A stretch of 55,493 bases of DNA, from the IMG/VR virus record IMGVR_UViG_2663763400_000006. One strand, given 5' to 3'. The position numbers and the translations under genes were made by a program. Positions within the stretch are counted from its first letter, which is position 1; every line of letters begins with the position of its first letter. The notes beneath the pieces were generated by a model. It was not told where the DNA came from, ran no database searches, and saw only the letters and a list, made by a program, of their open reading frames with translations. This document shows, one piece after another, positions 1 to 55,493 of this stretch. This DNA comes from a virus. Lineage: Duplodnaviria; Heunggongvirae; Uroviricota; Caudoviricetes.

Positions 1-1164
1 TTACGCCTTCTTTATATCCTCCATAATTCCAGAGTGGGACATATTTGGGACATTATCACCAAAAATGTCGTCTATTTTCCTCGCATGCTCTGTCAAATGA
101 TTAGGCGCAAGGTGAGCATACCTACGAACCATTTCTATGGACTCCCATCCGCCCATTTCCTGAAGCACTGATAATGGGACGCCTGACTGAATCAGCCAGC
201 TTGCCCAGGTGTGTCTGAGGTCATGGAAACGGAAATCTTCAATTCCTGCACGACGACAAGCTGATAGCCATGATGTCTTGCTGTCGATGCGCATCTTCCT
301 GACCGCAGGCGTTGATGTTCCATCTGCTCGCTTAGCCGCCTTGGTATGTACAAACACCCATTTGTGATGCTTGCCTATTTGATCACGCAACACTTTACAG
401 GCGGTATCGTTCAGCGCCACACCAATGGCGCGGTTTGATTTGCTCTCTTCTGGATTCACCCAGGCAACTCGTCGCTGCATGTCGATTTGTTGCCATTCCA
501 GATTTATGATGTTCGACTTTCTCAGACCAGTTGCCAGCGCAAACTTGACGACAGATTTCAGTGGTTCGGGGCACTCATCAATAAGGCGTTTTGCTTCCTC
601 CTTTTCCAGCCATCTGACTCGCTTGTTTCTGACCGCTGGTATCTTGATGACAGGCGCTTTTTCCAGCCACTTCCAGTCGCGTTCTGCAGCACGGAGAATG
701 GCCTTTATCATGGCAAGATGCTTTGCCTTTGTCTGAGTTGATACTGGCTTTGGTTCATAAACAGGCGGTTCTTTACCTTTCCTGATGGCGGCCTGAACTT
801 TCTGTTTCCATATTTCTTTCGTCTTTCTGTTATGCATTCTGCTTACAGCAGAGTAAATCTTTGCCTCCGAGATATCTTTAAGCCTTATACCCTCAAAATG
901 TTCAAGCCAGAACTCAATCCGGCTTTTATCTGAATCGAGAGATTTTTTATCAGCTTTTTCCTCAAGCCATCTTAGGCAGGCCTCTTCAAAAGTGACATCA
1001 GGTAAATCCCCTAGCTTTTCTACTCGCCAGAGTTCTGCTTTTCGCTTGTCGTGCAACTCCTGAGCTTGCCGCTTGTCCTTTGTGCCAAGAGATTCCTTAA
1101 TTCGTTTCCCGCCCGGGAGCGAATACGAGGCATACCATATTTCATTTCTGCGGAAGAGTGACAT
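1..1164 (-). CDS. int: Phage tyrosine integrase
   Basis: 387-aa ORF with C-terminal tyrosine-recombinase motifs (HDLRHTWAS...LGGW...VRRYAHL); first gene of the leftward early operon, followed by xis-like ORF. Confidence 0.9.
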
Positions 1165-1391
1165 TTTCTTTCCTCTGTTATGCCATCACCCGCGCTCACC
1201 TGGACAGTATGCAGCGGAGACTGAAGCGCCGCAATGCAGGCTTGCCGTGTTGTGAGGTAAGGAGATTTTGGCTTGGTTGGATCTTTACGTGTTGCCTGTA
1301 GGCGGCCTGTTCGTATCCAGTTGGTGGCGGTTGGTCTGGATATCTTAAGAAACTGACAGGCCTCATCGAGTGTGAGGCTGTATGATTCCAT
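1020..1391 (-). CDS. xis: Excisionase-like DNA-binding protein; 3' end overlaps int
   Basis: Probable start [31 protein letters not shown] inside the 1020..1421 ORF; HTH excisionase/AlpA-like pattern; position immediately upstream of int. Confidence 0.55.
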
Positions 1392-1641
1392 GGTTACCTC
1401 TGCTTTTTGAACGCATGTCACGTAACTTCTTAATGTGTTCTGCCGTTTCGATCTCTTCTGCTATCCGATCTGCATCAGCTTTATTCACAGGTTCAAAGTC
1501 ATGATTAAAGCGGAACATGCTGGCGATACATGTTCTGCCTTTTCGGATGTAGTGAACTTTGTTGTGGGTAGAACGCAGGATTTTGCAGGGAGTGCCGTGG
1601 TGGTCGACGTACCAGGTGTTAGGAAAAATGATTCTGAACAT
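1363..1641 (-). CDS. Hypothetical small early-left protein
   Basis: 92-aa ORF on the same strand as the early-left operon; no recognisable motif. Confidence 0.3.
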   Translation of the reverse strand: MFRIIFPNTWYVDHHGTPCKILRSTHNKVHYIRKGRTCIASMFRFNHDFEPVNKADADRIAEEIETAEHIKKLRDMRSKSRGNHGIIQPHTR

Positions 1642-1688
1642 TTTTACACCTCAGTTGGACGATGTTGAAATTTGCTGCTTTGAGGCCA

Positions 1689-1907
1689 TCACAGTCCCCA
1701 TTGTTTGTTCTTAAGTTCGATCTCCTCCTGGCAACTCGCACAAGTCCGACAACCCTGAACAGCCAGGCGTCTTCGCTCATCTATCGGATCGCCACACTCA
1801 CAACAATGAGTTGCGGATACAGTCTGGTAGTTCAGACGACGCATTTTTATTGCTGTATTGCGCTGTAATTCTTCGATTTCTGATGCTGAATCAATGATGT
1901 CTGCCAT
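1689..1907 (-). CDS. TraR/DksA-family C4 zinc-finger protein
   Basis: 72 aa with CCECGDPIDERR...CRTCASCQ four-cysteine motif typical of phage TraR/DksA-like proteins. Confidence 0.6.
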   Translation of the reverse strand: MADIIDSASEIEELQRNTAIKMRRLNYQTVSATHCCECGDPIDERRRLAVQGCRTCASCQEEIELKNKQWGL

Positions 1908-2005
1908 CTTTCATTAATCCCTGAATTGTTGGTTAATACGCTTGAGGGTAAATGCGAATAATAAAAAAGGAGCCTGTAGCTCCCTGATGATTTTGCTTTT
2001 CATGT

Positions 2006-2287
2006 TCACCGTTCCTTAAAGACGCCGTTCAACATGCCGATCGCCAGGCTTAAATGAGTCGGTGTGAATCCCATCAGCGTTACCGTTTCGCGGTGCTTCT
2101 TTAGTACGCTACGGCAAATGTCATCGACGTTTTTATCCGGAAAATGCTGTCTGGCTTTTTTGATTTCAGAATTAGCCTGACGGGCAATGCTGCGAAGGGC
2201 GTTTTCTTGCTGAGGTGTCATTGAACAAGCCCCATGTCGGCAAGCATAAGCACACAGAATATGAAGCCCGCTGCCAGAAAAATGCAT
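2006..2287 (-). CDS. Hypothetical small phage protein
   Basis: 93-aa ORF (likely internal start MTPQQENALRS) in the early-left operon. Confidence 0.3.
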   Translation of the reverse strand: MHFSGSGLHILCAYACRHGACSMTPQQENALRSIARQANSEIKKARQHFPDKNVDDICRSVLKKHRETVTLMGFTPTHLSLAIGMLNGVFKER

Positions 2288-2297
2288 TCAGTGGTTG

Positions 2298-2489
2298 TCA
2301 TACCTGGTCTCTCTCATCTGCTTCTGCTTTCGCCACCATCATTTCCAGCTTTTGTGAAAGGGATGTGGCTAACGTATGAAATTCTTCGTCTGTTTCTGCT
2401 GGTATTGGCACAAACCTGACTCCAATTTGAGCAAGGCTATGTGCCATCTCAATACTCGTTCTTAACTCAACAGGAGATGCTTTGTGCAT
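2298..2489 (-). CDS. Hypothetical small phage protein
   Basis: 63-aa ORF in the early-left operon; overlaps the next ORF in another frame, so one of the two may be spurious. Confidence 0.25.
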   Translation of the reverse strand: MHKASPVELRTSIEMAHSLAQIGVRFVPIPAETDEEFHTLATSLSQKLEMMVAKAEADERDQV

Positions 2490-2644
2490 ACCGCCTCCCG
2501 TTTATTATTTATCTTCTCAGCCAGCCGCTGTGCTTTCAGTGGATTTCTGATAACAGAAAGGCCGGGAAATACCCAGCCTCGCTTTGTAACGGAGTAGACG
2601 AAAGTGATCGCGCCTACCCGGATATTATCGTGAGGATGCGTCAT
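2462..2644 (-). CDS. Lambda orf60a-like small protein
   Basis: [43 protein letters not shown] resembles the small ORF just downstream of exo in lambda, as recalled; 4-bp overlap with exo stop. Confidence 0.4.
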
Positions 2645-3321
2645 CGCCATTGCTCCCCAAATACAAAACCAATTTCAGCCAGTGCCTCGTCCATTTTTTC
2701 GATGAACTCCGGCACCATCTCGTCAAAACTCGCCATGTACTTTTCATTCCGCTCAATCACGACATAATGCAGGCCTTCACGCTTCATGCGCGGGTCATAG
2801 TTGGCAAAGTACCAGGCATCTTTTCGCGTCACCCACATGCTGTACTGCACCTGGGCCATGTAAGCCGATTTTATTGCCTCGAAACCACCGAGCCGGAATT
2901 TCATGAAATCCCGGGAGGTAAACGGGCATTTCAGTTCAAGGCCGTTGCCGTCACTGCATAAACCATCGGGAGAGCAGGCGGTGCGCATACTTTCGTCGCG
3001 ATAGATGATCGGGGATTCAGTAATATTCACGCCGGAAGTGAATTCAAACAGGGTTCTGGCGTCGTTCTCGTACTGTTTTCCCCAGGCCAGCGCCTTAGCA
3101 TTAACTTCCGGAGCCACACCGGTGCAAACCTCAGCCAGCAGGGTGTGGAAGTAGGACATTTTCATGTCAGGCCACTTCTTTCCTGAGCGGGGCTTTGCTA
3201 TCACGTTGTGAACTTCTGAAGCGGTGATGACGCCGAGCCGTAATTTGTGCCATGCATCATCCCCCTGTTCGACAGCTCTCACGTCGATCCCGGTACGCTG
3301 CAGGATAATGTCCGGTATCAT
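2641..3321 (-). CDS. exo: Lambda-type 5'-3' exonuclease (Red alpha)
   Basis: 226 aa, near-identical over its length to lambda Exo as recalled ([40 protein letters not shown]...). Confidence 0.95.
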
Positions 3322-4103
3322 GCTGCCACCTTCTGCTCAGTGGCTTTCTGTTTCAGGAATCCAAGAGCTTTCACTGCTTCGGCCTGTGTCAGTTCTGACG
3401 AGGCGCGAATGTCGCGGCGAAATATCTGGGAACAGAGCGGCAATAAGTCGTCATCCCATGTTTTATCCAGGGCGATCAGCAGAGTGTTAATCTCCTGCAT
3501 GGTTTCATCGTTAACCGGAGTGATGTCGCGTTCCGGCTGACGTTCTGCAGTGTATGCAGTATTTTCGACAATGCGCTCGGCTTCATCCTTGTCATAGATA
3601 CCAGCAAATCCGAAGGCCAGACGGGCACACTGAATCATGGCTTTATGCCGTAACATCCGTTTGGGATGCGACTGCCACGGCCCCGTGATTTCTCTGCCTT
3701 CGCGAGTTTTGAATGGTTCGCGGCGGCATTCATCCATCCATTCGGTAACGCAGATCGGATGATTACGGTCCTTGCGGTAAATCCGGCATGTACAGGATTC
3801 ATTGTCCTGCTCAAAGTCCATGCCATCAAACTGCTGGTTTTCATTGATGATGCGGGACCAGCCATCAACGCCCACCACCGGAACGATGCCGTTCTGCTTA
3901 TCAGGGAAGGCGTAAATTTCTTTCGTCCACGGATTAAGGCCGTACTGGTTGGCGACGATCAACAATGCGATGAACTGCGCATCGCTGGCATCACCTTTAA
4001 ATGCCGTCTGGCGAAGAGTGGTGATCAGTTCCTGTGGGTCGACAGAATCCATGCCGACACGTTCAGCCAGCTTCCCAGCCAGCGTTGCGAGTGCTGTACT
4101 CAT
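3318..4103 (-). CDS. bet: Single-strand annealing protein Bet (Red beta)
   Basis: 261 aa, matches lambda Bet as recalled ([48 protein letters not shown]...); 4-bp overlap with exo. Confidence 0.95.
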
Positions 4104-4108
4104 CCGTT

Positions 4109-4405
4109 TTATACCTCTGAATCAATATCAACCTGGTGGTGAGCAATGGTTTCAACCATGTACCGGATGTGTTCTGCCATGCGCTCCTGAAACTCAACAT
4201 CGTCATCAAACGCACGGGTAATGGCTTTTTTGCTGGCCCCGTGGCGTTGCAAATGATCGATGCATAGCGATTCAAACAGGTGCTGGGGCAGGCCTTTTTC
4301 CATGTCGTCTGCCAGTTCTGCCTCTTTCTCTTCACGGGCGATCTGCTGGTAGTGACGCGCCCAGCTCTGAGCCTCAAGACGATCCTGAATGTAATAAGCG
4401 TTCAT
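4109..4405 (-). CDS. gam: Gam, host RecBCD inhibitor (short form)
   Basis: 98 aa, [60 protein letters not shown]... matches the C-terminal 98 aa of lambda Gam; no long-form N-terminal extension is open upstream. Confidence 0.9.
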
Positions 4406-4543
4406 GGATAAACTCCTGAAATTTTGATGTGCGGATCCAGACAGTGCGTTAACTGCATAGTTGTTTGAATGAACTCGCTTGATTAATCAAAATGTTGGAT
4501 CACACTATGTCTTGCTCAAAATCTGATAAATAAGGTGTCTAGA

Positions 4544-4849
4544 ATGCTGATTGATAAGTTAAAGTCTTCTCCGATGTACCCAACCGCAGAAATGGGTAAG
4601 CAGTCGAAAAAGAATCATTGGTATGTAAGGGAAAAGGGGAGTGATCAACCGCAAGACCAGACCTGGAGAGCTTGGTGGGAATCTCGCTCGCTTGGCAAAG
4701 GCCATATCAATTGGAGATCTACATGCGTAGCAGAAAATGTACTCGATCCATTCAATCCGCCATCTCGGTTTGAGGTTGATTTCAAAGCCCCTGATGGGAG
4801 TATCTACAACCTTGAATTTGCTTTGGCTCCACACGGCCCAAACAAGTGA
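4544..4849 (+). CDS. Hypothetical protein (possible moron, opposite to early-left transcription)
   Basis: ORF with ATG at 4544 preceded by AAGGTG Shine-Dalgarno (the ORF-track start at 4535 is GTG); no recognisable domain. Confidence 0.4.
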   Translation: MLIDKLKSSPMYPTAEMGKQSKKNHWYVREKGSDQPQDQTWRAWWESRSLGKGHINWRSTCVAENVLDPFNPPSRFEVDFKAPDGSIYNLEFALAPHGPNK

Positions 4850-4853
4850 GTAG

Positions 4854-5144
4854 TTAGTGGCTCAGACCACCGCCAGTACCATTCAGGTAAACCTCCACGA
4901 GCAAATCTTTTGTGTACGTTCGTTCGATGCCGCGATGCAAGTAAAGCCGACCGCGCAAATTAGCTGATGCCGTCCAGGTACCATCTTTGTGTTTAACCAG
5001 CATACCTGGCCGGACGGCACCGCGATTAACGGTCTGAGTTCCGTAATGTTGATGAACCATAAAAACTCCTGCCCGTAAGCTGGGCTGCTGAACATATAGA
5101 GACTTCTGCGCGTATTCAGGCGGTGGATGGCCGCCGGTTGTCAT
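4854..5144 (-). CDS. Hypothetical protein, first ORF downstream of the putative pL/OL
   Basis: 96-aa ORF in the position where lambda has N, but it lacks an arginine-rich N-terminal motif. Confidence 0.3.
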   Translation of the reverse strand: MTTGGHPPPEYAQKSLYVQQPSLRAGVFMVHQHYGTQTVNRGAVRPGMLVKHKDGTWTASANLRGRLYLHRGIERTYTKDLLVEVYLNGTGGGLSH

Positions 5145-5340
5145 AACTAAGCCGCCTCGTTGAAGCGACTGAGGTATGAAGTGTTGAGTTGATTTCAGCT
5201 GGTCACACCGACGTTAACGCGTCCGCTTCACCCCTCGCACTCCCCGGAGCCTGCTGAAATTCAAGCTGCGGATCTAAGCGGTCATCGCAACGGCGAATCA
5301 GGTGGTTGCCGTATCGTTGTGTTGTTGCGACATGGTGATA

Positions 5341-5385
5341 ATAGCTATTGCTATTAGTGATATCAATACTTATTGCTATTGATTG
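5341..5385. promoter_or_regulatory. Putative OL operator/pL region
   Basis: Clustered TTGCTATT / ATAGCTATT motifs (atagctattgctattagtga...tattgctattg); the same motif recurs in the cI-cro intergenic region. Confidence 0.4.
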
Positions 5386-5504
5386 ATGCATTTTGATATT
5401 AACTGTTTGATAGCAAAAGGAATTAATTTTGTGACTTGCATCGCATAGCGATAACTGAAGCGGGGGTTATGGTGGTTTTTTGAACGGTGTGTGATGAGGG
5501 GAGG

Positions 5505-5535
5505 CAAAAGAAAACCCGGCACGACGGCCGGGGAA
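5505..5535 (-). terminator. Rho-independent terminator ending the cI operon
   Basis: Inverted repeat cccggc/gccggg with a U-rich tail when read on the minus strand, immediately 3' of the 287-aa gene. Confidence 0.5.
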
Positions 5536-5536
5536 A

Positions 5537-6400
5537 TCATTTCGCATCTACAATAAATAACCTGTTTATCTGGCCTTTTTTAACAGTAGCCTTTGCGGTT
5601 ATAGTGAATACTGCAGATGGATCACCTTTGGTTGATATATATGCACTAAGAGCTCTAATATACGGGTTATTCTTCTTTCCTGCAGCTGGATCGCTAATTT
5701 CAGCAGTGATTCTCTTTTTTGAGTCATCACCATCTAAAATTATTTTAGCTGTCATATTTTGTGCATCAAATTCTGTAAGAAAAGCACGATACTCACGAAG
5801 ACCGAGAACTTCATCATCATCAAGCCTATCAATTTCAGCTTTATCTCTCTCATTAACTTTTAGAAGGCAGCCGTCAACATTTGTTGCAACACTTATCTGA
5901 TCGCAAGTATTACCAATAGGTGATACTGCCTGCCTTACAGAGGGGCGAAGCTCTACAGCCATTCGGTCAATCAAAGAGATCAACTTATCAATGGTTCCAG
6001 CATCCTTGTTTCCTAGTGCCTCTATGGCCTTTTCAAGTGACTGCTGCAAAGCTTTCATTTCATCTTTCTTGTTAGAATTTCTCGCAAAAATATATTGTAG
6101 TATTGCGCCAAGTATAGTTGCGGCGATCCCCGAGAACAACTGGTTCTGAGTGGCGAAGTTAAGAACTGCTTCAAGAGTAAAGCAGTTAGCTTTTGCTTCG
6201 CGTGCGTAAACCTTAACTTCCTGATAATTAATGTATTTACTATATTTTTGTGTAACAGAGAAAGAAGCTGCTGTTGAGAGAACTTTAGAAAAACCCTTTA
6301 GGGATTCTCCTAGGCAGTTCAAATCTATTTCATGATTTAAAGCATCTTTTCCGTCATACCTAAGAGAGATTTTTATATCCTGTAAAGCGTCACAATCCAT
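5537..6400 (-). CDS. Unknown 287-aa protein with one central hydrophobic segment, in the rexAB position
   Basis: ATG at 6400; AT-rich codon usage unlike flanking phage genes; hydrophobic segment [19 protein letters not shown]; co-directional with and 3' of cI, followed by a terminator. Confidence 0.6.
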
Positions 6401-6466
6401 AAATCGCTCTCGTCTAATTCTAATTAAATTTACTATCCCCTAAACGACTCATCAGCACAGTGCTGA

Positions 6467-7159
6467 TTATCCATGTTTCCTGTACGTCTGGGGCATGCTC
6501 CCAATAACCTTACCGAAGATGAACACCCGGTTCATCTCGTCTTTCTCGATCGGGTCCCACGGTGAGTAGCTCTTGTTATCAGAGATAACCAGCAGCTTAT
6601 CCTTCATCATTTGCAGGCGCTTTACATGGGCGGTGTCGTCGTACAGAAACGCATAGATGCCATCACCGTCGAAAGATTTAACCGTGATATCAACGAACAG
6701 CAGATCACCTGGTTCGATCGTTCCTGACATGCTGTCACCACGCACGTTAATGATGCGGATATTTTCCGCCTTCCTGCCATCGAACATGTGACGAGCATCG
6801 TCAAACGAGTACTCAACCGAGCGTAGGACTTCTACAAACTCACGGTTGATGACTCCCGGCCCAGCACTGACTTCTATATCAAGAACGTCAATCTTGAAGT
6901 ATTTGGAATGGTTGACAGTAGGCTTCCCTGATTGTTGACCGTCATTTCTCATCGGGCCTATGCCTGATGAGAGCCACTCTGTTCGAACACCCAATGCATT
7001 AGCTATTTCAACAATTTTTGTTGAGCCGCGCGCGTTGCCGCTTGTCAGTCTCCAGATTGTGGGTTGAGCTACGCCAGACGCCTTTGCAAGAGCGCCTTGA
7101 GACATCCCAGATTGTTCCATCGCTAGGTTTAAGCGATCAGCAAGAGTTTCTTTTTTCAT
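6467..7159 (-). CDS. cI: CI-type repressor (XRE helix-turn-helix plus S24 LexA-like autopeptidase)
   Basis: N-terminal HTH (MSQGALAKASGVAQPTIWRL), C-terminal peptidase motifs (VRGDSMSGTIEPGDLLFVD ... HVKRL); start taken at MKKETL (7159), the ORF could extend to 7216. Confidence 0.85.
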   Translation of the reverse strand: MKKETLADRLNLAMEQSGMSQGALAKASGVAQPTIWRLTSGNARGSTKIVEIANALGVRTEWLSSGIGPMRNDGQQSGKPTVNHSKYFKIDVLDIEVSAGPGVINREFVEVLRSVEYSFDDARHMFDGRKAENIRIINVRGDSMSGTIEPGDLLFVDITVKSFDGDGIYAFLYDDTAHVKRLQMMKDKLLVISDNKSYSPWDPIEKDEMNRVFIFGKVIGSMPQTYRKHG

Positions 7160-7170
7160 AAGTTTTAATT

Positions 7171-7240
7171 TATACGCTTGCGTATTGATGGTCAAAACAC
7201 GTTTTGCTATTGCCATGGTTAATACGCATTGCTATTATTC
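7171..7240. promoter_or_regulatory. Putative OR operators with divergent pRM/pR
   Basis: cI-cro intergenic region holding repeated ATACGC..GCGTAT and TTGCTATT motifs shared with the putative OL. Confidence 0.45.
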
Positions 7241-7269
7241 ATTCATTGTAATACCAATAGGAATTGATA

Positions 7270-7497
7270 ATGACAAATCAAACCATTCAACTCGCAATCA
7301 GTATTACAGGTAGTCAAAAACGACTGGCAGATCTATGCGGTGTAGCCCAGCCCACTGTTTGGCGTTGGCTACACGGTGGCGGAATTGATGCCCGCTATGT
7401 AATGAAAATTGTCTCAGCCACTGGTGGAAAGATTAAGCCAGCAGATATTCGTCCCGACCTCGCACCATTGTTTAACGCGAGTAATTCTGCCGCCTAA
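7270..7497 (+). CDS. cro: Cro-like HTH repressor
   Basis: Small HTH protein (LADLCGVAQPTVWRWLHGG) divergent from cI; ATG at 7270 with AGGA Shine-Dalgarno. Confidence 0.7.
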   Translation: MTNQTIQLAISITGSQKRLADLCGVAQPTVWRWLHGGGIDARYVMKIVSATGGKIKPADIRPDLAPLFNASNSAA

Positions 7498-7521
7498 TCT
7501 GCGGCGTTAACTGATAAGGCG

Positions 7522-8067
7522 ATGATTATGCAACCACTTACATACCAACAGACTAGCGGATTTAGCCCGACTGCGGTGATAAATCGTTCTCAAATAAAAC
7601 AGGTGCCAGGCCACGAAAAAATTCGTGATGCCGTCCGCGCCTGGTCTGCTGAAGATAATCAGGATGTAGTTGCCGCACTCATTGTGAATGAGTATCGAGC
7701 ACAGGGCGGCGGCACCATCGATTTTCCTGATGATGTCAGTCGTGCACGCCAGAAGCTGTTCCGCTTCCTCGATAACAAATTCGATTCTGAAAAATACCGA
7801 AATAACGTGCGTGAACTGACCCCGGCAATTCTGGCGGTACTACCGCTGGAATATCGCGGCCACCTGGTTGAGCAGGATAGCTTCATGGCTCGGCTGGCTG
7901 AAATGGAAAAGGAACTCAGTGAGGCAAAGCAGGCGGTCATTCTCAACGCACCACGCCACCAGAAACTGAAGGAGATGAGTGAAGGCATTGTGTCGATGTT
8001 TCGAGTGGACCCGGATCTGGCTGGTCCATTGATGGCGATGGTCACCACCATGCTGGGGGCAATATGA
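7522..8067 (+). CDS. CII-position regulatory protein, possibly YdaT/DUF1019-like
   Basis: 181-aa ORF directly after cro and before O; family assignment is from recollection only. Confidence 0.35.
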   Translation: MIMQPLTYQQTSGFSPTAVINRSQIKQVPGHEKIRDAVRAWSAEDNQDVVAALIVNEYRAQGGGTIDFPDDVSRARQKLFRFLDNKFDSEKYRNNVRELTPAILAVLPLEYRGHLVEQDSFMARLAEMEKELSEAKQAVILNAPRHQKLKEMSEGIVSMFRVDPDLAGPLMAMVTTMLGAI

Positions 8068-8153
8068 CAGGTTCAAAAATGGCGAAAGTCGGTCTGCGGG
8101 AACAGAACCGACTTTCAGGTGCAAATCGTAACACACTCATTGCGGGAGGAATT

Positions 8154-9083
8154 ATGGCAAACACTGCTGAGATATTCAATTTTCCAGTGCCGGATGCGGC
8201 ACAAAAGGAGCCGCGCGTGGCAGATCTCGATGATGGTTATACGCGCATTGCAAATGAGTTGCTGGAAGCTGTAATGCTGGCCGGATTAACACAGCACCAG
8301 CTTCTGGTCTTCCTGGCTGTCATGCGCAAAACATATGGCTTTAATAAAAAACTGGATTGGGTGAGCAACGAGCAACTTTCCGAGTTGACCGGGATATTGC
8401 CGCACAAGTGTTCTGCTGCAAAAAGTGTTCTGGTAAAGCGTGGGATTTTTATTCAGAGCGGGCGGAATATCGGCATTAATAATGTGGTCAGTGAATGGTC
8501 AACATTACCCGAATCAGGTAAGAAAAATAAAGTTTACCTGAAAGAGGTAAATTTACCTGAATCAGGTAAAAAAAGTTTACCCAAATCAGGTAAAGACGTT
8601 TACCCGAATCAGGTAAACACAAAAGACAAACTAACAAAAGACAATATAAAACCTTTTTCGTCCGAGAATTCTGGCGAATCCTCTGACCAGCCAGAAAACG
8701 ACCTTCCTGTGGAGAAACCAGATGCTGCAATTCAGAGCGGCAGCAGGTGGGGGACAGCAGAAGACCTGACCGCCGCAGAGTGGATGTTTGACATGGTGAA
8801 GACCATCGCGCCATCAGCCAGAAAACCGAATTTTGCAGGGTGGGCTAACGATATCCGCCTGATGCGTGAACGTGACGGACGTAACCACCGCGACATGTGC
8901 GTGCTGTTCCGCTGGGCATGCCAGGACAACTTCTGGTCCGGTAACGTGCTAAGTCCGGCCAAACTCCGCGACAAGTGGACCCAACTCGAAATCAACCGTA
9001 ACAAGCAACAGGCAGGCGTGACAGCTAGCAAACCAAAACTCGACCTGACAAACACAGACTGGATTTACGGGGTGGATTTATGA
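8154..9083 (+). CDS. O: Replication initiator O
   Basis: C-terminal two-thirds near-identical to lambda O as recalled (SENSGESSDQPENDL...FAGWANDIRLMRERDGRNHRDMCVLFRWACQDNFWSGNVLSPAKLRDKWTQLEINRNK); ATG 8154 with GGGAGGA Shine-Dalgarno. Confidence 0.9.
   Translation: MANTAEIFNFPVPDAAQKEPRVADLDDGYTRIANELLEAVMLAGLTQHQLLVFLAVMRKTYGFNKKLDWVSNEQLSELTGILPHKCSAAKSVLVKRGIFIQSGRNIGINNVVSEWSTLPESGKKNKVYLKEVNLPESGKKSLPKSGKDVYPNQVNTKDKLTKDNIKPFSSENSGESSDQPENDLPVEKPDAAIQSGSRWGTAEDLTAAEWMFDMVKTIAPSARKPNFAGWANDIRLMRERDGRNHRDMCVLFRWACQDNFWSGNVLSPAKLRDKWTQLEINRNKQQAGVTASKPKLDLTNTDWIYGVDL
8505..8600. repeat. Origin iterons inside O (ori-lambda-like)
   Basis: Four direct repeats of the form atcaggtaa...tttacc(c/t)gaa inside the O coding sequence, followed by an A-rich tract. 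Confidence 0.8.
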
Positions 9084-9781
9084 AAAACATCGCCGCACAG
9101 ATGATTAACTTTGACCGTGAGCAGATGCGTCGGATCGCCAACAACATGCCGGAACAGTACGACGAAAAGCCTCAGGTACAGCAGGTAGCGCAGATCATCA
9201 ATGGTGTGTTCAGCCAGTTACTGGCAACTTTCCCGGCGAGCCTGGCTAACCGGGACCAGAACGAACTGAACGAAATCCGCCGCCAGTGGGTTCTGGCTTT
9301 CCGGGAAAACGGGATCACCACAATGGAACAGGTTAACGCAGGAATGCGCGTAGCCCGTCGGCAGAATCGACCATTCCTGCCATCACCCGGGCAGTTTGTT
9401 GCATGGTGCCGTGAAGAAGCATCCGTTATTGCCGGACTGCCAAACGCCAGCGAGCTGGTTGATATGGTTTACGAGTATTGCCGGAAGCGTGGCCTGTATC
9501 CGGATGCAGAGTCTTATCCGTGGAAATCAAACGCGCACTACTGGCTGGTTACTAGCCTGTACCAGAATATGCGGGCCAATGCGCTTACTGATACGGAATT
9601 ACGGCGCAAGGCTGCCGATGAACTGACTTGTATGACCGCGCGAATTAACCGTGGTGAGGCGATCCCTGAACCAGTAAAACAACTTCCTGTTATGGGCGGT
9701 AGACCTCTAAATCGTGCACAGGCTCTGGCGAAGATCGCAGAAATTAAAGCTAAGTTCGGACTGAAAGGAGCAAGTGTATGA
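9080..9781 (+). CDS. P: Replication protein P (helicase loader)
   Basis: 233 aa, matches lambda P as recalled; overlaps O stop. Confidence 0.9.
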   Translation: MKNIAAQMINFDREQMRRIANNMPEQYDEKPQVQQVAQIINGVFSQLLATFPASLANRDQNELNEIRRQWVLAFRENGITTMEQVNAGMRVARRQNRPFLPSPGQFVAWCREEASVIAGLPNASELVDMVYEYCRKRGLYPDAESYPWKSNAHYWLVTSLYQNMRANALTDTELRRKAADELTCMTARINRGEAIPEPVKQLPVMGGRPLNRAQALAKIAEIKAKFGLKGASV

Positions 9782-10080
9782 CGGGCAAAGAGGCAATTAT
9801 TCATTACCTGGGGACGCATAAGAGCTTCTGTGCACAGGACGTTGCCGCGGTAACAGGCGCAACCGTAACCAGCATAAATCAGGCTGCGGCTAAAATGGCG
9901 CGGGCAGGAATCCTGGTCGTTGATGGTAAGGTCTGGCGAACGGTGTATTACCGGTTCGCTACCAGAGAAGAACGGGAAGGAAAGGTGAGCACGAATCTGA
10001 TTTTTAAGGAGTGTCGCCAGAGTGCCGCGATGAAACGCTTATTGAGGGTATATAAAAGAACATCAATGGGTACACAATGA
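9778..10080 (+). CDS. ren: Ren
   Basis: MTGKEAIIHYLGTHKSFCAQDVAAVTGATVTSINQAAAKMARAGILVVDGKVWRTVYYRFATREEREGK matches lambda Ren as recalled. Confidence 0.85.
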   Translation: MTGKEAIIHYLGTHKSFCAQDVAAVTGATVTSINQAAAKMARAGILVVDGKVWRTVYYRFATREEREGKVSTNLIFKECRQSAAMKRLLRVYKRTSMGTQ

Positions 10081-10147
10081 TGAAACAGGTGAGTTGATTT
10101 CAAACTGTAGTACAATTCTCTCCAGTTTGAACAGGAAAGAATATGCT

Positions 10148-10480
10148 ATGAACCCTTATATTTATCTTGGTGGTGCAATACTTGCAGAGGTCATTGGTAC
10201 AACCTTAATGAAGTTTTCAGAAGGTTTTACACGGTTATGGCCATCTGTTGGTACAATTATTTGTTATTGTGCATCATTCTGGTTATTAGCTCAGACGCTG
10301 GCTTATATTCCTACAGGGATTGCTTATGCTATCTGGTCAGGAGTCGGTATTGTCCTGATTAGCTTACTGTCATGGGGATTTTTCGGCCAACGGCTGGACC
10401 TGCCAGCCATTATAGGCATGATGTTGATTTGTGCCGGTGTGTTGGTTATTAATTTATTGTCACGAAGCACACCACATTAA
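10148..10480 (+). CDS. emrE: Small multidrug resistance efflux transporter EmrE
   Basis: 110 aa starting MNPYIYLGGAILAEVIGTTLMKFSEGF, four TM helices, matches E. coli EmrE of DLP12 as recalled. Confidence 0.9.
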   Translation: MNPYIYLGGAILAEVIGTTLMKFSEGFTRLWPSVGTIICYCASFWLLAQTLAYIPTGIAYAIWSGVGIVLISLLSWGFFGQRLDLPAIIGMMLICAGVLVINLLSRSTPH

Positions 10481-10736
10481 AAATAATTTGTTTCTAAACG
10501 ACTAAAATATGGAGGCTCTTATATTTATATGAGCCTCGTTTTATGCTTTTTGTTAATGTCTTTATTTTTTTATGTATTCTTTTGTGCTTTCAAGATTATG
10601 GCGTAAGAAAATTGCAATACGATTATTGTTGTATATTCAAGATAATGTGACCTTAATTGTCTTTTTAAATAAAAATTAAACAAAAATTATATCTCACCAC
10701 TAAGGTTTATAAAAGCATACGTTAGCAGGTGTCACC

Positions 10737-12263
10737 ATGAAAAAAGCCATAGCATATATGCGATTTTCATCACCAGGTCAGATGTCTGGCGACTCATTAA
10801 ACCGACAGAGAAGACTTATTGCTGAATGGTTAAAGGTAAATAGTGATTATTATCTTGATACCATAACATATGAAGATTTAGGATTAAGTGCATTCAAAGG
10901 AAAGCATGCACAATCAGGAGCTTTTTCGGAATTTTTAGATGCTATAGAGCATGGTTATATATTGCCAGGAACTACATTGTTAGTTGAAAGTCTGGACAGA
11001 CTTTCAAGAGAAAAAGTCGGTGAAGCGATTGAGCGTCTGAAATTGATTTTGAATCACGGTATTGATGTTATAACTCTTTGCGATAATACAGTCTATAATA
11101 TTGACTCTTTGAATGATCCATATTCATTAATAAAAGCCATACTTATAGCACAAAGGGCAAATGAAGAAAGCGAGATAAAGTCAAGTCGGGTTAAATTATC
11201 ATGGAAGAAAAAACGGCAGGATGCACTGGAGTCAGGCACGATTATGACGGCGTCTTGTCCGAGATGGCTCTCCTTAGATGACAAAAGAACGGCTTTTGTT
11301 CCAGACCCCGACAGGGTGAAAACTATTGAGCTAATTTTTAAACTCAGGATGGAAAGGCGCTCATTGAATGCAATAGCCAAGTATTTAAATGATCATGCTG
11401 TAAAGAATTTCTCAGGAAAAGAAAGTGCATGGGGACCTTCTGTAATTGAAAAATTATTAGCGAATAAAGCTCTGATAGGTATATGCGTACCTTCATATCG
11501 TGCAAGAGGTAAAGGAATAAGTGAAATCGCTGGCTATTATCCCAGAATCATATCAGATGATTTGTTTTACGCTGTGCAGGAAATTCGGTTGGCACCTTTT
11601 GGTATTAGCAATAGTAGCAAAAATCCTATGTTGATAAATCTACTTCGAACAGTTATGAAGTGCGAGGCTTGTGGTAATACCATGATTGTTCATGCGGTAT
11701 CTGGAAGTTTGCATGGCTATTATGTTTGTCCGATGAGAAGACTGCATCGATGTGACAGGCCATCAATAAAGAGAGATTTGGTTGATTATAATATCATTAA
11801 TGAGTTGCTTTTTAATTGTAGTAAAATCCAACCAGTTGAAAACAAGAAAGATGCTAATGAAACTTTAGAGTTGAAAATTATTGAGCTCCAGATGAAAATT
11901 AATAATTTAATTGCTGCATTATCTGTTGCGCCTGAAGTTACCGCTATAGCAGAAAAAATCAGAGTATTAGATAAGGAATTACGAAGGGCTTCTGTATCAT
12001 TAAAAACTTTGAAGAGTAAAGCGGTGAGCTCACTTGGTGATTTTCATGCTATTGACTTAACCAGTAAAAATGGGCGAGAGCTATGTCGTACACTTGCCTA
12101 TAAAACATTCGAAAAAATCATAATCAATACAGATAATAAAACCTGTGATATCTATTTTATGAATGGCATTGTTTTTAAACACTATCCTTTAATGAAAACA
12201 ATATCCGCCCAGCAGGCGATAAGTACTCTCAAATATATGGTTGATGGTGAGGTTTATTTTTGA
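10737..12263 (+). CDS. Large serine recombinase (DLP12 YbcK-like)
   Basis: 508 aa with N-terminal resolvase/invertase catalytic domain (AYMRFSSPGQ...SLNRQ) and a Cys-rich recombinase region (CEACGNTMIVH...YYVCPMRRLHRC); AT-rich. Confidence 0.85.
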   Translation: MKKAIAYMRFSSPGQMSGDSLNRQRRLIAEWLKVNSDYYLDTITYEDLGLSAFKGKHAQSGAFSEFLDAIEHGYILPGTTLLVESLDRLSREKVGEAIERLKLILNHGIDVITLCDNTVYNIDSLNDPYSLIKAILIAQRANEESEIKSSRVKLSWKKKRQDALESGTIMTASCPRWLSLDDKRTAFVPDPDRVKTIELIFKLRMERRSLNAIAKYLNDHAVKNFSGKESAWGPSVIEKLLANKALIGICVPSYRARGKGISEIAGYYPRIISDDLFYAVQEIRLAPFGISNSSKNPMLINLLRTVMKCEACGNTMIVHAVSGSLHGYYVCPMRRLHRCDRPSIKRDLVDYNIINELLFNCSKIQPVENKKDANETLELKIIELQMKINNLIAALSVAPEVTAIAEKIRVLDKELRRASVSLKTLKSKAVSSLGDFHAIDLTSKNGRELCRTLAYKTFEKIIINTDNKTCDIYFMNGIVFKHYPLMKTISAQQAISTLKYMVDGEVYF

Positions 12264-12374
12264 GTAATAATCACTTTTTCAACCGTGCTATAGTAAGAAA
12301 GTTAGGTAAGTACAATAAAATTATCTATCCTGAACGAAGCGTCCTGAGCTATGGTTTTACTATAGGGACTGCCA

Positions 12375-12692
12375 ATGGATGCTGGCGTTCTCGTTCTAGC
12401 AGTTCAACAATCCCCAATCACAAAACAATTCACTGATAACGAACTTTGCACACTCGCCTGGTTATGGCGAGCAGGGAATGTGATGTTAATTGCCTACCAG
12501 AACGTTACTCATCTTCTTCAGGATGCGGAGCATGGTGAAGCTGGTCACTTCACTTCCATCGAGCAAGAATATCCCCAGATACTCAACAGAGCGCGAGCAA
12601 TCCTCGTCCGAGAAACGGCACATGTAAAACTTCAGCCGTGGCAGGATGATAAGTGGAGTCGAGTATTGCCGTATTTGCGTCAAATCTGTTAG
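12375..12692 (+). CDS. Hypothetical protein
   Basis: 105-aa ORF with no recognisable motif; coding status uncertain. Confidence 0.25.
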   Translation: MDAGVLVLAVQQSPITKQFTDNELCTLAWLWRAGNVMLIAYQNVTHLLQDAEHGEAGHFTSIEQEYPQILNRARAILVRETAHVKLQPWQDDKWSRVLPYLRQIC

Positions 12693-12881
12693 GAGTATAG
12701 CCGCCAGCCATGAGTGTTGTATTAAAACAAGGATGTCTATATATGGGATAGCGAGAGTATGAATATCAGTTATTTTGAGAGTTAACTGATTGTGAAATTA
12801 GTTTTTTTCACAAACGAGTGGGGTTACTATGATGAGTGTTCTAATGCATAGGGAACACCTAATTTTTTCAATGAATTCAAA

Positions 12882-13826
12882 TTGATAGGATCAAAAATGG
12901 CACAACAGAGAACTACCTCCCTCAGATCCATACCTTTAGACTTAGATGTTAAGCAAGAGGCTGTCATTAACGGTATAGAAATGGGGGTACTCGATAACGG
13001 AATTCCGTACCTTACTCAGAATGGGTTGGCAAATGTTTGTGGTGTTCAGCGTTTGCGAATCAAGGAAATTACCGATGAGTGGGCTCAATCTGTTGAGAAC
13101 GGTATTTTCAAAAAAGGAAGAATGACTTTTATTGGTACATATCTTCTTAATGAAGGTTTTACAGATGAAAAACTTTATATACCAATAATTCGAAATGGTG
13201 TTGAGTACCATGCTTATCCAGATGTTGTATGCATGGCTATACTTGAATACTATGCCTTTGAAGCAAAACAAGCAGAAAGTGAGACTGCAATTAGATCTTA
13301 CAGAGAGCTTGCTAAAAAAGGCCTCAAGACATTTATATACGAGGCGCTAAAATATCAACCGGAGGACCCGTGGAGGCATTACCATGACAGAGTATCTTTA
13401 TTAAAAGATAAGGGAACCATACCTGATGGGTATTTCATTATATTTAATGAAATTGCAGGTATGATGGTAGATCTCATCAATGCTGGATTAGCGATTAATC
13501 AGCATACCGTACCTGATGGCAGTGTTGGTTCTTGCTGGGCGCGTCACTGGAAAGCAAAGGGGTTAGCAACAGAATTTGGAGAAAGAGTAGACTGTGAGCA
13601 TTATTACCCTGAAGATTTTCTTCAGGCAAGTTCCAATCCTCAGATCATTAATGCCTATCCTGATTCTGCATTGTCAGAGTTTCGTAGATGGTTTAAGCAT
13701 GAATATTTAACCACAAAGTTCCCACCGTATATTCTTAAAAAATCAAACGTGCTTCCTGGTGGTACAGAAGATGCTAATCGTCTGATAGAAGCTTTCAAAA
13801 AATCAGAGCTAGAAAATAAACCATAA
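12882..13826 (+). CDS. Hypothetical 314-aa protein (accessory gene in the nin region)
   Basis: Long AT-rich ORF with an upstream AT-rich leader; no domain I can assign with confidence. Confidence 0.5.
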   Translation: MIGSKMAQQRTTSLRSIPLDLDVKQEAVINGIEMGVLDNGIPYLTQNGLANVCGVQRLRIKEITDEWAQSVENGIFKKGRMTFIGTYLLNEGFTDEKLYIPIIRNGVEYHAYPDVVCMAILEYYAFEAKQAESETAIRSYRELAKKGLKTFIYEALKYQPEDPWRHYHDRVSLLKDKGTIPDGYFIIFNEIAGMMVDLINAGLAINQHTVPDGSVGSCWARHWKAKGLATEFGERVDCEHYYPEDFLQASSNPQIINAYPDSALSEFRRWFKHEYLTTKFPPYILKKSNVLPGGTEDANRLIEAFKKSELENKP

Positions 13827-14022
13827 TTGTTTTTTGGCTTTTGATTTTACATAATCATTTTGCCATAATCATGTCATCGGAGCCTGAACAACTCCGGTGA
13901 CTTCTGCGCTAAACGGGGACGTTTATGCGCACATACAATCCAAACTCTCTTCTCCCTTCACAGATGCAGAGATGCACCTGCGATTTTTTGCATCCAGCGT
14001 TTGACCTCTGCGGAGGTGAAGC

Positions 14023-14478
14023 GTGAATCTCCCACAAGATGGCATCAAATTACATCGCGGTAACTTCACCGCTATCGGTCGGCAGATCCAGCCTTATCTG
14101 GAGGAGGGCAAATGCTTTCGCATGGTGCTTAAACCGTGGCGTGAGAAACGCAGTCTTTCCCAGAATGCACTCAGCCACATGTGGTACAGCGAAATCAGTG
14201 AATACCTCATCAACAGGGGTAAAACGTTCGCCACTCCAGCTTGGGTAAAAGATGCTCTCAAACACACATATCTCGGTTATGAAACCAAAGACCTGGTTGA
14301 TGTCGTAACCGGTGATATCACCACTATCCAGTCGTTACGCCATACCTCCGATCTTGATACCGGAGAGATGTATGTCTTCCTGTGTAAGGTTGAAGCCTGG
14401 GCGGTGAATATTGGCTGCCACCTGACTATTCCGCAGAGCTGCGAGTTCCAGCTGCTCCGTGACAAGCAGGAGGCGTAA
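14023..14478 (+). CDS. ybcN: YbcN/NinB-like protein
   Basis: 151 aa (GTG start with GGAGG Shine-Dalgarno); matches DLP12 YbcN as recalled and occupies the NinB position. Confidence 0.6.
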
Positions 14479-14648
14479 TGGCTACACCGCTTATTCGTGT
14501 CATGAACGGACACATCTACAGAGTATCAAATCGTCGTAAGCGTAAGCCTGAGCCGAAGCCATCCGAAATACCAACACTGCTCGGATATACCGCTAGCCTG
14601 GTTGATAAAAAATGGTTGCGACTGGCAGCAAGGAGGAATCATGGCTGA
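14478..14648 (+). CDS. ninE: NinE
   Basis: 56-aa [35 protein letters not shown]... read from the sequence (too short for the ORF track); start overlaps the ybcN stop. Confidence 0.55.
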   Translation: MATPLIRVMNGHIYRVSNRRKRKPEPKPSEIPTLLGYTASLVDKKWLRLAARRNHG

Positions 14649-14931
14649 TTTGAGAAAAGCAGCGCGTGGTCGGGAATGCCAGGTAAGAATCCCTGGCGTA
14701 TGTAATGGCAATTCTGAAACGTCTGTACTGGCACATATCCGGCTGGCTGGATTGTGCGGTACCGGTATCAAACCGCCAGACCTGATTGCCACCATTGCAT
14801 GTTCTGCCTGCCACGACGAAATCGACCGCCGCACACATTTTGTCGATGCTGCATATGCAAAAGAATGCGCGCTGGAAGGTATGGCGAGAACACAGGTTAT
14901 CTGGCTGAAAGAGGGGGTTATTAAGGCGTGA
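14641..14931 (+). CDS. ybcO: YbcO-like protein (DUF1364, putative nuclease)
   Basis: Cys-rich protein ([11 protein letters not shown]...CSACHDEID); ATG at 14641 overlapping ninE. Confidence 0.55.
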
Positions 14932-15290
14932 ATACCTACAGTATCACATTACCCTGGCCGCCGAGCAATAATCGCTATTACCGCCATAATCGCGGGCGCA
15001 CGCACGTCAGCGCAGAGGGGCAGGCATACCGCGATAACGTCGCCCGAATCATTAAAAACGCAATGCTGGATATCGGCCTAGCTATGCCTGTGAAAATCCG
15101 CATTGAGTGCCACATGCCGGATCGCCGTCGCCGTGACCTGGATAATCTGCAAAAAGCCGCTTTTGACGCACTCACTAAAGCAGGTTTCTGGCTGGATGAT
15201 GCTCAGGTCGTTGATTACCGCGTTGTGAAGATGCCTGTTACCAAAGGTGGGAGGCTGGAACTGACCATCACCGAAATGGGGAATGAATGA
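14928..15290 (+). CDS. rusA: Holliday junction resolvase RusA
   Basis: 120 aa, [42 protein letters not shown]... matches E. coli RusA as recalled. Confidence 0.9.
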
Positions 15291-15427
15291 TGTTTGAGTT
15301 TAATATGGCAGAATTTCTTCGCCACCGCTGGGGGCGTCTGCGCTTATATCGTTTCCCCGGTTCTGTTTTGACCGATTACCGAATACTGAAGAATTACGCC
15401 AAAACCCTGACAGGAGCAGGAGTATGA
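15287..15427 (+). CDS. ylcG: YlcG-like small protein
   Basis: 46-aa [26 protein letters not shown]... read from the sequence, overlapping the rusA stop. Confidence 0.4.
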
Positions 15428-15511
15428 AGTCAGAGATAACAATCAACTAATACTGTTTTGTTGATTTTTGCTTGTAATTGGCGTTCTGGCCTGATTTTGT
15501 GGAGAAAGTTG

Positions 15512-15868
15512 ATGCGTGATATGTATGAAGTAATGGATCGTTGGGGAGCTTGGGCTGCTTCAGACAATAGCGGAGTGGACTGGCAGCCGATAGCGGCTGG
15601 TTTCAAGGGACTTTTACCTCATGGCAAAAAGTCACGGATTCAGTGTGATGATGACGAAGGCATCATGATAGACAGTTGTGTGGCTCGGTTGAGAAGGTAT
15701 AAACCAGAGGAATATGAGCTCATCATCGCCCACTTTGTTATCGGTATCTCATTACGCACTATTGCGAAGAAGAGAAAATGCTCTGATGGCACAATTAGGA
15801 AGGAACTGCAAACTGCAATGGGGTTTGTTGACGGCTGTTTAGCAATGTTAGCTTATAGTATGGCATAA
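15512..15868 (+). CDS. Q: Late-gene antiterminator Q (phage 82/21-type)
   Basis: MRDMYEVMDRWGAWAASDNSGVDWQPIAAGFKGLLP... with Cys/His-rich core; position after rusA. Confidence 0.7.
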   Translation: MRDMYEVMDRWGAWAASDNSGVDWQPIAAGFKGLLPHGKKSRIQCDDDEGIMIDSCVARLRRYKPEEYELIIAHFVIGISLRTIAKKRKCSDGTIRKELQTAMGFVDGCLAMLAYSMA

Positions 15869-17062
15869 AAAATAAAATAGATTTACTGCCGATTTTTCAA
15901 AAAAGACTGGGAACTGTTTATATCCAACGTAAATAAGGCCTCCATAAAACATGGCTGATGCGAGATATTTAACAGTTCTCATCCTTTTTTTAGCTTTATC
16001 AATCAAACCTGTAATGCTACTCTTAATACTATCTGCATTATCTTTGATTTCTTTATTTTCTTCAAACTTTAAATACTTATCGAAAGCGGACTCCACTCGA
16101 GAACGTAAGTTGTCGAATGTTTCATTGAATATCTCAATAGAAATGTAATTGACTTTTTTTATCATCCAAAGTCCTGCGATAATCAATATTGCTTCGGTTG
16201 TTTCATTAGCCTTCACTAAGCCACCAGCTGCTATTAATGCACCGGGAATAGTCAATGCTTTTGTCTGATTAGATGATATGAATTCGTTAATTTTACTCGT
16301 GAACTCAAGATTTTTCTCATCGAGTTCGTTAAGAATTTTATTTACAGAAAACCTCTTTGTGTAAATCTCATATAGTTCATCATATTTTTTCCTGACGAGT
16401 TCAGTAGAGTTAAGCAAGTCAAAGAAATTGAACGTACCATTTGCTTTAAATACTTCGTTTATGGCTGAGCGTATAACGAGCTTGCGCTCGCTTTTGTGTA
16501 AATCATTGATTTTTATTGTGTCGAGAAGCTCCTTTATAATTTCATATTTAAGAGACGAGTTCGATAAGCGATTAATCTCGCTATATTGTAAAAAATGCGT
16601 GAGTTCGACTGTATAACTTTTGTCTTCATTGGTGAAAAATAAGACAGAGCAGTCACTGTTATGATGATCAGCAATTAATGAAAGGATATCTTTCCACATA
16701 AAGAAAATATGGATTTTTTCGATGCTTTCATTCTTAGAAGTAGGGAGTATTAACGGCGTTCCGATGATATAATTTTTCGGAAGAGCGTTTTGGGTGTTTA
16801 CTCTAGACCAAAAAGACTCAACATTCTCATAAATTATAGCATCATCCCAAGATGAAGCTTGGCGATCTAGCCAAATTTCATTATTTTCGATGCAGGTTGT
16901 TGCCTTTTTATAACCTATAGATTGTAACAGTCTAATTATTTCAGAACTATTTACAATAACAATGCTTTCTTCAAGACTTATGACAGTGTAGTAGCCCTCA
17001 ACTCTGCTTGAGGCTCCGTTAATAATCTGCGCTAATCTTGATAAGTCATCAGCAATTGTCAT
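15848..17062 (-). CDS. Unknown 404-aa protein with C-terminal transmembrane helices (cassette gene 2)
   Basis: ATG at 17062, 2 bp after the upstream gene stop; strongly AT-rich; hydrophobic helices near the C-terminus (LTIPGALIAAGGLV, AILIIAGLWMI, YLASAMFYGGLIYVGY). Confidence 0.6.
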   Translation of the reverse strand: MTIADDLSRLAQIINGASSRVEGYYTVISLEESIVIVNSSEIIRLLQSIGYKKATTCIENNEIWLDRQASSWDDAIIYENVESFWSRVNTQNALPKNYIIGTPLILPTSKNESIEKIHIFFMWKDILSLIADHHNSDCSVLFFTNEDKSYTVELTHFLQYSEINRLSNSSLKYEIIKELLDTIKINDLHKSERKLVIRSAINEVFKANGTFNFFDLLNSTELVRKKYDELYEIYTKRFSVNKILNELDEKNLEFTSKINEFISSNQTKALTIPGALIAAGGLVKANETTEAILIIAGLWMIKKVNYISIEIFNETFDNLRSRVESAFDKYLKFEENKEIKDNADSIKSSITGLIDKAKKRMRTVKYLASAMFYGGLIYVGYKQFPVFFEKSAVNLFYFLCHTIS

Positions 17063-17064
17063 TA

Positions 17065-18240
17065 TTAGCTGTCTCTATATCTTTTGAGTTCATCATAATT
17101 TGCCTGACTCAATTTTATCACAATTTCGCATTTGTTGTCAGTGAGAATTACAGGCTTATTTGACTTTTCGTCTCCAATAGCTCCACGCATTATTTTCAAC
17201 TTAAAATTATTGTCGTTATCTGCCACTTCAATTGTAAGCGCGCTTTCAGCTGCTTTAGGAGTTGGTTCAAATTGAGGGTCAATCTGGAAACCATTAAGAT
17301 TAACAAAATCGACAAACGTTCCCTTACATTTGTGTGAATCAGTCAGGCATGAGTCAATTATTTTTGAAATATCCTCTATCTTAACGGACTTATTTCCGTG
17401 TTTATCTTTTGATTTTTTTTCCAGTAAGGATTTAACTTCATTGTCAATAGTATCACGCAGTACACGACCGAGTGAGTTTTTACTAGCAAAAATATCTATA
17501 GCACTGAATAATTGCTGAATGCTTCTTTTATTGTCCGAATCATGTCGGCAACCTAATGAGTCTTTGAAAAAATCGCTTTTAGATTTACCTTGCAAGAAAT
17601 GTACATATGAGTCACCCTTGTTTTCTGGATAACTGGCTTCGAATAAAGTTAAATCGAACATCGCAGCCTGCCGTAAGGCATCGGTATTAATTGGATTTAA
17701 TCTTGTTGGGGTCAACTTATCCGAATCAAAGTCATAGGCGCTTTGTTTATCAACCATTACGATTAGAAGTTTCCCCAAATCCTCTGGTTCGGTAGACTTA
17801 TAGTGGATGAAAACAACGCTCCCCCCCTGAAGTTGGGCAACTCTCGATTCGTTATTAGCATTATGTTTAAGCTTCTCTATTATAGCTCTAGATAAATCAA
17901 TGAATTCATTATTCTTATTAATGTATTTTTTTAGGATCGTAGGAATGGATGAAGGGTTGTGATCTGAGTCTAGGAAGTTATGAAATTTGTTTTTTCGGCT
18001 AAATTTTTTCTCAATTCTGGTTATGAATTCAGATGTGACTTCATTTTTTAGATCCCAAACTTCACCTAATCGATAATCAAATGCTCTTGAATCATTTTTT
18101 TCAAGATTTGCTGTTACAGCACCAATAGGAAAGTACGATTGTTTGCCCAGCACTACAACATGAGGCGTGGCACCGCATTTATCGCAAGCTACAGTTGGGT
18201 CGTCAAGAACATTGCCACATTCTAAACAAGTTATATCCAT
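17065..18240 (-). CDS. Zn-ribbon plus YejK/NdpA-like (NA37 nucleoid-associated family) protein (cassette gene 1)
   Basis: N-terminal CLECG...CDKCG zinc ribbon; motifs GGSVVFIHYK and YVHFLQGKSKSDFFKDSLG resemble YejK ([32 protein letters not shown]) as recalled; AT-rich. Confidence 0.55.
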   Translation of the reverse strand: MDITCLECGNVLDDPTVACDKCGATPHVVVLGKQSYFPIGAVTANLEKNDSRAFDYRLGEVWDLKNEVTSEFITRIEKKFSRKNKFHNFLDSDHNPSSIPTILKKYINKNNEFIDLSRAIIEKLKHNANNESRVAQLQGGSVVFIHYKSTEPEDLGKLLIVMVDKQSAYDFDSDKLTPTRLNPINTDALRQAAMFDLTLFEASYPENKGDSYVHFLQGKSKSDFFKDSLGCRHDSDNKRSIQQLFSAIDIFASKNSLGRVLRDTIDNEVKSLLEKKSKDKHGNKSVKIEDISKIIDSCLTDSHKCKGTFVDFVNLNGFQIDPQFEPTPKAAESALTIEVADNDNNFKLKIMRGAIGDEKSNKPVILTDNKCEIVIKLSQANYDELKRYRDS

Positions 18241-18357
18241 TATATATCCCGAATTATAAGAATGAATTTTTATGTGGCTGAAAATTCTATCAAAACACTA
18301 ACGCGTACGCAAAAAATATCGTAATCTGTTAAGTGTGCTCACTTCGCCACACAGCTT

Positions 18358-18390
18358 AAACCCGCCATCGAGCGGGTTTTGTCGTTTCTG
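18358..18390 (+). terminator. tR'-like terminator of the late leader transcript
   Basis: Hairpin cccgccatcgagcggg followed by a T-tract, upstream of the holin gene. Confidence 0.45.
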
Positions 18391-18531
18391 GGTCTGGGGA
18401 TTCCTTGGTCCTAGCCTATCCCGCAGTTATCCATTGACTCGGCTTCTTTGACGTTTCCGCTTCTGATTTGCGGTACATGATGTTTCCTCAATTTGCACCT
18501 GCTGTATCAGCGAGGTGAGAGATAACTACAA

Positions 18532-18858
18532 ATGCCTCATAACCCAAATACATGGCTGGAGTTGGTCCAGAGCTGGTGGCGTGGAGACACACCGCTGGGC
18601 GCAGTGATTATGTCGATTGTTATGGCTGGTTTACGTATTGCCTATTTTGGCGGTGGTGGCGGCTGGAAGCGAAAAACACTCGAAATTCTACTCTGTGGCG
18701 CTCTGACGCTGACTTTTGCATCCGCTCTTGAGTATGTCGGATGGCCTAAATCACTATCTGTTGCCATTGGTGGTGGGGTGGGGCTGATCGGTGTTGATGC
18801 TATTCGTGGGGCTGCAATGAGAGTAATCGGTAACAAGTTTGGTGGCTCTAAGGAGTAA
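18532..18858 (+). CDS. Putative holin (not lambda S-like)
   Basis: 108-aa ORF with hydrophobic helices and a charged C-terminus, directly upstream of the endolysin. Confidence 0.6.
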   Translation: MPHNPNTWLELVQSWWRGDTPLGAVIMSIVMAGLRIAYFGGGGGWKRKTLEILLCGALTLTFASALEYVGWPKSLSVAIGGGVGLIGVDAIRGAAMRVIGNKFGGSKE

Positions 18859-18861
18859 TTT

Positions 18862-19338
18862 ATGCAGGTACTAAATTCCCAGCGTAAAGCTTTCCTTGAT
18901 ATGGTGGCATGGTCAGAGGGAACGGATAACGGGCGACAACCGACACGTAACCACGGTTATGACGTTATTGTCGGTGGAGAACTCTTCACTGATTACTCCG
19001 ATCACCCTCGCAAACTTGTCACGCTAAACCCGAAACTCAAATCAACAGCTGCAGGCCGTTATCAACTTCTTTCACGCTGGTGGGTTGCTTACCGCAAGCA
19101 GCTTGGCCTGAAAGACTTCTCTCCGAAAAGCCAGGACGCTGTGGCACTGCAACAGATTAAAGAGCGTGGCGCTTTACCGATGATTGATCGCGGTGATATT
19201 CGTCAGGCTATCGACCGTTGCAGCAATATCTGGGCTTCACTTCCGGGCGCTGGTTATGGTCAGTTCGAGCATAAGGCTGACAGCCTGATTGCAAAATTCA
19301 AAGAAGCGGGCGGAATGGTCAGAGAGATTGAGGTATGA
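18862..19338 (+). CDS. R: Endolysin R (lytic transglycosylase)
   Basis: 158 aa, matches lambda R as recalled ([49 protein letters not shown]...). Confidence 0.95.
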
Positions 19339-19796
19339 ACAGATTAACCGCGATTATCTCCGCTCTGGTTATCTGCATCATCGTCTGTCTGTCATGGGCG
19401 GTTAATCATTACCGTGATAACGCCATTACCTACAAAGCCCAGCGCGACAAAAATGCCAGAGAACTGAAGCTGGCGAACGCGGCAATTACTGACATGCAGA
19501 TGCGTCAGCGTGATGTTGCTGCGCTCGATGCAAAATACACGAAGGAGTTAGCTGATGCGAAAGCTGAAAATGATGCTCTGCGTGATGATGTTGCCGCTGG
19601 TCGTCGTCGGTTGCACATCAAAGCAGTCTGTCAGTCAGTGCGTGAAGCCACCACCGCCTCCGGCGTGGATAATGCAGCCTCCCCCCGACTGGCAGACACC
19701 GCTGAACGGGATTATTTCACCCTCAGAGAGAGGCTGATCACTATGCAAAAACAACTGGAAGGAACCCAGAAGTATATTAATGAGCAGTGCAGATAG
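19335..19796 (+). CDS. Rz: Rz i-spanin
   Basis: 153 aa with N-terminal TM helix and coiled-coil region; matches lambda Rz as recalled. Confidence 0.9.
19555..19737 (+). CDS. Rz1: Rz1 o-spanin lipoprotein, embedded in Rz in another frame
   Basis: 60 aa with lipobox LVVVGC and proline-rich stretch [15 protein letters not shown]; matches lambda Rz1 as recalled. Confidence 0.85.
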
Positions 19797-19827
19797 AGCT
19801 GCCCATATCGATGGGCAACTCATGCAA

Positions 19828-20121
19828 TTATTGTGAGCAATACACACGCGCTTCCAGCGGAGTATAAATGCCTAAAGTAATAAAACCGAGCAATCCATTT
19901 ACGAATGTTTGCTGGGTTTCTGTTTTAACAACATTTTCTGCGCCGCCACAAATTTTTGCTGCATCGACAGTTTTCTTCTGTCCAATTCCCGAAACGAAGA
20001 AGTGATGGGTGATGGTTTCCTTTGGTGTTACTGCTGTAGGTTTGTTTCCAACAGTAAACGTCTGTTGAGCACATCCTGTAATAAGCATTGCCAGAGCGGC
20101 AGAAAACAACATTTTTTTCAT
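19828..20121 (-). CDS. bor: Bor lipoprotein (serum-resistance factor)
   Basis: Start MKKMLFSAALAMLITGCAQQTFTV... matches lambda Bor as recalled; lipobox ITGC. Confidence 0.9.
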   Translation of the reverse strand: MKKMLFSAALAMLITGCAQQTFTVGNKPTAVTPKETITHHFFVSGIGQKKTVDAAKICGGAENVVKTETQQTFVNGLLGFITLGIYTPLEARVYCSQ

Positions 20122-20483
20122 CTTATTATCCTGCATTGTTAAAAACGGCAGAATCCTATGTGACAACAATTAAACGATAGTTAAATGGATTGATGAAAAT
20201 TAAAACTATATAGGTGTACGCTCAGACTATTGGAGGAAGTTGGGGACACTCAGAATCCTGTGGAATGAAATAAACCGGTCTATCCGTCTATTACCCTTTT
20301 AGCTGCGCTGTATCGTCGCCGTATTCCCGCATTAACCATGACCGTAGCCCGACGGGGAATTCCTTCTGCGTGAGTGTGCGGGAATAATCAAAAACGATGC
20401 ACACCGGGTTTTACTGTGCTGACAGACGCAGGGTTACCCTCATAGTCGCTTTTCCGGTGCGATGGTGGAAGAAACCGGGATGT

Positions 20484-20678
20484 TCATCCATCATCACTTT
20501 GGATTGATGTATATGCTCTCTTTTCTGACGTTAGTCTCCGACGGCAGGCTTCAATGACCCAGGCTGAGAAATTCCCGGACCCTTTTTGCTCAAGAGCGAT
20601 GTTAATTTGTTCAATCATTTGGTTAGGAAAGCGGATGTTGCGGGTTGTTGTTCTGCGGGTTCTGTTCTTCGTTGACAT
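20484..20678 (-). CDS. Small conserved prophage protein (DUF3950/YlcI-like)
   Basis: 64-aa basic ORF in the segment between bor and cos, which resembles the lambda right end as recalled. Confidence 0.45.
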   Translation of the reverse strand: MSTKNRTRRTTTRNIRFPNQMIEQINIALEQKGSGNFSAWVIEACRRRLTSEKRAYTSIQSDDG

Positions 20679-20839
20679 GAGGTTGCCCCGTATTCAGTGT
20701 CGCTGATTTGTATTGTCTGAAGTTGTTTTTACGTTAAGTTGATGCAGATCAATTAATACGATACCTGCGTCATAATTGATTATTTGACGTGGTTTGATGG
20801 CGTAGATGCACGTTGTGACATGTAGATGATAATTATTAT

Positions 20840-21060
20840 CATTTTGCGGGTCCTTTCCGGCGATCCGACAGGTTACGGGGCGGCGACCTCGCGGGTTTTC
20901 GCTATTTATGAAAATTTTCCGGTTTAAGGTGTTTCCGTTCTTCTTCGCCGTAACCTAATGTTTTTATTTAAAACACCCCCTGAAAAGAAAGGAAACGACA
21001 GGTGCTGAAAGCGAGCTTTTTGGCCTCTGTCGTTTCCTTTCTCTGTTTTTGTCCGTGGAA
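20840..21060. other. Phage cos site (cosQ-cosN-cosB)
   Basis: GGGCGGCGACCT cohesive-end sequence at about 20878-20889 inside gggtcctttccggcgatcc...cgggttttcgctatttatga, directly upstream of Nu1; lambda-like as recalled. Confidence 0.85.
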
Positions 21061-21066
21061 TGAGCA

Positions 21067-21586
21067 ATGGAAGTCAACAAAAAGCAGCTGGCTGACATTT
21101 TCGGTGCGAGTATCCGTACCATTCAGAACTGGCAGGAACAGGGAATGCCCGTTCTGCGAGGCGGTGGCAAGGGTAATGAGGTGCTTTATGACTCTGCCGC
21201 CGTCATAAAATGGTATGCCGAAAGGGATGCTGAAATTGAGAACGAAAAGCTGCGCCGGGAGGTTGAAGAACTGCTGCAGGCCAGCGAGACAGATCTCCAG
21301 CCAGGGACTATTGAGTACGAACGCCATCGACTTACGCGTGCGCAGGCCGACGCACAGGAGCTGAAAAATGCCAGAGACTCCGCTGAAGTGGTGGAAACCG
21401 CATTCTGTACTTTCGTGCTGTCGCGTATCGCAGGTGAAATTGCCAGTATTCTCGACGGGATCCCCCTGTCGGTGCAGCGGCGTTTTCCGGAACTGGAAAA
21501 CCGACATGTTGATTTCCTGAAACGGGATATCATCAAAGCCATGAACAAAGCAGCCGCGCTGGATGAACTGATACCGGGGTTGCTGA

Positions 21587-21612
<26 letters not shown>
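21067..21612 (+). CDS. nu1: Terminase small subunit Nu1
   Basis: 181 aa, MEVNKKQLADIFGASIRTIQNWQEQGMPVLRGGGKGNEVLYD... matches lambda Nu1 as recalled. Confidence 0.95.
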
Positions 21613-25293
<3,681 letters not shown>

Positions 25294-25313
<20 letters not shown>

Positions 25314-26613
25314 TCTCCCGCATATTGCCAGCATGGCCTTTAATGAGCCGCTGATGCTTGAACCCGCCTATGCGCGGGTTTTCTTTTGTGCGCTTGCAGG
25401 CCAGCTTGGGATCAGCCGCCTGACGGATGCGGTGTCCGGCGACAGCCTGACTGCCCAGGAGGCACTCGCGACGCTGGCATTATCCGGTGATGATGACGGA
25501 CCACGACAGGCCCGCAGTTATCAGGTCATGAACGGCATCGCCGTGCTGCCGGTGTCCGGCACGCTGGTCAGCCGGACGCGGGCGCTGCAGCCGTACTCGG
25601 GGATGACCGGTTACAACGGCATTATCGCCCGTCTGCAACAGGCCGCCAGCGACCCGATGGTGGACGGCATTCTGCTCGATATGGACACGCCAGGCGGAAT
25701 GGTGGCGGGGGCATTTGACTGCGCTGACATCATCGCCCGTGTGCGTGACATAAAACCGGTATGGGCGCTGGCCAACGACATGAACTGCAGTGCAGGTCAG
25801 CTGCTTGCCAGTGCCGCCTCCCGGCGTCTGGTCACGCAGACCGCCCGGACAGGCTCCATCGGCGTCATGATGGCTCACAGTAATTACGGTGCTGCCCTGG
25901 AGAAACAGGGCGTGGAAATCACGCTGATTTACAGCGGCAGCCATAAGGTGGATGGCACTCCTTACAGCCATCTTCCGGATGACGTCCGGGAGACACTGCA
26001 GTCCCGGATGGACGCAACCCGCCGGATGTTTGCGCAGAAGGTGTCGGCATATACCGGCCTGTCTGTGCAGGCTGTGCTGGATACCGAGGCTGCAGTGTAC
26101 AGCGGTCAGGAGGCCATTGATGCCGGACTGGCTGATGAACTTGTTAACAGCACCGATGCGATCACCGTCATGCGTGATGCACTGGATGCACATAAATCCC
26201 GTCTCTCAGGAGGGCGAATGACCAAAGAGACTCAATCAACAACTGTTTCAGCCACTGCTTCGCAGGCTGACGTTACTGAGGTGGTGCCAGCGACGGAGGG
26301 CGAAAACGCCAGCGCGGCGCAGCCGGACGTGAACGCGCAGATCACTGCAGCGGTTGCGGCAGAAAACAGCCGCATTATGGGGATCCTCAACTGTGAGGAG
26401 GCTCACGGACGCGAAGAACAGGCGCGCGTTCTGGCAGAAACCCCCGGTATGACCGTGGAAACGGCCCGCCGCATTCTGGCCGCAGCACCACAGAGTGCAC
26501 AGGCGCGCAGTGACACTGCGCTGGATCGTCTGATGCAGGGTGCACCGGCACCGCTGGCTGCAGGTAACCCGGCATCTGATGCCGTTAACGATTTGCTGAA
26601 CACACCAGTGTAA
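25294..26613 (+). CDS. C: Head protease/scaffold C (with nested Nu3)
   Basis: Matches lambda C from TAELRNLPHIASMAFNEPLMLEP...; start appears to be GTG at 25294, the ORF is open further upstream within the B overlap. Confidence 0.85.
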
Positions 26614-26622
26614 GGGATGTTT

Positions 26623-26955
26623 ATGACGAGCAAAGAAACCTTTACCCATTACCAGCCGCTGGGCAACAGTGACCCGGCTCATACCGCAACCGCGCCAGGC
26701 GGATTGAGTGCGAAAGCGCCTGCAATGACCCCGCTGATGCTGGACACCTCCACCCGTAAGCTGGTTGCGTGGGATGGCACCACCGACGGTGCTGCCGTTG
26801 GCATTCTTGCTGTTGCTGCTGACCAGACCAGCACCACGCTGACGTTCTACAAGTCCGGCACGTTCCGTTATGAGGATGTGCTCTGGCCGGAGGCTGCCAG
26901 CGACGAGACGAAAAAACGGACCGCGTTTGCCGGAACGGCAATCAGCATCGTTTAA
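26623..26955 (+). CDS. D: Head decoration protein D
   Basis: [43 protein letters not shown]... matches lambda D as recalled; AAGGGA Shine-Dalgarno. Confidence 0.9.
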
Positions 26956-26959
26956 CCTT

Positions 26960-26995
26960 ACCCTTCATCACTAAAGGCCGCCTGTGCGGCTTTTT
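26960..26995 (+). terminator. Hairpin plus T-tract between D and E
   Basis: ggccgcctgtgcggc followed by ttttttt. Confidence 0.4.
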
Positions 26996-27010
26996 TTACG
27001 GGATTTTTTT

Positions 27011-27256
27011 ATGTCGATGTACACAACCGCCCAGCTGCTGGCGGCAAATGAGCAGAAATTTAAGTTTGATCCGCTGTTTCTGCGTCTCTTTTTCCGTGAG
27101 AGCTATCCCTTCACCACGGAGAAAGTCTATCTCTCACAAATTCCGGGGCTGGTAAACATGGCGCTGTACGTTTCGCCGATTGTTTCCGGTGAGGTTATCC
27201 GCTCCCGTGGCGGCTCCACCTCTGAATTTACGCCGGGATATGTCAAGCCGAAGCAC
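27011..27256 (+). pseudogene. E: Major capsid protein E, 5' fragment truncated by an insertion
   Basis: MSMYTTAQLLAANEQKFKFDPLFLRLFFRESYPFTTEKVYLSQIPGLVNMALYVSPIVSGEVIRSRGGSTSEFTPGYVKPKH then diverges into 9 unrelated codons and a stop at 27286. Confidence 0.85.
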
Positions 27257-27365
27257 TTAGCATGGCTTTCTGAGGCTTTCGTGTAGTTGCTGGTTTTTAC
27301 ACTTAATCTTTTGATAATAAAGAATAAGTTTATCTGGTGCTTTCACTGAATTTTCCTCGTTATCT

Positions 27366-27403
27366 GTGTGTTGCAATCATCTCTGTATTGCAGCTTGTAT
27401 TGC
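27366..27403. repeat. TGTATTGCA-type direct repeats upstream of the island integrase (possible arm sites)
   Basis: ctgtgtgttgcaatcatctctgtattgcagcttgtattgc; a similar pair occurs near the right end at about 38014-38040. Confidence 0.4.
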
Positions 27404-27418
27404 TTTTTGGGGCTAAAA

Positions 27419-28654
27419 ATGGCTGGCGAGAACAAACTGAGCGACAAAGCGCTTAAAGGATATCTGGGGAAACCCAGAGAAAAGCAGATCACCATTGCTG
27501 ATGGAAAGGGGCTTTCTATTCGTGTGAGTACTAAAGGGGCTGTGAGCTTTGTTTTCTTCTACAGGTTAGCAGGTGGCCGGGCTGCTCCGGTCTGGCTAAC
27601 GTTGGGTAAATATCCTGATATGTCACTCAAACAGGCAAGGGAAAAGCGCGACGAGTGCCGTGGTTGGTTGGCTGACAAACGTGATCCGCGTATCCAGATT
27701 AAGATTCAGGCTGAAGAACGCTTAAAGCCGGTCACTGTGGAGGATGCACTAAATTACTGGTATGAAAATTACTGTAAGGTGCGTCGTAAAACTCATGCTG
27801 TAACGCTTGGCAGATTTCGAAAGCATATCTTTCCCTATATCGGTCATTTGCCCGTAAATGACACTCACCTATATGAATGGCTGGACTGTTTTGACCGAAT
27901 TAAACGTAATGCACCAGTTATGGCGGCGTATGTTTTTTCTGACACTAAATTAGCTCTTCGTTTTTGTCGGGTACGCCAGTACGCGACGTGTGATGCTTTA
28001 AAGGATTTGCGCATGAGTGATGTGGGGCAGATTGCAGGTAAGCGGGATCGGGTTCTGGATGAAGCCGAACTCGGCCAGCTCTGGAAGGCAATTTTTGTCG
28101 AGCCTGATTTAAAACTAATGTCTGAATACACGCGAAAAATGTTTGTGCTTTGTACAGTATTTGGATGTCGAATGAGTGAAGCCCGATTATCAGAATGGAG
28201 CGAATGGGATCTCGAAAGTTGGGTTTGGACTGTACCAAAAGATCACTCAAAAACTGGTGTTGAAATCGTCAGACCAGTACCTGAAATTCTACGACAGTGG
28301 GTAACGGATGTTCACGAAGAGACAAAACATACTGGTTATGTGCTGGGAAGTCTGCGAATTAGAGAAAGCGTAAGCAAGATTGGGGGGAAAATCGGTAAAC
28401 GTTTGGGCCATGAAAAACAATGGTCACTACACGACCTTAGAAGAACGCTATCTACTCATCTAAGTGATCTCGGTGTTGAATTTTATGTAGTAGAACAACT
28501 GTTAGGCCATGCGCTACCTGGCGTGGCAGGTGTTTACAACCGGAGTAAGTTTATGGCTAAAAAACTGGATGCTCTGGAACTCTGGACTACATATCTCAAT
28601 AGCATCGCAGGTGCTGATTCAAAAGTGACAATCCTCAAACAAAAGGTTGGTTAA
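27419..28654 (+). CDS. int: Island tyrosine integrase (P4/CP4-57 type)
   Basis: MAGENKLSDKALKG...GKGLSIRVSTKG N-terminus typical of P4-family integrases; C-terminal HDLRRT...LGHA...YNRSK catalytic motifs. Confidence 0.85.
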   Translation: MAGENKLSDKALKGYLGKPREKQITIADGKGLSIRVSTKGAVSFVFFYRLAGGRAAPVWLTLGKYPDMSLKQAREKRDECRGWLADKRDPRIQIKIQAEERLKPVTVEDALNYWYENYCKVRRKTHAVTLGRFRKHIFPYIGHLPVNDTHLYEWLDCFDRIKRNAPVMAAYVFSDTKLALRFCRVRQYATCDALKDLRMSDVGQIAGKRDRVLDEAELGQLWKAIFVEPDLKLMSEYTRKMFVLCTVFGCRMSEARLSEWSEWDLESWVWTVPKDHSKTGVEIVRPVPEILRQWVTDVHEETKHTGYVLGSLRIRESVSKIGGKIGKRLGHEKQWSLHDLRRTLSTHLSDLGVEFYVVEQLLGHALPGVAGVYNRSKFMAKKLDALELWTTYLNSIAGADSKVTILKQKVG

Positions 28655-28655
28655 C

Positions 28656-28883
28656 ATGAAAAAAATGGCAATTGTTGATAAAAAGGGTCTGGAGTACATT
28701 CCTAACATTGACCGAATGATCCGTGAGAAAGAATGTCGGGAGCTAACCACTCTTGCGAACAGCACACGCTGGAAGCTGGAGAAGGAAGGAAAATTTCCTA
28801 AGCGGATCAAGATTGGTTCCACTGCTGTTGCATATCGTCTTTCAGAAGTGCAGGCATGGATTCGAGGTGAGTGGGTAGTTTAA
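28656..28883 (+). CDS. alpA: AlpA-family excisionase/transcriptional regulator
   Basis: MKKMAIVDKKGLEYIPNIDRMIREKECRELTTLANSTRWKLEKEGKFPKRIKIGSTAVAYRLSEVQAWI, AlpA-like HTH; directly follows the integrase. Confidence 0.7.
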   Translation: MKKMAIVDKKGLEYIPNIDRMIREKECRELTTLANSTRWKLEKEGKFPKRIKIGSTAVAYRLSEVQAWIRGEWVV

Positions 28884-28952
28884 ATTATCTCAGAATAAAA
28901 TATTATGAATTACTGATTTGAGAATTTGTACTCAAATCAGTAATAACATTCT

Positions 28953-29489
28953 TTATAAGAGATTAAATCCAAATAAAGAGTAATCATATACCGGGGTGCA
29001 TTGCATTCCACTGAATATGCTGATGTTTTTTTCTGTTTCTATCCTTTTTTCAATAAGTTGTTGTATATTTTTACAGTACAATTTGTGTGTGATGTTATTA
29101 TCGTAAGCCTGATATAGCAACGTCAATGTTGACGCTAGGAAACATACAGATAAAATTAAAGTAACATATGCGGTTTTTTTATTTTTTGTCCATGATCTAT
29201 TTGTTTGTGAAATATAAAGAATTCTGATGTGGATAATGGTGAGAGACAATAGCAGGCCACTCAATAAAATAAGTATTGGGTTTGCGTATTTTATTAATGG
29301 TTGAGAGCAAAAAACTATTATAGCTCCTGTGACTGCGTATGAGAAAAAGGAGTAATTAAACTTCTTACTCCTTCTCTCAAGTATTTTAATTTCATCTTGT
29401 GTGGGGGTTTTAGATGCCTCTAATATAAGTTTATTGAATGTTTCTGTTATCTTGTTTTTTGTGTTTGTGGCTATTTTTTTTAGATTCAT
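28953..29489 (-). CDS. Unknown multi-pass membrane protein (island cargo)
   Basis: 178-aa ORF, extremely AT-rich, three to four hydrophobic helices; antisense to int and alpA. Confidence 0.5.
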   Translation of the reverse strand: MNLKKIATNTKNKITETFNKLILEASKTPTQDEIKILERRSKKFNYSFFSYAVTGAIIVFCSQPLIKYANPILILLSGLLLSLTIIHIRILYISQTNRSWTKNKKTAYVTLILSVCFLASTLTLLYQAYDNNITHKLYCKNIQQLIEKRIETEKNISIFSGMQCTPVYDYSLFGFNLL

Positions 29490-29839
29490 AGCATTCTAAC
29501 TCCCTTAACTTATTTATTACTTTCTCTTTATGATAAGAGAGGGGAATGACTTGGTAAAGTGATTTGTCATTAATAATGATAATCCTTGCGATAAATATTT
29601 CTGCAAGTTATTTATCTGTTTGTTGCTATCTTGTTAAGCGTTGGGTGTGGTTTATGTTTGGAGCGACTTTATTTAATCGTGATTTTATGGATTTATATTT
29701 ATATCCTGTAAGATAAGCGCATGTTAGTTCAGGAGTAGTGTCAGATAAAATTATTCGGAGTAGAACTACCTTTTCTGTTTATTGCCAGTATTTACATAGC
29801 AATGCGCCGTAGTTACTCACATCACGGCGCTGATACTAA

Positions 29840-30142
29840 TTATTCAGATTCTTTGGCTTTACGCCGCTGGAGTTCTTCACGAGCGACGGCTACGAGTTGC
29901 CCGATTTCCTCCGCTGCCTTGATGCCGATTTGTTCGACCTTAGCTAAGGCATCCAGTGAAGACACGAGGGGATTTTCTCCGCTTCCTTCTGCCTGGCGGC
30001 GGGCGATCTCACCGCGCATGGCGGTTACTATGAATCCGGCGTTGCTCTCGCCGTCCAGTTTTACGGATTCCATGCCCTCCATAACATCGTGGGGAACCCT
30101 GATCGTTGTCATTTGCGATTTTGCATTTTTGTATACAGACAT
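29840..30142 (-). CDS. Putative ribbon-helix-helix regulator (candidate island repressor)
   Basis: 100-aa ORF (MTTIRVPHDVMEGMESVKL...), divergent from the rightward island operon across a repeat-containing intergenic region. Confidence 0.4.
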   Translation of the reverse strand: MSVYKNAKSQMTTIRVPHDVMEGMESVKLDGESNAGFIVTAMRGEIARRQAEGSGENPLVSSLDALAKVEQIGIKAAEEIGQLVAVAREELQRRKAKESE

Positions 30143-30149
30143 AGTTAAT

Positions 30150-30260
30150 CACCAATTTGTTATGTGTATATCACTATACACAAAAGTGATATATAAAAAC
30201 ACTTGCAATGTATATCACCACAATATAATGTATATCTCACATTATGGTCGCTATGTATCT
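30150..30260. promoter_or_regulatory. Island divergent promoter/operator region with TGTATATCAC-type repeats
   Basis: tgtgtatatcactatacacaaaagtgatatataaaaacacttgcaatgtatatcaccacaatataatgtatatctcaca: four or more copies of TGTATATC(A/T)C in both orientations. Confidence 0.45.
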
Positions 30261-30350
30261 CACAATGATCGATTCATAAAAACGACGAAACCCGGCAGTG
30301 CGCGAACACTAACCGGGCTTCTAACCAAACCGTTAAACGAGGTAACGATT

Positions 30351-30716
30351 ATGGCTGGAACACAGCATACCCAAACTCACCCTAAATTTATATACACCTT
30401 TCTGGCACTACACCACGACCGCATGGCAGATGGAGCAACTACGGTACATGTAGCCGCTGACACGCTGGTTGATGCCCGCAAGATGGTTAAGGAGATGGGC
30501 TATACTGCGGCTTTCTGGAAAGGGCGTGAAGAAAACACGCTGTTTATTCAGAAATGCGAAAACAATTTCATCTGGCGTTTTATCGCCCTGAGTACGGCAC
30601 AACCGCGCGTGATTCACATCGTGGCCACCAGCGAACAGGAAGCCCGCCAGCAATCCCCGGCTGGTTGCGTGAGGGTATTCGCCGCCCGTATTCGTCAGGA
30701 GGTATGCCGTGCTTAA
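30351..30716 (+). CDS. Hypothetical protein, first gene of the rightward island operon
   Basis: 121-aa ORF beginning MAGTQHTQTHPKF; the ORF-track entry 29802..30716 is this gene with a spurious upstream extension. Confidence 0.4.
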   Translation: MAGTQHTQTHPKFIYTFLALHHDRMADGATTVHVAADTLVDARKMVKEMGYTAAFWKGREENTLFIQKCENNFIWRFIALSTAQPRVIHIVATSEQEARQQSPAGCVRVFAARIRQEVCRA

Positions 30717-30894
30717 AACCTTCCGTGTATTTGCCCGAGCGGTTAACCCACGAGGCCACACAATTGGTATCACTCAGAACGTGAAGGCTGTTAATGTTCA
30801 GACGGCTATTGCTGTGGTGAGAAGCGAATCATCAGAATATGGCTTATCACAAGTCATTATTTCAGCAGTGTATGAATTAAAAGAGGTGCATTAA
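30709..30894 (+). CDS. Hypothetical small protein
   Basis: 61-aa ORF, tightly packed with neighbours. Confidence 0.3.
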   Translation: MLKTFRVFARAVNPRGHTIGITQNVKAVNVQTAIAVVRSESSEYGLSQVIISAVYELKEVH

Positions 30895-31085
30895 TGCAGG
30901 AAATTACATTACACGAAGCCGCTGAACGTGCGCACCAGACAGAAATTATTTGCCGCCTTCTTGAGGTATACCCGAACAAAATTACAGATGCTGATATATC
31001 CGCACTGGCGAGCCTACTGGCGCGTCTTTCGGGAAGTGTCGCTAGTTTTTTGATTGAGGAAGAAAGTAAGCTGGTGGGGGATTAA
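30894..31085 (+). CDS. Hypothetical small protein
   Basis: 63-aa ORF, start overlaps the previous stop. Confidence 0.3.
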   Translation: MQEITLHEAAERAHQTEIICRLLEVYPNKITDADISALASLLARLSGSVASFLIEEESKLVGD

Positions 31086-31307
31086 ATGAATACAGAACGG
31101 GAAGTCTTTTTTAAATTGTTAGCATGTGCAGAAAGTTCATTAACTTTAAATAATTCAGCAAAAGCAATATTAAATATGTGGCTTGATTGCATAAATGACA
31201 ATGAAGATGCAAATATTGCTTATGGCCTGTTGTCACTTATTGATGAAGCAGCAGAAAAACTCAATGACGCAATAAATAGTGCCCTGTTATCAAATAAGTC
31301 GAGTTAA
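31086..31307 (+). CDS. Hypothetical small protein
   Basis: 73-aa acidic ORF. Confidence 0.3.
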   Translation: MNTEREVFFKLLACAESSLTLNNSAKAILNMWLDCINDNEDANIAYGLLSLIDEAAEKLNDAINSALLSNKSS

Positions 31308-31324
31308 GTCGAGGAATAAATAAT

Positions 31325-31624
31325 ATGGAAATGAAAAATTCTGGCTTTATTGCCAGCGGCCCCGCTCGGCCTGAATTTATGAACGGCGATATTTACCGCG
31401 ATAAATACGGCGGCACGGTAACGATTAAAGGCGTGGCAGAACGGCGCATCACTTACCGCCGTGAGGGGTATAGCTATGACTGCGTGATGCCTGTTTATCA
31501 GTTCCGGCGTGATTTTTCCCTGGTATATGCCGCACCTCGCAGTAAGCCCACCAGCAGGGAAAAAGCGCGGGGAAACATCCAGAAAATGAAAAGCATGATT
31601 AACGCATTCAGGGGCAAAAAATGA
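31325..31624 (+). CDS. Hypothetical small protein
   Basis: 99-aa ORF overlapping the primase start. Confidence 0.3.
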   Translation: MEMKNSGFIASGPARPEFMNGDIYRDKYGGTVTIKGVAERRITYRREGYSYDCVMPVYQFRRDFSLVYAAPRSKPTSREKARGNIQKMKSMINAFRGKK

Positions 31625-33372
31625 AACTGGCACCGAACTTAAAAAAACAGCCACGCGACAGACTGACAGAGGTAATCATCTTTGCAGGTAGTGATGCGTG
31701 GAGCCATGCGAAAGAGTGGCAGGAATGGGCGGGTAAACATATTGCCGCCGACGATGTGCCGCCTGTCGTGCTGGCTGATGAGCAACTGAAAAACATCATC
31801 GATTACCGGATCATTGATGAAGATCGTCAGTGTGTGCGTGTTTACCGCGCAGGACATATCACAGAGCACAGCATGACGCAGATTGTTACGTTACTGGCTG
31901 TGGCTGGAGTGAAGACCGTACACGAATACGCGGGGATTACTGACACCAGCCCCGTGGATTTATCCGACCAGTTGCCGCGACTCAAAGAGGAATGCGAGCG
32001 TGGGGAAAGTCTGGTGCTTAATCTTCCGACGAAGCAAAAGGCGCAACTTTCACAGATGGCAGACAGTGAACGTGCACAACTACTTGCCGATCGCTTTGAT
32101 GGTGTGTGTGTTCATGCAGAAAGTGAAATCGTCCACGTATGGCGCGGCGGGGTATGGTGTCCGGTCAGCACAATGGAGCTGAGCCGCGAAATGGTGGCGA
32201 TCTATTCAGAGCACAGGGCCACGTTCAGCAAACGTGTAATCAATAACGCCGTGGAAGCGTTAAAAGTTATTGCCGACCCCATGGGGGAGCCGTCCGGTGA
32301 TTTACTACCGTTCACTAATGGTGTGCTTAACCTGAAAACGGGGGATTTTTCTCCGCACTTACCGGAGCACTGGAGCACCACGCACAATGGCATTGAGTAC
32401 ACGCCACCAGTAGCAGGGGAAAACATCCGCGATAATGCGCCAAATTTCCATAAATGGCTTGAACATGCTGCAGGAAAAGACCCGCGCAAGATGATGCGTA
32501 TATGTGCCGCGTTATACATGATTATGGCGAACCGCTACGACTGGCAGATGTTCATTGAGGCCACCGGAGACGGGGGAAGCGGTAAGAGTACATTTACCCA
32601 TATTGCCACCCTGCTTGCTGGCAAACAGAACACCGTAAGCGCAGAGATGACATCACTCGATGATGCAGGAGGGCGCGCGCAGGTTGTCGGGAGTCGTCTT
32701 ATCGTCCTTGCCGATCAGCTGAAATATACGGGGGAAGGCACGGGCATCAAGAAAATCACGGGAGGCGATCCCGTTGAAATTAACCCGAAATATGAGAAGC
32801 GATTCACGACGATAATAAGGGCGGTGGTACTGGCAACCAATAACGACCCGATGATCTTTACCGAACGGGCCGGAGGTGTGTCACGCCGTCGGGTGATTTT
32901 CCGGTTCGACAACATTGTAAGGGAGGACGAAAAAGACAAGGAATTACCGGAAAAGATAGCGGCAGAAATCCCCGTAATTATCCGCCGCTTGCTGGCTAAT
33001 TTTGCTGACCCTGAAAAGGCACGGGCTTTATTACTGGAACAGCGTGACGGTGATGAAGCTCTGGCAATAAAGCAGCAAACGGATCCGGTTGTTGAGCTTT
33101 GCGCGGCGCTGGAGTTTCTGGAGGAAGCTCGTGGGCTAATGATGGGCGGTGGTGGTGACACCGTGAAGTACACGACCAGAAACAGCCTTTACCGTGTCTA
33201 TATGGCCTTCATGGCATATACAGGAAAGGGGAAATGTTTGAGCGTGAATGAGTTCGGAAAGGCTATGAGGTCAGCGGCGAAAGTTTACGGATATGAATAT
33301 ATTACGCGAAAAGTTAAGGGAGTCACGCAGACCAACGCAACGACTACTGATGATTGCGATGCGTTTTTATAA
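31621..33372 (+). CDS. Primase-helicase replication protein (D5_N / P4 alpha-like)
   Basis: 583 aa with Walker A GDGGSGKST and downstream helicase-like motifs. Confidence 0.8.
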   Translation: MKLAPNLKKQPRDRLTEVIIFAGSDAWSHAKEWQEWAGKHIAADDVPPVVLADEQLKNIIDYRIIDEDRQCVRVYRAGHITEHSMTQIVTLLAVAGVKTVHEYAGITDTSPVDLSDQLPRLKEECERGESLVLNLPTKQKAQLSQMADSERAQLLADRFDGVCVHAESEIVHVWRGGVWCPVSTMELSREMVAIYSEHRATFSKRVINNAVEALKVIADPMGEPSGDLLPFTNGVLNLKTGDFSPHLPEHWSTTHNGIEYTPPVAGENIRDNAPNFHKWLEHAAGKDPRKMMRICAALYMIMANRYDWQMFIEATGDGGSGKSTFTHIATLLAGKQNTVSAEMTSLDDAGGRAQVVGSRLIVLADQLKYTGEGTGIKKITGGDPVEINPKYEKRFTTIIRAVVLATNNDPMIFTERAGGVSRRRVIFRFDNIVREDEKDKELPEKIAAEIPVIIRRLLANFADPEKARALLLEQRDGDEALAIKQQTDPVVELCAALEFLEEARGLMMGGGGDTVKYTTRNSLYRVYMAFMAYTGKGKCLSVNEFGKAMRSAAKVYGYEYITRKVKGVTQTNATTTDDCDAFL

Positions 33373-33389
33373 AAAATGGCAATGGTTAT

Positions 33390-33640
33390 CTACCTTGTCT
33401 ACCTGACTGAAATAAAATACTTTTATTTCAATGTATTAATGCAGGTAGATAACTATTTTTCACTGTCTACCTGTTATCTACCTTATCTACCCATTTTTGT
33501 AGACAGGTAAGGAGACGGGTAGAGATGAGGTAGACAGCTATTTGGGGCTGTCTACCTCCCTGAAACCCGCGCCATTACTGGCCTGATAACTAATCAGGTA
33601 GACAAGGTAGACAAGGTGGTGGTGCACAAAAAACTTTTTA
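33390..33640. repeat. Island replication origin iterons
   Basis: Ten or more copies of GGTAGACA / TGTCTACC in both orientations immediately downstream of the primase-helicase gene. Confidence 0.65.
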
Positions 33641-33661
33641 AACGAGGGGGTAAAAATAAAA

Positions 33662-33904
33662 ATGCACACATCAGGAAAACTGAACAAACATATAAAGCCA
33701 CATTACCGCGCCCTTGATATGGCTGAACACTGGCTAAGGGTGGCGATTAAGGCAATAGACCGCAACGCCGGGGAAGGATACGCGAAAGCACATCCCGAAC
33801 TGATAAGCGCATTCATGACAACGGCGGCTGCAAACTTTGCCACGCTGACCGAACGGGAGATTGCCGAAGCGGAGGAAGTGACAACCATCAATATTAAGTC
33901 CTGA
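33662..33904 (+). CDS. Hypothetical protein
   Basis: 80-aa ORF between the origin and ssb. Confidence 0.3.
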   Translation: MHTSGKLNKHIKPHYRALDMAEHWLRVAIKAIDRNAGEGYAKAHPELISAFMTTAAANFATLTEREIAEAEEVTTINIKS

Positions 33905-33915
33905 GAGCAGGCAGC

Positions 33916-34365
33916 ATGACGGCGCAAATAGCAGCTTACGGGCGGCTGGTGGACGACCCACAGGTAAAACATACCAGCAAGGGAACACCCATGACACTGG
34001 CACGGATGGCGGTATCTTTGCCATGCAGCCAGGCAGATGACGGAACGGCGACGATGTGGTTATCTGTGCTGGCGTTTGGCAGACAAGCCGACGCGCTGGC
34101 AAAGCATCACAAAGGCGAACTCCTGAGCGTGGCGGGTAATATGCAGGTGAGCCAGTGGAGCGGACAGAACGGGGAAACGCGGCAGGGCTGGCAGGTTATC
34201 GCAGACAGCGTAATCAGTGCCAGAACGGTGCGACCGGGCGGCAAAAAAGGTCAACAGGGGCAGGCTACTGATGCACTGAACAGAGCAAAACAACAGGCAG
34301 ATCAGCAAGGAAGCCATCCACCAGTGGGAGATAATGAGCAATGGGGAGATGATATTCCGTTTTAA
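33916..34365 (+). CDS. ssb: Single-stranded DNA-binding protein
   Basis: OB-fold-like N-terminal domain and Gly/Gln-rich tail ending in the acidic motif DDIPF. Confidence 0.7.
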   Translation: MTAQIAAYGRLVDDPQVKHTSKGTPMTLARMAVSLPCSQADDGTATMWLSVLAFGRQADALAKHHKGELLSVAGNMQVSQWSGQNGETRQGWQVIADSVISARTVRPGGKKGQQGQATDALNRAKQQADQQGSHPPVGDNEQWGDDIPF

Positions 34366-34575
34366 ATATTGCCAATAAAAAAGGCCGGAAAAAATATATT
34401 TTCCGGCATGCTACATAAATCCCGACCAAAGGGAGTGAAGATATTAACACTAATTATCCGCGCTGAAGTTGTCATCCCAAAACTTTATACAACATTGCAC
34501 TCGGTTGCATGTGTTAGCATGACAAATATCGGTGATAGCATATATCCACAATTATTTTTAATGAATGTAAAGAGG

Positions 34576-35622
34576 ATGAGTATGGTTGATTTATATTCGC
34601 CTGCCCAGCTTGTGCAGGTGGCTAATGCAGAAGAGGTGCAAAAAAAATTAAATGCATTGTTTACCAGTTTGTTTTTCACTCGCTCGGTAATGTTTGAATC
34701 AAGAGACATTATTCTTGATACAATCGACGATCCAAATATCCCAATTGCAGCGTTTTGTTCTCCTATGGTGGGTAGTAAAGTTTCACGTGACGAAGGGTAC
34801 GAATCAAAGACAATTCGTCCAGGCTATATGAAGCCGAAAAGCAGCATTGATCCAAATAAGTTAGCTGTGCGCCCTGCTGGTGTATCACCTGAGCAATACA
34901 ATGCTTTTGGAGCGCGTAATATTAAAGTTAAACAGGCGATTGTAAATCAGGCTAAAGCTATTCGTGCACGTATTGAATGGCTTGCCGTTCAGGCAATCAC
35001 AACGGGGAAAAATATCATTGAGGGCGATGGCATTGAACGCTATGAACTGGACTGGAATATAAAACCACAAAATATTATCACGCAGTCCGGCGGTGCTGAG
35101 TGGTCAGGTAAGGATAAAGAAACTTTTGATCCAAATGATGATATTGAGAGCTACGCAGAATTTAGTGAGGGCGTCACTAATATCATCATTATGGGCGGTA
35201 ATGTATGGAAGAAATACCGTTCATTCAGAGCGATAAAAGAGGCTCTGGATACCCGTCGTGGTTCTAATTCCGAACTGGAAACGGCCCTTAAAGACCTTGG
35301 TGATTCGGTGAGTTTTAAAGGGTATATGGGCGATGTTGCGATTGTTGTATACAGCGGGCGTTATACCGACGAGGACGGAACTGAAAAACATTTCCTTGAT
35401 CCTGATTTGATGGTGCTTGGCAATACGGCTCTTCAGGGGATTGTCGCCTATGGCGGTATTCAGGATCCGGAGCTAATCCGAATGGGGCTGACTAAAGCCG
35501 AACTTGCACCGAAAAACTATATTGTGCCTGGTGATCCGGCTATTGAATATGTGCAGACACATTCAGCACCACAGCCAATACCGGCCCGCATCAATCGTTT
35601 TGTTACCGTTCGCATTGGCTAA
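34576..35622 (+). CDS. Island-encoded major capsid protein homologue (divergent gpE)
   Basis: TQSGGAEWSGKDKETFDPNDDIESYAEF...RSFRAIKEALDTRRGSNSELETALKDLG...YMGDVAIVVYSG aligns with lambda E (TQSGGTEWSKRDKSTYDPTDDIEAYAL...FRSFKAVKEKLDTRRGS.SELETAVKDLG...GDVAIVVYSG); ATG 34576 with AAGAGG Shine-Dalgarno. Confidence 0.8.
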   Translation: MSMVDLYSPAQLVQVANAEEVQKKLNALFTSLFFTRSVMFESRDIILDTIDDPNIPIAAFCSPMVGSKVSRDEGYESKTIRPGYMKPKSSIDPNKLAVRPAGVSPEQYNAFGARNIKVKQAIVNQAKAIRARIEWLAVQAITTGKNIIEGDGIERYELDWNIKPQNIITQSGGAEWSGKDKETFDPNDDIESYAEFSEGVTNIIIMGGNVWKKYRSFRAIKEALDTRRGSNSELETALKDLGDSVSFKGYMGDVAIVVYSGRYTDEDGTEKHFLDPDLMVLGNTALQGIVAYGGIQDPELIRMGLTKAELAPKNYIVPGDPAIEYVQTHSAPQPIPARINRFVTVRIG

Positions 35623-35631
35623 GGGGGAGCA

Positions 35632-35973
35632 ATGGCTACTCATTACACTGAACTCATGGCTGGCACTGAAGCACTGGTGACTACGCTGGGGATATTTTCA
35701 GCTAATAAAGGGGTAATTCCTGCATTTACGCCACTGATGCAGGAAGATGCAACAGGTGCACTGGTGGTATGGGATGGTTCGAGCGTAGGTAAAGCGGTTT
35801 ATGTTTCCGCTGTACAAATCGACACCGCGAAAAAAACACAGGCTCAGGTCTATAAGACAGGTGTCTTAAATGTTGATGCTCTGAACTGGCCTGAGTCTGT
35901 AAAAGAACTGTCAGTAAAGATTGCAGCGTTTGTTGGCTCAGGTATTTCTGTTCAGCCGCTGGCTCGTGTGTAA
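35632..35973 (+). CDS. Island-encoded decoration protein homologue (gpD-like)
   Basis: FTPLMQEDATGALVVWDGSSVGKAV and VYKTGVLNVDALNWPE align with lambda D ([41 protein letters not shown]). Confidence 0.65.
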   Translation: MATHYTELMAGTEALVTTLGIFSANKGVIPAFTPLMQEDATGALVVWDGSSVGKAVYVSAVQIDTAKKTQAQVYKTGVLNVDALNWPESVKELSVKIAAFVGSGISVQPLARV

Positions 35974-35984
35974 AGGGGGATACA

Positions 35985-36368
35985 ATGCAGAATCATTACA
36001 ATGACCTTAAGCCAATTGCCGAAATGATGTATCCGGATCCAGCAGTAGAGGAATTAAAGGCTATTGCTGACAAAATGCGTTTAAGCGAGCGTCTTGTTGA
36101 TATGAATCAGGTGATGGAACTTACAACCCTGAGTCGTCGTACACTGCTAAACCTTGAAGCACGTGGAGAGTTCCCCGAACGCGTGCAGGTTACGGAAGGG
36201 CGTAAGGCCTGGTATTTAAGCGAAGTGATCGACTGGATAAACAATATTCCGCGCGCTTCTGAATATTGCCGCGTACCTGTCCCAAAAAAGCCAGATGCGG
36301 CGCTATGCCTCAAGATTGAGCGTGTACGCCGCAATGCGCGGGATGGTCGCTATAAGCTGATTGGTTGA
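35985..36368 (+). CDS. AlpA-like HTH protein (second copy in the island)
   Basis: LTTLSRRTLLNLEARGEFPERVQVTEGRKAWYLSEVIDWI resembles the AlpA-family HTH signature. Confidence 0.45.
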   Translation: MQNHYNDLKPIAEMMYPDPAVEELKAIADKMRLSERLVDMNQVMELTTLSRRTLLNLEARGEFPERVQVTEGRKAWYLSEVIDWINNIPRASEYCRVPVPKKPDAALCLKIERVRRNARDGRYKLIG

Positions 36369-36379
36369 TGAAATTAGGG

Positions 36380-36470
36380 CCCGTTCTGGCTGGCGGGTCC
36401 TTTCCGGCGATCCAGAACGTTACGGGGCGGCGACCTCGCGGGTTTTCGCTATTTATGAGCATTTTTAGGG
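36380..36470. other. Second cos site (island), cosN conserved with the prophage cos
   Basis: gggtcctttccggcgatccagaacgttacggggcggcgacctcgcgggttttcgctatttatga is nearly identical to 20840-20910; downstream (cosB) sequence differs. Confidence 0.75.
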
Positions 36471-36584
36471 GACTGGTGGTGGTTTTGTTGTTCGCTATAT
36501 CTGTATGAATAATAAGAGAAAAACACAATCAACACACCAACCTGAAACAGTAATTAAGTTGTGGTATCAATGAAATTGCACCTG

Positions 36585-37112
36585 ATGAACAAAAAAAACA
36601 TGGCAAAAAGTTGCCGTGTAAGCGCCACTGCGTTCGATAAGTGGGGAGTGATTCCCGTCGAGCGTAAGGGCCGCGAGGCGTTTTATGATGTCGCCAGTGT
36701 AATAGATAATCGGGTTAACAATGCAATCAGCCAGATTACAAACGAAACGGGCGAGATTGATGATGATGAACTCCTACGAGTCAGGATCAGATTGCTGACA
36801 GCACAGGCAGAGGCGCAGGAGCTTAAAAACGAGCGCGAACGCGGCGACGTTATTGATACAGCGTTTTGTATATACGTGCTTTCAAAACTGGCGAGTCAGA
36901 TTTCTTCAATCATGGACAGCCTGCCGCTTGCCATGACAAGGAAGTTTCCCGACATGAAGCCGTCTATGCTGGATGGACTGAAAAAAGAAGTTATCAGAGC
37001 CTGTAACGCATGCGCAAAACTTGACGAAAACATACCGCTGATGCTGTCCGATTATCTGATGGAAACTGCCGGAAACGTACCGGATAAGTTGCAGCTGAAT
37101 AAAGATAAGTAA
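36585..37112 (+). CDS. Island small terminase homologue (Nu1-like)
   Basis: LLTAQAEAQELKNERERGDVIDTAFCIYVLSKLASQISSIMDSLPLAMTRKFPDMK aligns with prophage Nu1 LTRAQADAQELKNARDSAEVVETAFCTFVLSRIAGEIASILDGIPLSVQRRFPELE; start taken at MNKKNMAK. Confidence 0.75.
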   Translation: MNKKNMAKSCRVSATAFDKWGVIPVERKGREAFYDVASVIDNRVNNAISQITNETGEIDDDELLRVRIRLLTAQAEAQELKNERERGDVIDTAFCIYVLSKLASQISSIMDSLPLAMTRKFPDMKPSMLDGLKKEVIRACNACAKLDENIPLMLSDYLMETAGNVPDKLQLNKDK

Positions 37113-37123
37113 CGTAGTACGCT

Positions 37124-37405
37124 ATGACTGAATCCGAAATACTGCGATTAATCCGCCGTGCTTGTGGAATCAGCAAGCAGCATGACGAACAGGCCACGCA
37201 GCCGGACAGCGTGATCGCCGAAAATTACGCGCGTGTTGTTGCTGATGTGATGCGCCGTGATGGTATTGAGCTTAACGGCGTGGATATGCGCGACATACGG
37301 ATCAGATTCCTTGAGTTGCTGGCATACCGTCGCCGTTCTCAACAACGAAGGGAGAGCGCGAAAAACACTTATCAGTGGAAGAAGCCGGAACGGTTGCGGC
37401 GGTAG
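37124..37405 (+). CDS. Hypothetical protein
   Basis: 93-aa basic ORF following the terS-like gene. Confidence 0.3.
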   Translation: MTESEILRLIRRACGISKQHDEQATQPDSVIAENYARVVADVMRRDGIELNGVDMRDIRIRFLELLAYRRRSQQRRESAKNTYQWKKPERLRR

Positions 37406-38141
37406 ATTCCTGATATTCAGGAAAACCACGAATCCGGGGGTTTTACTGGCGCGGTGTACACGGTGGAACGTATAGCGTTACCTGACTTATTGCATTGTAA
37501 AAAGTTGAAAGGCACGGCCTGTAAGATGGGATGTGGTGAGTAGTTTAAAGCTACCCGCAAATTCTTTCGTTGTGCTGGCACAGGCGGTTAAACCGTCGGT
37601 AACTGGATAATCCCCACTGGGGGAAAAGCTGGCTACATCCCTCACATCTGAGGACTGATAACGCAAAATTGCGTTGGCTGGCAGAGTGCAAATTTGCACG
37701 ATGGCCTAACCCATTGATTCTTTCGAAAACCCCCATTGGGGGAGAACGGGGGAATAAACCTGACTCATTGATTTTTCCACAATCCTTAATTTGAGGAAGC
37801 TGGATAGTTGCACTACCCAAAAAGTGCAGTACCCACATAGCTGCTTAATAGCGTTTATTTTTTCCGCACACCTCAAATCTGAGAAGGCCGGAATGATGAC
37901 ATGGCAGGATTATGATTCCTTGATTTCAAGGAGTCCTCCAGTGTGAAAATGAAATTATCTGGGCTGGTGGGTGAGTTGCTGATCTGCAACTCGGCTATGA
38001 AACTTAATAATCGAACAGCATGTAAATTCATTTCTGTGTATTGCAGCATGTATTGCAACATAGTCATTCTGGTAGAGATTATGCTCTATTTTTCCTCTTA
38101 TATCATTCACATACTTACGTCATTGACTCATGTAGCCGAAG

Positions 38142-38924
38142 CATGAGGTGAATCCGCAGATGACCCTGCGTCGCCTGCCGGATGAAGATCCGCAGAATCT
38201 GGCGGACCCGGCTTACCGCCGCCGTCGCATCATTATGCAGAACATGCGTGACGAAGAGCTGGCCATTGCCCAGGTCGAAGAGATGCAGGCAGTTTCTGCC
38301 GTGCTTAAGGGCAAATACACCATGACCGGTGAAGCTTTCGATCCGGTTGAGGTGGATATGGGCCGCAGTGCGGCCAACAACATCACGCAGTCCGGCGGCA
38401 CGGAGTGGAGCAAGCGTGACAAGTCCACGTATGACCCGACCGACGATATCGAAGCCTACGCGCTGAACGCCAGCGGAGTGGTGAATATCATCGTGTTTGA
38501 TCCGAAAGGCTGGGCGCTGTTCCGTTCCTTCAAAGCCGTCAAGGAGAAGCTGGATACTCGTCGCGGCTCTCATTCCGAGCTGGAGACAGCGGTGAAAGAC
38601 CTGGGCAAAGCGGTGTCCTACAAGGGGATGTATGGCGATGTGGCCATCGTCGTGTATTCCGGACAGTACGTGGAAAACGGCGTCAAAAAGAACTTCCTGC
38701 CGGACAACACGATGGTGCTGGGGAACACTCAGGCACGCGGTCTGCGCACCTATGGCTGCATTCAGGATGCGGACGCACAGCGCGAAGGCATTAACGCCTC
38801 TGCCCGTTACCCGAAAAACTGGGTGACCACCGGCGATCCGGCGCGTGAGTTCACCATGATTCAGTCAGCACCGCTGATGCTGCTGGCTGATCCTGATGAG
38901 TTCGTGTCTGTACAACTGGCGTAA
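38142..38924 (+). pseudogene. E: Major capsid protein E, 3' fragment
   Basis: HEVNPQMTLRRLPDEDPQNLADPAYRRRRIIMQNMRDEE... to the lambda E C-terminus; continues the 5' fragment exactly once the insert is removed. Confidence 0.85.
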
Positions 38925-38965
38925 TCATGGCCCTTCGGGGCCATTTTCTCTCTGTGGAGGAGTTC

Positions 38966-39364
38966 ATGACGAAAGATGAACTGATTGCCCGTCTTCAGGA
39001 GCTGGGTGAGCAACTGAACCGCGATGTCAGTTTGACGGGAACGAAAGAAGAACTGGCGCTTCGTGTGGCAGAGCTGGAAGAAGAGCTTGATGACACGGAT
39101 GAAACTGCCGGTCAGGACACCCCTCTCAGCCGGGAAAATGTGCTGACCGGGCATGAAAATGAGGTGGTATCAGCGCAGCCGGATACCGTGATTCAGGATA
39201 CGGCTGAACTGGTCACGGTTGTGGCACTGGTGACGCTGCATACTGATGCACTTCACGCCACGCGGGATGAACCTGTGGCATTTGTGCTGCCGGGAACGGC
39301 GTTCCGTGTCTCTGCCGGTGTGGCAGCTGAAATGACAGAGCGCGGCCTGGCCAGAATGCAATAA
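38966..39364 (+). CDS. FI: DNA packaging protein FI
   Basis: MTKDELIARLQELGEQLNRDVSLTGTKEELALRVAELEEELDDTDE... matches lambda FI as recalled. Confidence 0.85.
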   Translation: MTKDELIARLQELGEQLNRDVSLTGTKEELALRVAELEEELDDTDETAGQDTPLSRENVLTGHENEVVSAQPDTVIQDTAELVTVVALVTLHTDALHATRDEPVAFVLPGTAFRVSAGVAAEMTERGLARMQ

Positions 39365-39375
39365 CGGGAGGCGCT

Positions 39376-39729
39376 GTGGCTGATTTCGATAACCTGTTCG
39401 ATGCTGCCATTGCCCGCGCCGATGAAACGATACGCGGGTACATGGGAACGTCAGCCACCATGACATCCGGTGAGCAGTCCGGTGCTGTGATACGTGGTGT
39501 TTTTGATGACCCTGAAAATATCAGCTATGCCGGACAGGGCGTGCGCGTTGAAGGCTCCAGCCCGTCCCTGTTTGTCCGGACTGATGATGTGCGGCAGCTG
39601 CGGCGCGGCGACACGCTGACCATCGGTGAGGAAAACTTCTGGATAGACCGGATTTCGCCGGATGATGGCGGAAGCTGTCATCTCTGGCTTGGGCGGGGCG
39701 TACCGCCTGCCGTTAACCGTCGCCGCTGA
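39376..39729 (+). CDS. FII: Head-tail connector FII
   Basis: 117 aa, matches lambda FII as recalled. Confidence 0.9.
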   Translation: MADFDNLFDAAIARADETIRGYMGTSATMTSGEQSGAVIRGVFDDPENISYAGQGVRVEGSSPSLFVRTDDVRQLRRGDTLTIGEENFWIDRISPDDGGSCHLWLGRGVPPAVNRRR

Positions 39730-39740
39730 AAGGGGGATGT

Positions 39741-40319
39741 ATGGCCATAAAAGGTCTTGAGCAGGCCGTTGAAAACCTCAGCCGTATCAGCAGAACGGCG
39801 GTGCCCGGTGCCGCCGCAATGGCCATTAACCGCGTTGCTTCATCCGCGATATCGCAGTCGGCGTCACAGGTTGCCCGTGAGACAAAGGTACGCCGGAAAC
39901 TGGTAAAGGAAAGGGCCAGGCTGAAAAGGGCCACGGTCAAAAATCCGCAGGCCAGAATCAAGGTTAACCGGGGGGATTTGCCCGTAATCAGGCTGGGTAA
40001 CGCGCGGGTTGTCCTGTCCCGACGCAGGCGTCGTAAAAAGGGGCAGCGTTCATCCCTGAAAGGTGGCGGCAGCGTGCTTGTGGTGGGAAACCGTCGTATT
40101 CCCGGCGCGTTTATTCAGCAACTGAAAAATGGCCGGTGGCATGTCATGCAGCGTGTGGCCGGGAAAAACCGTTACCCCATTGATGTGGTGAAAATCCCGA
40201 TGGCGGTGCCGCTGACCACGGCGTTTAAACAGAATATTGAGCGGATACGGCGTGAGCGTCTTCCGAAAGAGCTGGGCTATGCGCTGCAGCATCAACTGAG
40301 AATGGTAATAAAGCGATGA
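39741..40319 (+). CDS. Z: Tail completion protein Z
   Basis: 192 aa, matches lambda Z as recalled. Confidence 0.9.
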   Translation: MAIKGLEQAVENLSRISRTAVPGAAAMAINRVASSAISQSASQVARETKVRRKLVKERARLKRATVKNPQARIKVNRGDLPVIRLGNARVVLSRRRRRKKGQRSSLKGGGSVLVVGNRRIPGAFIQQLKNGRWHVMQRVAGKNRYPIDVVKIPMAVPLTTAFKQNIERIRRERLPKELGYALQHQLRMVIKR

Positions 40320-40711
40320 AACATACTGAACTCCGTGCAGCCGTACTGGATGCACTGGAGAAGCATGACACCGGGGCGACGCTTTTTGATGGTCGCCCTG
40401 CTGTTTTTGATGAGGAAGATTTTCCGGCAATTGCCGTTTATCTCACCGGCGCTGAATACACGGGCGAAGAGCTGGACAGCGATACCTGGCAGGCGGAGCT
40501 GCATATTGAAGTTTTCCTGCCTGCTCAGGTGCCGGATTCAGAGCTGGATTCGTGGATGGAGTCCCGGATTTATCCGGTGATGAGCGATATCCCGGCACTG
40601 TCAGATTTGATCACCAGTATGGTGGCCAGTGGCTATGACTACCGGCGCGACGATGATGCGGGCCTGTGGAGTTCAGCCGATCTGACTTATGTCATTACCT
40701 ATGAAATGTGA
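40316..40711 (+). CDS. U: Tail terminator U
   Basis: 131 aa, matches lambda U as recalled. Confidence 0.9.
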
Positions 40712-40718
40712 GGACGAT

Positions 40719-41459
40719 ATGCCAACACCAAATCCTCTGGCACCGGTGAAAGGGGCCGGGACCACACTGTGGGTTTATAACGGGAGCGGCGACCCTTATG
40801 CAAACCCGCTTTCAGACAATGACTGGTCGCGTCTGGCAAAGGTTAAAGACCTGACGCCCGGCGAACTGACCGCTGAGTCCTATGACGACAGTTATCTCGA
40901 TGATGAAGATGCGGACTGGACCGCGACCGGGCAGGGGCAGAAATCCGCCGGAGATACCAGCTTCACGCTGGCGTGGATGCCCGGAGAGCAGGGGCAGCAG
41001 GCGCTGCTGGCGTGGTTTAATGAAGGTGATACCCGTGCCTATAAAATCCGCTTCCCGAACGGCACGGTCGATGTGTTCCGTGGCTGGGTCAGCAGTATCG
41101 GTAAGGCGGTGACGGCGAAGGAAGTGATCACCCGTACGGTGAAGGTCACCAATGTGGGCCGTCCGTCAATGGCAGAAGATCGCAGTACGGTGACGGCGGC
41201 AACCGGTATGACCGTGACGCCTGCCAGCTCCTCGGTGGTGAAAGGGCAGAGCACCACGCTGACCGTGGCCTTCCAGCCGGAGGGCGCAACTGACAAGAGC
41301 TTCCGTGCGGTGTCAGCGGATAAAACAAAAGCCACCGTGTCGGTCAGTGGTATGACCATCACCGTGAACGGCGTTGCTGCAGGCAAGGTCAACATTCCGG
41401 TTGTATCCGGTAATGGTGAACTTGCTGCGGTTGCAGAAATCACTGTCACCGACAGTTAA
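40719..41459 (+). CDS. V: Major tail tube protein V
   Basis: [45 protein letters not shown]... matches lambda V as recalled. Confidence 0.9.
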
Positions 41460-41474
41460 TCCGGAGAGTCAGCG

Positions 41475-41897
41475 ATGTTCCTGAAAACCGAATCATTTGA
41501 ACATAACGGCGTGACCGTCACGCTTTCTGAACTGTCAGCCCTGCAGCGTATTGAGCATCTCGCCCTGATGAAACAGCAGGCAGAACAGGCGGAGTCAGAC
41601 AGCAACCGGCAGGTTACTGTGGAAGACGCCATCAGAACCGGTGCTTTTGTGGTGGCGATGTCCCTGTGGCATAACCATCCGCAGAAGACAAAGCAGCCTT
41701 CCATGAATGAAGCCGTTAAACAGATTGAGCAGGAAGTGCTTACCACCTGGCCCGCGGAGGCAATTTCTCATGCTGAAAACGTGGTGTACCGGCTGTCCGG
41801 TATGTATGGGTTTGTGGTGAATGATGCCCCTGACCAGGCAGAGGACTCCGGGCCTGCAGAGCCTGTTTCTGCGGGAAAGCGTTCGACGGTGAGCTGA
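41475..41897 (+). CDS. G: Tail assembly chaperone G
   Basis: 140 aa, matches lambda G as recalled. Confidence 0.9.
   Translation: MFLKTESFEHNGVTVTLSELSALQRIEHLALMKQQAEQAESDSNRQVTVEDAIRTGAFVVAMSLWHNHPQKTKQPSMNEAVKQIEQEVLTTWPAEAISHAENVVYRLSGMYGFVVNDAPDQAEDSGPAEPVSAGKRSTVS
41883..41889 (+). promoter_or_regulatory. Programmed -1 frameshift slippery site for G-T
   Basis: GGGAAAG heptamer near the 3' end of G, followed by the -1 frame T ORF. Confidence 0.7.
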
Positions 41898-41923
41898 GTT
41901 TTGCCCTGAAACTGGCGCGTGAG

Positions 41924-42313
41924 ATGGGGCGACCCGACTGGCGTGCCATGCTTGCCGGGATGTCATCCACGGAGTATGCCGACTGGCACCGCTTTTACAG
42001 TACCCATTATTTTCATGATGTTCTGCTGGATATGCACTTTTCCGGGCTGACGTACACCGTGCTCAGCCTGTTTTTCAGCGATCCGGATATGCATCCGCTG
42101 GATTTCAGTCTGCTGAACCGGCGCGAGGCTGACGAAGAGCCTGAAGATGATGTGCTGATGCAGAAAGCGGCAGGGCTTGCCGGAGGTGTCCGCTTTGGCC
42201 CGGACGGGAATGAAGTTATCCCTACTTCCCCGGATGTGGCGGACATGACGGAGGATGACGTAATGCTGATGACAGTATCAGAAGGGATCGCAGGAGGAGT
42301 CCGGTATGGCTGA
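41924..42313 (+). CDS. T: Tail assembly protein T (made as G-T fusion by -1 frameshift)
   Basis: ORF in the -1 frame relative to G, ending just inside H; lambda gpGT architecture. Confidence 0.8.
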   Translation: MGRPDWRAMLAGMSSTEYADWHRFYSTHYFHDVLLDMHFSGLTYTVLSLFFSDPDMHPLDFSLLNRREADEEPEDDVLMQKAAGLAGGVRFGPDGNEVIPTSPDVADMTEDDVMLMTVSEGIAGGVRYG

Positions 42314-44867
42314 ACCGGTAGGCGATCTGGTCGTTGATTTGAGTCTGGATGCGGCCAGATTTGACGAGCAGATGGCCAGAGTCAGGCGTCATTTTTCCGG
42401 TACGGAAAGTGATGCGAAAAAAACAGCGGCAGTCGTTGAACAGTCGCTGAGCCGACAGGCGCTGGCTGCACAGAAAGCGGGGATTTCCGTCGGGCAGTAT
42501 AAAGCTGCCATGCGTATGCTGCCTGCGCAGTTCACTGACGTGGCCACGCAGCTTGCAGGCGGGCAAAGTCCGTGGCTGATCCTGCTGCAACAGGGTGGTC
42601 AGGTGAAGGACTCCTTCGGCGGGATGATCCCCATGTTCAGGGGGCTTGCCGGTGCGCTCACCCTGCCGATGGTCGGGGCCACCTCGCTGGCGGTGGCGAC
42701 CGGTGCGCTGGCGTATGCCTGGTATCAGGGCAACTCAACCCTGTCCGATTTCAACAAAACGCTGGTCCTTTCCGGCAATCAGTCGGGGCTGACGGCAGAT
42801 CGCATGCTGGTCCTGTCCAGAGCCGGGCAGGCGGCAGGGCTGACGTTTGACCAGACCAGCGAGTCACTCAGCGCACTGGTTAAGGCGGGGGGAAGCGGTG
42901 AGGCTCAGATTGCGTCCATCAGCCAGAGTGTGGCGCGTTTCTCCTCTGCATCCAGCGTGGAGGTGGACAAGGTCGCTGAAGCCTTCGGGAAGCTGACCAC
43001 AGACCCGACGTCGGGGCTGACGGCGATGGCACGCCAGTTCCATAACGTGACGGCGGAGCAGATTGCGTATGTTGCTCAGTTGCAGCGTTCCGGCGATGAA
43101 GCCGGGGCATTGCAGGCGGCGAACGAGGCCGCAACGAAAGGGTTTGATGACCAGACCCGCCGCCTGAAAGAGAACATGGGCACGCTGGAGACCTGGGCAG
43201 ACAGGACTGCGCGGGCATTCAAATCCATGTGGGATGCGGTGCTGGATATTGGTCGTCCTGATACCGCGCAGGAGATGCTGATTAAGGCAGAGGCTGCGTT
43301 TAAGAAAGCAGACGACATCTGGAATCTGCGCAAGGATGATTATTTTGTTAACGATGAAGCGCGGGCGCGTTACTGGGATGACCGTGAAAAGGCCCGTCTT
43401 GCGCTTGAAGCCGCCCGAAAGAAGGCTGAGCAGCAGACTCAACAGGACAAAAATGCGCAGCAGCAGAGCGATACCGAAGCGTCACGGCTGAAATATACCG
43501 AAGAGGCGCAGAAGGCTTACGAACGGCTGCAGACGCCGCTGGAGAAATATACCGCCCGTCAGGAAGAACTGAACAAGGCACTGAAAGACGGGAAAATCCT
43601 GCAGGCGGATTACAACACGCTGATGGCGGCGGCGAAAAAGGATTATGAAGCGACGCTGAAAAAGCCGAAACAGTCCGGCGTGAAGGTGTCTGCGGGCGAT
43701 CGTCAGGAAGACAGTGCTCATGCTGCTCTGCTGACGCTTCAGGCAGAACTCCGGACGCTGGAGAAGCATGCCGGAGCAAATGAGAAAATCAGCCAGCAGC
43801 GCCGGGATTTGTGGAAGGCGGAGAGTCAGTTCGCGGTACTGGAGGAGGCGGCGCAACGTCGCCAGCTGTCTGCACAGGAGAAATCCCTGCTGGCGCATAA
43901 AGATGAGACGCTGGAGTACAAACGCCAGCTGGCTGCGCTTGGCGACAAGGTTACGTATCAGGAGCGCCTGAACGCGCTGGCGCAGCAGGCGGATAAATTC
44001 GCACAGCAGCAACGGGCAAAACGGGCCGCCATTGATGCGAAAAGCCGGGGGCTGACTGACCGGCAGGCAGAACGGGAAGCCACGGAACAGCGCCTGAAGG
44101 AACAGTATGGCGATAATCCGCTGGCGCTGAATAACGTCATGTCAGAGCAGAAAAAGACCTGGGCGGCTGAAGACCAGCTTCGCGGGAACTGGATGGCAGG
44201 CCTGAAGTCCGGCTGGAGTGAGTGGGAAGAGAGCGCCACGGACAGTATGTCGCAGGTAAAAAGTGCAGCCACGCAGACCTTTGATGGTATTGCACAGAAT
44301 ATGGCGGCGATGCTGACCGGCAGTGAGCAGAACTGGCGCAGCTTCACCCGTTCCGTGCTGTCCATGATGACAGAAATTCTGCTTAAGCAGGCAATGGTGG
44401 GGATTGTCGGGAGTATCGGCAGCGCCATTGGCGGGGCTGTTGGTGGCGGCGCATCCGCGTCAGGCGGTACAGCCATTCAGGCCGCTGCGGCGAAATTCCA
44501 TTTTGCAACCGGAGGATTTACGGGAACCGGCGGCAAATATGAGCCAGCGGGGATTGTTCACCGTGGTGAGTTTGTCTTCACGAAGGAGGCAACCAGCCGG
44601 ATTGGCGTGGGGAATCTTTACCGGCTGATGCGCGGCTATGCCACCGGCGGTTATGTCGGTACACCGGGCAGCATGGCAGACAGCCGGTCGCAGGCGTCCG
44701 GGACGTTTGAGCAGAATAACCATGTGGTGATTAACAACGACGGCACGAACGGGCAGATAGGTCCGGCCGCTCTGAAGGCGGTGTATGACATGGCCCGCAA
44801 GGGTGCCCGTGATGAAATTCAGACACAGATGCGTGATGGTGGCCTGTTCTCCGGAGGTGGACGATGA
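42306..44867 (+). CDS. H: Tape measure protein H
   Basis: 853 aa, alpha-helical and Ala/Gln-rich, matches lambda H as recalled. Confidence 0.9.
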   Translation: MAEPVGDLVVDLSLDAARFDEQMARVRRHFSGTESDAKKTAAVVEQSLSRQALAAQKAGISVGQYKAAMRMLPAQFTDVATQLAGGQSPWLILLQQGGQVKDSFGGMIPMFRGLAGALTLPMVGATSLAVATGALAYAWYQGNSTLSDFNKTLVLSGNQSGLTADRMLVLSRAGQAAGLTFDQTSESLSALVKAGGSGEAQIASISQSVARFSSASSVEVDKVAEAFGKLTTDPTSGLTAMARQFHNVTAEQIAYVAQLQRSGDEAGALQAANEAATKGFDDQTRRLKENMGTLETWADRTARAFKSMWDAVLDIGRPDTAQEMLIKAEAAFKKADDIWNLRKDDYFVNDEARARYWDDREKARLALEAARKKAEQQTQQDKNAQQQSDTEASRLKYTEEAQKAYERLQTPLEKYTARQEELNKALKDGKILQADYNTLMAAAKKDYEATLKKPKQSGVKVSAGDRQEDSAHAALLTLQAELRTLEKHAGANEKISQQRRDLWKAESQFAVLEEAAQRRQLSAQEKSLLAHKDETLEYKRQLAALGDKVTYQERLNALAQQADKFAQQQRAKRAAIDAKSRGLTDRQAEREATEQRLKEQYGDNPLALNNVMSEQKKTWAAEDQLRGNWMAGLKSGWSEWEESATDSMSQVKSAATQTFDGIAQNMAAMLTGSEQNWRSFTRSVLSMMTEILLKQAMVGIVGSIGSAIGGAVGGGASASGGTAIQAAAAKFHFATGGFTGTGGKYEPAGIVHRGEFVFTKEATSRIGVGNLYRLMRGYATGGYVGTPGSMADSRSQASGTFEQNNHVVINNDGTNGQIGPAALKAVYDMARKGARDEIQTQMRDGGLFSGGGR

Positions 44868-45193
44868 AGACCTTCCGCTGGAAAGTGAAACCCGGTATGG
44901 ATGTGACATCGGCTCCTTCCGTCAGGGAGGTGCGCTTTGGTGATGGCTATTCCCAGCGTGCGCCTGCCGGGCTGAACGCTGACCTGAAAACGTACAGCGT
45001 GACGCTGTCTGTCTCCCGTGAGGAGGCCACGGCGCTGGAGTCGTTTCTGGCTGAGCACGGGGGCTGGAAGGCCTTTCTGTGGACGCCGCCTTATGGTTAC
45101 AGGCAGATAAAGGTGACCTGCGCAAAATGGTCGTCGCAGGTCAGTATGTTGCGTGTTGAGTTCAGCGCAGAGTTTAAACAGGTGGTGAACTGA
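44864..45193 (+). CDS. M: Minor tail protein M
   Basis: 109 aa, matches lambda M as recalled. Confidence 0.9.
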   Translation: MKTFRWKVKPGMDVTSAPSVREVRFGDGYSQRAPAGLNADLKTYSVTLSVSREEATALESFLAEHGGWKAFLWTPPYGYRQIKVTCAKWSSQVSMLRVEFSAEFKQVVN

Positions 45194-45891
45194 TGCAGGA
45201 TATCCGGCAGGAAACACTGAATGAATGCACCCGTGCGGAGCAGTCGGCCAGCGTGGTGCTCTGGGAAATCGATCTGACAGAGGTTGGTGGAGAACGTTAT
45301 TTTTTCTGTAATGAGCAGAACGAAAAAGGTGAGCCGGTCACCTGGCAGGGGCGGCAGTATCAGGCGTATCCCATTCAGGGGAGTGGTTTTGAACTGAATG
45401 GCAAAGGCACCAGTACGCGCCCCACGCTGACGGTTTCTAACCTGTACGGCATGGTCACCGGGATGGCGGAAGATCTGCAGAGTCTGGTCGGCGGAACGGT
45501 GGTCAGGCGTAAGGTTTACGCCCGTTTTCTGGATGCGGTGAACTTCGTCAACGGAAACAGAGACGCCGATCCGGAGCAGGAGGTGATCAGCCGCTGGCGC
45601 ATTGAGCAGTGCAGCGAACTGAGCGCGGTCAGTGCCTCCTTTGTACTGTCCACGCCGACGGAAACGGACGGCGCTGTTTTTCCGGGACGTATCATGCTGG
45701 CCAACACCTGCACCTGGACCTATCGCGGCGATGAGTGCGGTTATCACGGTCCGGCGGTCGCGGATGAATATGACCAGCCAACGTCCGATATCACGAAGGA
45801 TAAATGCAGCAAATGCCTGAGCGGTTGTAAGTTCCGCAATAACGTCGGCAACTTTGGCGGCTTCCTTTCCATTAACAAACTTTCGCAGTAA
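45193..45891 (+). CDS. L: Minor tail protein L
   Basis: 232 aa, matches lambda L as recalled. Confidence 0.9.
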   Translation: MQDIRQETLNECTRAEQSASVVLWEIDLTEVGGERYFFCNEQNEKGEPVTWQGRQYQAYPIQGSGFELNGKGTSTRPTLTVSNLYGMVTGMAEDLQSLVGGTVVRRKVYARFLDAVNFVNGNRDADPEQEVISRWRIEQCSELSAVSASFVLSTPTETDGAVFPGRIMLANTCTWTYRGDECGYHGPAVADEYDQPTSDITKDKCSKCLSGCKFRNNVGNFGGFLSINKLSQ

Positions 45892-45895
45892 TCCC

Positions 45896-46639
45896 ATGAC
45901 AGAGACAGAATCAGCGATTCTGGCGCACGCCCGGCGATGTGCGCCAGCGGAGTCGTGCGGCTTCGTGGTAAGCACGCCGGAGGGGGAAAGATATTTCCCC
46001 TGCGTGAATATCTCCGGTGAGCCGGAGGATTATTTCCGGATGGCTCCGGAGGACTGGCTGCAGGCAGAAATGCAGGGTGAGATTGTGGCGCTGGTCCACA
46101 GCCACCCCGGTGGTCTGCCCTGGCTGAGTGAGGCTGACCGGCGGCTGCAGGTGCAGAGTGATTTGCCGTGGTTGCTGGTCTGCCGGGGGGCGATTCATAA
46201 GTTCCGCTGTGTGCCGCATCTCACCGGGCGGCGCTTTGAGCACGGGGTGACGGACTGTTACACGCTGTTCCGGGATGCTTATCATCTGGCGGGGATTGAG
46301 ATGCCGGATTTTCATCGCGAGGATGACTGGTGGCGTCACGATCAGAATCTCTATCTGGATAATCTGGAGGCCACAGGGCTGTATCAGGTGCCGTTGTCAT
46401 CAGCACAACCGGGCGATGTGCTGCTGTGCTGTTTTGGTTCATCGGTGCCGAATCATGCCGCCATTTACTGTGGTGATGGCGAGCTGCTGCACCATATTCC
46501 TGAACAACTGAGCAAACGAGAGAGGTATACCGACAAATGGCAGCGACGCACACACTCCCTCTGGCGTCACCGGGCATGGCGCGCATCTGCCTTTACGGGG
46601 ATTTACAACGATTTGGTCGCCGCATCGACCTTCGTGTGA
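45896..46639 (+). CDS. K: Tail tip assembly protein K (NlpC/P60-like)
   Basis: MTETESAILAHARRCAPAESCGFVVSTPEGERYFPCVNIS... matches lambda K as recalled. Confidence 0.85.
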   Translation: MTETESAILAHARRCAPAESCGFVVSTPEGERYFPCVNISGEPEDYFRMAPEDWLQAEMQGEIVALVHSHPGGLPWLSEADRRLQVQSDLPWLLVCRGAIHKFRCVPHLTGRRFEHGVTDCYTLFRDAYHLAGIEMPDFHREDDWWRHDQNLYLDNLEATGLYQVPLSSAQPGDVLLCCFGSSVPNHAAIYCGDGELLHHIPEQLSKRERYTDKWQRRTHSLWRHRAWRASAFTGIYNDLVAASTFV

Positions 46640-47178
46640 AAACGGGGGCTGAAGCCATCCGGGCGCTGGCCACACAGCTCCCGGCGTTTCGTCAGAAACT
46701 GAGCGACGGCTGGTATCAGGTACGGATTGCCGGGCGTGATACAGGTGAAACGGAATTATCAGCCCGTCTTAATGAACCGCTGGCAAATGGTGCTGTGATC
46801 CATATCGTGCCGCGTCTGGCAGGAGCCAAAAGTGGCGGTGTGTTTCAGGCTGTGCTGGGGGCGGCTGTTATGGCGGTTGCTATATGGATGCCGGGGGTAG
46901 GAATTATGGCGAGTAATCTGCTGTTTTCTCTCGGTGCCAGTATGACGCTTGGCGGTGTTGCACAGATGCTGGCCCCTAAACCCAAAACCCCCCGCACACA
47001 GACAACGGATAACGGCAAACAGAACACCTATTTTTCTTCACTGGATAATATGGTTGCCCAGGGCAATGTTCTGCCCGTTCTGTACGGTGAAATGCGCGTG
47101 GGATCACGTGTGGTATCTCAGGAGATCAGCACAGCAGATGAAGGTGATGGTGGTCAGGTTGTGGTGATTGGTCGCTGA
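46537..47178 (+). CDS. I: Tail tip assembly protein I
   Basis: 213 aa, matches lambda I at both ends with a variable central region. Confidence 0.85.
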   Translation: MAATHTLPLASPGMARICLYGDLQRFGRRIDLRVKTGAEAIRALATQLPAFRQKLSDGWYQVRIAGRDTGETELSARLNEPLANGAVIHIVPRLAGAKSGGVFQAVLGAAVMAVAIWMPGVGIMASNLLFSLGASMTLGGVAQMLAPKPKTPRTQTTDNGKQNTYFSSLDNMVAQGNVLPVLYGEMRVGSRVVSQEISTADEGDGGQVVVIGR

Positions 47179-47235
47179 TGAAAAACGTTTTATGTGAAAC
47201 CGCCTCCGGGCGGTTTTATCGTTTATGGAGCATGA

Positions 47236-50719
<3,484 letters not shown>

Positions 50720-50738
50720 ATTTTATAACCCAGATACG

Positions 50739-50770
50739 GGCACCAGAAATGGTGCCTTTTTTATTGCAGA
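50739..50770 (+). terminator. Hairpin plus T-tract after J
   Basis: ggcaccagaaatggtgcc followed by tttttt. Confidence 0.45.
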
Positions 50771-50786
50771 AAAGCGAGAGGTAATT

Positions 50787-51386
50787 ATGCGTAAATTATG
50801 TGCTGTTATTCTGTCCGCAGTAGTCTGGCTGGTTGCCGCTGGTACGCCAGCGAGCGCAGCAGAGCATCAGTCCACACTAAGCGCCGGGTATCTTCAGACC
50901 CATACTGATATGCCAGGCAGTGATGACCTGAAGGGCATTAACGTGAAATACCGTTATGAATTTACGGACACGCTGGGGCTGGTGACGTCATTCAGTTATG
51001 CCAATGCCAAAGATGAGCAAAGAACGCATTACAGCGATACCCGCTGGCATGAAGATTCAGTGCGTAACCGCTGGTTCAGCATGATGGCGGGGCCATCTGT
51101 ACGCGTGAATGAATGGTTCAGTGCTTATGCGATGGCAGGTGTGGCTTACAGCCGTGTTTCGACGTTCTCCGGGGATTATCTCCGCGTAACTGACAACAAG
51201 GGGAAAACGCACGATGTGCTGACCGGAAGTGATGACGATCGCCACAGCAACACGTCTCTGGCGTGGGGAGCTGGCGTGCAGTTTAACCCGACCGAATCCG
51301 TGGCCATTGATATTGCTTATGAAGGCTCCGGCAGTGGCGACTGGCGCACTGACGGTTTCATCGTGGGTGTCGGTTATAAGTTCTGA
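50787..51386 (+). CDS. lom: Outer membrane protein Lom (Ail/Lom family)
   Basis: 199 aa with signal peptide; matches lambda Lom as recalled. Confidence 0.9.
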   Translation: MRKLCAVILSAVVWLVAAGTPASAAEHQSTLSAGYLQTHTDMPGSDDLKGINVKYRYEFTDTLGLVTSFSYANAKDEQRTHYSDTRWHEDSVRNRWFSMMAGPSVRVNEWFSAYAMAGVAYSRVSTFSGDYLRVTDNKGKTHDVLTGSDDDRHSNTSLAWGAGVQFNPTESVAIDIAYEGSGSGDWRTDGFIVGVGYKF

Positions 51387-51407
51387 TTAGCCAGGTAACA
51401 CAGTGTT

Positions 51408-51440
51408 ATGACAGCCCGCCGGTTCAGGCGGGCTTTTTTG
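51408..51440 (+). terminator. Rho-independent terminator after lom
   Basis: agcccgccggttcaggcgggct followed by tttttt. Confidence 0.55.
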
Positions 51441-51450
51441 TGGAGTGGAT

Positions 51451-53826
51451 ATGGCAGCAGTAAAAATCTCAGGTGTGCTGAAAGATGGTGCGGGAAAACC
51501 AATACAGAACTGCACTATTCAACTGAAGGCAAAGCGTAACAGCACCACGGTACTGGTGAACACGGTGGCTTCTGAAAATCCGGATGAAGCCGGACGTTAC
51601 AGCATGGATGTTGAGTATGGCCAGTACAGCGTCACCCTGCTGGTTGAAGGTTTTCCGCCTTCACATGCCGGGACCATTACCGTCTATGAAGGCTCCAGAC
51701 CAGGTACGCTGAATGATTTTCTCGGTGCCATGACGGAAGATGATGTCATGCCGGAGGCATTGCGTCGTTTTGAGGAAATGGTGGAAGAAGCGGCACGCAA
51801 CGCTGAAGCCGCCTCTCAGAGCGCAGCGGCGGCAAAGAAATCCGAAACTGCAGCGGCATCATCGAAGAACGCGGCGAAAACCTCAGAAACGAATGCAGCT
51901 AATAGTGCACAGGCGGCAGCGACCTCAAAGACTGCATCGGCAAACTCCGCGACAGCAGCCAAAAAATCAGAAACCAACGCGAAAAATAGCGAGACAGCCG
52001 CAAAGACGAGCGAAACCAACGCAAAGTCCAGCCAGACGGCAGCGAAAACCAGCGAAACGAATGCCAAAGCCAGTGAAACTGCGGCAAAAAACAGCCAGGT
52101 TGCAGCAGCCCAAAGCGAGAGCGCGGCAGCCGGTTCTGCGACTTCAGCAGCTGGATCAGCAACTGCTGCGGCTAACAGCCAGAAAGCTGCGAAGACGAGT
52201 GAAACTAACGCAAAGTCCAGCCAGACGGCAGCGAAGACCAGCGAAACGAATGCCAAAGCCAGCGAAACTGCGGCGAAAAACAGTCAGGATGCAGCAGCCC
52301 AAAGCGAGAGTGCTGCAGCTGGTTCTGCAAGCGCGGCGGCTGCTTCTGCCACTGCATCAGCCAACAGTCAAAAAGCAGCAAAAACCAGTGAAACCAATGC
52401 AAAGACAAGCGAGACTGCAGCGGCGAACTCGGCGAAAGCATCGGCAGCAAGCCAGACAGCAGCTAAAGCAAGTGAAGACGCAGCCAGAGAGTATGCAAGT
52501 CAGGCAGCAGAGCCGTATAAATATGTCTTACAGCCGCTGCCTGATGTGTGGATACCATTTAACGATTCGCTGGATATGATTACGGGCTTTTCGCCATCAT
52601 ATAAAAAAATTGTTATTGGTGACGATGAAATAACGATGCCTGGCGACAAGATTGTTAAGTTTAAACGTGCATCGAAAGCAACCTATATTAACAAATCTGG
52701 TGTGCTGACAGAGGCTGCCATTGACGAGCCACGATTTGAACGTGATGGCCTGCTTATTGAGGGGCAAAGAACAAACTACATGCTCAATTCGGAAAGCCCT
52801 GCAAGTTGGGGGCGATCATCAAATATGGATGTGCCCGAAACAGGGACGGATAATTTTGGTTTTACCTATGGAAAGTTTGTCTGCAACGATTCTCTGATTG
52901 GGCAAACCTCAGCCATTAATATGGCATCAATTGCTGCAACAAAGTCAGTTGATGTCTCAGGCGATAATAAACACGTGACAACCTCATGTCGTTTTAAAAC
53001 AGAACTGCAGGTAAGGTTGCGTATCCGGTTTGATAAATATGACGGTAGCACAACAACTTTTCTTGGTGATGCGTATATTGATACACAAACGCTTGAAATT
53101 AATATGACAGGCGGTGCTGCCTCAAGAATTACAGCGAGAGTCAGAAAGGACGAAGCTACCGGATGGATTTTTGCAGAGGCAACAATTCAGGCAATTGATG
53201 GGGAGTTAAAAATAGGCTCTCAGATACAGTATTCTCCTAAGCAGAGCGGGGCAACCGTATCTGGTGACTATATTTATCTGGCCACCCCACAAGTAGAAGA
53301 TGGGCCTTGTGTATCATCTTTTATTATATCAGGAGCGACGGCGGCGACCCGCGCAAGCGATATAGTTACAGTTCCAATTAAGAATAATCTTTATAATCTT
53401 CCTTTTACTGTTCTTTGTGAGGTACATAAGAACTGGTATAAAACGCCAAATGCAGCGCCACGTGTTTTTGATACCGGCGGTCATCAAACCGGAGCGGCTA
53501 TTATTCTTGGCTTCGGTCGTTCAACAGATTACGACGGATTTCCTTATTGCGATATTGGAGGAGCTAACAGACGGGTAAACGAAAACGCATCGCTTGAAAA
53601 AATGGTTATGGGGATGCGTGTAAAGTCAGAGCAGTCTACGTGCTCAGTAAGTAACGGGCATATATCCAGCGAAACAAAAACCACATGGTCCTGTATTCAG
53701 AACACCGCAATTATCCGTATTGGAGGCCAGACTACAGCCGGGTTACGTCATTTATTTGGTCATGTCAGGAATTTCAGAATATGGCACAAGGCATTGACTG
53801 ATGCTCAGGTGGGGGAGTCAATCTAA
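51451..53826 (+). CDS. stf: Side tail fibre Stf with divergent lectin-like C-terminal domain
   Basis: N-terminus MAAVKISGVLKDGAGKPIQNCTIQLKAKRNSTTVLVNTV matches lambda Stf; central Ala-rich tandem repeats; C-terminal third differs from lambda and ends in a LamG/ConA-like pattern (...LRHLFGHVRNFRIWHKALTDAQV). Confidence 0.85.
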   Translation: MAAVKISGVLKDGAGKPIQNCTIQLKAKRNSTTVLVNTVASENPDEAGRYSMDVEYGQYSVTLLVEGFPPSHAGTITVYEGSRPGTLNDFLGAMTEDDVMPEALRRFEEMVEEAARNAEAASQSAAAAKKSETAAASSKNAAKTSETNAANSAQAAATSKTASANSATAAKKSETNAKNSETAAKTSETNAKSSQTAAKTSETNAKASETAAKNSQVAAAQSESAAAGSATSAAGSATAAANSQKAAKTSETNAKSSQTAAKTSETNAKASETAAKNSQDAAAQSESAAAGSASAAAASATASANSQKAAKTSETNAKTSETAAANSAKASAASQTAAKASEDAAREYASQAAEPYKYVLQPLPDVWIPFNDSLDMITGFSPSYKKIVIGDDEITMPGDKIVKFKRASKATYINKSGVLTEAAIDEPRFERDGLLIEGQRTNYMLNSESPASWGRSSNMDVPETGTDNFGFTYGKFVCNDSLIGQTSAINMASIAATKSVDVSGDNKHVTTSCRFKTELQVRLRIRFDKYDGSTTTFLGDAYIDTQTLEINMTGGAASRITARVRKDEATGWIFAEATIQAIDGELKIGSQIQYSPKQSGATVSGDYIYLATPQVEDGPCVSSFIISGATAATRASDIVTVPIKNNLYNLPFTVLCEVHKNWYKTPNAAPRVFDTGGHQTGAAIILGFGRSTDYDGFPYCDIGGANRRVNENASLEKMVMGMRVKSEQSTCSVSNGHISSETKTTWSCIQNTAIIRIGGQTTAGLRHLFGHVRNFRIWHKALTDAQVGESI
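51790..52500 (+). repeat. Tandem in-frame repeats encoding the SETNAK/SQTAAKTSE stf shaft
   Basis: Repeated units such as gcgaaaaccagcgaaacgaatgccaaagccagtgaaactgcggc recur with small variations; they encode AAKTSETNAKSSQTAAKTSETNAKASETAAKNSQ repeats. Confidence 0.7.
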
Positions 53827-54107
53827 TGAAAGATTTAACACTCAAATTTGCCGACAGGGCCGACTTTTCGGCCTTTATGGAGAGTATTGGCTATTATGAT
53901 GACGAGTCGATGCAGGATGATATTCTTATTGACGTGATAGGTAACGCGTACAAAGAAACCGGAGAACTGACTGAAGATGGCGAACCGGTATGTGTTAAGG
54001 AAGACGGATATTTTGTAAACGTGCGCATCATTAATGATTCGCAAATATCGTCATTATTCGATGAATACGTGGTTGCTGTTGAGCATCAACTTCGTGGCTG
54101 GATGTGA
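53826..54107 (+). CDS. Hypothetical acidic protein (not lambda Tfa-like)
   Basis: 93-aa ORF starting at the stf stop. Confidence 0.3.
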   Translation: MKDLTLKFADRADFSAFMESIGYYDDESMQDDILIDVIGNAYKETGELTEDGEPVCVKEDGYFVNVRIINDSQISSLFDEYVVAVEHQLRGWM

Positions 54108-54116
54108 GGAAGAAAA

Positions 54117-55154
54117 ATGGCTACATCGACAGTAATTCCTGATGACATCAAAACGCTAAAATCCGACGTTAGCAAATTAAAAAACGATCAAGGAAGCTAC
54201 GCAACAAAATTATATGTAGACAGCAAAGATGAAATCGTTGGTGACTGGTCTGCTTCATGGTATCAGCAGGTATTGCCAACTAGCGGAGCTATATTTGGGA
54301 GAAAACTCCGCTCAACTCACAGGACGGCAGGTGTTGAGGATGCGTATTGCGAACTATACCTCAAAAAATGGATAGACAGTCCAGGTAACGCAATGGCGCG
54401 CCTTAACCTGAACGATAACGGGACAAACATTTGCTGGGACTCTACCAACCTTTATGGCGGTACGATGATTTTTCCCGGTGACAGCGGATACCTCAAAATG
54501 GGTAACTGCCTTATGTCATACAGCAAGCGTGGAAGTAACGCGCTTATTAAATTTGATTACACCGACACATTACAGATCAAATATGCCAATCATGGGTCAA
54601 CCATGACATTAAACACACAGGGAACCGCTTATGCTGGTGTTACTGCTCAATTGTGGGGCAACTCCAGCCGTCCTGTTGTTTATGAAGTCGGTGTTGATGG
54701 TGGCGCTTATATGTTCTATGCGCAGAAAAATACCGATAACACCTATATGTTAAGCGTTAATGGTGCATGTCATGCCACCACATTTAACCAGCATTCCGAC
54801 CGGGATCTGAAAGACAACATTCAGGTGATCGATAATGCAACCGACCGCATCCGTAAAATGAACGGCTATACATACACGCTTAAAGAAAACGGTATCCCCT
54901 ATGCTGGTGTCATTGCACAGGAAGCTCTGGAAGCAATCCCAGAAGTTGTAGGTTCCGCAATGAAATATCAGGACGGTGCAAGCGGATCGGAAGGTGAAGA
55001 AGGTGAACGTTATTACACAGTAGATTATTCTGGTGTTACTGGCTTGCTTGTTCAGGTAGCCAGAGAGTCAGACGACAGGATAACAGCACTGGAAGAAGAA
55101 AACGCAGAATTAAGACAAAGATTATCTGCAATTGAGGCGGCGCTTGCGTCTTAA
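54117..55154 (+). CDS. Tail fibre/tailspike protein with C-terminal S74-type intramolecular chaperone domain
   Basis: C-terminal SDRDLKDNIQVIDNATDRIRKMNGYTYTLKENGIPYAGVIAQEALEAIPEVV resembles the self-cleaving chaperone domain of endosialidase-type fibres, followed by a coiled-coil tail. Confidence 0.65.
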   Translation: MATSTVIPDDIKTLKSDVSKLKNDQGSYATKLYVDSKDEIVGDWSASWYQQVLPTSGAIFGRKLRSTHRTAGVEDAYCELYLKKWIDSPGNAMARLNLNDNGTNICWDSTNLYGGTMIFPGDSGYLKMGNCLMSYSKRGSNALIKFDYTDTLQIKYANHGSTMTLNTQGTAYAGVTAQLWGNSSRPVVYEVGVDGGAYMFYAQKNTDNTYMLSVNGACHATTFNQHSDRDLKDNIQVIDNATDRIRKMNGYTYTLKENGIPYAGVIAQEALEAIPEVVGSAMKYQDGASGSEGEEGERYYTVDYSGVTGLLVQVARESDDRITALEEENAELRQRLSAIEAALAS

Positions 55155-55193
55155 TAATATTAAGGGGTCGAGCGCCCCGTTTTATTGGGTAGG

Positions 55194-55493
55194 ATGAAAA
55201 TGGATATAACACCTTTCCTTCATGCGCTTTGTGCTGTGGCTGCGCAGCTACTGATTGGTCTTTTTACCGGGAACTGGGCTTACGGGGCGATAGCCGGTTG
55301 TACGTTCTTCATTGCGCGTGAACACACCCAGGCAGAATATCGCTGGATTGAAATGTTCGGGCATGGCAAGCGAATGAATATGCCGTGGTGGGGCGGTTTT
55401 GATCCGCGCGCGTGGGATGTAGCAAGTCTGATGGATTTTGCTGTGCCGGTGGTGGCGTGTCTGCTGGTCTGGCTGTTGGTTAATCGTGGGTGA
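55194..55493 (+). CDS. Hypothetical small membrane protein
   Basis: ORF with two hydrophobic helices (HALCAVAAQLLIGLF, FAVPVVACLLVWLLV); start taken at MKMDITPF. Confidence 0.4.
   Translation: MKMDITPFLHALCAVAAQLLIGLFTGNWAYGAIAGCTFFIAREHTQAEYRWIEMFGHGKRMNMPWWGGFDPRAWDVASLMDFAVPVVACLLVWLLVNRG

Follow-up and report, generated by a model that had tools for sequence, protein, structure and literature searches.

We find that a lambdoid prophage at the argU (tRNA-Arg, DLP12) site has its major capsid gene, E, interrupted at 27255/38144 by a satellite of 10,888 bp, which is very probably an HE-PICI (helper-embedded PICI) of the E:Phage_cap_E:80 group and a mosaic close relative of Eco567.11capE. 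A helper-embedded PICI at exactly this site is real and already known, having been described and catalogued by Tommasini, Mageeney and Williams (NAR Genom Bioinform 2023; PMC10111431), who gave as prototype Eco567.11capE (below, 11capE) from E. coli NRG857c and mapped 491 elements at 14 sites, of which E:Phage_cap_E:80 is the commonest with 201 instances. The original prediction of a PICI-type satellite integrated site-specifically in its helper's E is supported on every testable point; its supposition that the target had not been described is superseded by that 2023 catalogue and by the excision shown there for 11capE. What the present sequence adds is an intact HE-PICI example in an argU prophage, with its own small terminase and cosB beside a helper-type cosQ/cosN, and with a dead helper portal gene.

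The split capsid gene and its junctions

From its start at 27011, E reads as a normal lambda-type capsid gene as far as ...GYVKPKH, after which unrelated sequence leads to a stop at 27286; RefSeq labels this 5' fragment 'major capsid protein, missing C-terminus'. The 3' fragment continues in the same frame (Table 1), and removal of 27256-38143 yields a 1,026-nt in-frame ORF encoding a 341-aa E, as had been foreseen for its deletion. The insert is bounded by a 10-bp identity block that falls on the KPKH codons in E, AGCCGAAGCA, of which there are exactly two copies in the window (the whole 55.5-kb stretch of DNA analysed) against about 0.10 expected by chance; identity between attL and attR stops at these 10 bp, with none beyond on either side. 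The predicted insert and its repeat are thereby confirmed. Towards each end lies a doubled TGTATTGC motif, with two exact matches in the window against 0.03 expected, at distances matching those published for the doubled motif tgTGTATTGCantgTGTATTGCa, which are, counted from the attP centre, 81 ± 2 bp on the upstream and 132 ± 2 bp on the downstream side (PMC10111431). These motifs are probably binding sites for the integrase arm domains or for AlpA.

Among 5,426 complete E. coli genomes the uninterrupted E site is found in 3,158 and the occupied left (attL) junction in 173, while the entire element with both junctions recurs at 100% identity in four independent complete genomes. A near-isogenic prophage, in which Nu1, A, D and FI are identical protein accessions, has an intact E. 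The empty site and the repeat-bounded junction, both proposed as checks on the prediction, were each recovered from other genomes. A diverged relative occupies the same E site in another lambdoid prophage (strain 550), and in FDAARGOS_1296 the element has a sister copy that bears an IS66 insertion. That the arrangement is an assembly chimera, or a random insertion without site specificity, has nothing in its favour beyond its prior possibility; taken by itself, a 10-bp repeat turned up two or more times in 1 of 100 shuffled versions of the window. Such an origin is practically out of the question: the occupied junction is common to 173 independently assembled genomes and the complete element to four, removal of the element gives back E exactly, the att motifs stand at the published distances, and the published catalogue holds more than 200 attL/attR pairs (PMC10111431). 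An assembly artefact in particular is excluded because the junctions recur in independent complete genomes and the empty site is present in 3,158.

Gene content of the satellite

Table 1. Features of the satellite and of the flanking helper prophage (window coordinates; PICI assignment very probable).
Position	Strand	Feature	Basis or remark
20870..21042	+	helper prophage cos	cosN 20878-20889; lambda-type R3/R2/R1 at 20931, 20986, 21032
24180..24182	+	in-frame TGA in helper portal gene B (23712-25313)	nonsense codon
27011..27255	+	helper major capsid gene E, 5' fragment	codons 1-81 plus 2 nt
27246..27255	+	attL identity block AGCCGAAGCA	exact 10-bp repeat
27256..38143	+	helper-embedded PICI	10,888 bp, same orientation as helper late operon
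27384..27403	+	doubled TGTATTGC motif, left	starts 133 bp downstream of crossover block centre
27419..28654	+	tyrosine integrase, 11capE clade	Pfam Arm-DNA-bind_3 and Phage_integrase
28656..28883	+	AlpA, regulator and presumed excisionase	Pfam Phage_AlpA, E = 3e-15; WP_000737991.1
28953..29489	-	178-aa accessory protein, variable slot after alpA	ORF
29840..30142	-	YlcI/YnfO-family small protein	phrog_6522
30351..30716	+	Icd-like protein	matching PHROG families annotated transcriptional repressor
30709..31624	+	four small genes	phrog_3672, 1478, 2196, DUF4222/phrog_285
31621..33372	+	D5-type primase/helicase (pri-rep)	Pfam D5_N, DUF5906, Pox_D5; phrog_864
33387..33613	.	iteron origin	ten TRTCTACC copies, both orientations, around AT-rich stretch
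33662..33904	+	80-aa protein	phrog_1231
33916..34365	+	single-stranded DNA-binding protein	Pfam SSB
34582..35622	+	E', satellite homologue of capsid E	Pfam Phage_cap_E, E = 2e-41
35632..35973	+	D', satellite homologue of decoration D	Pfam HDPD
35985..36368	+	second AlpA-family HTH protein	Pfam; PDB 8C3T (AlpA family), E = 1.6e-10
36389..36465	+	satellite cos	cosQ/cosN common to helper, then divergent cosB
36570..37112	+	TerS', Nu1-family small terminase	Pfam Phage_Nu1, E = 1e-24; phrog_57
37124..37405	+	93-aa protein	phrog_1561
38037..38056	+	doubled TGTATTGC motif, right	ends 82 bp upstream of crossover block centre
38134..38143	+	attR identity block AGCCGAAGCA	exact 10-bp repeat
38144..38924	+	helper capsid gene E, 3' fragment	same frame, starts EVNPQMTLRRL

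All the parts named in the original prediction are present, namely the integrase, AlpA, D5-type primase, iterons, SSB, E-like and D-like proteins, cos and the Nu1-like terminase, and the core genes all lie on the plus strand, as do helper Nu1 through J. All ten TRTCTACC copies fall inside 33387-33613; chance would give 1.55 across the entire window. The structural homologues are well separated from those of the helper: identity is 42% between E' and helper E, 38% between D' and helper D, and 38% between TerS' and helper Nu1, where it is lowest in the N-terminal DNA-binding part. Among 50,697 phage records no relative of E' exceeds 42.4% identity, and from this best phage identity of about 42% we infer that E' is no recent capture but comes from an old lineage specific to satellites.

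The element contains five of the five components of the Gram-negative PICI core used in SatelliteFinder (integrase, AlpA-type regulator, primase-replicase, capsid-like protein and small terminase), a five-component PICI being 'Type A', mostly reported in E. coli (de Sousa et al. 2023), and at 10,888 bp it falls within the PICI size range of 10-20 kb. No match to tail, holin, portal or head-tail connector families was found among the element ORFs scanned with Pfam and PHROG. As in HE-PICIs, the interrupted gene is a late gene of a lambdoid helper, int, alpA and pri point in its direction, and an identity block of about 10 bp bounds the insert, whose removal restores E. The published zones run in the order Integration, Bro, Replication and Late; Integration, Replication and Late are clear here, and the second zone holds the Icd-like and YlcI-like genes and small genes of no assigned function. 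A Bro-N domain and a C4/isrK immunity RNA were looked for in the zone after alpA and were not detected.

Relationship to 11capE and other satellites

Like 11capE, the element is inserted at codon ~80 of a lambda-type E in the same orientation, with the doubled att motif at equal distances and with the shared order int, alpA, accessory genes, pri, ori, SSB, E', D', second AlpA and cos. The integrase is near-identical to that of 11capE (409/411 residues, 99.5%) and therefore belongs to its clade; the AlpA proteins are identical. At the nucleotide level identity is 99.0% over the left 3.2 kb (27248-30470) and 95.8% over the SSB-to-cos segment (33709-36465). The attL sequence on the element side is identical to one in the supplementary alignments of PMC10111431, and the identity block AGCCGAAGCA, a synonymous variant of the AACCCAAGCA of 11capE, is itself catalogued there, in the E_Phage_cap_E_80 elements of the tRNA-Arg helpers Eco112.58.R and Eco9645.58.R. 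The two elements differ in helper site (argU here, icd for 11capE), in the primase (only 48% identical) and at the right end, where genes for a Nu1-like small terminase and for a phrog_1561 protein stand in place of the HEPN and DUF262 genes of 11capE, which is stated to lack terS (PMC10111431). Since the replication module and right end are unlike those of 11capE, regulatory details may differ.

With EcCICFT073, the model Gram-negative cos PICI (Fillol-Salom 2018, 2019; PMC6739421), the element shares int, alpA, pri-rep, ori, a capsid homologue and cos, including a lambda-like cosQ/cosN with a different cosB, and lambdoid helpers (PMC6739421). EcCICFT073, however, occupies a chromosomal site rather than a prophage gene, and redirects packaging by Rpp together with the helper small terminase, whereas the element here has a full Nu1-type small terminase. 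A sequence search against the PDB, which is expected to contain solved RppC structures, covered the three likeliest Rpp candidates (the second HTH protein, the 93-aa protein and TerS'); no Rpp structure was matched, and the latter two had no significant match.

The cf-PICIs (Alqurainy 2023), in the summary given in PMC10085698, resemble the element in encoding a major capsid protein, a decoration protein and a small terminase of their own and in the kind of int/alpA/primase left half. By that same summary they are defined by genes for a large terminase, a portal, a protease and head-tail adaptors/connectors; the element has none of these, and membership was rejected on this ground. Satellite P4 likewise has an integrase with Arm-DNA-bind_3 and catalytic domains, an AlpA-family regulator, a length of ~11 kb and a helper-shared cos, but its helper is P2-like and its target a tRNA gene, as against a lambdoid helper and a prophage gene here. 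No element ORF matched the psu-delta-sid operon, epsilon or the alpha primase of P4, and the late region consists of E', D', AlpA2 and TerS; a P4-like satellite was therefore rejected.

Packaging and the proposed life cycle

The second cos is co-oriented with that of the helper, 15.5 kb downstream of it, and adjoins the satellite's own small terminase gene. Its 42-nt block at 36417-36458, which includes the 12-nt cosN GGGCGGCGACCT (36425-36436), has one mismatch to helper cos 20870-20911; no lambda R elements were found downstream of the satellite cos.

In 11capE, induction was followed by precise excision that restored E; it was seen at 2 h, once replication of the composite had taken place, and the excised share was 42-98% (PMC10111431). 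If the present element behaves likewise, SOS induction would cause the whole composite to leave the chromosome and replicate, Q-antiterminated late transcription would pass from D and the 5' fragment of E into int and alpA, and late excision would restore helper E and release a 10.9-kb circle able to replicate by means of the satellite's primase and iteron origin. A helper-embedded satellite of this kind controls its helper in cis, no helper capsid protein being made until the satellite leaves, an insight that is already published. The anatomy of the element further suggests that the satellite cos could be cleaved by gpA, the large terminase of the helper, because the helper cosQ/cosN is retained, and that the different cosB beside its own Nu1-type small terminase would steer packaging to satellite DNA, of which a lambda-size head would hold four tandem copies (43.6 kb).

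The own Nu1-type TerS, private cosB and satellite-specific E' and D' raise the question of an HE-PICI variant self-sufficient in packaging specificity and possibly in shell building, which we consider quite unlikely. If it were so, the satellite would govern both the choice of capsid protein and the choice of DNA for packaging, heads of the composite would be satellite-type while E is split, and the second cos would disturb cos-to-cos packaging of the unexcised composite. It is slightly harder still to credit that E' and D' form a shell of the satellite's own, together with the helper's portal, protease/scaffold and tails; the satellite would then be an intermediate between classical PICIs and cf-PICIs, and the splitting of helper E would favour its shell. 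The full-length E-like and D-like genes accompanied by an own small terminase, and the old lineage of E', are consistent with such a shell, but portal, protease, large terminase and head-tail connector genes are missing from the element, and the literature, citing Fillol-Salom 2018, reports that transfer does not require the PICI capsid gene and that a model E. coli PICI enters heads as concatemers of phage length. The element may serve as a natural test case of which partner gives packaging specificity, though it opens no new question.

State of the helper prophage

The nonsense codon in the helper portal gene, a gene that is intact in relatives but flagged by RefSeq with an 'internal stop' in GN06489 as well, indicates that this HE-PICI copy is probably stranded and that the helper-satellite pair probably makes no particles without another lambdoid phage. 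Whether the family's life cycle has been lost altogether in this lineage, so that the split E is simply defunct, the argU prophage in decay and the element a relic, is a separate matter. The portal codon points that way, as do the IS66 insertion in the FDAARGOS_1296 copy and a satellite-free sister prophage whose internal stop lies instead in C, the gene for the protease, a sign that the prophage lineage is decaying. Infectious particles, moreover, could not be recovered even for 11capE (PMC10111431), so helper-dependent transfer is still putative across the HE-PICI class. We nonetheless regard such a loss as possible but unlikely: the satellite genes, att arms, motifs, iterons and cos are all intact and 100% identical across four genomes, int and alpA suffice for excision, and the portal protein could come from a co-resident or superinfecting lambdoid phage.

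A last observation concerns the variable slot after alpA. The 178-aa accessory protein encoded there has no Pfam hit above gathering score and no PHROG or PADLOC match; the strain 550 relative carries a TIR-domain gene in the same slot.

An insertion at a fixed site in the capsid gene

The capsid gene E of the helper prophage, a lambda-like prophage carrying the satellite, reads as a normal lambda-type gene in translation up to ...TPGYVKPKH, where the frame enters foreign sequence and meets a stop at 27286, and the same protein resumes with EVNPQMTLRRL... on the far side of the insert. Deletion in silico of 27256-38143 (10,888 bp) gives an in-frame E of 341 aa, in agreement with the original prediction that an insert splits E and that its removal restores the gene. 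The direct repeat predicted to bound the insert, the 10-bp block AGCCGAAGCA, has exactly two copies in the window, where about 0.10 are expected by chance, and the identity shared by the junction flanks is limited to this block. Judged by the sequence, the insertion is site-specific and should be exactly reversible. All of the predicted coordinates and gene calls proved correct, Pfam and PHROGs being in agreement (Table).

Table. Features of the satellite, its junctions and the helper prophage
Feature	Coordinates	Basis or sequence
Helper cosQ/cosN block	20870-20911	
Helper portal gene B	23712-25313	
E, 5' part	start 27011	translation of window
attL	27246-27255	AGCCGAAGCA
Integrase	27419-28654	Pfam/PHROGs
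AlpA	28656-28883	Pfam/PHROGs
D5-type primase/helicase	31621-33372	Pfam/PHROGs
Iteron origin	33387-33613	TRTCTACC
SSB	33916-34365	Pfam/PHROGs
E-family protein (E')	34582-35622	Pfam/PHROGs
gpD-family protein (D')	35632-35973	Pfam/PHROGs
Second AlpA-like protein (HTH)	35985-36368	Pfam/PHROGs
Satellite cosQ/cosN block	36417-36458	
Satellite cosB	36459-36569	
Nu1-family small terminase (TerS')	36570-37112	Pfam/PHROGs
93-aa phrog_1561 gene	37124-37405	
Non-coding right end	37406-38133	
attR	38134-38143	AGCCGAAGCA
E, 3' part	38144-38924	
attB, restored E junction		...GTCAAGCCGAAGCATGAGGTG...
attP, circular element junction		...CATGTAGCCGAAGCACTTAGC...

An assembly chimera, which would place an intact E and the element apart, is rejected by the distribution of both states of the site among complete genomes. 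Four independently assembled complete E. coli genomes contain the whole element and both junctions at 100% identity, so that the junctions are reproduced in independent isolates; coverage is 85% in a fifth, related copy, and an occupied attL is found in 173 complete genomes (400-bp probe across attL, at least 80% of its length matched). The uninterrupted E sought in related prophages exists as well: the reconstructed empty site is present in 3,158 of 5,426 genomes, in some at 100% identity, and in strain WP2-W18-ESBL-08 a prophage of this lineage has an intact E of 341 aa, with Nu1, A, D and FI proteins that share their accessions with those of GN06489, the E. coli genome nearly identical to the window. 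In strain 550 a diverged relative of the element occupies this position in another lambdoid prophage. One copy of the element, in NZ_CP070066.1 (FDAARGOS_1296; 3571635-3585244), is otherwise 100% identical and is broken by an IS66-family insertion, with tnpC annotated under the match.

Membership in a published class of satellites

The original prediction was not aware of any description of this integration target; its claim of novelty does not stand, as the class was described and catalogued by Tommasini, Mageeney and Williams (NAR Genomics and Bioinformatics 2023; PMC10111431). Their prototype helper-embedded PICI (HE-PICI), Eco567.11capE (11capE), measures 11 kb and lies within capsid gene E of prophage 50icd in E. 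coli NRG857c; it has a 10-bp attL/attR identity block, and their supplement lists exactly the block 'agccgaagca' in elements within tRNA-Arg helpers (Eco112.58.R and Eco9645.58.R; PMC10111431), whose sequence on the element side of attL is identical to that in the window. The 11capE integrase matches the one here at 409 of 411 residues and its AlpA has the same accession; at the nucleotide level 27248-30470 is 99.0% and 33709-36465 is 95.8% identical to 11capE. The doubled motif TGTATTGCnnnnTGTATTGC, diagnostic of the class, has only two copies in the window (0.03 expected); the attP centre lies 82 bp from the end of the upstream copy and 133 bp from the start of the downstream one, against published distances of 81 +/- 2 and 132 +/- 2 bp (PMC10111431). 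All five core components of the SatelliteFinder PICI model are present, and none of the genes that it forbids. The prediction of a satellite or PICI integrated in its helper's capsid gene is supported, and the element belongs to this published and catalogued class. Assignment to the cf-PICIs is rejected, the element lacking a large terminase, a portal, a protease and connectors, as is a P4-like satellite, there being no psu, delta or sid.

Differences from the prototype lie in the replication module, the 11capE primase being only 48% identical to that found here, and at the right end, where 11capE has HEPN and DUF262 genes (10237-11953 of L004, its NRG857c locus) and is said by its authors to lack terS, whereas a Nu1-type small terminase and the 93-aa phrog_1561 gene occupy that end here. 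Because PICIs bearing a small terminase are common in E. coli (de Sousa et al. 2023) and strain 550 provides another terS-bearing HE-PICI at the same site, we regard this as a module swap and not as a new kind of element.

Satellite gene content and cargo

The core genes of the satellite have the same orientation as the helper late operon. The predicted iteron origin is real: all ten copies of TRTCTACC in the window, against 1.55 expected, are clustered directly 3' of the primase gene. As read from the sequence, int, alpA, the att arms, the origin and cos are all intact. Since the best relative of E' among 50,697 phage records has no more than 42.4% identity, E' is attributed to an old satellite lineage and not to recent capture; the PICI capsid gene is reported to be dispensable for transfer.

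Two places look like hotspots for cargo, the slot that follows alpA and the right end. Here the slot holds a 178-aa protein without assigned function and the far right end, about 730 bp, is non-coding, while the strain 550 relative (L007) has a TIR-domain gene after alpA (4886-5761) and an Abi-family gene at its right end (13336-14097); the cargo of related HE-PICIs at the E site is defence-like. PADLOC gave no defence-system match for nine small or unknown satellite proteins. The phrog_1561 gene, 3' of TerS', has matches at 80-92% identity in about 1,200 of 5,426 E. coli genomes and is far more widespread than the remaining right-end module; its protein has no match in Pfam, PDB or PADLOC. 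A part of about 70-140 nt of the non-coding right end (37660-37798) has 85-98% identity to unannotated intergenic DNA in many E. coli genomes, for example in FORC_031 beside a PerC-family regulator near dinD (L006 4001-4072).

Rfam at gathering thresholds gave no matches in the whole window, and at E <= 1 no C4/isrK immunity RNA, reported for some PICIs, was found on the element. The sole match there at E <= 1, a sub-threshold SymR antitoxin RNA-like stretch (30284-30356, minus strand; 35 bits against a gathering score of 61; E = 0.0011), is antisense to the stretch directly upstream of the satellite Icd-like gene and may be a chance match or an antisense regulator in place of the C4/isrK immunity RNAs of other PICIs. 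A simple scan for promoters and terminators found no more of them than in shuffled sequence and was set aside.

Packaging and a proposed life cycle

Satellite and helper cos have in common a 42-nt cosQ/cosN block with one mismatch. The DNA 3' of the satellite cosN is unrelated to that of the helper, and the lambda R elements (GTTTCCKTTCT, three copies) are found only in the helper cosB. TerS' has 38% identity to the helper Nu1, its C-terminal half being much better kept than the poorly conserved N-terminal DNA-binding part. Such an arrangement is consistent with a private small-terminase/cosB pair acting with the helper large terminase; the pair would direct packaging much as the analogous small terminase does in SaPI satellites, and would be an alternative to the solution of EcCICFT073, which redirects packaging via Rpp. 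A PDB sequence search with three candidates (the 93-aa protein, TerS' and the second HTH protein) matched no Rpp structure and found the second HTH protein to be AlpA-like. A lambda-size head would have room for four tandem copies of the satellite (43.6 kb), which agrees with reports of phage-length concatemers for EcCICFT073.

After mitomycin C the 11capE composite of helper and satellite was excised and replicated, and precise excision of 11capE followed from 2 h (42-98% excised); infectious particles were not recoverable (PMC10111431). By extension from these experiments, the composite here would excise and replicate first, late read-through transcription would then express int and alpA, and excision of the satellite would follow, restoring helper E.

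The helper prophage

The window is 99.87% identical to GN06489 and spans the end of intD beside tRNA-Arg (argU, the DLP12 site), followed by the early, nin, lysis, head and tail genes of a lambdoid prophage; mapping to GN06489 suggests a composite of about 56-57 kb and a helper of about 46 kb. The portal gene B has an in-frame TGA at 24180-24182, also in GN06489 (RefSeq 'internal stop'), and is intact in relatives, so that neither partner is expected to form heads in this copy unless the defect is complemented. A sister prophage without a satellite has an intact portal and an internal stop in protease gene C instead (L005 4439-5758), and decay seems to be proceeding independently in these argU prophages.

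Between the Q antiterminator and holin genes, two opposite-strand genes (15848-18240, minus strand), coding for a 404-aa protein without a Pfam match and a 391-aa protein of the NA37 (37-kD nucleoid-associated) family, resemble a moron cassette placed in the region of the late promoter. Overlapping 249-bp self-matches in the tail-fibre region (51985-52233 and 52174-52422; 83.5% identity, offset 189 bp) point to a tandem repeat within the side tail fibre gene. The helper iss, a serum-survival lipoprotein gene between the lysis genes and cos (19828-20121, minus strand), and the emrE and ybcK recombinase genes of the nin region (about 10148-12263) are typical DLP12-site cargo.

Follow-up and report, generated by a model that had tools for sequence, protein, structure and literature searches.

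A probable two-layer switch in a helper-embedded PICI: phased sites, a predicted RHH repressor and a putative antisense RNA

Introduction

Which repressor, acting on which DNA, could hold the replication operon of a Gram-negative PICI in its off state? Whether these islands have a global repressor has been stated to be unclear (PMC6092414). The model island EcCICFT073 cannot be induced or transferred without alpA, a gene whose expression answers to the helper (PMC6092414; cf-PICI preprint), and a reporter placed in "ORF3" of that island needed alpA (PMC6092414). The question is raised again by a 208-bp intergenic region in the stretch of viral DNA analyzed here (55,493 nucleotides, IMG/VR record IMGVR_UViG_2663763400_000006, hereafter the window), for which a preliminary description proposed a master repressor switch at which an inducing helper signal would act: a leftward RHH-like gene and a rightward operon, divergent across a set of short repeats.

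Examining the repeats, the promoters, the proteins and 22 related loci, we conclude that the 208-bp region is probably a two-layer switch of the lysogeny type. One layer would be an autoregulated RHH repressor of the operon that runs from an icd-like gene to a primase gene, and the other an antisense RNA.

Results and discussion

The element and its setting

The window is a lambdoid prophage whose own major capsid gene E is found in two pieces, because an island of about 10.9 kb sits between two copies of a 10-bp direct repeat (Table 1). This repeat was recognized by reading the capsid frame; an 11-mer that a longest-common-substring search offered as the att repeat is a chance match. The island has what is expected of a Gram-negative PICI embedded in its helper: an int-alpA pair, a primase, the size, the co-orientation with the helper late gene and the flanking repeat. 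It further carries SSB, capsid E and decoration D homologues of its own, a second AlpA-like gene and a Nu1-like gene.

The island is very likely the same element as HE-PICI 11capE of E. coli NRG857c, described as a PICI of ~10.9 kb with int and alpA, lying in a lambdoid capsid gene E with a 10-bp repeat and containing its own E/D homologues (PMC10111431). A helper-embedded PICI in gene E is already published, a point that the preliminary description missed. In the 11capE paper (Tommasini, Mageeney and Williams 2023), the non-hypothetical genes are taken to run in one direction, and no description is given of a leftward RHH gene, of the repeats or of an antisense RNA (PMC10111431). In the literature searched on these islands, we found no description of the switch.

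Several observations concern the element as a whole. The 11capE island is described as being without terS (PMC10111431), in contrast to the Nu1-like small terminase subunit found here at 36561-37112 (+; Pfam Phage_Nu1, E 1.4e-24), which PGAP names "terminase small subunit". The helper portal gene (23712-25313) has a single in-frame stop at codon 157 (24180-24182), and the helper prophage therefore looks portal-defective; an identical copy in FDAARGOS_1296 carries the same "internal stop" flag from PGAP. In the published 11capE study, detection of helper virions failed (PMC10111431). The primase gene of the FDAARGOS_1296 island (L001, 11930-14635) is broken by IS66 in an otherwise identical island, and that of the window is intact. 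An int-alpA RNA (RF02996) lies near int in five of the related loci (L003, L004, L005, L010 and L013), and the window has none at the gathering score.

Between alpA and the leftward genes stands a hairpin with a 14-bp stem. It is probably a two-way terminator, which would stop read-through from int-alpA unless antiterminated. The ORF beyond it, for a predicted membrane protein of 178 aa, has no match in Pfam, PHROG, NCBIfam or PADLOC, and in relatives the slot between alpA and the RHH gene carries other cargo (Bro-N, AntA, small ORFs). A second hairpin, GCGCCGT...ACGGCGC at 29804-29830, directly follows the stop codon of the RHH gene; it has no T-run behind it and is also present in EcCICFT073.

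On both sides of the 208-bp region the ORF boundaries of the preliminary description are correct, including the ATG at 30351. The first gene to the right is named "host cell division inhibitor Icd-like" by PGAP, and its 5' end is overlapped by the putative antisense RNA. Within the operon that it heads, the stop and start codons of neighboring genes overlap or abut.

Table 1. Features of the island and of the 208-bp intergenic region (positions in the window).
Feature	Coordinates	Strand	Remarks
Capsid gene E, 5' part	26984-27286		Pfam Phage_cap_E 1-78
10-bp direct repeat AGCCGAAGCA	27246-27255 and 38134-38143		flanks the ~10.9-kb island; gene E cut after codons ...KPKH
int	27419-28654		island integrase
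alpA	28647-28883		island
Hairpin, 14-bp stem	28909-28944		between the alpA end and the leftward membrane ORF end
Membrane ORF, 178 aa	28953-29489	-	35% G+C stretch, own promoter-like site
YlcI/YnfO-family gene, 100 aa	29840..30142	-	putative repressor; predicted RHH head ~8-53, C-terminal helical extension 58-99
Specificity cassette, proposed	30100..30300		RHH codons ~1-22, all putative operators, antisense terminator hairpin; exchanged as a block
Site O1	30165..30174	+	TGTATATCAC; overlaps -10/+1 of the predicted leftward promoter; 20 related loci have a site at this offset, ~25 nt from the start codon
P_L -10, putative	30173..30178	-	TATAGT
Site O2	30186..30195	-	TATATATCAC; in the predicted leftward promoter spacer; kept offset ~47
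P_R -35, predicted	30203..30208	+	TTGCAA; TTGAC(N) in relatives
Site O3	30209..30218	+	TGTATATCAC; abuts the P_R -35, inside the P_R spacer
P_R -10, predicted	30224..30231	+	TAATGT (30226-30231), 17-nt spacer, positional counterpart of the relatives' hexamer
Site O4	30231..30240	+	TATATCTCAC; covers the -10 end and the predicted P_R transcript start; identical word at the same place in L029
Site O5	30254..30263	+	TGTATCTCAC; early transcribed region of P_R; fifth in-phase site also in L009 and L029
Cis-antisense RNA, putative, ~75-80 nt	30277..30356	-	covers the icd-like ribosome site and start codon
Terminator-like hairpin of the antisense RNA	30321-30287	-	followed by a U-rich tail
5' hairpin of the antisense RNA	30356-30323	-	anti-Shine-Dalgarno in the loop
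Icd-like gene, 121 aa	30351..30716	+	first of the operon; NCBIfam NF033153, 72.4 bits, residues 73-116
Antisense promoter -10, putative	30364..30369	-	TATGCT; 7 nt upstream of the modeled 5' end
Operon remainder	30709..33372	+	three small ORFs, DUF4222, primase-helicase; tightly packed
DUF4222 ORF	31325-31624	+	
D5_N/DUF5906 primase-helicase	31621-33372	+	
Capsid gene E, 3' part	38148-38924		Pfam Phage_cap_E 94-328

Phased repeats over two predicted promoters

Are the repeats real, and how many are there? At least four copies in both orientations had been reported for the pattern TGTATATC(A/T)C. This count stands once a single mismatch is allowed, which gives five copies within 30165-30263 (four on the plus strand and one, at 30186-30195, on the minus strand), but it does not stand for exact copies, which number three and are all on the plus strand (30165, 30209 and 30229). 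With one mismatch, five more copies are scattered through the rest of the 55 kb. A better consensus, TRTATMTCAC, that is T(G/A)TAT(A/C)TCAC, is suggested by a relative (L029), and each of the five sites O1 to O5 matches it exactly.

This consensus occurs six times in the whole window against 0.20 expected, a number reached in none of 100 shuffles, and a single copy lies outside the five-site array. The same number of sites emerges from a de novo test on a 125-bp region: the best 9-mer (at most one mismatch, both strands) has five sites, and none of 500 dinucleotide shuffles reaches five. From start to start, the sites are spaced by 21, 23, 22 and 23 bp, about two helical turns. In ~250 kb of related loci, TRTATMTCAC is found again in two islands only: L001, which is identical to that of the window, and L029, which has all four of its copies inside its own intergenic region and the same N-terminal head on its RHH protein as the window. 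A degenerate sixth site, GTTAATCACC at 30143-30152, is possible; it is in phase and lies over the ribosome site of the leftward gene.

The -10-like boxes noted among the repeats are also real, namely TATAGT on the minus strand (30178-30173) and TATAAT/TAATGT on the plus strand. For the leftward promoter (P_L), we find no recognizable -35. A block GTATACA(C/T)AAAA between O1 and O2 is kept in nearly all loci, whatever their type of operator, and from its sequence it may supply the leftward -10. For the rightward promoter (P_R), a TATAAT with a 15-nt spacer (30224-30229) overlaps the TAATGT given in Table 1. The -35 of P_R in the window is weak, and a simple consensus promoter scan made no call there. 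The offset of this -35 (~64) is nevertheless kept in 21 of the 22 tabulated loci, where it is followed by a 17-nt spacer and TAnnnT.

These 22 loci, from about ten genera, comprise 12 from a scan of species-representative genomes (Xenorhabdus, Photorhabdus, Serratia, Yersinia, Scandinavium, Pantoea, Lelliottia and one record labeled Pseudomonas), 9 look-ups of chosen homologues, and EcCICFT073. All of them share one frame, with sites at about 25, 47, 70, 92 and sometimes 114 from the RHH start codon. Going outward, the order is a site, GTATACA(C/T)AAAA, a site, TTGAC(N), a site in the 17-nt spacer, TAnnnT, and a site directly behind. The same module is present in the model island EcCICFT073, in which the sites are GTGGGCCACACC direct repeats that flank the -10. 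The proposal of an operator-like layout over two divergent promoters agrees with these results: the repeats overlap core elements of both predicted promoters, and the frame is kept in the 22 loci.

Neither a LexA box nor a DnaA box was found in the intergenic region; direct SOS or DnaA control at the switch is not indicated. A perfect DnaA-box-like TTATCCACA is seen just after site 4 in L007, L008, L010, L011, L013 and L023, and is absent from this region of the window.

The candidate repressor

The leftward gene belongs to the YlcI/YnfO family (NCBIfam NF041551, 70.5 bits against a cut-off of 30, E 8.5e-20, residues 8-49). PGAP gives the same name to an identical gene, and some homologues are named "Arc-like DNA binding domain" in databases. 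Does its product have the RHH fold? The AlphaFold model has an extended N-terminus, helices at residues 18-27 and 34-53 and a long helix at 58-99, and the AF2 model of the N-domain has a pLDDT of 85.6. The predicted N-terminal strand and two helices correspond to the RHH (Arc/MetJ/CopG) fold. By hhalign, the strand of Arc falls in register with KSQMTTIRVPHDV (P 0.0068, probability 5.6%). At the level of predicted fold, the model and this register support calling the protein RHH-like.

Other searches are less specific. Pfam at E <= 0.01 returns nothing on the ORF, so no curated RHH family is above threshold; at E <= 10, sub-threshold PSK_trans_fac matches appear in 18 of 28 family members (best E 0.0011). 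A Foldseek search with the full-length model gives no match, and a sequence-profile search of the PDB gives a weak helix-hairpin-helix-like match of the C-terminus to Hef (1x2i, E 0.007). This C-terminal domain is missing from the version in EcCICFT073 (L026, 9474-9653), which has only 59 aa and looks like an internal deletion that fused the RHH domain to a basic C-terminal tail. The helper prophage carries a YlcI/YnfO paralogue of its own (64 aa, 20484-20678, minus strand, NF041551 37.6 bits) just left of cos (~20879), and cross-talk between it and the putative repressor of the satellite is conceivable.

Would such a protein have to sense the helper? It need not, because induction of the model island depends on AlpA. 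In one alternative, which we consider fairly unlikely, the RHH protein regulates only itself (perhaps the leftward cargo too) and has no say in induction; AlpA, once activated by the helper, is the real switch and drives or antiterminates transcription into the operon, and the sites on P_R damp basal expression. The requirement for alpA in EcCICFT073 and its response to the helper (PMC6092414; cf-PICI preprint) speak for AlpA, as do the reduction of the EcCICFT073 protein to the 59-aa version and the hairpin that separates alpA from the rest, which is expected if antitermination matters. Against it, three of the five sites lie on P_R instead of the gene's own promoter, and the layout is kept across genera. 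A role of AlpA is at the same time compatible with a repressor that sets the off state and is overridden by AlpA.

The putative antisense RNA

A second layer, which the preliminary description missed, is likely from the sequence: downstream of P_R, a conserved and covarying structure is found that is specific for the minus strand. By prediction, it belongs to an RNA encoded in cis and antisense to the ribosome site and start codon of the icd-like gene, with its 5' end just inside the ORF. The modeled end, 30356, is ATG+5, which is 3 nt past the start codon, and the symR of K-12 starts at the equivalent base (both positions being predicted).

The minus strand folds with -33.8 kcal/mol (z -5.4) and the plus strand with -19.3 (z -1.75). 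An RNAalifold consensus of 19 distinct sequences has two hairpins with 19 pairs, 12 of which show compensatory (double) changes. Standard pairs make up 94.5% on the minus strand, with 33 G-U pairs, versus 85.6% on the plus strand, with one. In 14 of 21 loci, a hexamer TATGCT, TACAAT or TAGACT keeps the same spacing to the ATG, and the other subfamily has a TATGAT-like hexamer 6 nt closer to the ATG. From its sequence and position, the TATGCT of the window may be the -10 of the antisense RNA.

Which known RNA does it resemble? In sensitive mode, the Rfam model of SymR (RF01809) matches over its full length on the minus strand at 30356-30284, with 35.3 bits and E 1.9e-4, below the gathering score of 61. 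Conversely, a covariance model built from our alignment (R1) recovers symR of K-12 exactly where it is annotated (26.6 bits, E 2.4e-4). The SymR model has no match in the EcCICFT073 and Serratia (L007) versions, and we therefore regard the RNA as SymR-like in design and not as a member of the family. Another R1 match, at 30165-30252 on the minus strand (28 bits), is taken as an artefact of inverted or palindromic sites in AT-rich DNA. At gathering scores, no Rfam family is found anywhere in the window, C4 (RF01695) and isrK (RF01394) included, and immunity of the C4/isrK type is accordingly ruled out for the island of the window.

Could the hairpins act instead in the sense 5' UTR, as an attenuator or in processing or stability, with no antisense RNA at all? 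The hairpins are largely symmetric between the strands and the tail behind the stem is only moderately U-rich, as this would allow. We nevertheless hold it to be rather unlikely: the G-U pairs are one-sided, the share of standard pairs and the folding z-score both favor the minus strand, the minus-strand hexamer keeps a fixed distance, and the similarity to SymR is reciprocal with identical geometry.

Operator words follow the head of the RHH protein

The next question is whether the repeats are conserved in related islands, as a switch of this kind had been expected to require. Their positions are kept across genera; their sequence is not, and it differs in step with the N-terminal head of the RHH protein. 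Examples of the site words found in different lineages are GTGTGTTTCA, GTGTGATTCA, GGTGTG(C/T)ATT, GGTATTCAC, GGTGTAAG and GGTGTAATTA. The same head goes with the same sites in E. coli L014 and Yersinia L008, in Citrobacter L024, Xenorhabdus and Photorhabdus, and in Enterobacter L029 and the window.

Expressed in numbers, the sharing of operator words is 0.82 between heads with 80% identity or more (22 pairs) and 0.07 between heads below 60% (143 pairs). Among pairs with differing heads whose proteins are otherwise identical to 80% or more, the sharing is 0.13. Mantel permutations reach the observed correlation in 4 of 5000 cases for the head and in 395 of 5000 for the remainder, figures which, like those of the shuffles, overstate independence because the loci are related by descent.

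In the pair of the window and L014, exactly the head, the operators and the hairpin appear swapped, as in a natural exchange. The two are 96-100% identical on both sides (alpA, the C-terminus of the putative repressor, icd-like) and 48-68% identical across 30100-30300, and the operator word in L014 is TGTGATTCA. Their RHH proteins differ within residues 1-22 and at one later residue. The operator words do not track AlpA, the Icd-like protein or the primase; with these candidates gone, the RHH head is the one coding difference that moves together with the operators. Variation in the protein is greatest in the N-terminal arm and strand (residues ~2-14). In L028, the strand residues are QMTTI as in the window, yet the sites are TGTAC(C/T)TCAC with another central triplet, so that the N-terminal arm must contribute to the choice of site.

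The same comparison bears on what else the repeats might be. Phased direct repeats are typical of replication origins, and PHROGs label families of Icd-like proteins "transcriptional repressor"; the repeats might accordingly be iterons, or sites for a primase/initiator, for AlpA or for the Icd-like protein itself. We judge this very improbable. Equal repeats accompany unrelated primases (L007/L009; L010/L011; L002/L003/L005), and primases that are 79-90% identical accompany different repeats (L024 versus L018; the window versus CFT073). In the window and L014, alpA and icd-like are 96-100% identical, yet the repeats differ. The sites, moreover, bracket promoter hexamers. It is also hardly credible that the RHH protein is an antitoxin paired with the downstream 178-aa membrane protein, with the repeats serving its autoregulation: the membrane ORF comes only after a 350-bp gap and has a promoter-like site of its own, the gene downstream of the RHH gene differs or is absent in relatives while the divergent icd-like operon is the constant partner, and PADLOC has no defence-system match for the membrane ORF or the switch proteins. 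On this comparative evidence, the iteron, AlpA-site, Icd-site and toxin-antitoxin readings are set aside.

A model of the switch

Combining the sites, the promoters, the predicted fold and the predicted RNA, we arrive at the following model of a repressor with an antisense RNA behind it. Dimers of the YlcI/YnfO RHH protein would bind the five 10-bp T(G/A)TAT(A/C)TCAC sites, about two helical turns apart. On O3, O4 and O5 they would occupy P_R from its spacer through the -10/+1 to the early transcribed region and keep the replication operon, from icd-like to primase, off. O1 and O2 bracket the putative -10 of the repressor's own promoter, where binding would give autoregulation. The C-terminal helix probably bridges dimers on neighboring sites, as in Mnt of P22.

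Transcripts that escape from P_R would meet the antisense RNA, supposed to be constitutive, which would pair with their ribosome site and start codon. The block on translation of the leader would then extend to the later genes through coupling and polarity, as with c4 of P1 on icd-ant; a polar effect is to be expected because the operon genes overlap or abut.

How might the switch flip? In the embedded island, helper late transcription runs in the direction of the operon and antisense to the repressor gene. Our guess is that terminator-resistant read-through, from alpA or from the helper late operon, would bypass P_R and hamper synthesis of the repressor; we favor it because a strong hairpin follows alpA and because helper late transcription is antisense to the repressor gene. 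Alternatively, a helper protein may titrate the repressor.

Implications

For the open question of the repressor, the analysis offers a small and specific candidate together with the DNA on which it would be expected to act, in EcCICFT073 and in about ten genera. The exchangeable head and operators suggest that satellites have immunity types, as lambdoid phages do, and such types would matter for which satellites can share a cell and which keep each other out of it. A gene annotated as coding for a cell-division inhibitor would be braked a second time by the antisense RNA. The model also gives YlcI/YnfO, a family without assigned function in the libraries searched, its first functional hypothesis. 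Neither part is a new kind of mechanism, RHH repressors and cis-antisense RNAs both being classical.

A wider generalization is possible, and we offer it tentatively: Gram-negative PICIs, EcCICFT073 among them, may carry an immunity module made up of a YlcI-type RHH repressor with an exchangeable head-operator cassette of ~250 bp, in which the head is hypervariable, and a SymR-like RNA that gates an Icd-like leader. If this holds, the module would contain the repressor that the field has said it was unable to identify, and AlpA or late read-through from the helper would override it.

Comparison with known systems

How does the proposed switch compare with those already described? The Stl (Rpr) repressors of SaPIs and Gram-positive PICIs share the general arrangement, with a divergent pair between the integration module and the replication operon and the repressor gene pointing toward int. 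Stl/Rpr are described as phage-repressor-like proteins that are inactivated by helper proteins, and Gram-negative PICIs as relying on the activator AlpA instead (PMC6092414). Unlike Stl/Rpr, the candidate repressor of the window has a predicted RHH fold.

The second layer has its likeness in SymR of symE-symR (RF01809): an RNA of ~77 nt with two hairpins and an anti-Shine-Dalgarno in the first loop, a 5' end 3 nt inside the target ORF and a -10 (TAGAAT in symR) 7 nt upstream, the matches between the two being weak but reciprocal. It differs in scoring below the gathering threshold, in targeting an Icd-like gene instead of SymE and in having no LexA box.

In the immI of P1 and P7 (c4, icd, ant) and in the CI RNA immunity of P4, an antisense RNA blocks translation of a leader, with a polar effect downstream. 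As in P1/P7, an Icd-type leader heads the operon under the antisense RNA in our model. P4-like and some PICI relatives (L016, 2280-2465, and L024, 2433-2618) do carry C4 and isrK, inside their first operon gene (Phage_ASH). The window, unlike these, has no C4/isrK match, and its RNA would be encoded in cis opposite its target and have another structure.

A further parallel in design is the immI region of P22, with the RHH repressors Mnt and Arc, the divergent promoters P_mnt and P_ant and the antisense RNA sar. The sequence similarity is marginal (the Arc alignment given above), and five phased 10-bp sites stand in place of one operator of 17-21 bp; the operon encodes replication functions and not an antirepressor, and the element is a satellite and not a phage. 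In both, however, a gene for a small RHH repressor (predicted as such in the window) is divergent from the operon that it controls or would control, and the operators overlap both promoters. Mnt has, like the modeled protein of the window, an RHH head followed by a C-terminal helical part, which in Mnt is the oligomerization domain. And in P22, as proposed here, a short antisense RNA lies over a ribosome site within the controlled operon.

Follow-up and report, generated by a model that had tools for sequence, protein, structure and literature searches.

Five small genes precede the primase gene of a helper-embedded satellite

The window analysed here is a 55,493-nucleotide stretch of DNA from a virus of the Caudoviricetes (IMG/VR record IMGVR_UViG_2663763400_000006). 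The interval studied, positions 30351-31624, contains five co-oriented small ORFs followed by a primase gene (Table 1), and re-reading of the ORFs bears out the placement of all five, on the plus strand, that an earlier note on this DNA had given. Each of the five ORFs is preceded by a Shine-Dalgarno site. ORF1 and ORF2 overlap by 8 nt, with AGGAGG located 6 nt upstream of the ORF2 GTG; ORF2 and ORF3 share a common TAATG; the ORF3 stop codon abuts the ORF4 start codon (TAA followed directly by ATG); ORF4 and ORF5 are separated by a gap of 17 nt that contains GAGGA; and the ORF5 stop codon and primase start codon overlap in ATGA.

Table 1. Positions of the genes and other features of the locus, in window coordinates
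Feature	Position	Strand	Product length	Properties
Capsid gene E, first fragment	26984-27286	+
att identity block, left	27246-27255			AGCCGAAGCA, 10 bp
int	27368-28654
YlcI/YnfO-family regulator	29840-30142	-		NCBIfam NF041551, 70.5 bits, cut-off 30
Divergent promoter/operator region (candidate)	30143-30283			repeats; TATAAT at 30223-30228
TGTATATC(T)CAC copies	30165-30174; 30185-30193 (inverted); 30209-30218; 30229-30240; 30252-30264
SymR-like cis-antisense RNA (predicted)	30356 to ~30272	-	~80 nt
ORF1	30351-30716	+	121 aa	pI 9.3; tandem Icd-like, two beta-beta-alpha-beta units (predicted)
ORF2	30709-30894	+	61 aa	GTG start; basic, pI 9.8; single beta-beta-alpha-beta domain (predicted)
ORF3	30894-31085	+	63 aa	acidic, pI 4.7; probably helical
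ORF4	31086-31307	+	73 aa	acidic, pI 4.2; probably helical
ORF5	31325-31624	+	99 aa	pI 10.2; RgdR family, DUF4222
Primase/helicase	31621-33372	+		D5_N and DUF5906; last cistron of the operon
att identity block, right	38134-38143			AGCCGAAGCA, 10 bp
Capsid gene E, second fragment	38148-38924	+

ORFs of 60 aa or more account for 98.4% of the plus strand of the interval, whereas coverage in 1000 dinucleotide-preserving shuffles had a mean of 20.9% and a maximum of 77%, the observed value being reached in 0/1000. The same five CDS are called by NCBI PGAP in 100%-identical E. coli genomes. All five ORFs, the conservation of which the earlier note had left to be checked, are conserved and under purifying selection, with pN/pS for ungapped homologues ranging from 0.08 to 0.39 (ORF1, 0.14; ORF2, 0.31; ORF3, 0.08; ORF4, 0.30; ORF5, 0.39), as compared to 0.19 for the primase.

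All five ORFs match a PHROG family (E 1e-28 to 3e-44), and the claim that none has a recognisable motif does not hold for two of them: ORF1 matches the Icd-like family NF033153 and ORF5 matches DUF4222, both above cut-off. Remote-homology searches, proposed in the same note, thus assigned ORF1 and ORF5 to known families and returned for ORF2, ORF3, and ORF4 only PHROG families of unknown function. A phage collection searched by megablast with the cluster gave no match, and no family of PADLOC-DB 2.0 (anti-phage defence models) matches ORF1-5; in that database the primase matches mad3 at chance level (E 0.013).

The cluster is part of an 11-kb helper-embedded PICI, of a type already described, located inside the lambdoid capsid gene E. 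The 10-bp att identity blocks are 10.9 kb apart and split E at approximately residue 80-82; genes for terminase, portal, protease, and D flank the island upstream, and FI through the tail genes flank it downstream. The island has the set of features by which Gram-negative PICIs are recognised: an inward-facing integrase gene (int), AlpA (PF05930), a D5_N/DUF5906 primase, late-zone genes, flanking att repeats, and a size in the range of 10-15 kb. SSB, capsid, decoration, and TerS genes are annotated in the island, with the capsid, decoration, and TerS homologues downstream of the primase. We conclude that the element is, as had been proposed, a phage satellite, specifically a helper-embedded PICI, and that the five genes lie between its divergent regulatory region and its primase.

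ORF1 and ORF5 are constant across loci, and the genes between them vary

ORF1 scores 72.4 bits against NCBIfam NF033153 (cut-off 25; E 2.3e-20), and PGAP names its product Icd-like. Two separate stretches of ORF1 match the family model, so ORF1 is a tandem of two Icd-like domains. The predicted structure of ORF1, which is of moderate confidence (pLDDT 63.7), has the beta-beta-alpha-beta topology, with Gp2/eL20-type structural neighbours; since the fold common to the two halves is widespread, it is uninformative as to the target. For ORF2, structure prediction gives with confidence the small beta-beta-alpha-beta fold of either half of ORF1, and this similarity has predicted structure as its sole basis; profile-profile comparison with hhalign of the ORF1 N-terminal domain, ORF2, ORF3, ORF4, and the alternative cassette families detected no sequence-level relation except between two of the latter (fam4 and fam7). 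A 93% hhalign match between the ORF1 C-terminal domain and another cassette family (fam6) was disregarded, the alignment being contaminated. For ORF1, a sequence search against the PDB returned nothing significant, and searches of Pfam and NCBIfam returned no SymE or AbrB family match; a BFVD fold search returned uncharacterised phage proteins only. Identity to the O157 Sakai proteins is 93% for ORF2 and 56% for the ORF1 C-terminal domain. By analogy with P1 icd, which is listed in a published table as a reversible cell-division inhibitor under c4 RNA control (PMC10695390), ORF1 is a putative inhibitor of host cell division on expression.

Every locus examined has the Icd-like gene at the head of the primase operon, where its stop codon overlaps the start codon of the gene that follows; no locus has a free-standing copy. 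In some relatives the Icd-like gene is a pseudogene with an internal stop codon, and the RNA region described below is retained. Recombination breakpoints fall where ORF1 meets ORF2 and at ~30569, where the second domain starts, and the RNA and ORF1 move as a module.

Across loci, ORF1 and ORF5 are the only constant members of the cluster, and ORF2, ORF3, and ORF4 are exchanged for unrelated cassettes in other islands with the same primase. The stretch between the Icd-like gene and the RgdR gene is a swappable cassette slot. ORF3 matches phrog_1478 (E 2.5e-34), is 78% identical to ECs1579, and has homologues in 46 representative clusters (E<=1e-3) among 1.84 billion proteins. ORF4 matches phrog_2196 (E 2e-28) and belongs to the most widespread family of the variable slot (family 0), present in most slot architectures; it is 31% identical to ECs1580, which itself matches phrog_5796 and phrog_2196. 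A concatenated ORF2+3+4 query returned two fused matches only in a large protein search. The earlier note is silent on the variability of this slot and on the predicted RNA antisense to the start of ORF1.

ORF5 scores 83.2 bits against Pfam PF13973 (DUF4222; cut-off 27) and is 74.7% identical over its full length (residues 1-99) to RgdR (ECs1581) of E. coli O157; a sequence search against the PDB returned nothing significant. ORF5 deserves annotation as a member of the RgdR family. The DUF4222 gene adjoins the primase gene in 207/207 loci. RgdR, itself encoded by a PICI, regulates LEE/T3S and motility (Flockhart et al. 2012, PMC3378721; see also PMC6092414 and PMC10877973), and the only activities measured for it are LEE activation, motility repression, and unspecific DNA binding (PMC3378721). 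These activities give no reason for the constant company of the primase. RgdR variants at residue 20 are altered in T3S activation, and the tested activators have the sequence RGD (PMC3378721). Residues 20-22 of ORF5 are NGD, and not the RGD linked to T3S activation, and the carrier strains found are extra-intestinal or avian isolates; these two observations make it unlikely that a role in T3S is the conserved function of ORF5. The primase, in addition to its Pfam domains, matches TIGR01613 and phrog_864 (E 3e-158); in E. coli FDAARGOS_1296 it is interrupted by IS66. The origin iterons of the island are placed at 33385-33557.

A divergent regulator gene and a repeat-rich region lie upstream of ORF1

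The gene divergent from the cluster encodes a YlcI/YnfO-family protein, which also has a weak match to Pfam Rv0623-like PSK_trans_fac. It is annotated as YlcI/YnfO in the identical genomes, and EcCICFT073 carries this divergent gene too. The protein is probably a ribbon-helix-helix repressor that binds DNA and acts on the rightward operon. The region between the divergent gene and the cluster contains a TATAAT and five copies of TGTATATC(T)CAC, one of them inverted, seen in repeat families D1, D6, and D8 and in inverted repeats I3 and I4, a layout that would fit promoter and operator functions. Reading of the sequence by eye revealed no obvious LexA box.

A SymR-like RNA is predicted antisense to the ORF1 start

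On the minus strand, a cis-antisense RNA is predicted that has its 5' end at the sixth nucleotide of ORF1 and a body that covers both the ribosome-binding site and the start codon of this gene. The predicted RNA has a 5' hairpin with an anti-Shine-Dalgarno CCUC loop, a UGGUUAG linker, a GC-rich terminator hairpin, and a U-rich tail that is interrupted (UUUCGUCGUUUUU). A conserved −10 element (TATGCT or TGgTATGAT) is located 7 nt upstream of the predicted RNA start and aligns with the TAGAAT of symR; read on the plus strand, it is the AGCATA of ORF1 codons 5-6. SymR of E. coli K-12 is a 77-nt RNA, transcribed from a promoter inside symE, that represses SymE synthesis (Kawano et al. 2007, PMC1891008) and that is stable and present in large excess (PMC1891008).

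The similarity to SymR is reciprocal. The predicted RNA matches the Rfam symR model (RF01809) with 35.3 bits and E 0.0012, short of the gathering score (61), and related islands match it with 39.6 and 32.7 bits. Conversely, a satellite covariance model built from 38 distinct satellite homologues, which scores 95.9 bits on the locus analysed here, recovers K-12 symR where it is annotated (28.2 bits, E 1e-5). With the satellite model, EcCICFT073 and O157 Sp7/OI-51 score 60.4 and 55.5 bits, and the same RNA is predicted in both, the CFT073 counterpart of the locus being NC_004431 1380769-1380857. The YCTAACCA leader motif of the RNA region is found upstream of the Icd-like gene in 92/107 distinct contexts. 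In databases, many 'long' Icd-like proteins owe their length to a start placed too far upstream, with the RNA region translated as part of the protein.

The structure is conserved, and it is conserved as a minus-strand RNA. In the terminator helix, 98.5-98.6% of cells are paired when the alignment is read as minus-strand RNA vs. 85.8% when it is read as plus-strand RNA, with 63 cells being G.U pairs. Six compensatory pairs are present, with a covariation score of 0.296, as compared to 0.122 in shuffles, and with 0/500 shuffles reaching the observed value; pairing in the 5' helix is 89.7%, and a single pair there is compensatory. The minus-strand fold has an MFE of −34.6 kcal/mol (z −4.73).

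Two other assignments of the hairpin were considered and rejected. A plus-strand leader of the P1 c4 or P4 CI type is contradicted by conversion of the 63 G.U pairs to C.A mismatches, by an unexceptional plus-strand fold (z −1.51), and by lack of a match to C4 or isrK (Rfam RF01695 and RF01394), for which no hit was obtained at E<=1 in 27000-39000 and none at the gathering score in the whole window. In two related islands (L183 and L192), isrK and C4 are both present, downstream of the Icd-like gene. A terminator of the divergent regulator gene is rejected because, on the minus strand, the hairpin is upstream of that gene. We conclude that ORF1 is probably switched off by a SymR-like antisense RNA.

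A proposed gate on the replication operon and its alternatives

The best explanation of the locus, and one in which we place moderate confidence, is that the five genes and the primase gene form the early/replication operon of a helper-embedded PICI, equipped with a SymR-like RNA gate and a small-protein arrest module. According to this hypothesis, the five ORFs and the primase gene constitute one translationally coupled rightward operon that starts at the divergent promoter/operator, presumably held by the YlcI/YnfO-type ribbon-helix-helix protein, and ORF1 would additionally be gated by a constitutive, SymR-homologous cis-antisense RNA of ~80 nt, which would present an anti-Shine-Dalgarno sequence in its 5' hairpin loop and place its body over the ORF1 start codon. 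Since each downstream start is coupled to an upstream stop, a block of ORF1 translation should silence the operon through the primase; both transcription of the RNA and repression by polarity are postulated. The logic would match that of the c4-icd-ant immunity operon of P1, except that the RNA here would be encoded in cis. A rise in sense transcription, possibly from helper induction, from read-through of helper late transcripts, or from a phage trigger, would outrun the RNA and allow the proteins to be made. ORF1, with two Icd-like domains, ORF2, which adds a third domain folded alike, and ORF3 would then act as a growth/division arrest module against a host target; ORF4 would be a further, swappable accessory protein; and ORF5 would be a constant DNA-binding partner or regulator ahead of the primase.

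The arrest function proposed for ORF1-3 is taken from a locus of E. coli ECOR61 with equal gene lengths and overlaps. In ECOR61 (contig QOYT01000045.1, 8940-9675), Tn5 suppressors of death triggered by the phage gene orf24 fell in three genes, which are 366, 186, and 192 nt long and overlap by 8 nt and 1 nt; reconstitution required six linked genes, including the primase gene; the effect was abolished on removal of the Icd-like gene, the likely effector; and, in ECOR15, the Icd-like gene of a P4-like satellite was also a suppressor locus (bioRxiv 10.1101/2023.04.06.535777). The ECOR61 reconstitution was weak and used over-expression (bioRxiv 10.1101/2023.04.06.535777), and the arrest could thus be a by-product.

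In the most probable of the alternatives, in our judgement still an unlikely one, the operon serves replication and regulation only: the small proteins would be replication or excision cofactors or regulators (e.g., RgdR-like origin binding or primase loading) with no role in host arrest, and the ECOR61 toxicity would reflect runaway satellite replication once the phage trigger has induced the island, with insertions in the equivalents of ORF1-3 being polar on the primase gene. The need for all six genes, including the primase gene, in the ECOR61 reconstitution is consistent with this alternative, as are the tight translational coupling, which would make upstream insertions polar, the pairing of DUF4222 and primase genes in all 207 loci, with the ATGA overlap, the uncontrolled replication of EcCICFT073 upon AlpA over-expression (PMC6092414), and the DNA binding of RgdR (PMC3378721). 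However, pure polarity predicts hits also in the equivalents of ORF4, ORF5, and the primase gene, and none were reported (bioRxiv 10.1101/2023.04.06.535777); removal of the Icd-like gene alone ended the ECOR61 effect; the Icd family is named after a division inhibitor; and ORF2-4 are replaced by unrelated cassettes beside the same primase, unlike core replication factors.

It is quite improbable that the locus is instead a type I toxin-antitoxin system, in which an Icd-like toxin and a SymR-like RNA antitoxin stabilise the island or composite prophage, or abort infection, with no control of downstream genes. The RNA has the geometry of SymR/SymE, with reciprocal similarity, Icd-like genes have been credited with toxicity in two satellites, and the RNA and ORF1 recombine together, all of which fit such a system; but the invariable position of the Icd-like gene at the head of the primase operon in the loci examined and the relatives that keep the RNA region beside an Icd-like pseudogene speak against it, and SymR, being stable and in large excess (PMC1891008), is unlike classical addiction antitoxins.

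The earlier note had suggested for the cluster a regulatory or helper-interference role. A regulatory or host-directed role fits, ORF5 being an RgdR orthologue and the ECOR61 locus being linked to arrest; strict helper interference, in the sense of capsid or packaging redirection by ORF1-5, is unsupported, and the candidate genes for it lie downstream of the primase. Small genes ahead of the primase do act on the helper in other satellites (e.g., P4 epsilon), and ORF2-4 vary between islands, as interference and accessory genes often do. Nevertheless, that the five proteins cut helper burst through capsid assembly, packaging, or late transcription is very improbable: none of ORF1-5 matches a family annotated for helper interference in Pfam, NCBIfam, or PHROG, the capsid, decoration, and TerS homologues are the obvious candidates, deletion of c1499 or c1500 in CFT073 left island transfer unaffected and EcCICFT073 interference has been studied in other genes (PMC6092414), and the phenotypes that have been measured in these families are effects on the host.

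A bolder form of the RNA-gated operon proposal, which we put forward tentatively as a possibility, is that the replication operon of Gram-negative PICIs is kept silent by a SymR-type RNA blocking an Icd-like leader cistron, that this cistron and its two partners are a phage-sensing abortive-infection effector, and that K-12 symER shares the RNA control module. The predicted antisense RNA is the newly described part of the locus, the rest of the module being of a known kind. Gram-negative PICIs are reportedly without a clear master repressor, and the antisense RNA, if real, would be a missing piece of their biology. It would also join three separate observations: the Icd-like genes found in most satellites, the death that the preprint attributes to an Icd-like gene and two neighbours, and SymR/SymE. 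The last has so far been treated as an isolated chromosomal oddity. The RNA is also predicted in the experimentally tractable EcCICFT073 and in O157 Sp7/OI-51.

Comparison with known systems

The island resembles '11capE' (E:Phage_cap_E_80), which is likewise 11 kb and co-oriented in a lambdoid major capsid gene; both have their own capsid homologue and a 10-bp att identity block (Tommasini, Mageeney and Williams 2023, PMC10111431). The stretch from integration to replication genes has been termed the 'Bro zone', with Bro-network proteins and C4/isrK RNAs (PMC10111431). In the island analysed here this stretch has neither Bro-network proteins nor C4/isrK, and has instead the Icd-like gene, three cassette genes, RgdR, and the predicted SymR-like RNA.

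EcCICFT073 and O157:H7 Sp7/OI-51 (CP-933C) have the same gene order: int, alpA, divergent YlcI/YnfO, Icd-like gene, small ORFs, DUF4222 gene (RgdR; c1493, ECs1581), primase, small ORF, SSB, and late-zone genes. They differ in that the Icd-like protein is ~65 aa, vs. the 121-aa tandem here, in that the ORF4 position is occupied in Sp7 by ECs1580, of low identity to ORF4, and the slot in CFT073 by four different small ORFs, and in that they adjoin roxA, whereas the island here is within the helper capsid gene.

The ECOR61 'superinfection exclusion' locus (Silas et al.) is identical to ORF1-3 in gene lengths and overlaps, and its six-gene unit corresponds to ORF1-5 plus primase, an equivalence drawn solely from gene lengths, overlaps, and annotation. 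The preprint presents the locus as a prophage system, with no mention of an RNA or of a satellite.

K-12 SymR and the predicted RNA are alike in the −10 element, 7-nt spacer, A start, CAUAA over the start codon, anti-Shine-Dalgarno sequence in the first hairpin, UG(G/A)UUAG linker, and GUGUU(C/G)GCGCAC terminator loop. The predicted RNA scores below the Rfam gathering threshold, and the targets differ: the SymR target is the AbrB-fold SymE, whereas the target here would be an Icd-like protein encoded first in a six-gene operon.

In the P1 immI operon (c4, icd, ant), as Heinrich et al. reportedly described in 1994, the first cistron belongs to the Icd family, a small RNA controls it by acting on its ribosome-binding site, and the downstream genes need icd translation. 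The locus here likewise has an Icd-family first cistron with a predicted small RNA at its ribosome-binding site. The sequence for P1 c4, however, lies upstream on the same strand, and the RNA works by way of short complementary loops, whereas the RNA predicted here is a full cis-antisense RNA, and the downstream gene in P1 is an antirepressor, whereas the downstream genes here are the cassette genes, RgdR, and the primase.

ORF1–ORF5 have the anatomy of a translationally coupled operon

The earlier note described five packed small ORFs at 30351-31624, ahead of the island primase gene. That description is borne out with exact coordinates (see table) and measured overlaps and spacers, and PGAP calls the same five CDS in E. 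coli genomes 100% identical to the 3.7-kb query 29700-33400. A Shine-Dalgarno sequence can be read in front of each of ORF1–ORF5, and 98.4% of the plus strand of 30351-31624 lies within ORFs of 60 aa or longer, versus a mean of 20.9% and a maximum of 77% in 1000 dinucleotide-preserving shuffles. All five are conserved (pN/pS 0.08-0.39): among ungapped homologues from 200-odd related loci, values for ORF1 to ORF5 are 0.14, 0.31, 0.08, 0.30 and 0.39, and that for the primase gene is 0.19. The junctions from ORF1 to the primase gene are, in order, an 8-nt overlap, TAATG, TAA abutting ATG, a 17-nt spacer, and ATGA. We conclude that, by sequence criteria, ORF1–ORF5 are real protein-coding genes, that their junctions are the anatomy of translational coupling, and that the cluster represents the early operon typical of E. 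coli PICIs. We regard the gene and family assignments, taken together with the operon anatomy, as close to certain.

The prophage that makes up the window is lambdoid: its early genes are of DLP12 type and its head and tail genes are lambda-like. An island of 10.9 kb, flanked by the 10-bp repeat AGCCGAAGCA, interrupts its major capsid gene E at about residue 80-82. Along the island lie, in turn, genes for an integrase and AlpA; a leftward two-gene block comprising a membrane protein and a YlcI/YnfO-family protein; ORF1–ORF5 and the primase; a small ORF and SSB; and its own capsid and decoration homologues, an HTH protein, and TerS. The island is a helper-embedded PICI of the capE site, of the type described by Tommasini, Mageeney and Williams (PMC10111431), and resembles the model PICI EcCICFT073 and O157:H7 Sakai Sp7 (OI-51/CP-933C), in which a divergent YlcI/YnfO gene, an Icd-like gene, small ORFs, a DUF4222 gene and a primase gene are ordered as here.

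Several further features of island and helper were observed. The gene for the predicted membrane protein, between alpA and the regulator gene, is in DNA of low GC content (35%); family searches with the protein gave nothing beyond chance-level SLATT_5 and DUF4231 matches, and it is possibly island accessory or defence cargo. The helper has its own ylcI gene, between its lysis and terminase genes, in the same YlcI/YnfO N-terminal family as the divergent island regulator, and cross-talk between the two is conceivable. Just 3' of the primase gene are iterated repeats (GTTATCTACCTTGTCTACC twice and AGGTAGA-N-CTGTCTACCT twice), at the site where a PICI replication origin is expected. In the annotated genome L001, identical over 29700-33400 and differing from the window elsewhere, the helper portal gene is called a pseudogene with an internal stop, a call that applies to the L001 record; since the island also disrupts the capsid gene, the helper may be defective, which would leave the satellite stranded. 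In another island copy (L214, E. coli FDAARGOS_1296), ORF1–ORF5 are identical and the primase gene is broken by an IS66 element; the small-gene cluster is thus able to persist without a functional primase.

Coordinates of features in the window and in related records
Feature	Record	Position	Strand	Remarks
ORF1	window	30351-30716	+	121 aa
ORF2	window	30709-30894	+	61 aa
ORF3	window	30894-31085	+	63 aa
ORF4	window	31086-31307	+	73 aa
ORF5	window	31325-31624	+	99 aa
Primase gene	window	31621-33372	+	583 aa; directly after ORF5
Island-flanking repeats	window	27246-27255, 38134-38143		10 bp
Predicted membrane protein	window	28953-29489	-	178 aa
Divergent YlcI/YnfO regulator	window	29840-30142	-	
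SymR RF01809 match	window	30284-30356	-	
Terminator-like hairpin in ORF1	window	30523-30541	+	
Iterated repeats	window	33385-33557		
Helper ylcI	window	20484-20678	-	
Second SymR-like model match	window	8072-8159	-	
Helper portal gene	L001	14013-15614		about 23712-25313 (+) in window
Island copy with IS66	L214	7479-11942		
isrK + C4 antisense RNA	L183	3223-3421	+	isrK 80 bits, C4 76 bits
SymR-like match at Icd-like start	L183	3055-3127	-	
isrK + C4 antisense RNA	L192	3482-3667	+	isrK 62 bits, C4 75 bits

Constant Icd-like and DUF4222 genes flank a variable slot

The earlier note saw no recognisable motif in any of the five proteins, which is wrong for two: ORF1 scores 72.4 bits (cut-off 25) against the Icd-like family NF033153 and ORF5 matches Pfam DUF4222 (83.2 bits). 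Because NF033153 matches in two stretches, ORF1 is a tandem of the Icd-like domain; most relatives have a single domain of ~65 aa. The AlphaFold model of ORF1 has two beta-beta-alpha-beta units (mean pLDDT 63.7; N-terminal unit about 80), and that of ORF2 is a confident beta-beta-alpha-beta unit (pLDDT 93.9). From these models we read one small fold as occurring three times, in each half of ORF1 and in ORF2; profile-profile comparison detects no sequence-level relation among the three, and the fold is too widespread to point to a target. ORF2 as a predicted repeat of the Icd-like fold appears undescribed. ORF2 matches PHROG 3672, of unknown function, belongs to a narrow protein family (13 clusters, from E. 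coli wherever the source names the organism), and is 93% identical to ECs1578. ORF1, ORF2 and ORF5 are basic; ORF3 (pI 4.7) and ORF4 (pI 4.2) are acidic.

Between the Icd-like domains of ORF1, near a recombination breakpoint of other genomes at ~30569, is a terminator-like hairpin, GGCGTGAAGAAAACACGCT then GTTTATTC, which may well be chance (7 such sites in the scan versus 5.5 expected). Many "long" database Icd-like proteins (P0086, P0097, P0114 and others) are upstream mis-extensions that translate the leader/antisense-RNA region, and their conserved peptide LTTND is CTAACCACCAACGAT translated.

ORF5 is 75% identical, across its full 99 residues, to ECs1581 (RgdR), a PICI-encoded regulator that activates LEE1/T3S, represses motility and binds DNA unspecifically (PMC3378721) and is reportedly encoded in all E. 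coli PICIs analysed (PMC6092414). Residues 20-22 are NGD in ORF5, whereas they are RGD in the activators. ORF3, 78% identical to ECs1579, and ORF4 match PHROGs 1478 and 2196, both of unknown function, and are probably helical.

Across 207 loci fetched with ORF1, ORF2 or ORF5 as query, the Icd-like, DUF4222 and primase genes are essentially always together, and ORF2–ORF4 are found in about half. The distance between the Icd-like and DUF4222 genes, over 137 distinct regions, is 217-1245 nt, and the slot so delimited is occupied by about eight unrelated small-protein families in varying combination; the commonest combination is ORF2-ORF3-ORF4, as in the window, the most widespread family is that of ORF4, and PHROG matches of the alternatives are only to families of unknown function. 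The mosaic seen within E. coli genomes has breakpoints where ORF1 meets ORF2 and at ~30569, where the second Icd domain begins. We conclude that ORF2–ORF4 occupy a cassette slot, the cassette nature of which appears undescribed. In some islands the slot holds isrK and C4-type RNAs scoring above Rfam thresholds, in agreement with the "immunity RNA" remark of Tommasini et al. (PMC10111431). In one such locus, L183, a c4-a1b1 target match and, at the Icd-like start, a SymR-like match are found as well; on these matches, some satellites seem to carry two RNA regulators in the Icd-like/DUF4222 region.

A SymR-like antisense RNA is predicted over the ORF1 start

Scanning the island against Rfam at a permissive threshold yielded one match, SymR (RF01809; 35.3 bits, E 0.0012), which is below the gathering score of 61 bits. 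In an alignment of 38 distinct homologous sequences from related islands, the terminator hairpin pairs in 98.6% of cells as minus-strand RNA versus 85.8% as plus strand, because 63 G.U cells are C.A mismatches on the other strand. Compensatory changes are seen at six pairs of this hairpin, with a covariation score of 0.296 versus 0.122 in column shuffles (0/500); sliding the helix reduces pairing to 35-50%. The minus-strand RNA folds with -34.6 kcal/mol (z -4.73); the plus-strand leader fold is unremarkable (z -1.51). The first hairpin shows CCUC, the complement of the ORF1 Shine-Dalgarno sequence, in or beside its loop, and the 3' part comprises a conserved UGGUUAG linker, a second hairpin and a U-rich tail. 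Within ORF1 codons 4-7, 7 nt upstream of where the RNA is predicted to start, a -10-like hexamer (TATGCT; TGgTATGAT in other classes) is kept across otherwise differing ORF1 N-termini. The leader motif YCTAACCA of the RNA region is upstream of the Icd-like gene in 92 of 107 distinct contexts.

The experimentally defined promoter and 5' end of K-12 symR align with the predicted -10, spacer, A start and CAUAA over the start codon (PMC1891008). A covariance model built from satellite sequences alone recovers K-12 symR at the position and on the strand given by the annotation (28.2 bits, E about 1e-5), and finds the EcCICFT073 and Sakai Sp7 RNAs at 60.4 and 55.5 bits. We conclude that the minus-strand RNA is a strong computational prediction, and consider it likely that the RNA is both real and repressive.

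The same model has a second, weak match in the helper (23.6 bits, E about 3e-4), without an Rfam family match, consisting of the hairpin GTCGGTTCTG...CAGACCGAC then TTTCGCCATTTTT. It is antisense to the Shine-Dalgarno sequence and probable start (ATG near 8160) of the replication O-like gene, a position resembling that of lambda oop RNA.

A proposed RNA-gated operon with a possible arrest function

The strongest direct evidence on function comes from a preprint (10.1101/2023.04.06.535777). In ECOR61, cells die or stop growing when triggered by the phage accessory gene orf24. Tn5 insertions that suppress this fall in three adjacent genes (QOYT01000045.1:8940-9132, 9131-9317 and 9309-9675); reconstituting the effect took six linked genes, a primase gene among them, and the effect is lost once the Icd-like gene is removed. 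A P4-like satellite in ECOR15 likewise has its Icd-like gene as a suppressor locus. The ECOR61 genes, of 192, 186 and 366 nt with overlaps of 1 and 8 nt, are identical in these values to ORF3, ORF2 and ORF1, and from anatomy and annotation we infer that they are equivalent. P1 Icd, the family namesake, is a reversible cell division inhibitor whose mRNA is under c4 RNA control (PMC10695390). The chances that ORF1–ORF3 have an arrest role are about even. If the arrest arose as a by-product of runaway replication, with polar insertions accounting for the suppressors, the need for the primase would be explained, but no suppressors are reported in the equivalents of ORF4, ORF5 and the primase gene, and removing the Icd-like gene alone abolishes the effect; we consider this reading unlikely. 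A pure type I addiction module, which would fit the antisense RNA, is more doubtful still, since the operon context is invariable and relatives with an Icd pseudogene still keep the RNA. Helper interference in the strict sense, as the earlier note suggested, is very improbable, there being no homology in support and the island structural and packaging homologues being located elsewhere.

According to the RNA-gated reading, in the quiescent island the ribbon-helix-helix-like YlcI/YnfO protein presumably holds the rightward promoter region, where five TGTATATC(T)CAC repeats surround TATAAT, and leaky transcripts would be neutralised by antisense RNA occluding the ORF1 ribosome-binding site. Because each downstream start is coupled to the preceding stop, blocking ORF1 should silence the operon through the primase gene. 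In P1, expression of downstream ant requires icd translation. A surge of sense transcription, arising from AlpA activation (PMC6092414), from a helper Q-antiterminated late transcript reading into the co-oriented island (an idea of Tommasini et al., PMC10111431) or from a phage trigger, would outrun the antisense RNA and yield ORF1–ORF5 and primase; ORF1 with ORF2 and ORF3 would then impose growth or division arrest, and ORF5 would serve the replication module as a constant DNA-binding partner or regulator. Overall, we somewhat favour this composite of RNA-gated coupled operon, arrest by ORF1–ORF3 and ORF5 regulator.

Much is already known: both constant proteins are in named families, one experimentally characterised; the island type is described; and a phenotype is published for a locus with matching gene lengths and overlaps. 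A full-text literature search, with most subscription journals outside its coverage, found no description of a SymR-like RNA at Icd-like genes, and such an antisense RNA heading the operon appears undescribed. Tentatively, the RNA-gated Icd-like leader might combine satellite immunity with a phage-sensing arrest effector and share its RNA module with symER; this would, if true, be a matter of real interest in research on satellites and on toxin-antitoxin systems.

Follow-up and report, generated by a model that had tools for sequence, protein, structure and literature searches.

A dyad-symmetric iteron array downstream of an initiator-helicase gene as the probable replication origin of a helper-embedded PICI

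A cluster of twelve 8-bp repeats at 33387-33613 is most probably the replication origin of a helper-embedded PICI, cognate to the initiator gene that ends immediately upstream; a probability of about 85% is assigned to this reading. Coordinates are those of the window, that is, the whole stretch of DNA analysed (55,493 bp). The assignment draws on the clustering of the repeats, a layout shared with published origins, homology to the EcCICFT073 origin, an initiator domain homologous to the structure 1KA8, comparable arrays in relatives, the natural swap of a cassette, a two-residue switch in the initiator, and a candidate DNA-unwinding element. It is further favored by the lack of a competing assignment, as the cos-like site of the island lies elsewhere, the island holds no second repeat cluster, and neither a promoter nor a terminator was detected in the gap that hosts the array. 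The first-pass annotation had proposed an origin cognate to the island replication protein, and this proposal withstood each computational test capable of refuting it. It is supported at the sequence level by the alignment to the EcCICFT073 origin, the homology to 1KA8, and the co-variation of the repeats with the domain that would read them.

The array belongs to a complete satellite at 27246-38143 (plus strand), which is inserted in the major capsid gene of a lambdoid prophage. The island is bounded by a 10-bp direct att identity block, AGCCGAAGCA, at 27246-27255 and 38134-38143, and the capsid gene halves on both of its flanks are annotated in RefSeq as pseudogenes. The helper-embedded PICI configuration was published by Tommasini, Mageeney & Williams (2023; PMC10111431), and the supplement of that paper gives the AGCCGAAGCA att block for site group E_Phage_cap_E_80. 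The split capsid pseudogenes on the flanks and the AGCCGAAGCA block together place the element in the capE group of helper-embedded PICIs. What had earlier been called simply an island is more precisely a helper-embedded PICI lodged in the capsid gene of the helper prophage. The genes follow the order int, alpA, small variable genes, DUF4222, initiator, array, small ORF, and ssb; after ssb come homologues of capsid E and decoration D, a second AlpA-like gene, and a Nu1-like small terminase. With its int, alpA, initiator, ssb, and capsid genes, the island shows the unidirectional gene order of PICIs. A cos-like sequence shared with the helper is located at 36393-36495, just upstream of the island terS.

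The gap that hosts the array measures 289 bp (33373-33661). It separates the initiator gene (31621-33372, plus strand; 583 aa, annotated as "DNA primase family protein") from an 80-aa ORF (33662-33904, plus strand), a RefSeq hypothetical protein of unassigned function whose ribosome-binding site follows the array. The ssb gene (33916-34365, plus strand; Pfam SSB, 1.2e-14; TIGR00621) completes the replication module, and both the initiator ORF and ssb are intact. The array had been described as lying at 33390-33640, directly 3' of the primase-family gene and directly 5' of ssb. It does occupy that interval, although its first iteron begins at 33387, 3 bp before the proposed start. The upstream neighbor was correctly given, with the stop codon at 33372 and the first iteron 15 bp past it, but the downstream one requires amendment, because the 80-aa ORF intervenes between the array and ssb.

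The array is non-random, far beyond what chance would produce. The octamer GGTAGACA has six exact copies in the window, all between 33396 and 33613; shuffled sequences have 0.79 copies on average and at most 4, and six were reached in 0 of 100 cases. The degenerate form GGTAGAYA occurs at ten exact sites, every one within 33387-33613 (227 bp); 1.4 are expected by chance, and none of 100 shuffles gave ten. Two further iterons with one mismatch each, TGTAGACA at 33498 and GGTAGAGA at 33518, bring the total to twelve, which confirms the earlier count of at least ten copies of an 8-bp motif and its complement. The hexamer GGTAGA is found 18 times in the window, including 11 times in the array of about 240 bp, which corresponds to a density of about 46 per kb in the array versus 0.13 per kb outside. 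Within the island, the array accounts for 11 of the 13 hexamers, and the remaining two are isolated singles. A scan of the island for GGTAGA and GGTAGAYA revealed no second iteron cluster, and one-mismatch matches elsewhere occur at background rate.

The iterons are divided equally between the strands, six on each, in the order - - + - - - + + + - + +. The reverse complement of this string is identical to it, meaning that the array possesses dyad symmetry. The start-to-start spacings are 9, 48, 20, 11, 9, 14, 20, 11, 20, 48, and 9, and the outer values mirror each other (9, 48, 20, 11 ... 11, 20, 48, 9). The left pair, on the minus strand, consists of GGTAGATA at 33387-33394 and GGTAGACA at 33396-33403, 9 bp apart, and its position is kept in alignments with relatives. 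It is followed by a central block of eight iterons (33444-33556; order + - - - + + + -), which start at 33444(+), 33464(-), 33475(-), 33484(-), 33498(+, TGTAGACA), 33518(+, GGTAGAGA), 33529(+), and 33549(-). The right pair, two copies of GGTAGACA on the plus strand at 33597-33604 and 33606-33613, is likewise 9 bp apart and mirrors the left one. The earlier observation that the copies lie partly as inverted pairs also holds: a perfect 12-bp inverted pair is formed by 33527-33538 and 33547-33558, and the outer arms (33386-33406 and 33594-33614) are 95% complementary. In addition, a 30-nt unit is present twice, at 33443 and 33528, with 80% identity.

The pairs are separated from the central block by two spacers of 40 bp that differ in composition. 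The left spacer (33404-33443) has a GC content of 20% and is a candidate DNA-unwinding element, with two minus-strand iterons on its left and ten iterons on its right. It holds a 9-bp palindrome, GAAATAAAA-TAC-TTTTATTTC. At 33411-33440 lies a 30-mer that is jointly the least stable of the island, with a dG of -28.5 kcal/mol (mean -39.7, sd 3.9); over the window as a whole, it ranks in the top 0.02%. The right, mirror-image spacer (33557-33596) is not AT-rich, with 50% GC, and includes a conserved non-iteron block, CTGAAACCCGCGCCATTACTGGCC (33562-33585), which alignments show to be nearly invariant among islands with different iteron classes. In other clades, the spacer matching the right one is AT-rich, so that both spacers are AT-rich there.

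Several other signals in and around the gap were considered. A promoter and terminator scan of 33200-33950 detected no sigma-70-like promoter and no terminator in the gap. The sole match in an Rfam scan of 33000-34000 was a weak one to RUF4, a family of unassigned function (E=0.15); at 21 bits versus a gathering score of 55, it is attributed to chance in AT-rich DNA. A coding role through the small ORFs at 33376-33510 (plus strand) and 33538-33687 (minus strand) was rejected, since the repeats switch wholesale among relatives while their positions stay fixed. With regard to DnaA boxes, TTATCTACC is two positions off TTATCCACA and was not counted as evidence.

The most direct comparison is provided by EcCICFT073, whose sequence was taken by the coordinates in the supplement of PMC6092414. 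The origin of Gram-negative PICIs is found immediately 3' of pri-rep, with an AT-rich region between two sets of iterons (Fillol-Salom 2018, ISME J, PMC6092414). In the same study, the EcCICFT073 pri-ori region maintained a plasmid at the restrictive temperature; mutation of rep left no colonies, and deletion of ori gave significantly fewer colonies, the effect falling short of abolition (PMC6092414). The gap in the window aligns end to end with the EcCICFT073 origin over 289 bp at 72% identity. The two share the same iteron consensus (TGTCTACC/TATCTACC), the iteron positions, and the AT-rich spacer, and both are located 3' of pri-rep and ahead of a small ORF and ssb. The identity is concentrated in the repeats, with iteron columns being 85% identical versus 60% for spacer columns (Fisher p=2e-5). 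The window array thus combines the features of a Gram-negative PICI origin, namely the position 3' of pri-rep, iterons on both sides of an AT-rich region, and homology to a validated origin. With EcCICFT073 Pri-Rep the initiator shares 80% identity, although its N-terminal 150 aa are only 48% identical; this part is a further module that is shuffled independently. The two islands also differ in location: EcCICFT073 occupies the chromosomal site ycfD-phoQ, whereas the island in the window resides in the helper capsid gene.

Pfam and NCBIfam profiles assign to the initiator a D5_N domain (aa 152-282) and an SF3 helicase domain, DUF5906 (aa 315-416), with a Pfam Pox_D5 match at the C-terminus slightly under the cut-off. 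The helicase core matches PDB 7OLA, the PriRep of SaPI5, with E=4e-14 over aa 219-441. In aa 1-150 the same profile collections matched no known domain, and thus no primase catalytic domain, within the sensitivity of sequence profiles. The earlier description of the gene as a primase-helicase consequently stands for its helicase part and not for its primase part. Because no primase catalytic domain is detectable, "initiator-helicase" is the label that the evidence supports, and priming of synthesis may fall to the host DnaG or to the helper.

At the C-terminus, aa 487-578 (33079-33354, plus strand) match residues 2-92 of PDB 1KA8, the origin-binding domain of P4 alpha (phmmer E=2.3e-7). The C-terminal domain of P4 alpha is a winged helix (PMC2777425). 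By this homology, the corresponding part of the initiator is predicted to be a winged-helix origin-binding domain and is the putative reader of the iterons. The codons for N543 to G546 (V-N-E-F-G; 33247-33258, plus strand) would encode the start of its recognition helix, alpha3, an assignment made by homology only, from the alignment to 1KA8 and the conserved alpha2 tyrosines (Y..Y helix). An AlphaFold2 model of the C-terminal domain, computed from the single sequence without an alignment, had a pLDDT of 39. When the 106-aa C-terminal domain was searched against proteins, the 13 matches were all fragments, and the resulting alignment was poor.

Of 5,426 complete E. coli genomes, 567 (about 10%) contain a homologue of the gap, Nissle 1917 and ATCC 25922 among them, and the array is left unannotated by RefSeq in every gap-homologue record among those listed. 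In 75 E. coli genomes the region shows at least 99% identity, and every class examined retains it intact; a natural deletion variant, L094, lacks the central iterons. When one genome per species was scanned with the C-terminal domain, 80 more loci were recovered in Enterobacterales and Aeromonas, and the scan loci, taken together with the window and a further four islands from E. coli, form a set of 84. According to the first-pass annotation, absence of the repeats from related elements would refute the origin. They in fact recur at the same place: about 65 of the 84 loci encoding the origin-binding domain carry an iteron array right after the stop codon, an array being called where the commonest 7-mer in the 450 bp past the stop codon was an obvious iteron. 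At least seven iteron classes can be distinguished, including GGTAGACA, GGTAGAGG, GTAGGGATA, GGTAGGGT, (C)GGACAGT, GGTGGAGAC, GGTGAACA (the P4 type), and GGTGAATA. The orientation grammar is constant over these classes and consists of a pair, an AT-rich spacer, a central block, a spacer, and a pair.

Each of the at least seven iteron classes pairs with a distinct recognition-helix or wing sequence. In the close clade, the correspondence is complete in 11 of 11 loci, with V-N-[E/D]-F-G accompanying GGTAGA[C/T]A and V-A-[E/D]-F-S accompanying GGTAGA[G/A]G. In a full-length alignment of 10 initiators, only two columns separate the iteron classes, N543 (to A) and G546 (to S), and both residues would lie at the start of the predicted recognition helix. 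The association spans four sequence lineages, two per side. It is suggestive and not a statistical proof, because it may reflect a single evolutionary switch. In a second clade, it is the C-terminal hairpin, that is, the wing, that changes along with the iterons; for example, RKTKNGIRSN occurs with GGTGAACA versus RKQCKGRTISN with GGTAGACA.

A natural exchange is visible in one related locus, L089, whose initiator is 93% identical to that of the window. The DNA of the two islands is 96-100% identical over 30759-32558 and 97-100% identical from 33641 onward, but only 42-90% identical across 32559-33640, and L089 carries the A/S residues together with GGTAGAGG iterons. The divergent segment (32559-33640, plus strand) comprises the 3' third of the initiator gene, with the helicase and origin-binding domain, and the whole array, and its right breakpoint coincides with the array end. 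In the 4.7 kb compared, the DUF4222 protein, the small ORFs, the 80-aa ORF, and SSB are essentially unchanged, which leaves the C-terminal part of the initiator as the only nearby candidate reader. On this comparison, the origin and the reading head of the initiator appear to move as one swappable unit, an exchangeable specificity cassette.

A broader generalization is offered tentatively, at a little below even odds. It holds that the islands carry naturally orthogonal initiator/origin pairs exchanged as a cassette of about 1.1 kb, and that within one clade two residues suffice for re-targeting, N543/G546 reading GGTAGA(C/T)A and A543/S546 reading GGTAGA(G/A)G, while the other clade changes its wing. 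The "word" would vary and the grammar would remain fixed. If this is true, several satellites could replicate in one cell without cross-talk or incompatibility, and a simple, readable code for winged-helix origin recognition would be available. The two-residue difference tracks a two-base iteron change and could yield orthogonal replicons for engineering.

The best-supported mechanistic model is that of the SaPI Reps and P4 alpha. In this model, the initiator is an SF3 helicase whose C-terminus forms a winged-helix origin-binding domain of the P4 alpha type. The winged helix would read the 8-bp GGTAGA(C/T)A iterons, twelve of them in dyad symmetry, and binding on either side of 33404-33443 would melt the 20%-GC spacer. 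The same initiator may then load itself at the melted spacer as a hexameric helicase, probably as two hexamers, which would lead to bidirectional replication. The island SSB would subsequently coat the single strands.

Other functions can be envisaged for an array of this type. In the P4 record, 8-bp "ori type 1 repeats" (TGTTCACC) are found in both orientations, in pairs 9 bp apart, in crr directly 3' of alpha. The window array has a similar place and layout, as it follows an alpha-type gene with 8-bp repeats in both orientations and pairs 9 bp apart, and it includes a "ctgaaat..aaaa" element beside one pair and "aaaaaactttt" at its end. It could therefore be the counterpart of crr, a cis-acting replication enhancer, with the true start at a separate second cluster. 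Such a cluster is missing from the island, however, where all ten GGTAGAYA sites and 11 of the 13 GGTAGA hexamers are in the array, and in EcCICFT073 pri and the downstream region alone maintained a plasmid (PMC6092414), which makes the crr interpretation very unlikely. It is equally improbable that the array is mainly a transcriptional operator or roadblock, acting through the initiator or another island protein on read-through into ssb, the capsid gene, and terS, and not an origin. Plasmid initiators bound to iterons often autoregulate, the array sits between two co-oriented genes of a unidirectional operon with no terminator separating them, and the next start codon lies about 45 bp beyond the array. 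On the other hand, no sigma-70-like promoter overlaps the array, and an operator needs neither twelve dyad-symmetric sites around an extreme AT-rich spacer nor homology to a tested origin. An operator role is compatible with origin function and is possible as an addition to it.

Repeat arrays also occur in packaging sites (cos/pac), among integrase arm sites, and in partition centromeres, and the island does encode a Nu1-like small terminase and an integrase. Any of these identities for the array is nevertheless extremely unlikely. The cos-like copy common to island and helper is found at 36393-36495, by the island terS, which excludes a packaging site. The att core marks the two ends of the island, 6 kb and 4.5 kb away from the array, which speaks against integrase arms, and the island annotation has no partition genes that a centromere would serve. 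Moreover, the repeats co-vary with the C-terminal domain of the initiator, while the other proteins encoded in the 4.7 kb compared with L089, a stretch that does not reach the integrase and terminase genes, are unchanged. A different kind of objection is that the array may be a genuine origin that is now inactive, the embedded satellite being copied passively with its helper. For 11capE, two of the three induction repeats gave an attP:attB ratio close to 1, and the authors mention passive replication as part of the composite (PMC10111431); a ratio near 1 suggested that 11capE undergoes little or no independent replication after excision. Against inactivity stand the stronger conservation of iterons than of spacers, the near identity of the region in the 75 E. 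coli genomes, and the intact initiator ORF and ssb, so loss of function is considered unlikely.

As a probable replication origin, the array is real but ordinary, because it belongs to a published class in which a 72%-identical homologue has already been tested. It is a functionally interpretable cis element that is useful for annotation. The addition to biology is small, since an origin 3' of pri-rep is already established for PICIs; what is new, the swap of the cassette and the correlation with two residues, is minor detail.

Among the known systems outside EcCICFT073, the origins of SaPIs lie immediately 3' of rep and comprise 6-12 iterons around an AT-rich region, with at least two per side in opposite orientations (Qiao et al. 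2022, PMC9371898). The Reps of SaPIbov1, SaPI1, and SaPI5 are self-loading helicases whose C-terminal winged helix reads the iterons (PMC9371898). The window island resembles them in the place of the origin, the opposed iteron sets, and the winged helix, with sequence similarity limited to the helicase core. The SaPI iterons are 5-6 bp long, compared with 8 bp in the window array, and the AT-rich region is central in SaPIs, whereas in the window array it comes after the first pair. The second symmetric spacer has become GC-rich in the window clade, and the SaPI hosts are Gram-positive, unlike that of the window island.

P4 shares with the window island a homologous C-terminal origin-binding domain, 8-bp iterons in direct and inverted orientation, and a cluster 3' of the initiator gene; the octamers themselves, TGTCTACC and TGTTCACC, differ at two positions. 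In contrast to the single cluster of the window island, P4 requires two separated clusters, ori and crr, 4.5 kb apart. P4 alpha also has a DnaG-type primase domain (PMC2777425), whereas none is detectable in the window initiator. The window system thus has the winged-helix domain and the octameric iterons of the P4 type and lacks the two cis sites and the N-terminal DnaG-type primase. The overall gene content of P4 and the window island differs as well, and P4 is considered a lineage separate from the PICIs (PMC6092414).

The closest element in terms of location is 11capE (Eco567.11capE), the founding helper-embedded PICI, which belongs to the same site group and occupies the prophage capsid gene E. 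Its att block, aacccaagca, is two positions off the agccgaagca of the window, a variant given for other islands of the group. The backbone of int, alpA, capsid, decoration, and HTH genes is the same, and the 11capE origin is also found 3' of a primase-family gene with the same orientation grammar. The accessory end differs, with HEPN/DUF262 in 11capE and a Nu1-like terS in the window island. The replication cassette differs too: 11capE encodes a 606-aa initiator of another clade and has nine P4-type GGTGAACA iterons, and both spacers of its array are AT-rich, unlike those of the window. The two islands therefore combine a common backbone with different initiator/iteron pairs.

The satellite extends from 27246 to 38143, with att blocks at 27246–27255 and 38134–38143, and its insertion site is the major capsid gene of a lambdoid prophage. 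The satellite carries homologues of capsid protein E and decoration protein D of its own. A second helix-turn-helix gene of the AlpA family (35985–36368; Pfam Phage_AlpA, 1.4e-8) is located 3' of these capsid and decoration genes, and the first alpA gene (28647–28883) adjoins int. A 103-nt direct repeat with 81% identity links the prophage and the island: one copy (20846–20948) is found a short distance 5' of the prophage Nu1/nohD gene (21067–21612), and the other (36393–36495) occupies the equivalent position relative to the Nu1-like small terminase gene that the island itself carries (36561–37112). This repeat is probably a cos region common to the prophage and the satellite, used to package the latter. 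In some copies of the island, the place of the Nu1-like terS gene and a small ORF is taken by a HEPN and DUF262 gene pair, which is found on the opposite strand at 15576–17292 of L001 (from E. coli strain 104) and at 9537–11253 of L096 (the 11capE locus), in locus coordinates. The pair is likely to represent anti-phage defence cargo.

Within the iteron array, the right spacer contains a GC-rich block, CTGAAACCCGCGCCATTACTGGCC (33562–33585), whereas in other clades this spacer is merely AT-rich. The block is nearly invariant among islands with differing iterons, and a related form is present in the distant locus L006; it could be a site for a host factor. A sub-threshold match to the Rfam family RUF4 (33382–33663) also covers the entire array, scoring 21 bits where the gathering cut-off is 55 (E=0.15). 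This weak match was attributed to chance in AT-rich repetitive DNA.

In L094 (locus coordinates 3256–3469), a natural variant, the central iteron block is deleted, and the gap measures 214 bp rather than ~288 bp. This locus retains both the left and right pairs, together with the AT-rich spacer, the conserved block, and a few of the iterons, and this arrangement may define a minimal origin. A 7-mer count over the 450 bp following the stop codon revealed no obvious iteron array in L022, L039, L058, L059, L068, L069, L071, L077, L080, and L084, which are mostly from Pantoea, nor in L011, L029, and L030. These loci encode the same C-terminal domain; their iterons may be located elsewhere or may be too degenerate for such a count.

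At the opposite end of the initiator, residues 1–150 (31621–32070) matched no known domain. Identity in this region falls to 42–55% between initiators that are otherwise 80–99% identical, and it reaches 99% between the window initiator and that of L089, the near-identical island with a swapped cassette. This segment appears to be a third module that is shuffled independently, possibly one that contacts helper or host replication proteins.

The configuration of the satellite is that published for helper-embedded phage-inducible chromosomal islands of the capsid-E site group (PMC10111431). The founding member, 11capE (L096; NC_017634 1199000–1210800), has a backbone in common with the window's island. 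Its replication cassette (locus coordinates 4230–6337) is different: the 606-aa initiator belongs to a separate clade, and the nine iterons, of the P4-type GGTGAACA, follow the same orientation grammar as the window array.

Follow-up and report, generated by a model that had tools for sequence, protein, structure and literature searches.

Organization of the island and its integration site

The window, a stretch of 55,493 nucleotides, contains a lambda-like prophage whose major capsid gene E is interrupted by a 10,888-bp island, and the segment considered here, positions 34576–37112, is part of that island (Table 1). A 10-bp direct repeat, AGCCGAAGCA, marks both ends of the island and is of the type of 10-bp identity block published for 11capE (PMC10111431). 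Integration is at codon 80 of E and splits the gene at 27255/38144. The two fragments and the repeat bear out the disruption of helper E that had been described in the first-pass annotation of this DNA. When the two halves are joined across this core, a lambda-like frame of 341 aa is regained, of which 338 residues are identical to lambda gpE. All of the named island genes lie on the plus strand, the direction of the helper late operon.

Table 1. Features of the island and of the flanking helper prophage
Feature	Coordinates	Strand	Evidence
Helper cos (cosQ, cosN, lambda-type cosB with R3/R2/R1) and Nu1	20846..21612	+	Sequence, comparisons
Helper E, 5' fragment	27011..27255	+	Pfam Phage_cap_E positions 1–78; reconstruction
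attL core AGCCGAAGCA, left island boundary, in helper E	27246..27255	+	Direct repeat with 38134–38143
Tyrosine integrase, HE-PICI capE clade	27419..28654	+	Pfam Arm-DNA-bind_3, Phage_integrase
AlpA-family regulator or excisionase, integration zone	28656..28883	+	Pfam Phage_AlpA, 2.8e-15
Primase-helicase (D5_N / DUF5906), replication zone	31621..33372	+	Pfam; PHROG 864, 3e-158
Single-strand DNA-binding protein	33916..34365	+	Pfam SSB, 1.2e-14
Major capsid protein homologue (c1499 family, lambda gpE / HK97 fold)	34582..35622	+	Pfam, PHROG, PDB matches
Head-decoration protein homologue (c1500 family, gpD-like)	35632..35973	+	Pfam HDPD, PHROG 49
AlpA-like winged-helix protein, 127 aa	35985..36368	+	Pfam, PHROG, PDB matches
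Island cosQ and cosN	36393..36465	+	92% identical over 73 bp to helper cos 20846–20918
Island-specific cosB	36466..36569	+	Putative R3-like site GGTGGTGGTTTTGTTG, then conserved CAACACACCAACC block
TerS, Nu1 family, N15-like DNA-binding end	36570..37112	+	Pfam, PHROG matches
Conserved 93-aa ORF	37124..37405	+	PHROG 1561, 1.3e-53; 73% identical to CFT073 ORF
attR core, right island boundary	38134..38143	+	Copy of the 10-bp direct repeat
Helper E, 3' fragment	38144..38924	+	Pfam Phage_cap_E positions 94–328; reconstruction

The island integrase is identical to that of 11capE of strain NRG857c at 409 of 411 positions and, judged by its sequence, is a member of the helper-embedded PICI (HE-PICI) clade and its capE subclade. 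Gram-negative PICIs have been defined as unidirectional elements of about 10–15 kb that carry int, alpA, pri-rep and ori and are devoid of lysis and tail genes (Fillol-Salom 2018); in its length, its single gene direction, its int, alpA and primase genes and its freedom from lysis and tail genes the island has this layout. The gene order agrees with those of EcCICFT073 and 11capE, the late block running capsid, decoration protein, AlpA-like protein, cos, TerS, 93-aa ORF. The island is of this published helper-embedded Gram-negative PICI type, and positions 34576–37112 are its late zone, with the genes for head and packaging. Neither the ORF list nor the 18 CDS in the RefSeq annotation of a near-identical island copy include a portal, protease, connector or TerL gene, in agreement with the first-pass annotation. 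The P4-like genes sid, psu, delta and alpha-type primase were not found among the Pfam and PHROG matches of the island, and the helper is lambda-like, not P2-type; a P4-like satellite was rejected on these grounds.

Capsid and decoration proteins

The capsid protein of the island matches Pfam Phage_cap_E (PF03864; E = 1.7e-41, 142.8 bits against a cut-off of 22.9) over model positions 3–327 of 329, PHROG 29 (major head protein; 1.2e-89), the E. coli prophage capsid of PDB entry 3bqw (3e-121) and, end to end, lambda gpE (PDB 7vi9; 1.1e-77). The decoration gene begins 10 nt past the capsid stop codon, and its product matches Pfam HDPD (PF02924; 4.4e-15, 56.3 bits against a cut-off of 29.1) and PHROG 49 (1.2e-25). 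The E-values for capsid, decoration protein and TerS (described below) are far beyond chance, so the three homologues named in the first-pass annotation stand, while two of its start codons probably do not: the ATG at 34582 (AAGAGG, 6 nt, ATG), which RefSeq also uses, is likelier for the capsid than 34576, and for TerS the RefSeq ATG at 36570 is likelier than 36561. The third gene of the late block encodes a 127-aa protein that matches Pfam Phage_AlpA (1.4e-8), PHROG 2790 (1.8e-48) and PDB 8c3t (1.6e-10) and is a paralogue of the AlpA protein of the integration zone (37% identical); this gene and the cos site that follows it had both been missed within positions 34576–37112.

The capsid protein is identical to helper E at 147 of 339 aligned residues and to lambda-type E at 42% (tblastn), and at about 42–43% identity it is not a recent capture from the present helper. 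Identity to helper E falls to 21–38% in the N-terminal half, which we take to hold the outer contacts and the D-binding site, and reaches 60–65% in the middle; the decoration protein is 38% identical to helper D. That 42% is also the most that the best hit among 50,697 phage records reaches, and no phage record exceeds 60% identity to either the capsid or TerS. As long as the island is integrated, no E-family gene at the locus other than its capsid gene is uninterrupted, and with that proviso the earlier suggestion that it may be the only intact capsid gene there is correct.

The earlier view that a capsid gene of its own sets this satellite apart does not hold. Of 29 reference Gram-negative PICIs, 21 have such a gene (PMC10111431), homologues of the EcCICFT073 capsid and decoration proteins c1499 and c1500 are common in this group, and SaPIbov5 carries the capsid homologue Ccm (PMC6092414).

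Small terminase and cos site

The island TerS is an intact protein of 180 aa that matches Pfam Phage_Nu1 (PF07471; 1.4e-24, 87 bits against a cut-off of 30) over model positions 33–162 of 164, the C-terminal part included, and PHROG 57 (8.3e-52), and its alignment to helper Nu1 extends to residue 181. Its 38% overall identity to helper Nu1 is unevenly spread: the DNA-binding part has 35%, the stretch aligned to Nu1 residues 69–99 has 67%, and the C-terminal part has 44–49%. Relative to N15 gp1, TerS is 48% identical, mostly through the first 50 residues. Because the last 41 residues are just 44% identical to those of helper Nu1, binding of TerS to helper gpA is not assured; by eye, the C-termini of N15 gp1 and lambda Nu1 are much more alike. 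The island encodes no TerL, so helper gpA (21587–23512) is the necessary partner.

The cosQ/cosN stretch lies 105 nt upstream of TerS, and nowhere else do island and prophage resemble each other in nucleotide sequence. It contains the 12-nt cohesive-end sequence GGGCGGCGACCT at 36425–36436, the same 12-mer as in the helper. We aligned the island cos with lambda-type, Rpp-type and N15 cos sites. Nucleotide comparison found no similarity of the adjoining cosB to helper cosB, an IHF consensus was not found in it, and a repeat finder detected no repeated R sites there. The motif TTGTTGTT is common to the island cosB and the left end of N15, at an equal distance from cosN (the R3 position). The candidate cosB block is conserved and co-occurs with TerS in four of four TerS-type islands, and it differs from both the RppA-type and the lambda-type cos; the class of cosB tracks the downstream protein, being TerS-type in the four islands, RppA-type in CFT073 and lambda-type in the helper.

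With cos upstream and the 93-aa ORF downstream, TerS occupies the slot that holds rpp in EcCICFT073, and the whole arrangement is Rpp-like: helper-like cosQ/cosN, a non-helper cosB and a packaging gene in the rpp slot. Membership of the Rpp family was rejected. BLASTP gave no alignment between TerS and RppA, and RppC (6hlk), which an RppA query of the PDB found at 5e-31, was not recovered with TerS as the query; in addition, TerS is of full length, and its C-terminus aligns to Nu1 residues 141–181. The TerS-cosB system may nevertheless work like the Rpp system from outside that family.

Selection and distribution

The late-block genes are under purifying selection. Their dN/dS is 0.04–0.14 at dS up to 0.2–0.75, with 0.04–0.09 for the capsid, about 0.1 for the decoration protein and 0.14 for TerS; the 127-aa AlpA-like protein is at 0–0.1. 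These values run against the possibility, raised with the first-pass annotation, that the capsid and terS homologues are pseudogenes.

At least 80% of an 11.4-kb query spanning the island and its junctions is matched by 43 complete E. coli genomes, and in every genome listed among these matches the island genes lie between split 'major capsid protein' fragments. The split annotations in these listed genomes mark a published type of satellite-helper composite, not assembly errors or dead prophages. Of 5,426 complete E. coli genomes, 763 (about 14%) carry this TerS with its cosB, O157:H7 among them. The block of capsid, D, HTH, cos, TerS and orf93 also occurs in PICIs at tRNA-Pro/yejM and between abgR and smrA, and a block of capsid, D, c1501-like gene, TerS and orf93 in the roxA-phoQ island of O157:H7; the late module is conserved across islands of differing integrases and sites in hundreds of genomes. 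In other capE islands terS has an internal stop or is merely a 64-aa Nu1 stub. The helper portal gene of the present genome has an in-frame stop, so the host prophage may be unable to mobilise this copy of the island.

Model for packaging and alternative explanations

The best explanation of the locus as a whole, to which we assign a probability of roughly 75%, is that positions 34576–37112 are the late zone of a helper-embedded PICI whose own TerS-cosB pair directs packaging. The sequences suggest that this pair redirects packaging to the satellite. Upon helper induction the composite would excise and replicate, and the island genes would be transcribed, partly by read-through from helper late transcription; the island would then excise and form concatemers. 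TerS is predicted to bind the island's own cosB through its N15-like DNA-binding end and, through its conserved central and C-terminal parts, to bring helper gpA to the shared cosN; it may additionally form mixed oligomers with helper Nu1. Island DNA would then be cut and packaged into heads with the helper portal, protease/scaffold and tail. TerS and cosB would be a specificity pair owned by the satellite, the equivalent of Rpp in EcCICFT073 and of TerS-S in pac-type SaPIs. The capsid and decoration proteins form a conserved, cognate pair, which most likely takes part in head assembly beside gpE and gpD or in their place.

By analogy with c1499 and c1500, the island capsid and decoration proteins would be accessory and not required for transfer: in EcCICFT073, deletion of either gene left transfer and interference unchanged, and the packaged DNA was all phage-sized (PMC6092414). 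Strong purifying selection on the pair sits uneasily with 'no phenotype', and the tight constraint (dN/dS 0.04–0.1), the phage-distinct lineage and the lack of a known phenotype together argue that the capsid and D of PICIs have an unrecognised function. Our literature search found no experiments on TerS-type E. coli PICIs, the present island included.

A tentative alternative, clearly less probable than the reading above, is that TerS acts as a poison in the manner of Rpp, with TerS-Nu1 mixed oligomers blocking recognition of helper cosB and redirecting the complex to the island cos, helper Nu1 being still needed. The 67% identity peak adjoins the region in which lambda and phi80 acquire escape mutations against Rpp (E65K, D68G, L69R and R70P), the genomic slot is the same, and Fillol-Salom et al. 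have proposed that Rpp evolved from TerS (PMC6739421). However, Rpp proteins have 139–154 aa and are without the last 30–40 (TerL-binding) residues (PMC9026076), whereas the island TerS extends over the TerL-binding part of Nu1 and has no sequence similarity to RppA.

The first-pass annotation had drawn from the disruption of E that the island may substitute the capsid, possibly with a different capsid size, and borrow helper portal, protease, TerL and tail. In such a model the island capsid and D proteins would build the satellite shells, possibly of smaller T number, with the helper protease/scaffold among the borrowed parts and helper E kept split. A full-length capsid aligning end to end with lambda gpE and 3bqw, a cognate D diverged from that of the helper, the concentration of capsid divergence in the N-terminal half, the low dN/dS (0.04–0.1), a lineage specific to satellites and without a close copy in phages, and the co-direction with the helper late operon together with the splitting of E during integration are all consistent with it; arithmetic alone adds that four island units make 43.6 kb and that one or two would fit a smaller shell. 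Against this, PICIs with an intact E carry the same module, joining at the core restores E, in the prototype the satellite has been observed to excise once the composite had replicated (PMC10111431), and a scaffold or size-determination gene was not identified in the island. Substitution is not required, because the module occurs where E is undisrupted and E is restored by joining; with the silent c1499/c1500 deletions and phage-sized DNA of EcCICFT073 also against it, a change of capsid or of capsid size is weakly supported, and we regard substitution as unlikely.

A related proposal, which we hold to be no more probable, is that the shells around satellite DNA are built from the capsid/D pair, by itself or jointly with gpE, and that in the helper-embedded state this pair provides the sole capsid protein made until the island excises. 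It would explain the strong purifying selection and the absence of close phage copies. Were it true, the satellite would control head composition and, through TerS-cosB, head content, with portal, protease, TerL and tail borrowed, and the null phenotype of c1499/c1500 would reflect particular helpers and assays.

More doubtful still is a backup role, raised as a possibility by Tommasini et al. (PMC10111431), in which a captured late gene supplies capsid protein while helper E is interrupted. The island does encode a homologue of the very gene that it interrupts, and late read-through transcription would express it, but the capsid-D pair is also found in islands at chromosomal sites, identity to lambda-type E is too low for a recent copy of the helper gene, and knock-out of the PICI capsid is tolerated (PMC6092414). 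That the late genes are decaying, functionless remnants of captured phage genes is very improbable: the silence of c1499/c1500 (PMC6092414) and the broken or shortened terS of other capE islands would fit, but here the reading frames are intact, the selection analysis contradicts decay, and the module is kept across islands with different integrases and sites.

One conserved PICI slot can hold rpp, a complete TerS or a Nu1 stub in decay, and the cosB differs with each of them. For the proposed origin of Rpp from TerS, the TerS-type pair offers a natural point of comparison, and it allows one to ask whether a satellite recruits a lambda-type TerL without the helper TerS. Current views are not overturned by these findings; new here are the purifying selection, the lack of a close phage copy, the TerS in the rpp slot, and an own, N15-like cosB joined to helper cosQ/cosN.

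Comparison with known systems

The capsid-forming PICIs (cf-PICIs; Alqurainy et al., bioRxiv 10.1101/2022.09.08.507074) likewise have their own capsid protein and TerS, but they encode all capsid-formation and packaging proteins and take only tails; assignment of the island to this class was rejected, the full head set and TerL being missing from the 18 CDS and the ORF list. Two SaPI systems are functional analogies only: TerS-S of pac SaPIs, a satellite TerS that turns helper TerL towards the DNA of the satellite (PMC6092414, PMC6739421), and Ccm of SaPIbov5, a capsid homologue carried by a satellite (PMC6092414). Both differ in their Gram-positive hosts and unrelated sequences, TerS-S also in its headful packaging, and Ccm makes small capsids, which have not been seen for E. 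coli PICIs. The closest phage TerS is N15 gp1, with identity rising to about 58% in the DNA-binding end; in N15, however, gp1 is followed by the phage's own TerL and the cohesive end is unlike that of lambda, whereas the island keeps the lambda/helper 12-mer and has a more diverged TerS C-terminus.

EcCICFT073 (PMC6092414, PMC6739421) shares the four-zone PICI layout, a helper-like cosQ/cosN with its own cosB, and the late order c1499, c1500, small ORF, cos, packaging-specificity gene, 93-aa ORF. It differs in lying on the chromosome between roxA and phoQ, outside a prophage; its capsid is just 54% identical to that of the island, its small ORF c1501 is unrelated to the 127-aa HTH protein, and its packaging gene is rppA (144 aa, without the TerL-binding end) where the island has a full TerS. 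The O157:H7 roxA-phoQ island and other TerS-type PICIs have the same TerS lineage (about 82% at the nucleotide level) and cosB, followed by the 93-aa ORF, although the O157:H7 island differs in its chromosomal site, its CFT073-type capsid, D and c1501 genes, and a RepA-type helicase in place of the primase. That island may be the published O-island 51 / CP-933C, which is related to EcCICFT073.

The nearest system is 11capE (Eco567.11capE of NRG857c), the prototype helper-embedded PICI, discovered in a search for islands that encode a homologue of the gene they interrupt and known from 201 instances in gene E (Tommasini et al. 2023, PMC10111431). It shares the site in E, the type of 10-bp core, and the AlpA, primase and SSB genes; its capsid is 98.6% identical in amino acids to that of the island, its decoration protein identical and its 127-aa HTH protein 96% identical. 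The right ends differ. In 11capE, which is stated to be without terS (PMC10111431), a lambda-like cosB goes with a 64-aa Nu1 stub, the 12-mer of cosN is altered and HEPN/DUF262 cargo is present, whereas the island has the canonical cosN, its own cosB, the intact 180-aa TerS and the 93-aa ORF, and no cargo genes. The kind of element is thus already published, and what sets this island apart from the prototype is its own TerS together with the matching cos site.

Organization of the island within helper gene E

The island is a 10,888-bp phage-inducible chromosomal island (PICI) lying inside the lambda-like helper prophage's major capsid gene E, where it is flanked by the 10-bp repeat AGCCGAAGCA (27246-27255 and 38134-38143). 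As the first-pass annotation had claimed, helper E is disrupted, with its two halves separated by the island; joined across the 10-bp core, it encodes 341 aa, 338 of which are identical to lambda gpE. The island genes follow the usual Gram-negative PICI order, as judged from ORFs, profile matches and RefSeq annotation. The claim that the island encodes no portal, protease or large terminase also holds, since none is found among the 18 CDS of the RefSeq annotation of a near-identical copy.

Features of the helper late region and of the island, with supporting profile matches
Feature	Coordinates	Assignment	Evidence or position
Helper Nu1	21067-21612	late gene	
Helper A	21587-23512	late gene	
Helper portal	23712-25313	late gene, lambda B homologue	
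Helper C	25294-26613	late gene	
Helper D	26623-26955	late gene	tail genes further on
Helper E, 5' part	27011-27255		
Island integrase and AlpA	27419-28883		
Small regulatory ORFs			between integrase/AlpA and DUF4222 ORF
DUF4222 ORF, primase, SSB	31325-34365		followed by late block
Island capsid	34576-35622	lambda gpE family, 346/348 aa	PF03864 E=1.7e-41, model positions 3-327/329; PHROG 29 1.2e-89
Island decoration protein	35632-35973	gpD family	PF02924 4.4e-15; PHROG 49 1.2e-25
127-aa protein	35985-36368	AlpA family	between decoration gene and terS
Island small terminase (TerS)	36561-37112	Nu1 family	PF07471 1.4e-24, 87 bits vs cut-off 30; PHROG 57 8.3e-52
Helper E, 3' part	38144-38924		

Codon 157 of the helper portal gene (24180-24182) is an in-frame stop, the only one in the gene, and RefSeq records an 'internal stop' in the near-identical copy. 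With this stop, head formation by the resident helper may not be possible, and because of it the composite may be immobile or need another helper. Near the two island ends, TGTATTGCA-type repeats occur at 27380-27403 and 38033-38056, with an IHF consensus close to attL (27304-27316); they probably represent arm sites of the integrase, resembling the doubled motif described for helper-embedded PICIs.

The DUF4222 ORF (31325-31624, plus strand, 99 aa) sits directly upstream of the primase gene. Its length and position, the two features by which it was matched, point to a correspondence with RgdR, which regulates type III secretion in EHEC, though the ORF carries NGD in place of the RGD motif of that protein. 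A 93-aa ORF that follows terS (37124-37405) was also considered as RgdR and rejected, RgdR being the 99-aa protein C1493/ECs1581 (PMC3378721). No match at the gathering threshold was found in an Rfam scan of the window; a weak symR-like match in the island regulatory zone (30284-30356, minus strand) scored 35.3 bits (E=0.0011) against a gathering score of 61. The right end of the island (37406-38133, ~730 bp) has no convincing ORF, and parts of it are common to many E. coli genomes; in sister islands the corresponding stretch contains defence-like cargo (TIR, HEPN/DUF262, DUF2971). Elsewhere in the prophage, a homologue of the abortive-infection protein BstA is encoded at 12882-13826 on the plus strand (PADLOC BstA, E=3.8e-121), and a minus-strand, low-GC (34-36%) gene pair (15848-18240) is located upstream of the helper lysis genes. 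The pair encodes a 404-aa product with no family match and an NA37 nucleoid-associated-like protein of 391 aa (Pfam 1.2e-23); the pair, for which PADLOC returned no match, may be moron or defence cargo.

Capsid, decoration and AlpA-like proteins

The ORF list and profile matches bear out the presence in 34576-37112 of a full-length capsid protein, a D-like decoration protein and a Nu1-like small terminase. The likelier capsid start is at 34582 (AAGAGG-N6-ATG), the start used in RefSeq for the near-identical copy. The fold of the capsid protein is settled by its end-to-end sequence matches to two solved structures, 3bqw (3e-121), a crystal structure titled 'Putative capsid protein of prophage', and lambda gpE (7vi9, 1.1e-77).

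Pairwise dN/dS values from alignment are 0.04-0.09 for the capsid gene (dS 0.08-0.20), about 0.1 for the decoration gene in informative pairs (dS about 0.2) and 0.14 for terS (dS 0.73-0.76). Decay of the island capsid gene and terS to pseudogenes, envisaged earlier as an objection, is contradicted by this range of 0.04-0.14. Identity to the island proteins was at most 60% for every capsid and TerS in 50,697 phage genome records; the best match to the capsid was lambda E (42%), and the best to TerS was N15 gp1 (47.6%), with lambda Nu1 at 38.9%. By these sequence measures the island late genes appear to be functional and to belong to satellite-specific lineages, and the capsid and TerS are not recent captures from the resident helper.

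Divergence of the capsid from helper E is uneven, with 60-65% identity over E residues 161-280 and 21-38% over residues 1-160, and the island and helper D proteins are 38% identical. The elements of the lambda capsid protein that provide inter-capsomer contacts and gpD binding, namely the N-arm, E-loop and spine helix, presumably fall in its first half. Divergence of both the capsid periphery and D would be in keeping with co-evolution of capsid and cement protein as a pair.

The 127-aa protein is a paralogue of the island AlpA by sequence comparison, with dN/dS of 0-0.1 in pairs with dS of about 0.19 or more, a sign of very strong constraint. In islands with this capsid type, the decoration gene and cos always have its ORF between them, whereas EcCICFT073, a chromosomal E. 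coli PICI, has an unrelated 137-aa ORF (c1501) at this position. An identity as an Rpp or TerS-like protein was rejected, the protein being an AlpA paralogue with no PDB match to RppC and marginal similarity to the Nu1 HTH (E=0.17).

The small terminase and its cos site

Upstream of terS, island positions 36393-36465 are 92% identical over 73 bp to 20846-20918, the helper cosQ/cosN upstream of Nu1, and outside this stretch island and prophage share no nucleotide similarity. The 12-nt cohesive end GGGCGGCGACCT is identical in the island (36425-36436) and the helper (20878-20889). The ~130 bp 3' of the island cosN, after which terS follows, are unlike the helper cosB (R3/R2/R1), which is of the lambda type. 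Among six aligned cos regions, cosQ/cosN is conserved in all six, and cosB falls into classes that track the downstream gene: GGTGGTGGTTTTGTT...CAAyACACCAACCTGAA is common to the cosB of four independent TerS-type islands, and the RppA-type cos sequence of CFT073 differs from it. The motif TTGTTGTT is found in the N15 left end and in the island at equal distance from cosN, which is the R3 position. A search of the island cosB for an IHF site and repeated R sites found none.

Two other readings were rejected. A helper-like cos at the island right end (37406-38133) is contradicted by an absence of similarity there. A REP or small-RNA identity was considered for the ~75-bp element at 36393-36472, which almost all E. 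coli genomes contain; the element corresponds to the cosQ/cosN of lambdoid prophages and gave no Rfam match at the gathering threshold.

The likelier TerS start is at 36570, as in RefSeq for the near-identical copy. Compared with helper Nu1, TerS is 35% identical over residues 1-68, the DNA-binding part, 67% over residues 69-99, 49% over 100-140 and 44% over 141-181. Against N15 gp1, identity is 48% overall and about 58% in the first 50 residues, by hand count on the alignment. The best-supported reading is that TerS and its cosB would constitute a specificity pair owned by the satellite and N15-like in recognition. Such a pair would deliver the helper large terminase (gpA) to a cosN cleavable by the helper enzyme, and TerS could possibly also disturb helper Nu1 through mixed oligomers.

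In EcCICFT073, the 144-aa ORF downstream of cos is RppA (match to the RppC structure 6hlk, 5e-31), and the 93-aa ORF after rppA is 73% identical to that at 37124-37405, for which dN/dS is 0.15-0.35. Because cos lies upstream in both islands and the 93-aa ORF downstream is homologous, TerS occupies exactly the rpp slot; no similarity between TerS and RppA was detectable. The island TerS is full length, whereas Rpp proteins, at 139-154 aa, are missing the 30-40 C-terminal residues presumed to contact TerL (PMC9026076). TerS-type islands with the same architecture fit the proposal of Fillol-Salom (2019) that Rpp evolved from TerS. EcCICFT073 and two other islands of this type (L007 and L008) have a second, inverted cosN-like sequence, CCGCCGCCCCGTAACGGGCC, between terS or rpp and the 93-aa ORF; this ~56-bp segment is absent from the window island (37113-37123 compared).

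A possible capsid substitution

The first-pass annotation had suggested that the island replaces the helper capsid with its own. Tommasini, Mageeney & Williams (2023) noted that helper E is not expressible before excision, that helper late transcription is expected to read into the island, and that the island capsid gene might serve as a backup copy (PMC10111431). In the one system tested, the homologues are dispensable: deletion of c1499 (capsid) or c1500 (decoration) of EcCICFT073 left island transfer and lambda interference unchanged, all packaged DNA was phage-sized, and, according to the authors, c1499 showed no phenotype (Fillol-Salom et al. 2018, PMC6092414). Presence of the module does not depend on an interrupted E, since the same block occurs in chromosomal PICIs, and joining of the core restores E. 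Capsid substitution is thus possible but unsupported. Capsid and D are tightly conserved, and what is of use is the selection on the capsid pair and the alternation of TerS, Rpp and Nu1 stub with matching cosB classes.

Distribution and relation to known islands

The whole late block is present at at least 80% coverage in 139 of 5,426 complete E. coli genomes, and the window TerS with its cosB in 763. An 11.4-kb query comprising the island and both E junctions is matched over at least 80% by 43 complete E. coli genomes, and in every match listed split 'major capsid protein' fragments flank the island genes. Chromosomal PICIs that have other integrases also carry the block of capsid, D, 127-aa HTH protein, cos, TerS and 93-aa ORF, at sites beside tRNA-Pro/yejM and in the interval from abgR to smrA. 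The roxA-phoQ island of E. coli O157:H7, at the EcCICFT073 site, combines a CFT073-type capsid and D with the window TerS lineage. Some Gram-negative PICIs with a terS homologue were mentioned by Fillol-Salom et al. (2018; PMC6092414); the literature searched contained no experimental work on them.

Tommasini et al. described 11capE as an 11-kb PICI that sits within a lambdoid prophage of E. coli NRG857c, in capsid gene E; in their description it encodes an E-family capsid protein of its own, has an att identity block of 10 bp and lacks terS. They counted 201 instances at the capE site, coined the term helper-embedded PICI, and found a capsid gene in 21 of 29 reference Gram-negative PICIs (PMC10111431). 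The window integrase is identical to that of 11capE at 409 of 411 positions, and the capsid, decoration and 127-aa proteins are 98.6%, 100% and 96% identical. The right end is unlike that of 11capE and is the TerS type of chromosomal PICIs, whereas 11capE has a lambda-like cosB, a 64-aa Nu1 stub, HEPN/DUF262 cargo and an altered cosN 12-mer, GGGCGTCAGGCG (28080-28110 of its locus, L002) vs GGGCGGCGACCT in its own helper (12950-12962). Among further capE islands, one carries DUF2971 cargo and a Nu1-type terS interrupted by a stop, and another a TIR-domain gene and no annotated terS. At the capE site, only four complete genomes gave full-length matches with the TerS-type right end. The window island is a mosaic of known modules: a helper-embedded PICI of the capE group, a kind already published, carrying a TerS-type late module.

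Follow-up and report, generated by a model that had tools for sequence, protein, structure and literature searches.

The window analysed here, a single stretch of 55,493 nucleotides, carries a lambda-like prophage whose major capsid gene E was the insertion target of a second element, and fragments of E flank that element on both sides. This second element is a helper-embedded PICI of the published 11capE type, 10,888 bp long, and it is to this island that the second cos site of the window belongs. The main features of the composite, apart from its cos sites, are the following.

21067..21612, + strand: helper small terminase Nu1, 181 aa (PF07471, 332 bits, full profile)
21587..23512, + strand: helper large terminase gpA/TerL, 641 aa (intact ORF; annotated as terminase large subunit in an identical genome)
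27011-27256: N-terminal fragment of helper E (Pfam Phage_cap_E positions 1-78)
27246..27255, + strand: island attL core AGCCGAAGCA, a 10-bp direct repeat, inside helper gene E
27256..38143, + strand: helper-embedded PICI, 10,888 bp (from Pfam, PGAP annotation of an identical genome, att cores and iterons)
27380-27403 and 38033-38056: doubled DNA motif near att, TCTSTGTATTGCAGCWTGTATTGC
27419-28654: island integrase, P4-type
31325-31624: island DUF4222 gene
31621-33372: island D5-type primase
33385-33565: island iterons/ori, downstream of the primase
33916-34365: island SSB
34582-35622: island capsid gene E', homologue of capsid protein E
35632-35973: island decoration gene D', homologue of decoration protein D
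35985-36368: island AlpA-like gene, preceding the island cos
36570..37112, + strand: island small terminase gene (terS), 180 aa, with an N15-type winged-HTH DBD and a Nu1-family central/C-terminal half (PGAP "terminase small subunit")
37124..37405, + strand: 93-aa ORF 3' of terS, no Pfam match
38134..38143, + strand: island attR core AGCCGAAGCA, a 10-bp direct repeat
38136-38924: C-terminal fragment of helper E (Pfam Phage_cap_E positions 94-328)

The island fits the zone order of PICIs, with int and AlpA followed by a Bro zone, a replication zone (primase, ori and SSB) and a late zone. The only terL of the composite is that of the helper (21587-23512), the island being without one; its product is 87% identical to the N15 TerL over 640 aa, and helper gpA/TerL is presumed to act as nuclease and motor at both cos sites. 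The helper portal gene is interrupted by a stop at codon 157, and the composite would therefore make no heads without another helper. The strain identical to the window has its helper at argU/DLP12 and not at icd. The right end of the composite is rearranged, with duplicated ompT/methyltransferase segments, and the composite length is bracketed at ~56-63 kb. A sequence-only reading of this DNA had already spoken of an island; the element is real, but its location in capsid gene E and the broken helper portal had been missed.

Two cos sites with a common core

Exactly two copies of the 12-nt cohesive-end sequence GGGCGGCGACCT are present in the 55.5-kb window, both on the + strand: one in the helper (cos1, 20878-20889) and one in the island (cos2, 36425-36436). 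The two sites have the same orientation and are spaced 15,547 bp apart. With at most one mismatch allowed, 0.22 matches would be expected, and none of 100 shuffles reached two. A repeat search paired 20846-20948 with 36393-36495 (81% over 103 nt, ungapped). A third partial match of 27 nt (42761-42787) lies inside a tape-measure ORF (42306-44867), is without cosN and was rejected as chance. The parts of the two sites are given below, with cos positions numbered from the first cohesive-end base as bp 1.

20848..20854, + strand: cos1 cosQ, GGGTCCT, read directly (bp -30..-24; helper prophage)
20878..20889, + strand: cos1 cosN, GGGCGGCGACCT, exact match, same as the lambda cohesive end
20930..21042, + strand: cos1 cosB of lambda type, R3-I1-R2-R1 (R-box pattern and IHF consensus searches)
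20930-20941, + strand: cos1 R3 (R-box core CGTTTCCKTTCT)
20956-20968, - strand: cos1 IHF site I1 (IHF consensus with 1 mismatch, between R3 and R2)
20986-20997, - strand: cos1 R2 (R-box core CGTTTCCKTTCT)
21031-21042, + strand: cos1 R1 (R-box core CGTTTCCKTTCT)
36395..36401, + strand: cos2 cosQ, GGGTCCT, read directly (bp -30..-24; the same in 11/11 distinct island cos sites)
36425..36436, + strand: cos2 cosN, GGGCGGCGACCT, identical to cos1 cosN and invariant across islands
36437..36459, + strand: cos2 spacer, bp 13-35, the end of the helper-shared block, which holds the I2 region in lambdoid cos sites
36475..36489, + strand: R3' candidate GGTGGTGGTTTTGTT (cos bp 51-65, lambda R3 position), proposed binding site of the island TerS
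36530..36543, - strand: possible R2', CAACACACCAACCT on the top strand (cos bp 106-119, lambda R2 position and orientation), a weaker candidate

From cosQ to bp +34, cos1 and cos2 are identical at 60 of 64 aligned positions: 26/30 over bp -30..-1, which includes cosQ, 12/12 in cosN and 22/22 over bp 13-34, with all four mismatches at bp -10 to -6, between cosQ and cosN. The cosQ of cos1 has the position given for the lambda cosQ in Table S1 of PMC9026076 (bp -30..-24), and I2 is annotated at the position of bp 13-35 in phage 21. Beyond bp 34, identity drops to 7/13, 13/23 and 21/60 over successive stretches. The sequence-only reading had placed two cos copies at about 20840-20910 and 36390-36460, with a conserved cosN core, some 60 bp of shared sequence around it and different sequence 3' of the block; both copies are found where it put them, and base-by-base alignment bears out the shared block as well as its abrupt end. 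Mapping of R sites and IHF motifs in the two regions locates R3, I1, R2 and R1 at cos1, whereas a pattern search finds no lambda R-box core CGTTTCCKTTCT near cos2, no IHF consensus within 1 mismatch occurs in 36437-36570, and a repeat search returns no inverted repeat in the cosB region of cos2. In the island site, cosQ and cosN of lambda type are followed by a cosB that is not of lambda type. An Rfam scan of 20000-39000 returned no RNA family, and a promoter/terminator scan around cos2 gave nothing over shuffle expectation.

The island small terminase and its cos footprint

The gene directly 3' of cos2, whose ATG lies at cos bp 146 and which is not beside terL, encodes, by homology, a full-length Nu1-family TerS and not an Rpp adaptor. 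Its product scores 87 bits against PF07471 (cut-off 30) and matches helper Nu1 with 38% identity over residues 3-181 (E 6e-38); overall identity to helper Nu1 is 38-42%, lower in the DBD, and the island protein has a C-terminal extension of 10-13 aa. In the DBD, four indels relative to lambda and 21 and the near-invariant TAFDKWGV.PV are held in common with N15, and a manual count on the alignment gives ~62% identity to the N15 TerS over 45 residues. The C-terminal half is of the Nu1 family, with the tail LDE.IP..LS.Y that is also found in lambda and N15 and is absent from phage 21. A phmmer search of PDB sequences with the island TerS returned no Nu1 or Rpp match; lambda TerS residues 1-98 (6hn7_B, from the RppC-TerS complex) were reached only by the family profile (E 0.0065), and neither phmmer nor the profile matched the RppC chain. 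The AF2 model, of modest confidence (pLDDT 63.5), begins with a helix-helix-hairpin-long helix arrangement, and a Foldseek comparison of this model with the PDB yielded nothing at E<0.001, the best matches being weak MerR-type wHTH proteins.

Rpp proteins are adaptors of 139-154 aa that form a heterodimer with the helper TerS (PMC6092414, PMC6739421, PMC9026076), and they have been proposed to need that partner for want of a TerL-binding C-terminus (PMC9026076). Assignment of the island protein to this group was rejected: it has 180 aa and a Nu1-type C-terminal half, and gives no meaningful alignment to RppA or RppC. The N15-type DBD probably confers on it, as part of the explanation favoured below, a DNA specificity unlike that of helper Nu1, and its Nu1-family central and C-terminal half suggests that it could plausibly recruit helper TerL directly; such binding is not assured, given the low overall identity to Nu1, the still lower identity in the DBD and the C-terminal extension.

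A search of about 5.8 billion proteins yielded 199 relatives of the island TerS, 75-94% identical in E. coli and ~60% identical in Citrobacter and Enterobacter; a single-protein scan of genome contigs with the island TerS returned no relatives. All homologue contexts examined are PICI late modules of the order E'-D'-AlpA-like-cos-terS, either embedded in a prophage E gene (loci L006-L010) or chromosomal, in islands at cspD/clpS, abgR/smrA and roxA/phoQ, and the cos/terS module thus also occurs in islands that are not beside any helper cos. Among deposited phages, none carries the island terS at the DNA level, and phage records match just the 73-80-bp cosQ-cosN block.

Eleven distinct island cos regions, taken from E. 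coli and from Citrobacter/Enterobacter-type contigs and accompanied by TerS proteins down to ~60% identical, were aligned in register. They share four fixed blocks between which the sequence diverges: cosQ; TACG|GGGCGGCGACCTCGCG; CGCTATTTATGAG, which spans bp 23-35 and is invariant across islands; and GGTGGTGGTKTTGTT at bp ~52-66, the lambda R3 position, which is kept in 10/11 distinct sites despite diverged flanks. Within the element of cos2, the R3' candidate bases are GGTGGTGG; the window has no second copy of the motif, whose top strand is GT-rich like that of the N15 R3 (GAGGTTGTTGTT). The N15 cosB consists of a single GT-rich R3 and is without I1, R2 and R1 (PMC9026076), an arrangement that fits both the N15-type DBD and a cos2 devoid of R repeats and IHF site. 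The R2' candidate is GT-rich on the bottom strand, and AAYAYACCMACYT is partly kept in register across islands at bp ~106-120; it is this cross-island conservation that points to a possible second site, since no inverted repeat was found in the cosB of cos2. One allele (L011) has a 6-bp (GGT)2 deletion that moves R3' relative to cosN, a shift that would be unexpected if spacing were as critical as in lambda (PMC9026076).

Alternative cassettes and related satellites

EcCICFT073 (L018) and a terS-bearing island (L013) are inserted at one and the same place in the chromosome. Their identity is 94.9% through the capsid genes as far as cos bp +40; similarity is absent where one has cosB+rppA and the other cosB'+terS, and homology resumes downstream. 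The left boundary of this swap (~+40) coincides with the point at which cos1 and cos2 diverge in the window. The 93-aa ORF that follows terS has 81% DNA identity to positions 12374-12654 of CFT073 L018 and also lies 3' of rppA in EcCICFT073, which places it outside the swapped cassette. This pattern indicates joint inheritance of cosB and the specificity gene, with cosQ to bp ~35 as the common part; by this comparison, PICIs that are otherwise ~95% identical have either cosB+rppA or cosB'+terS as their cassette. Among 5,426 complete E. coli genomes searched with megablast, at least 181 have the terS cassette and 175 have any match to the RppA cassette (53 of them covering >=80% of the query), so that the former is about as common as any match to the latter.

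The embedded configuration itself is already published. Tommasini, Mageeney & Williams (2023; PMC10111431) described the helper-embedded PICI 11capE in prophage 50icd of E. coli NRG857c and counted 201 elements at the 11capE site in gene E. They reported a cos-like sequence common to 11capE and its helper, stated that the satellite is without terS, demonstrated excision of both the composite and the satellite for NRG857c with no virions detected, noted that the whole composite is over the lambda packaging limit, and proposed that late-zone genes were captured from helpers; a text search of the supplements of that paper for Nu1, TerS and Rpp returned nothing. The window island has the same insertion point in gene E, the same 10-bp att core AGCCGAAGCA, the same co-orientation and the same gene order (int, AlpA, Bro/YlcI zone, DUF4222-primase-ori-SSB, E', D', AlpA-like, cos). 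The packaging slot, however, differs. In NRG857c 11capE it holds a lambda-type cosB (R3/R2/R1), ~15 Nu1 codons fused to unrelated sequence, and HEPN/DUF262 genes, and the cohesive end GGGCGTCAGGCG is unlike that of its helper, whereas the window island has the cosN of its helper together with a foreign cosB' and a complete terS, within a helper located at argU/DLP12 instead of icd. The ~15 remaining Nu1 codons explain why that satellite was described as lacking terS, the window island being a different variant.

The cos of EcCICFT073 combines helper-like cosQ/cosN with an unrelated cosB (PMC6092414, PMC6739421, PMC9026076). Its site known as cos1, together with RppA (Fillol-Salom et al. 2018, 2019; Murialdo & Feiss 2022), resembles the window island in having cos directly 5' of a packaging-specificity gene and in sharing the island backbone with E', D' and the downstream 93-aa ORF. 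The differences concern the packaging parts. The Rpp of EcCICFT073 has 144 aa, cannot be aligned to the window TerS, is without the TerL-binding tail and forms a heterodimer with the helper TerS; the element at the R3 position is (CAC)4 in EcCICFT073 and (GGT)3-4 in the window island, the same repeat on the opposite strand; and a second, inverted cos 3' of rppA in EcCICFT073 is absent from the window island. Phage N15 gp1 is similar in its DBD indels, its GT-rich top-strand R3, the absence of I1, R2 and R1 and a lambda-family partner TerL. However, N15 is a complete phage with terL beside terS, whereas the island is without terL; the C-terminal half of the N15 TerS is close to lambda Nu1 (62% overall), whereas that of the island has diverged from both (42-48% overall); and the shared TTGTTGTT core lies ~9 bp farther from cosN in the island than in N15. 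The N15 terminase can package lambda DNA (PMC9026076), and an N15-type DBD is consequently no guarantee of discrimination against the helper cosB.

SatelliteFinder and the generic PICI model count terS among the core components of a PICI (de Sousa et al. 2023, PMC10085698). In the pac-type PICIs SaPI1 and SaPIbov1, as proposed here, the satellite's own small terminase redirects the helper large terminase, but those islands package by headful (pac) and their TerS families are unrelated; in a cos-type system such as the window island, the satellite has in addition to retain the signals for cleavage and termination of its helper, as the comparison of the two sites indicates. The cf-PICIs (bioRxiv 10.1101/2022.09.08.507074) likewise carry their own capsid-protein and small-terminase genes, but they also encode terL, portal, protease and head-tail connectors (PMC10085698); none of these is present in the gene set of the window island, and its classification as a cf-PICI was therefore rejected.

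The idea of a PICI that combines a helper cleavage site with its own recognition is the standard published model (PMC6739421, PMC9026076, PMC10085698), and the present observations refine known biology without adding a new kind of system. In the literature searched, we found no description of a full-length Nu1-family TerS with an N15-type DBD linked to a GGTGGTGGTKTTGTT element at the R3 position, of the island-cos footprint of fixed blocks, or of the alternation of terS and rppA cassettes with a boundary at cos bp ~+40. The Rpp adaptor, with its need for the helper TerS, is the only worked-out mechanism for enterobacterial cos-type satellites, and the terS cassette represents a widespread alternative in the same slot. 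The near-isogenic rppA and terS islands, along with helper and satellite cos sites side by side, constitute a natural domain-swap experiment, in which the swap appears to separate the part of cos read by TerL (cosQ to bp ~+35) from that read by TerS (from bp ~+50), and the candidate R3' sequence is open to direct testing.

Proposed packaging of the embedded island

We consider it probable that cos2 is a working packaging site of the embedded PICI, in which the parts read by helper TerL are kept and combined with the island's own cosB' and TerS. The sequence-only reading had interpreted the locus as an island that retains the helper cleavage site and uses its own small terminase for recognition, and the comparative evidence (TerS homology, DBD type, footprint and cassette) supports it. 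On the basis of the observed anatomy, conservation pattern, cassette structure and protein homologies, we infer binding, TerL recruitment, cleavage at cos2 and the packaged unit length, as follows. The parts kept for helper gpA/TerL would be cosQ for termination, cosN for nicking and the spacer of bp 13-35, and the R3-I1-R2-R1 array of the helper cosB would be replaced by GGTGGTGGTTTTGTT at the R3 position, possibly with an inverted second site; cosB' and the full-length island TerS would travel as one cassette. After induction, the island would excise, restoring gene E, and replicate from its own primase and ori. The island TerS would then bind cosB' and, through its Nu1-family C-terminal half, place helper TerL on cosN, which TerL would nick. 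Packaging would proceed rightwards, starting with terS and reaching the alpA-like gene last, and stop at a later cos2 in the concatemer by means of the conserved cosQ and cosN. Four island units would amount to 43.6 kb, which fits a lambda-size head; such a fit is also reported for EcCICFT073 concatemers (PMC10111431, citing PMC6092414). Several observations speak against this reading: the interrupted helper portal, the divergence of the TerS C-terminal half from that of the helper, the shift of R3' in the L011 allele, the weakness of the R2' candidate, a cos2 devoid of an IHF site, the modest confidence of the AF2 model with its fold comparison, and the ability of the N15 terminase to package lambda DNA.

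The island TerS might instead work in the manner of Rpp, entering mixed oligomers with helper Nu1, titrating it from cos1 and steering the complex to cos2, in which case the helper TerS would still be needed. In favour of this alternative, no other mechanism has been demonstrated for cos-type PICIs of E. coli (PMC6739421), near-identical islands have either terS or rppA in one slot, and homology to the oligomerisation region of Nu1 is clear in the central region of the island TerS (RIRLLTAQAEAQELKN...TAFC.YVLS). Nevertheless, we regard such a mode as unlikely, because the Rpp proteins, with 139-154 residues, are proposed to be without a TerL-binding C-terminus (PMC9026076), whereas the island TerS has a full Nu1-family C-terminal half with the tail motif and is not meaningfully alignable to RppA or RppC.

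It appears quite improbable that the unmodified helper terminase uses cos2, with cosQ and cosN sufficing and the island TerS being dispensable, either as a factor acting in interference only or as a functionless captured late gene. The founding 11capE is without any terS, and capture of late-zone genes from helpers has been proposed (PMC10111431), both of which would agree with this reading; however, an intact terS ORF that is conserved over 199 relatives to ~60% identity and always lies beside cos would be unexpected of a dispensable relic, as would an R3' that is conserved together with terS while neighbouring bases drift. Hardly conceivable is a second cos that arose by assembly duplication, or one recently copied by accident from the helper and serving no biological purpose; nothing speaks for either except the high local identity (60/64). 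The flanks differ on both sides, and four complete genomes, each assembled independently, show the arrangement at 100% identity, close variants being present in many others, which excludes the assembly duplication that the sequence-only reading had raised as an objection, and the cos/terS module is also present in islands away from any helper cos.

Under the preferred reading, in which cos2 serves the island through its own TerS, the two sites would differ in initiation specificity and have termination signals in common. They might accordingly act in cis before excision, with hybrid cos2-to-cos1 molecules entering heads, a scenario that we consider doubtful and quite unlikely to apply. A related possibility, viewed with the same reserve, is that an island TerS without need of the helper TerS might make use of every helper that has a lambda/N15-type TerL, irrespective of cosB type. 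The basis of the cis scenario is geometric. In an unexcised concatemer, the interval from cos1 to cos2 is 15.5 kb, that from cos2 to the next cos1 is ~40-47 kb and that from cos1 to cos1 is ~56-63 kb. The packageable range of lambda is ~78-105% of 48.5 kb; the cos2-to-cos1 interval is thus a lambda-size headful, whereas both intervals that start at cos1 fall outside the lambda range. If packaging in cis did occur, the hybrid molecule would carry the right end of the island together with the tail, recombination, immunity, replication and lysis genes of the helper, and would be without the helper terminase and head genes and without the island replication module; the helper would be sabotaged in cis, and helper and flanking DNA would be mobilised.

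The R3-position element and the arrangement of cos sites across islands

In EcCICFT073, the Rpp-type PICI of strain CFT073, the element occupying the R3 position of cos1 (locus L018, 11559-11625) reads ACACCACCACCAC. Its reverse complement corresponds to the repeat GGTGGTGGT, which lies at 36475-36489 of the window and occupies the R3 position in every island of the TerS type. Despite this relation between the R3-position elements, no alignment can be made between Rpp and the N15-type TerS. A pattern opposite to that of the window is displayed by the founding 11capE element, carried by the helper of NRG857c (locus L015, 28060-28300 compared with 12920-13140): its cosB is of lambda type and nearly intact, and ~15 codons from the start of Nu1 are retained, but its cohesive-end sequence is GGGCGTCAGGCG, as against GGGCGGCGACCT in its own helper.

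EcCICFT073 also possesses a second, inverted cos just downstream of rppA (about 12264-12340 of L018, minus strand), and its TerS-type relatives at phoQ have a second, inverted cos just downstream of terS (7685-7758 in locus L013, which carries one such island). In contrast, the window island lacks room for a second cos, because its terS ends at 37112 and the next ORF begins at 37124.

Island ends, probable replication origin and gene content

Sequence features at the island ends and downstream of the primase gene
27304-27316, minus strand: perfect IHF consensus site, just inside one island end
27380-27403: doubled motif TCTSTGTATTGCAGCWTGTATTGC, just inside the same end
33385-33565: iteron-like direct repeats GTTATCTACCTTRTCTACC and AGGTAGA..CTGTCTACCT, on the 3' side of the primase gene
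37707-37719, minus strand: perfect IHF consensus site, just inside the other end
38033-38056: doubled motif TCTSTGTATTGCAGCWTGTATTGC, just inside that end

The IHF sites and the doubled motif probably represent integrase arm or intasome sites; HE-PICIs have been noted to carry a doubled motif (PMC10111431). The iteron-like repeats are likely to constitute the replication origin of the island. The island itself encodes homologues of two lambda proteins, capsid protein E (34582-35622) and decoration protein D (35632-35973), and the helper E gene is interrupted by the same island that brings these homologues.

Accessory regions differ among otherwise near-identical islands (28953-30716 of the window compared with other islands), and at two sites these variable regions hold genes of the kind usually seen in defence systems. 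At the site adjoining the integrase, some E. coli islands have DUF2971, and an Enterobacter-type island has a gene with a TIR domain; at the site downstream of the cos/terS slot, NRG857c has DUF262 and HEPN.

Integrity and additional genes of the helper prophage

Codon 157 of the helper portal gene B (23712-25313) is an internal stop (at about 24180-24182), and this gene is also marked as a pseudogene by PGAP in an annotated genome identical to the window. The helper of the window strain is probably unable to form heads on its own. The tail-tip gene J region (47239-50719) appears as two overlapping ORFs of 835 and 351 aa, whereas NRG857c has a single J ORF of about 1,130 aa; the split may reflect a frameshift and be a further mark of helper decay. 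At 3484000-3497000 of NZ_CP147608, the helper prophage shows rearrangement of its right end: ompT and methyltransferase segments are present in duplicate, together with tail-fibre-assembly fragments and a piece of an integrase, and the prophage boundary and length are therefore ambiguous.

Additional genes near cos1 (the helper cos), within the island and in the tail-fibre region
19828-20121, minus strand: iss/bor-type serum-survival lipoprotein gene, just upstream of cos1
20484-20678, minus strand: YlcI/YnfO-family gene, just upstream of cos1
29840-30142, minus strand: second YlcI/YnfO-family gene, within the island
51445-53826: 793-aa ORF, prophage tail-fibre protein by annotation of the identical genome

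Inside the 793-aa ORF lies a 189-bp tandem duplication (51946-52323, 83% identity).
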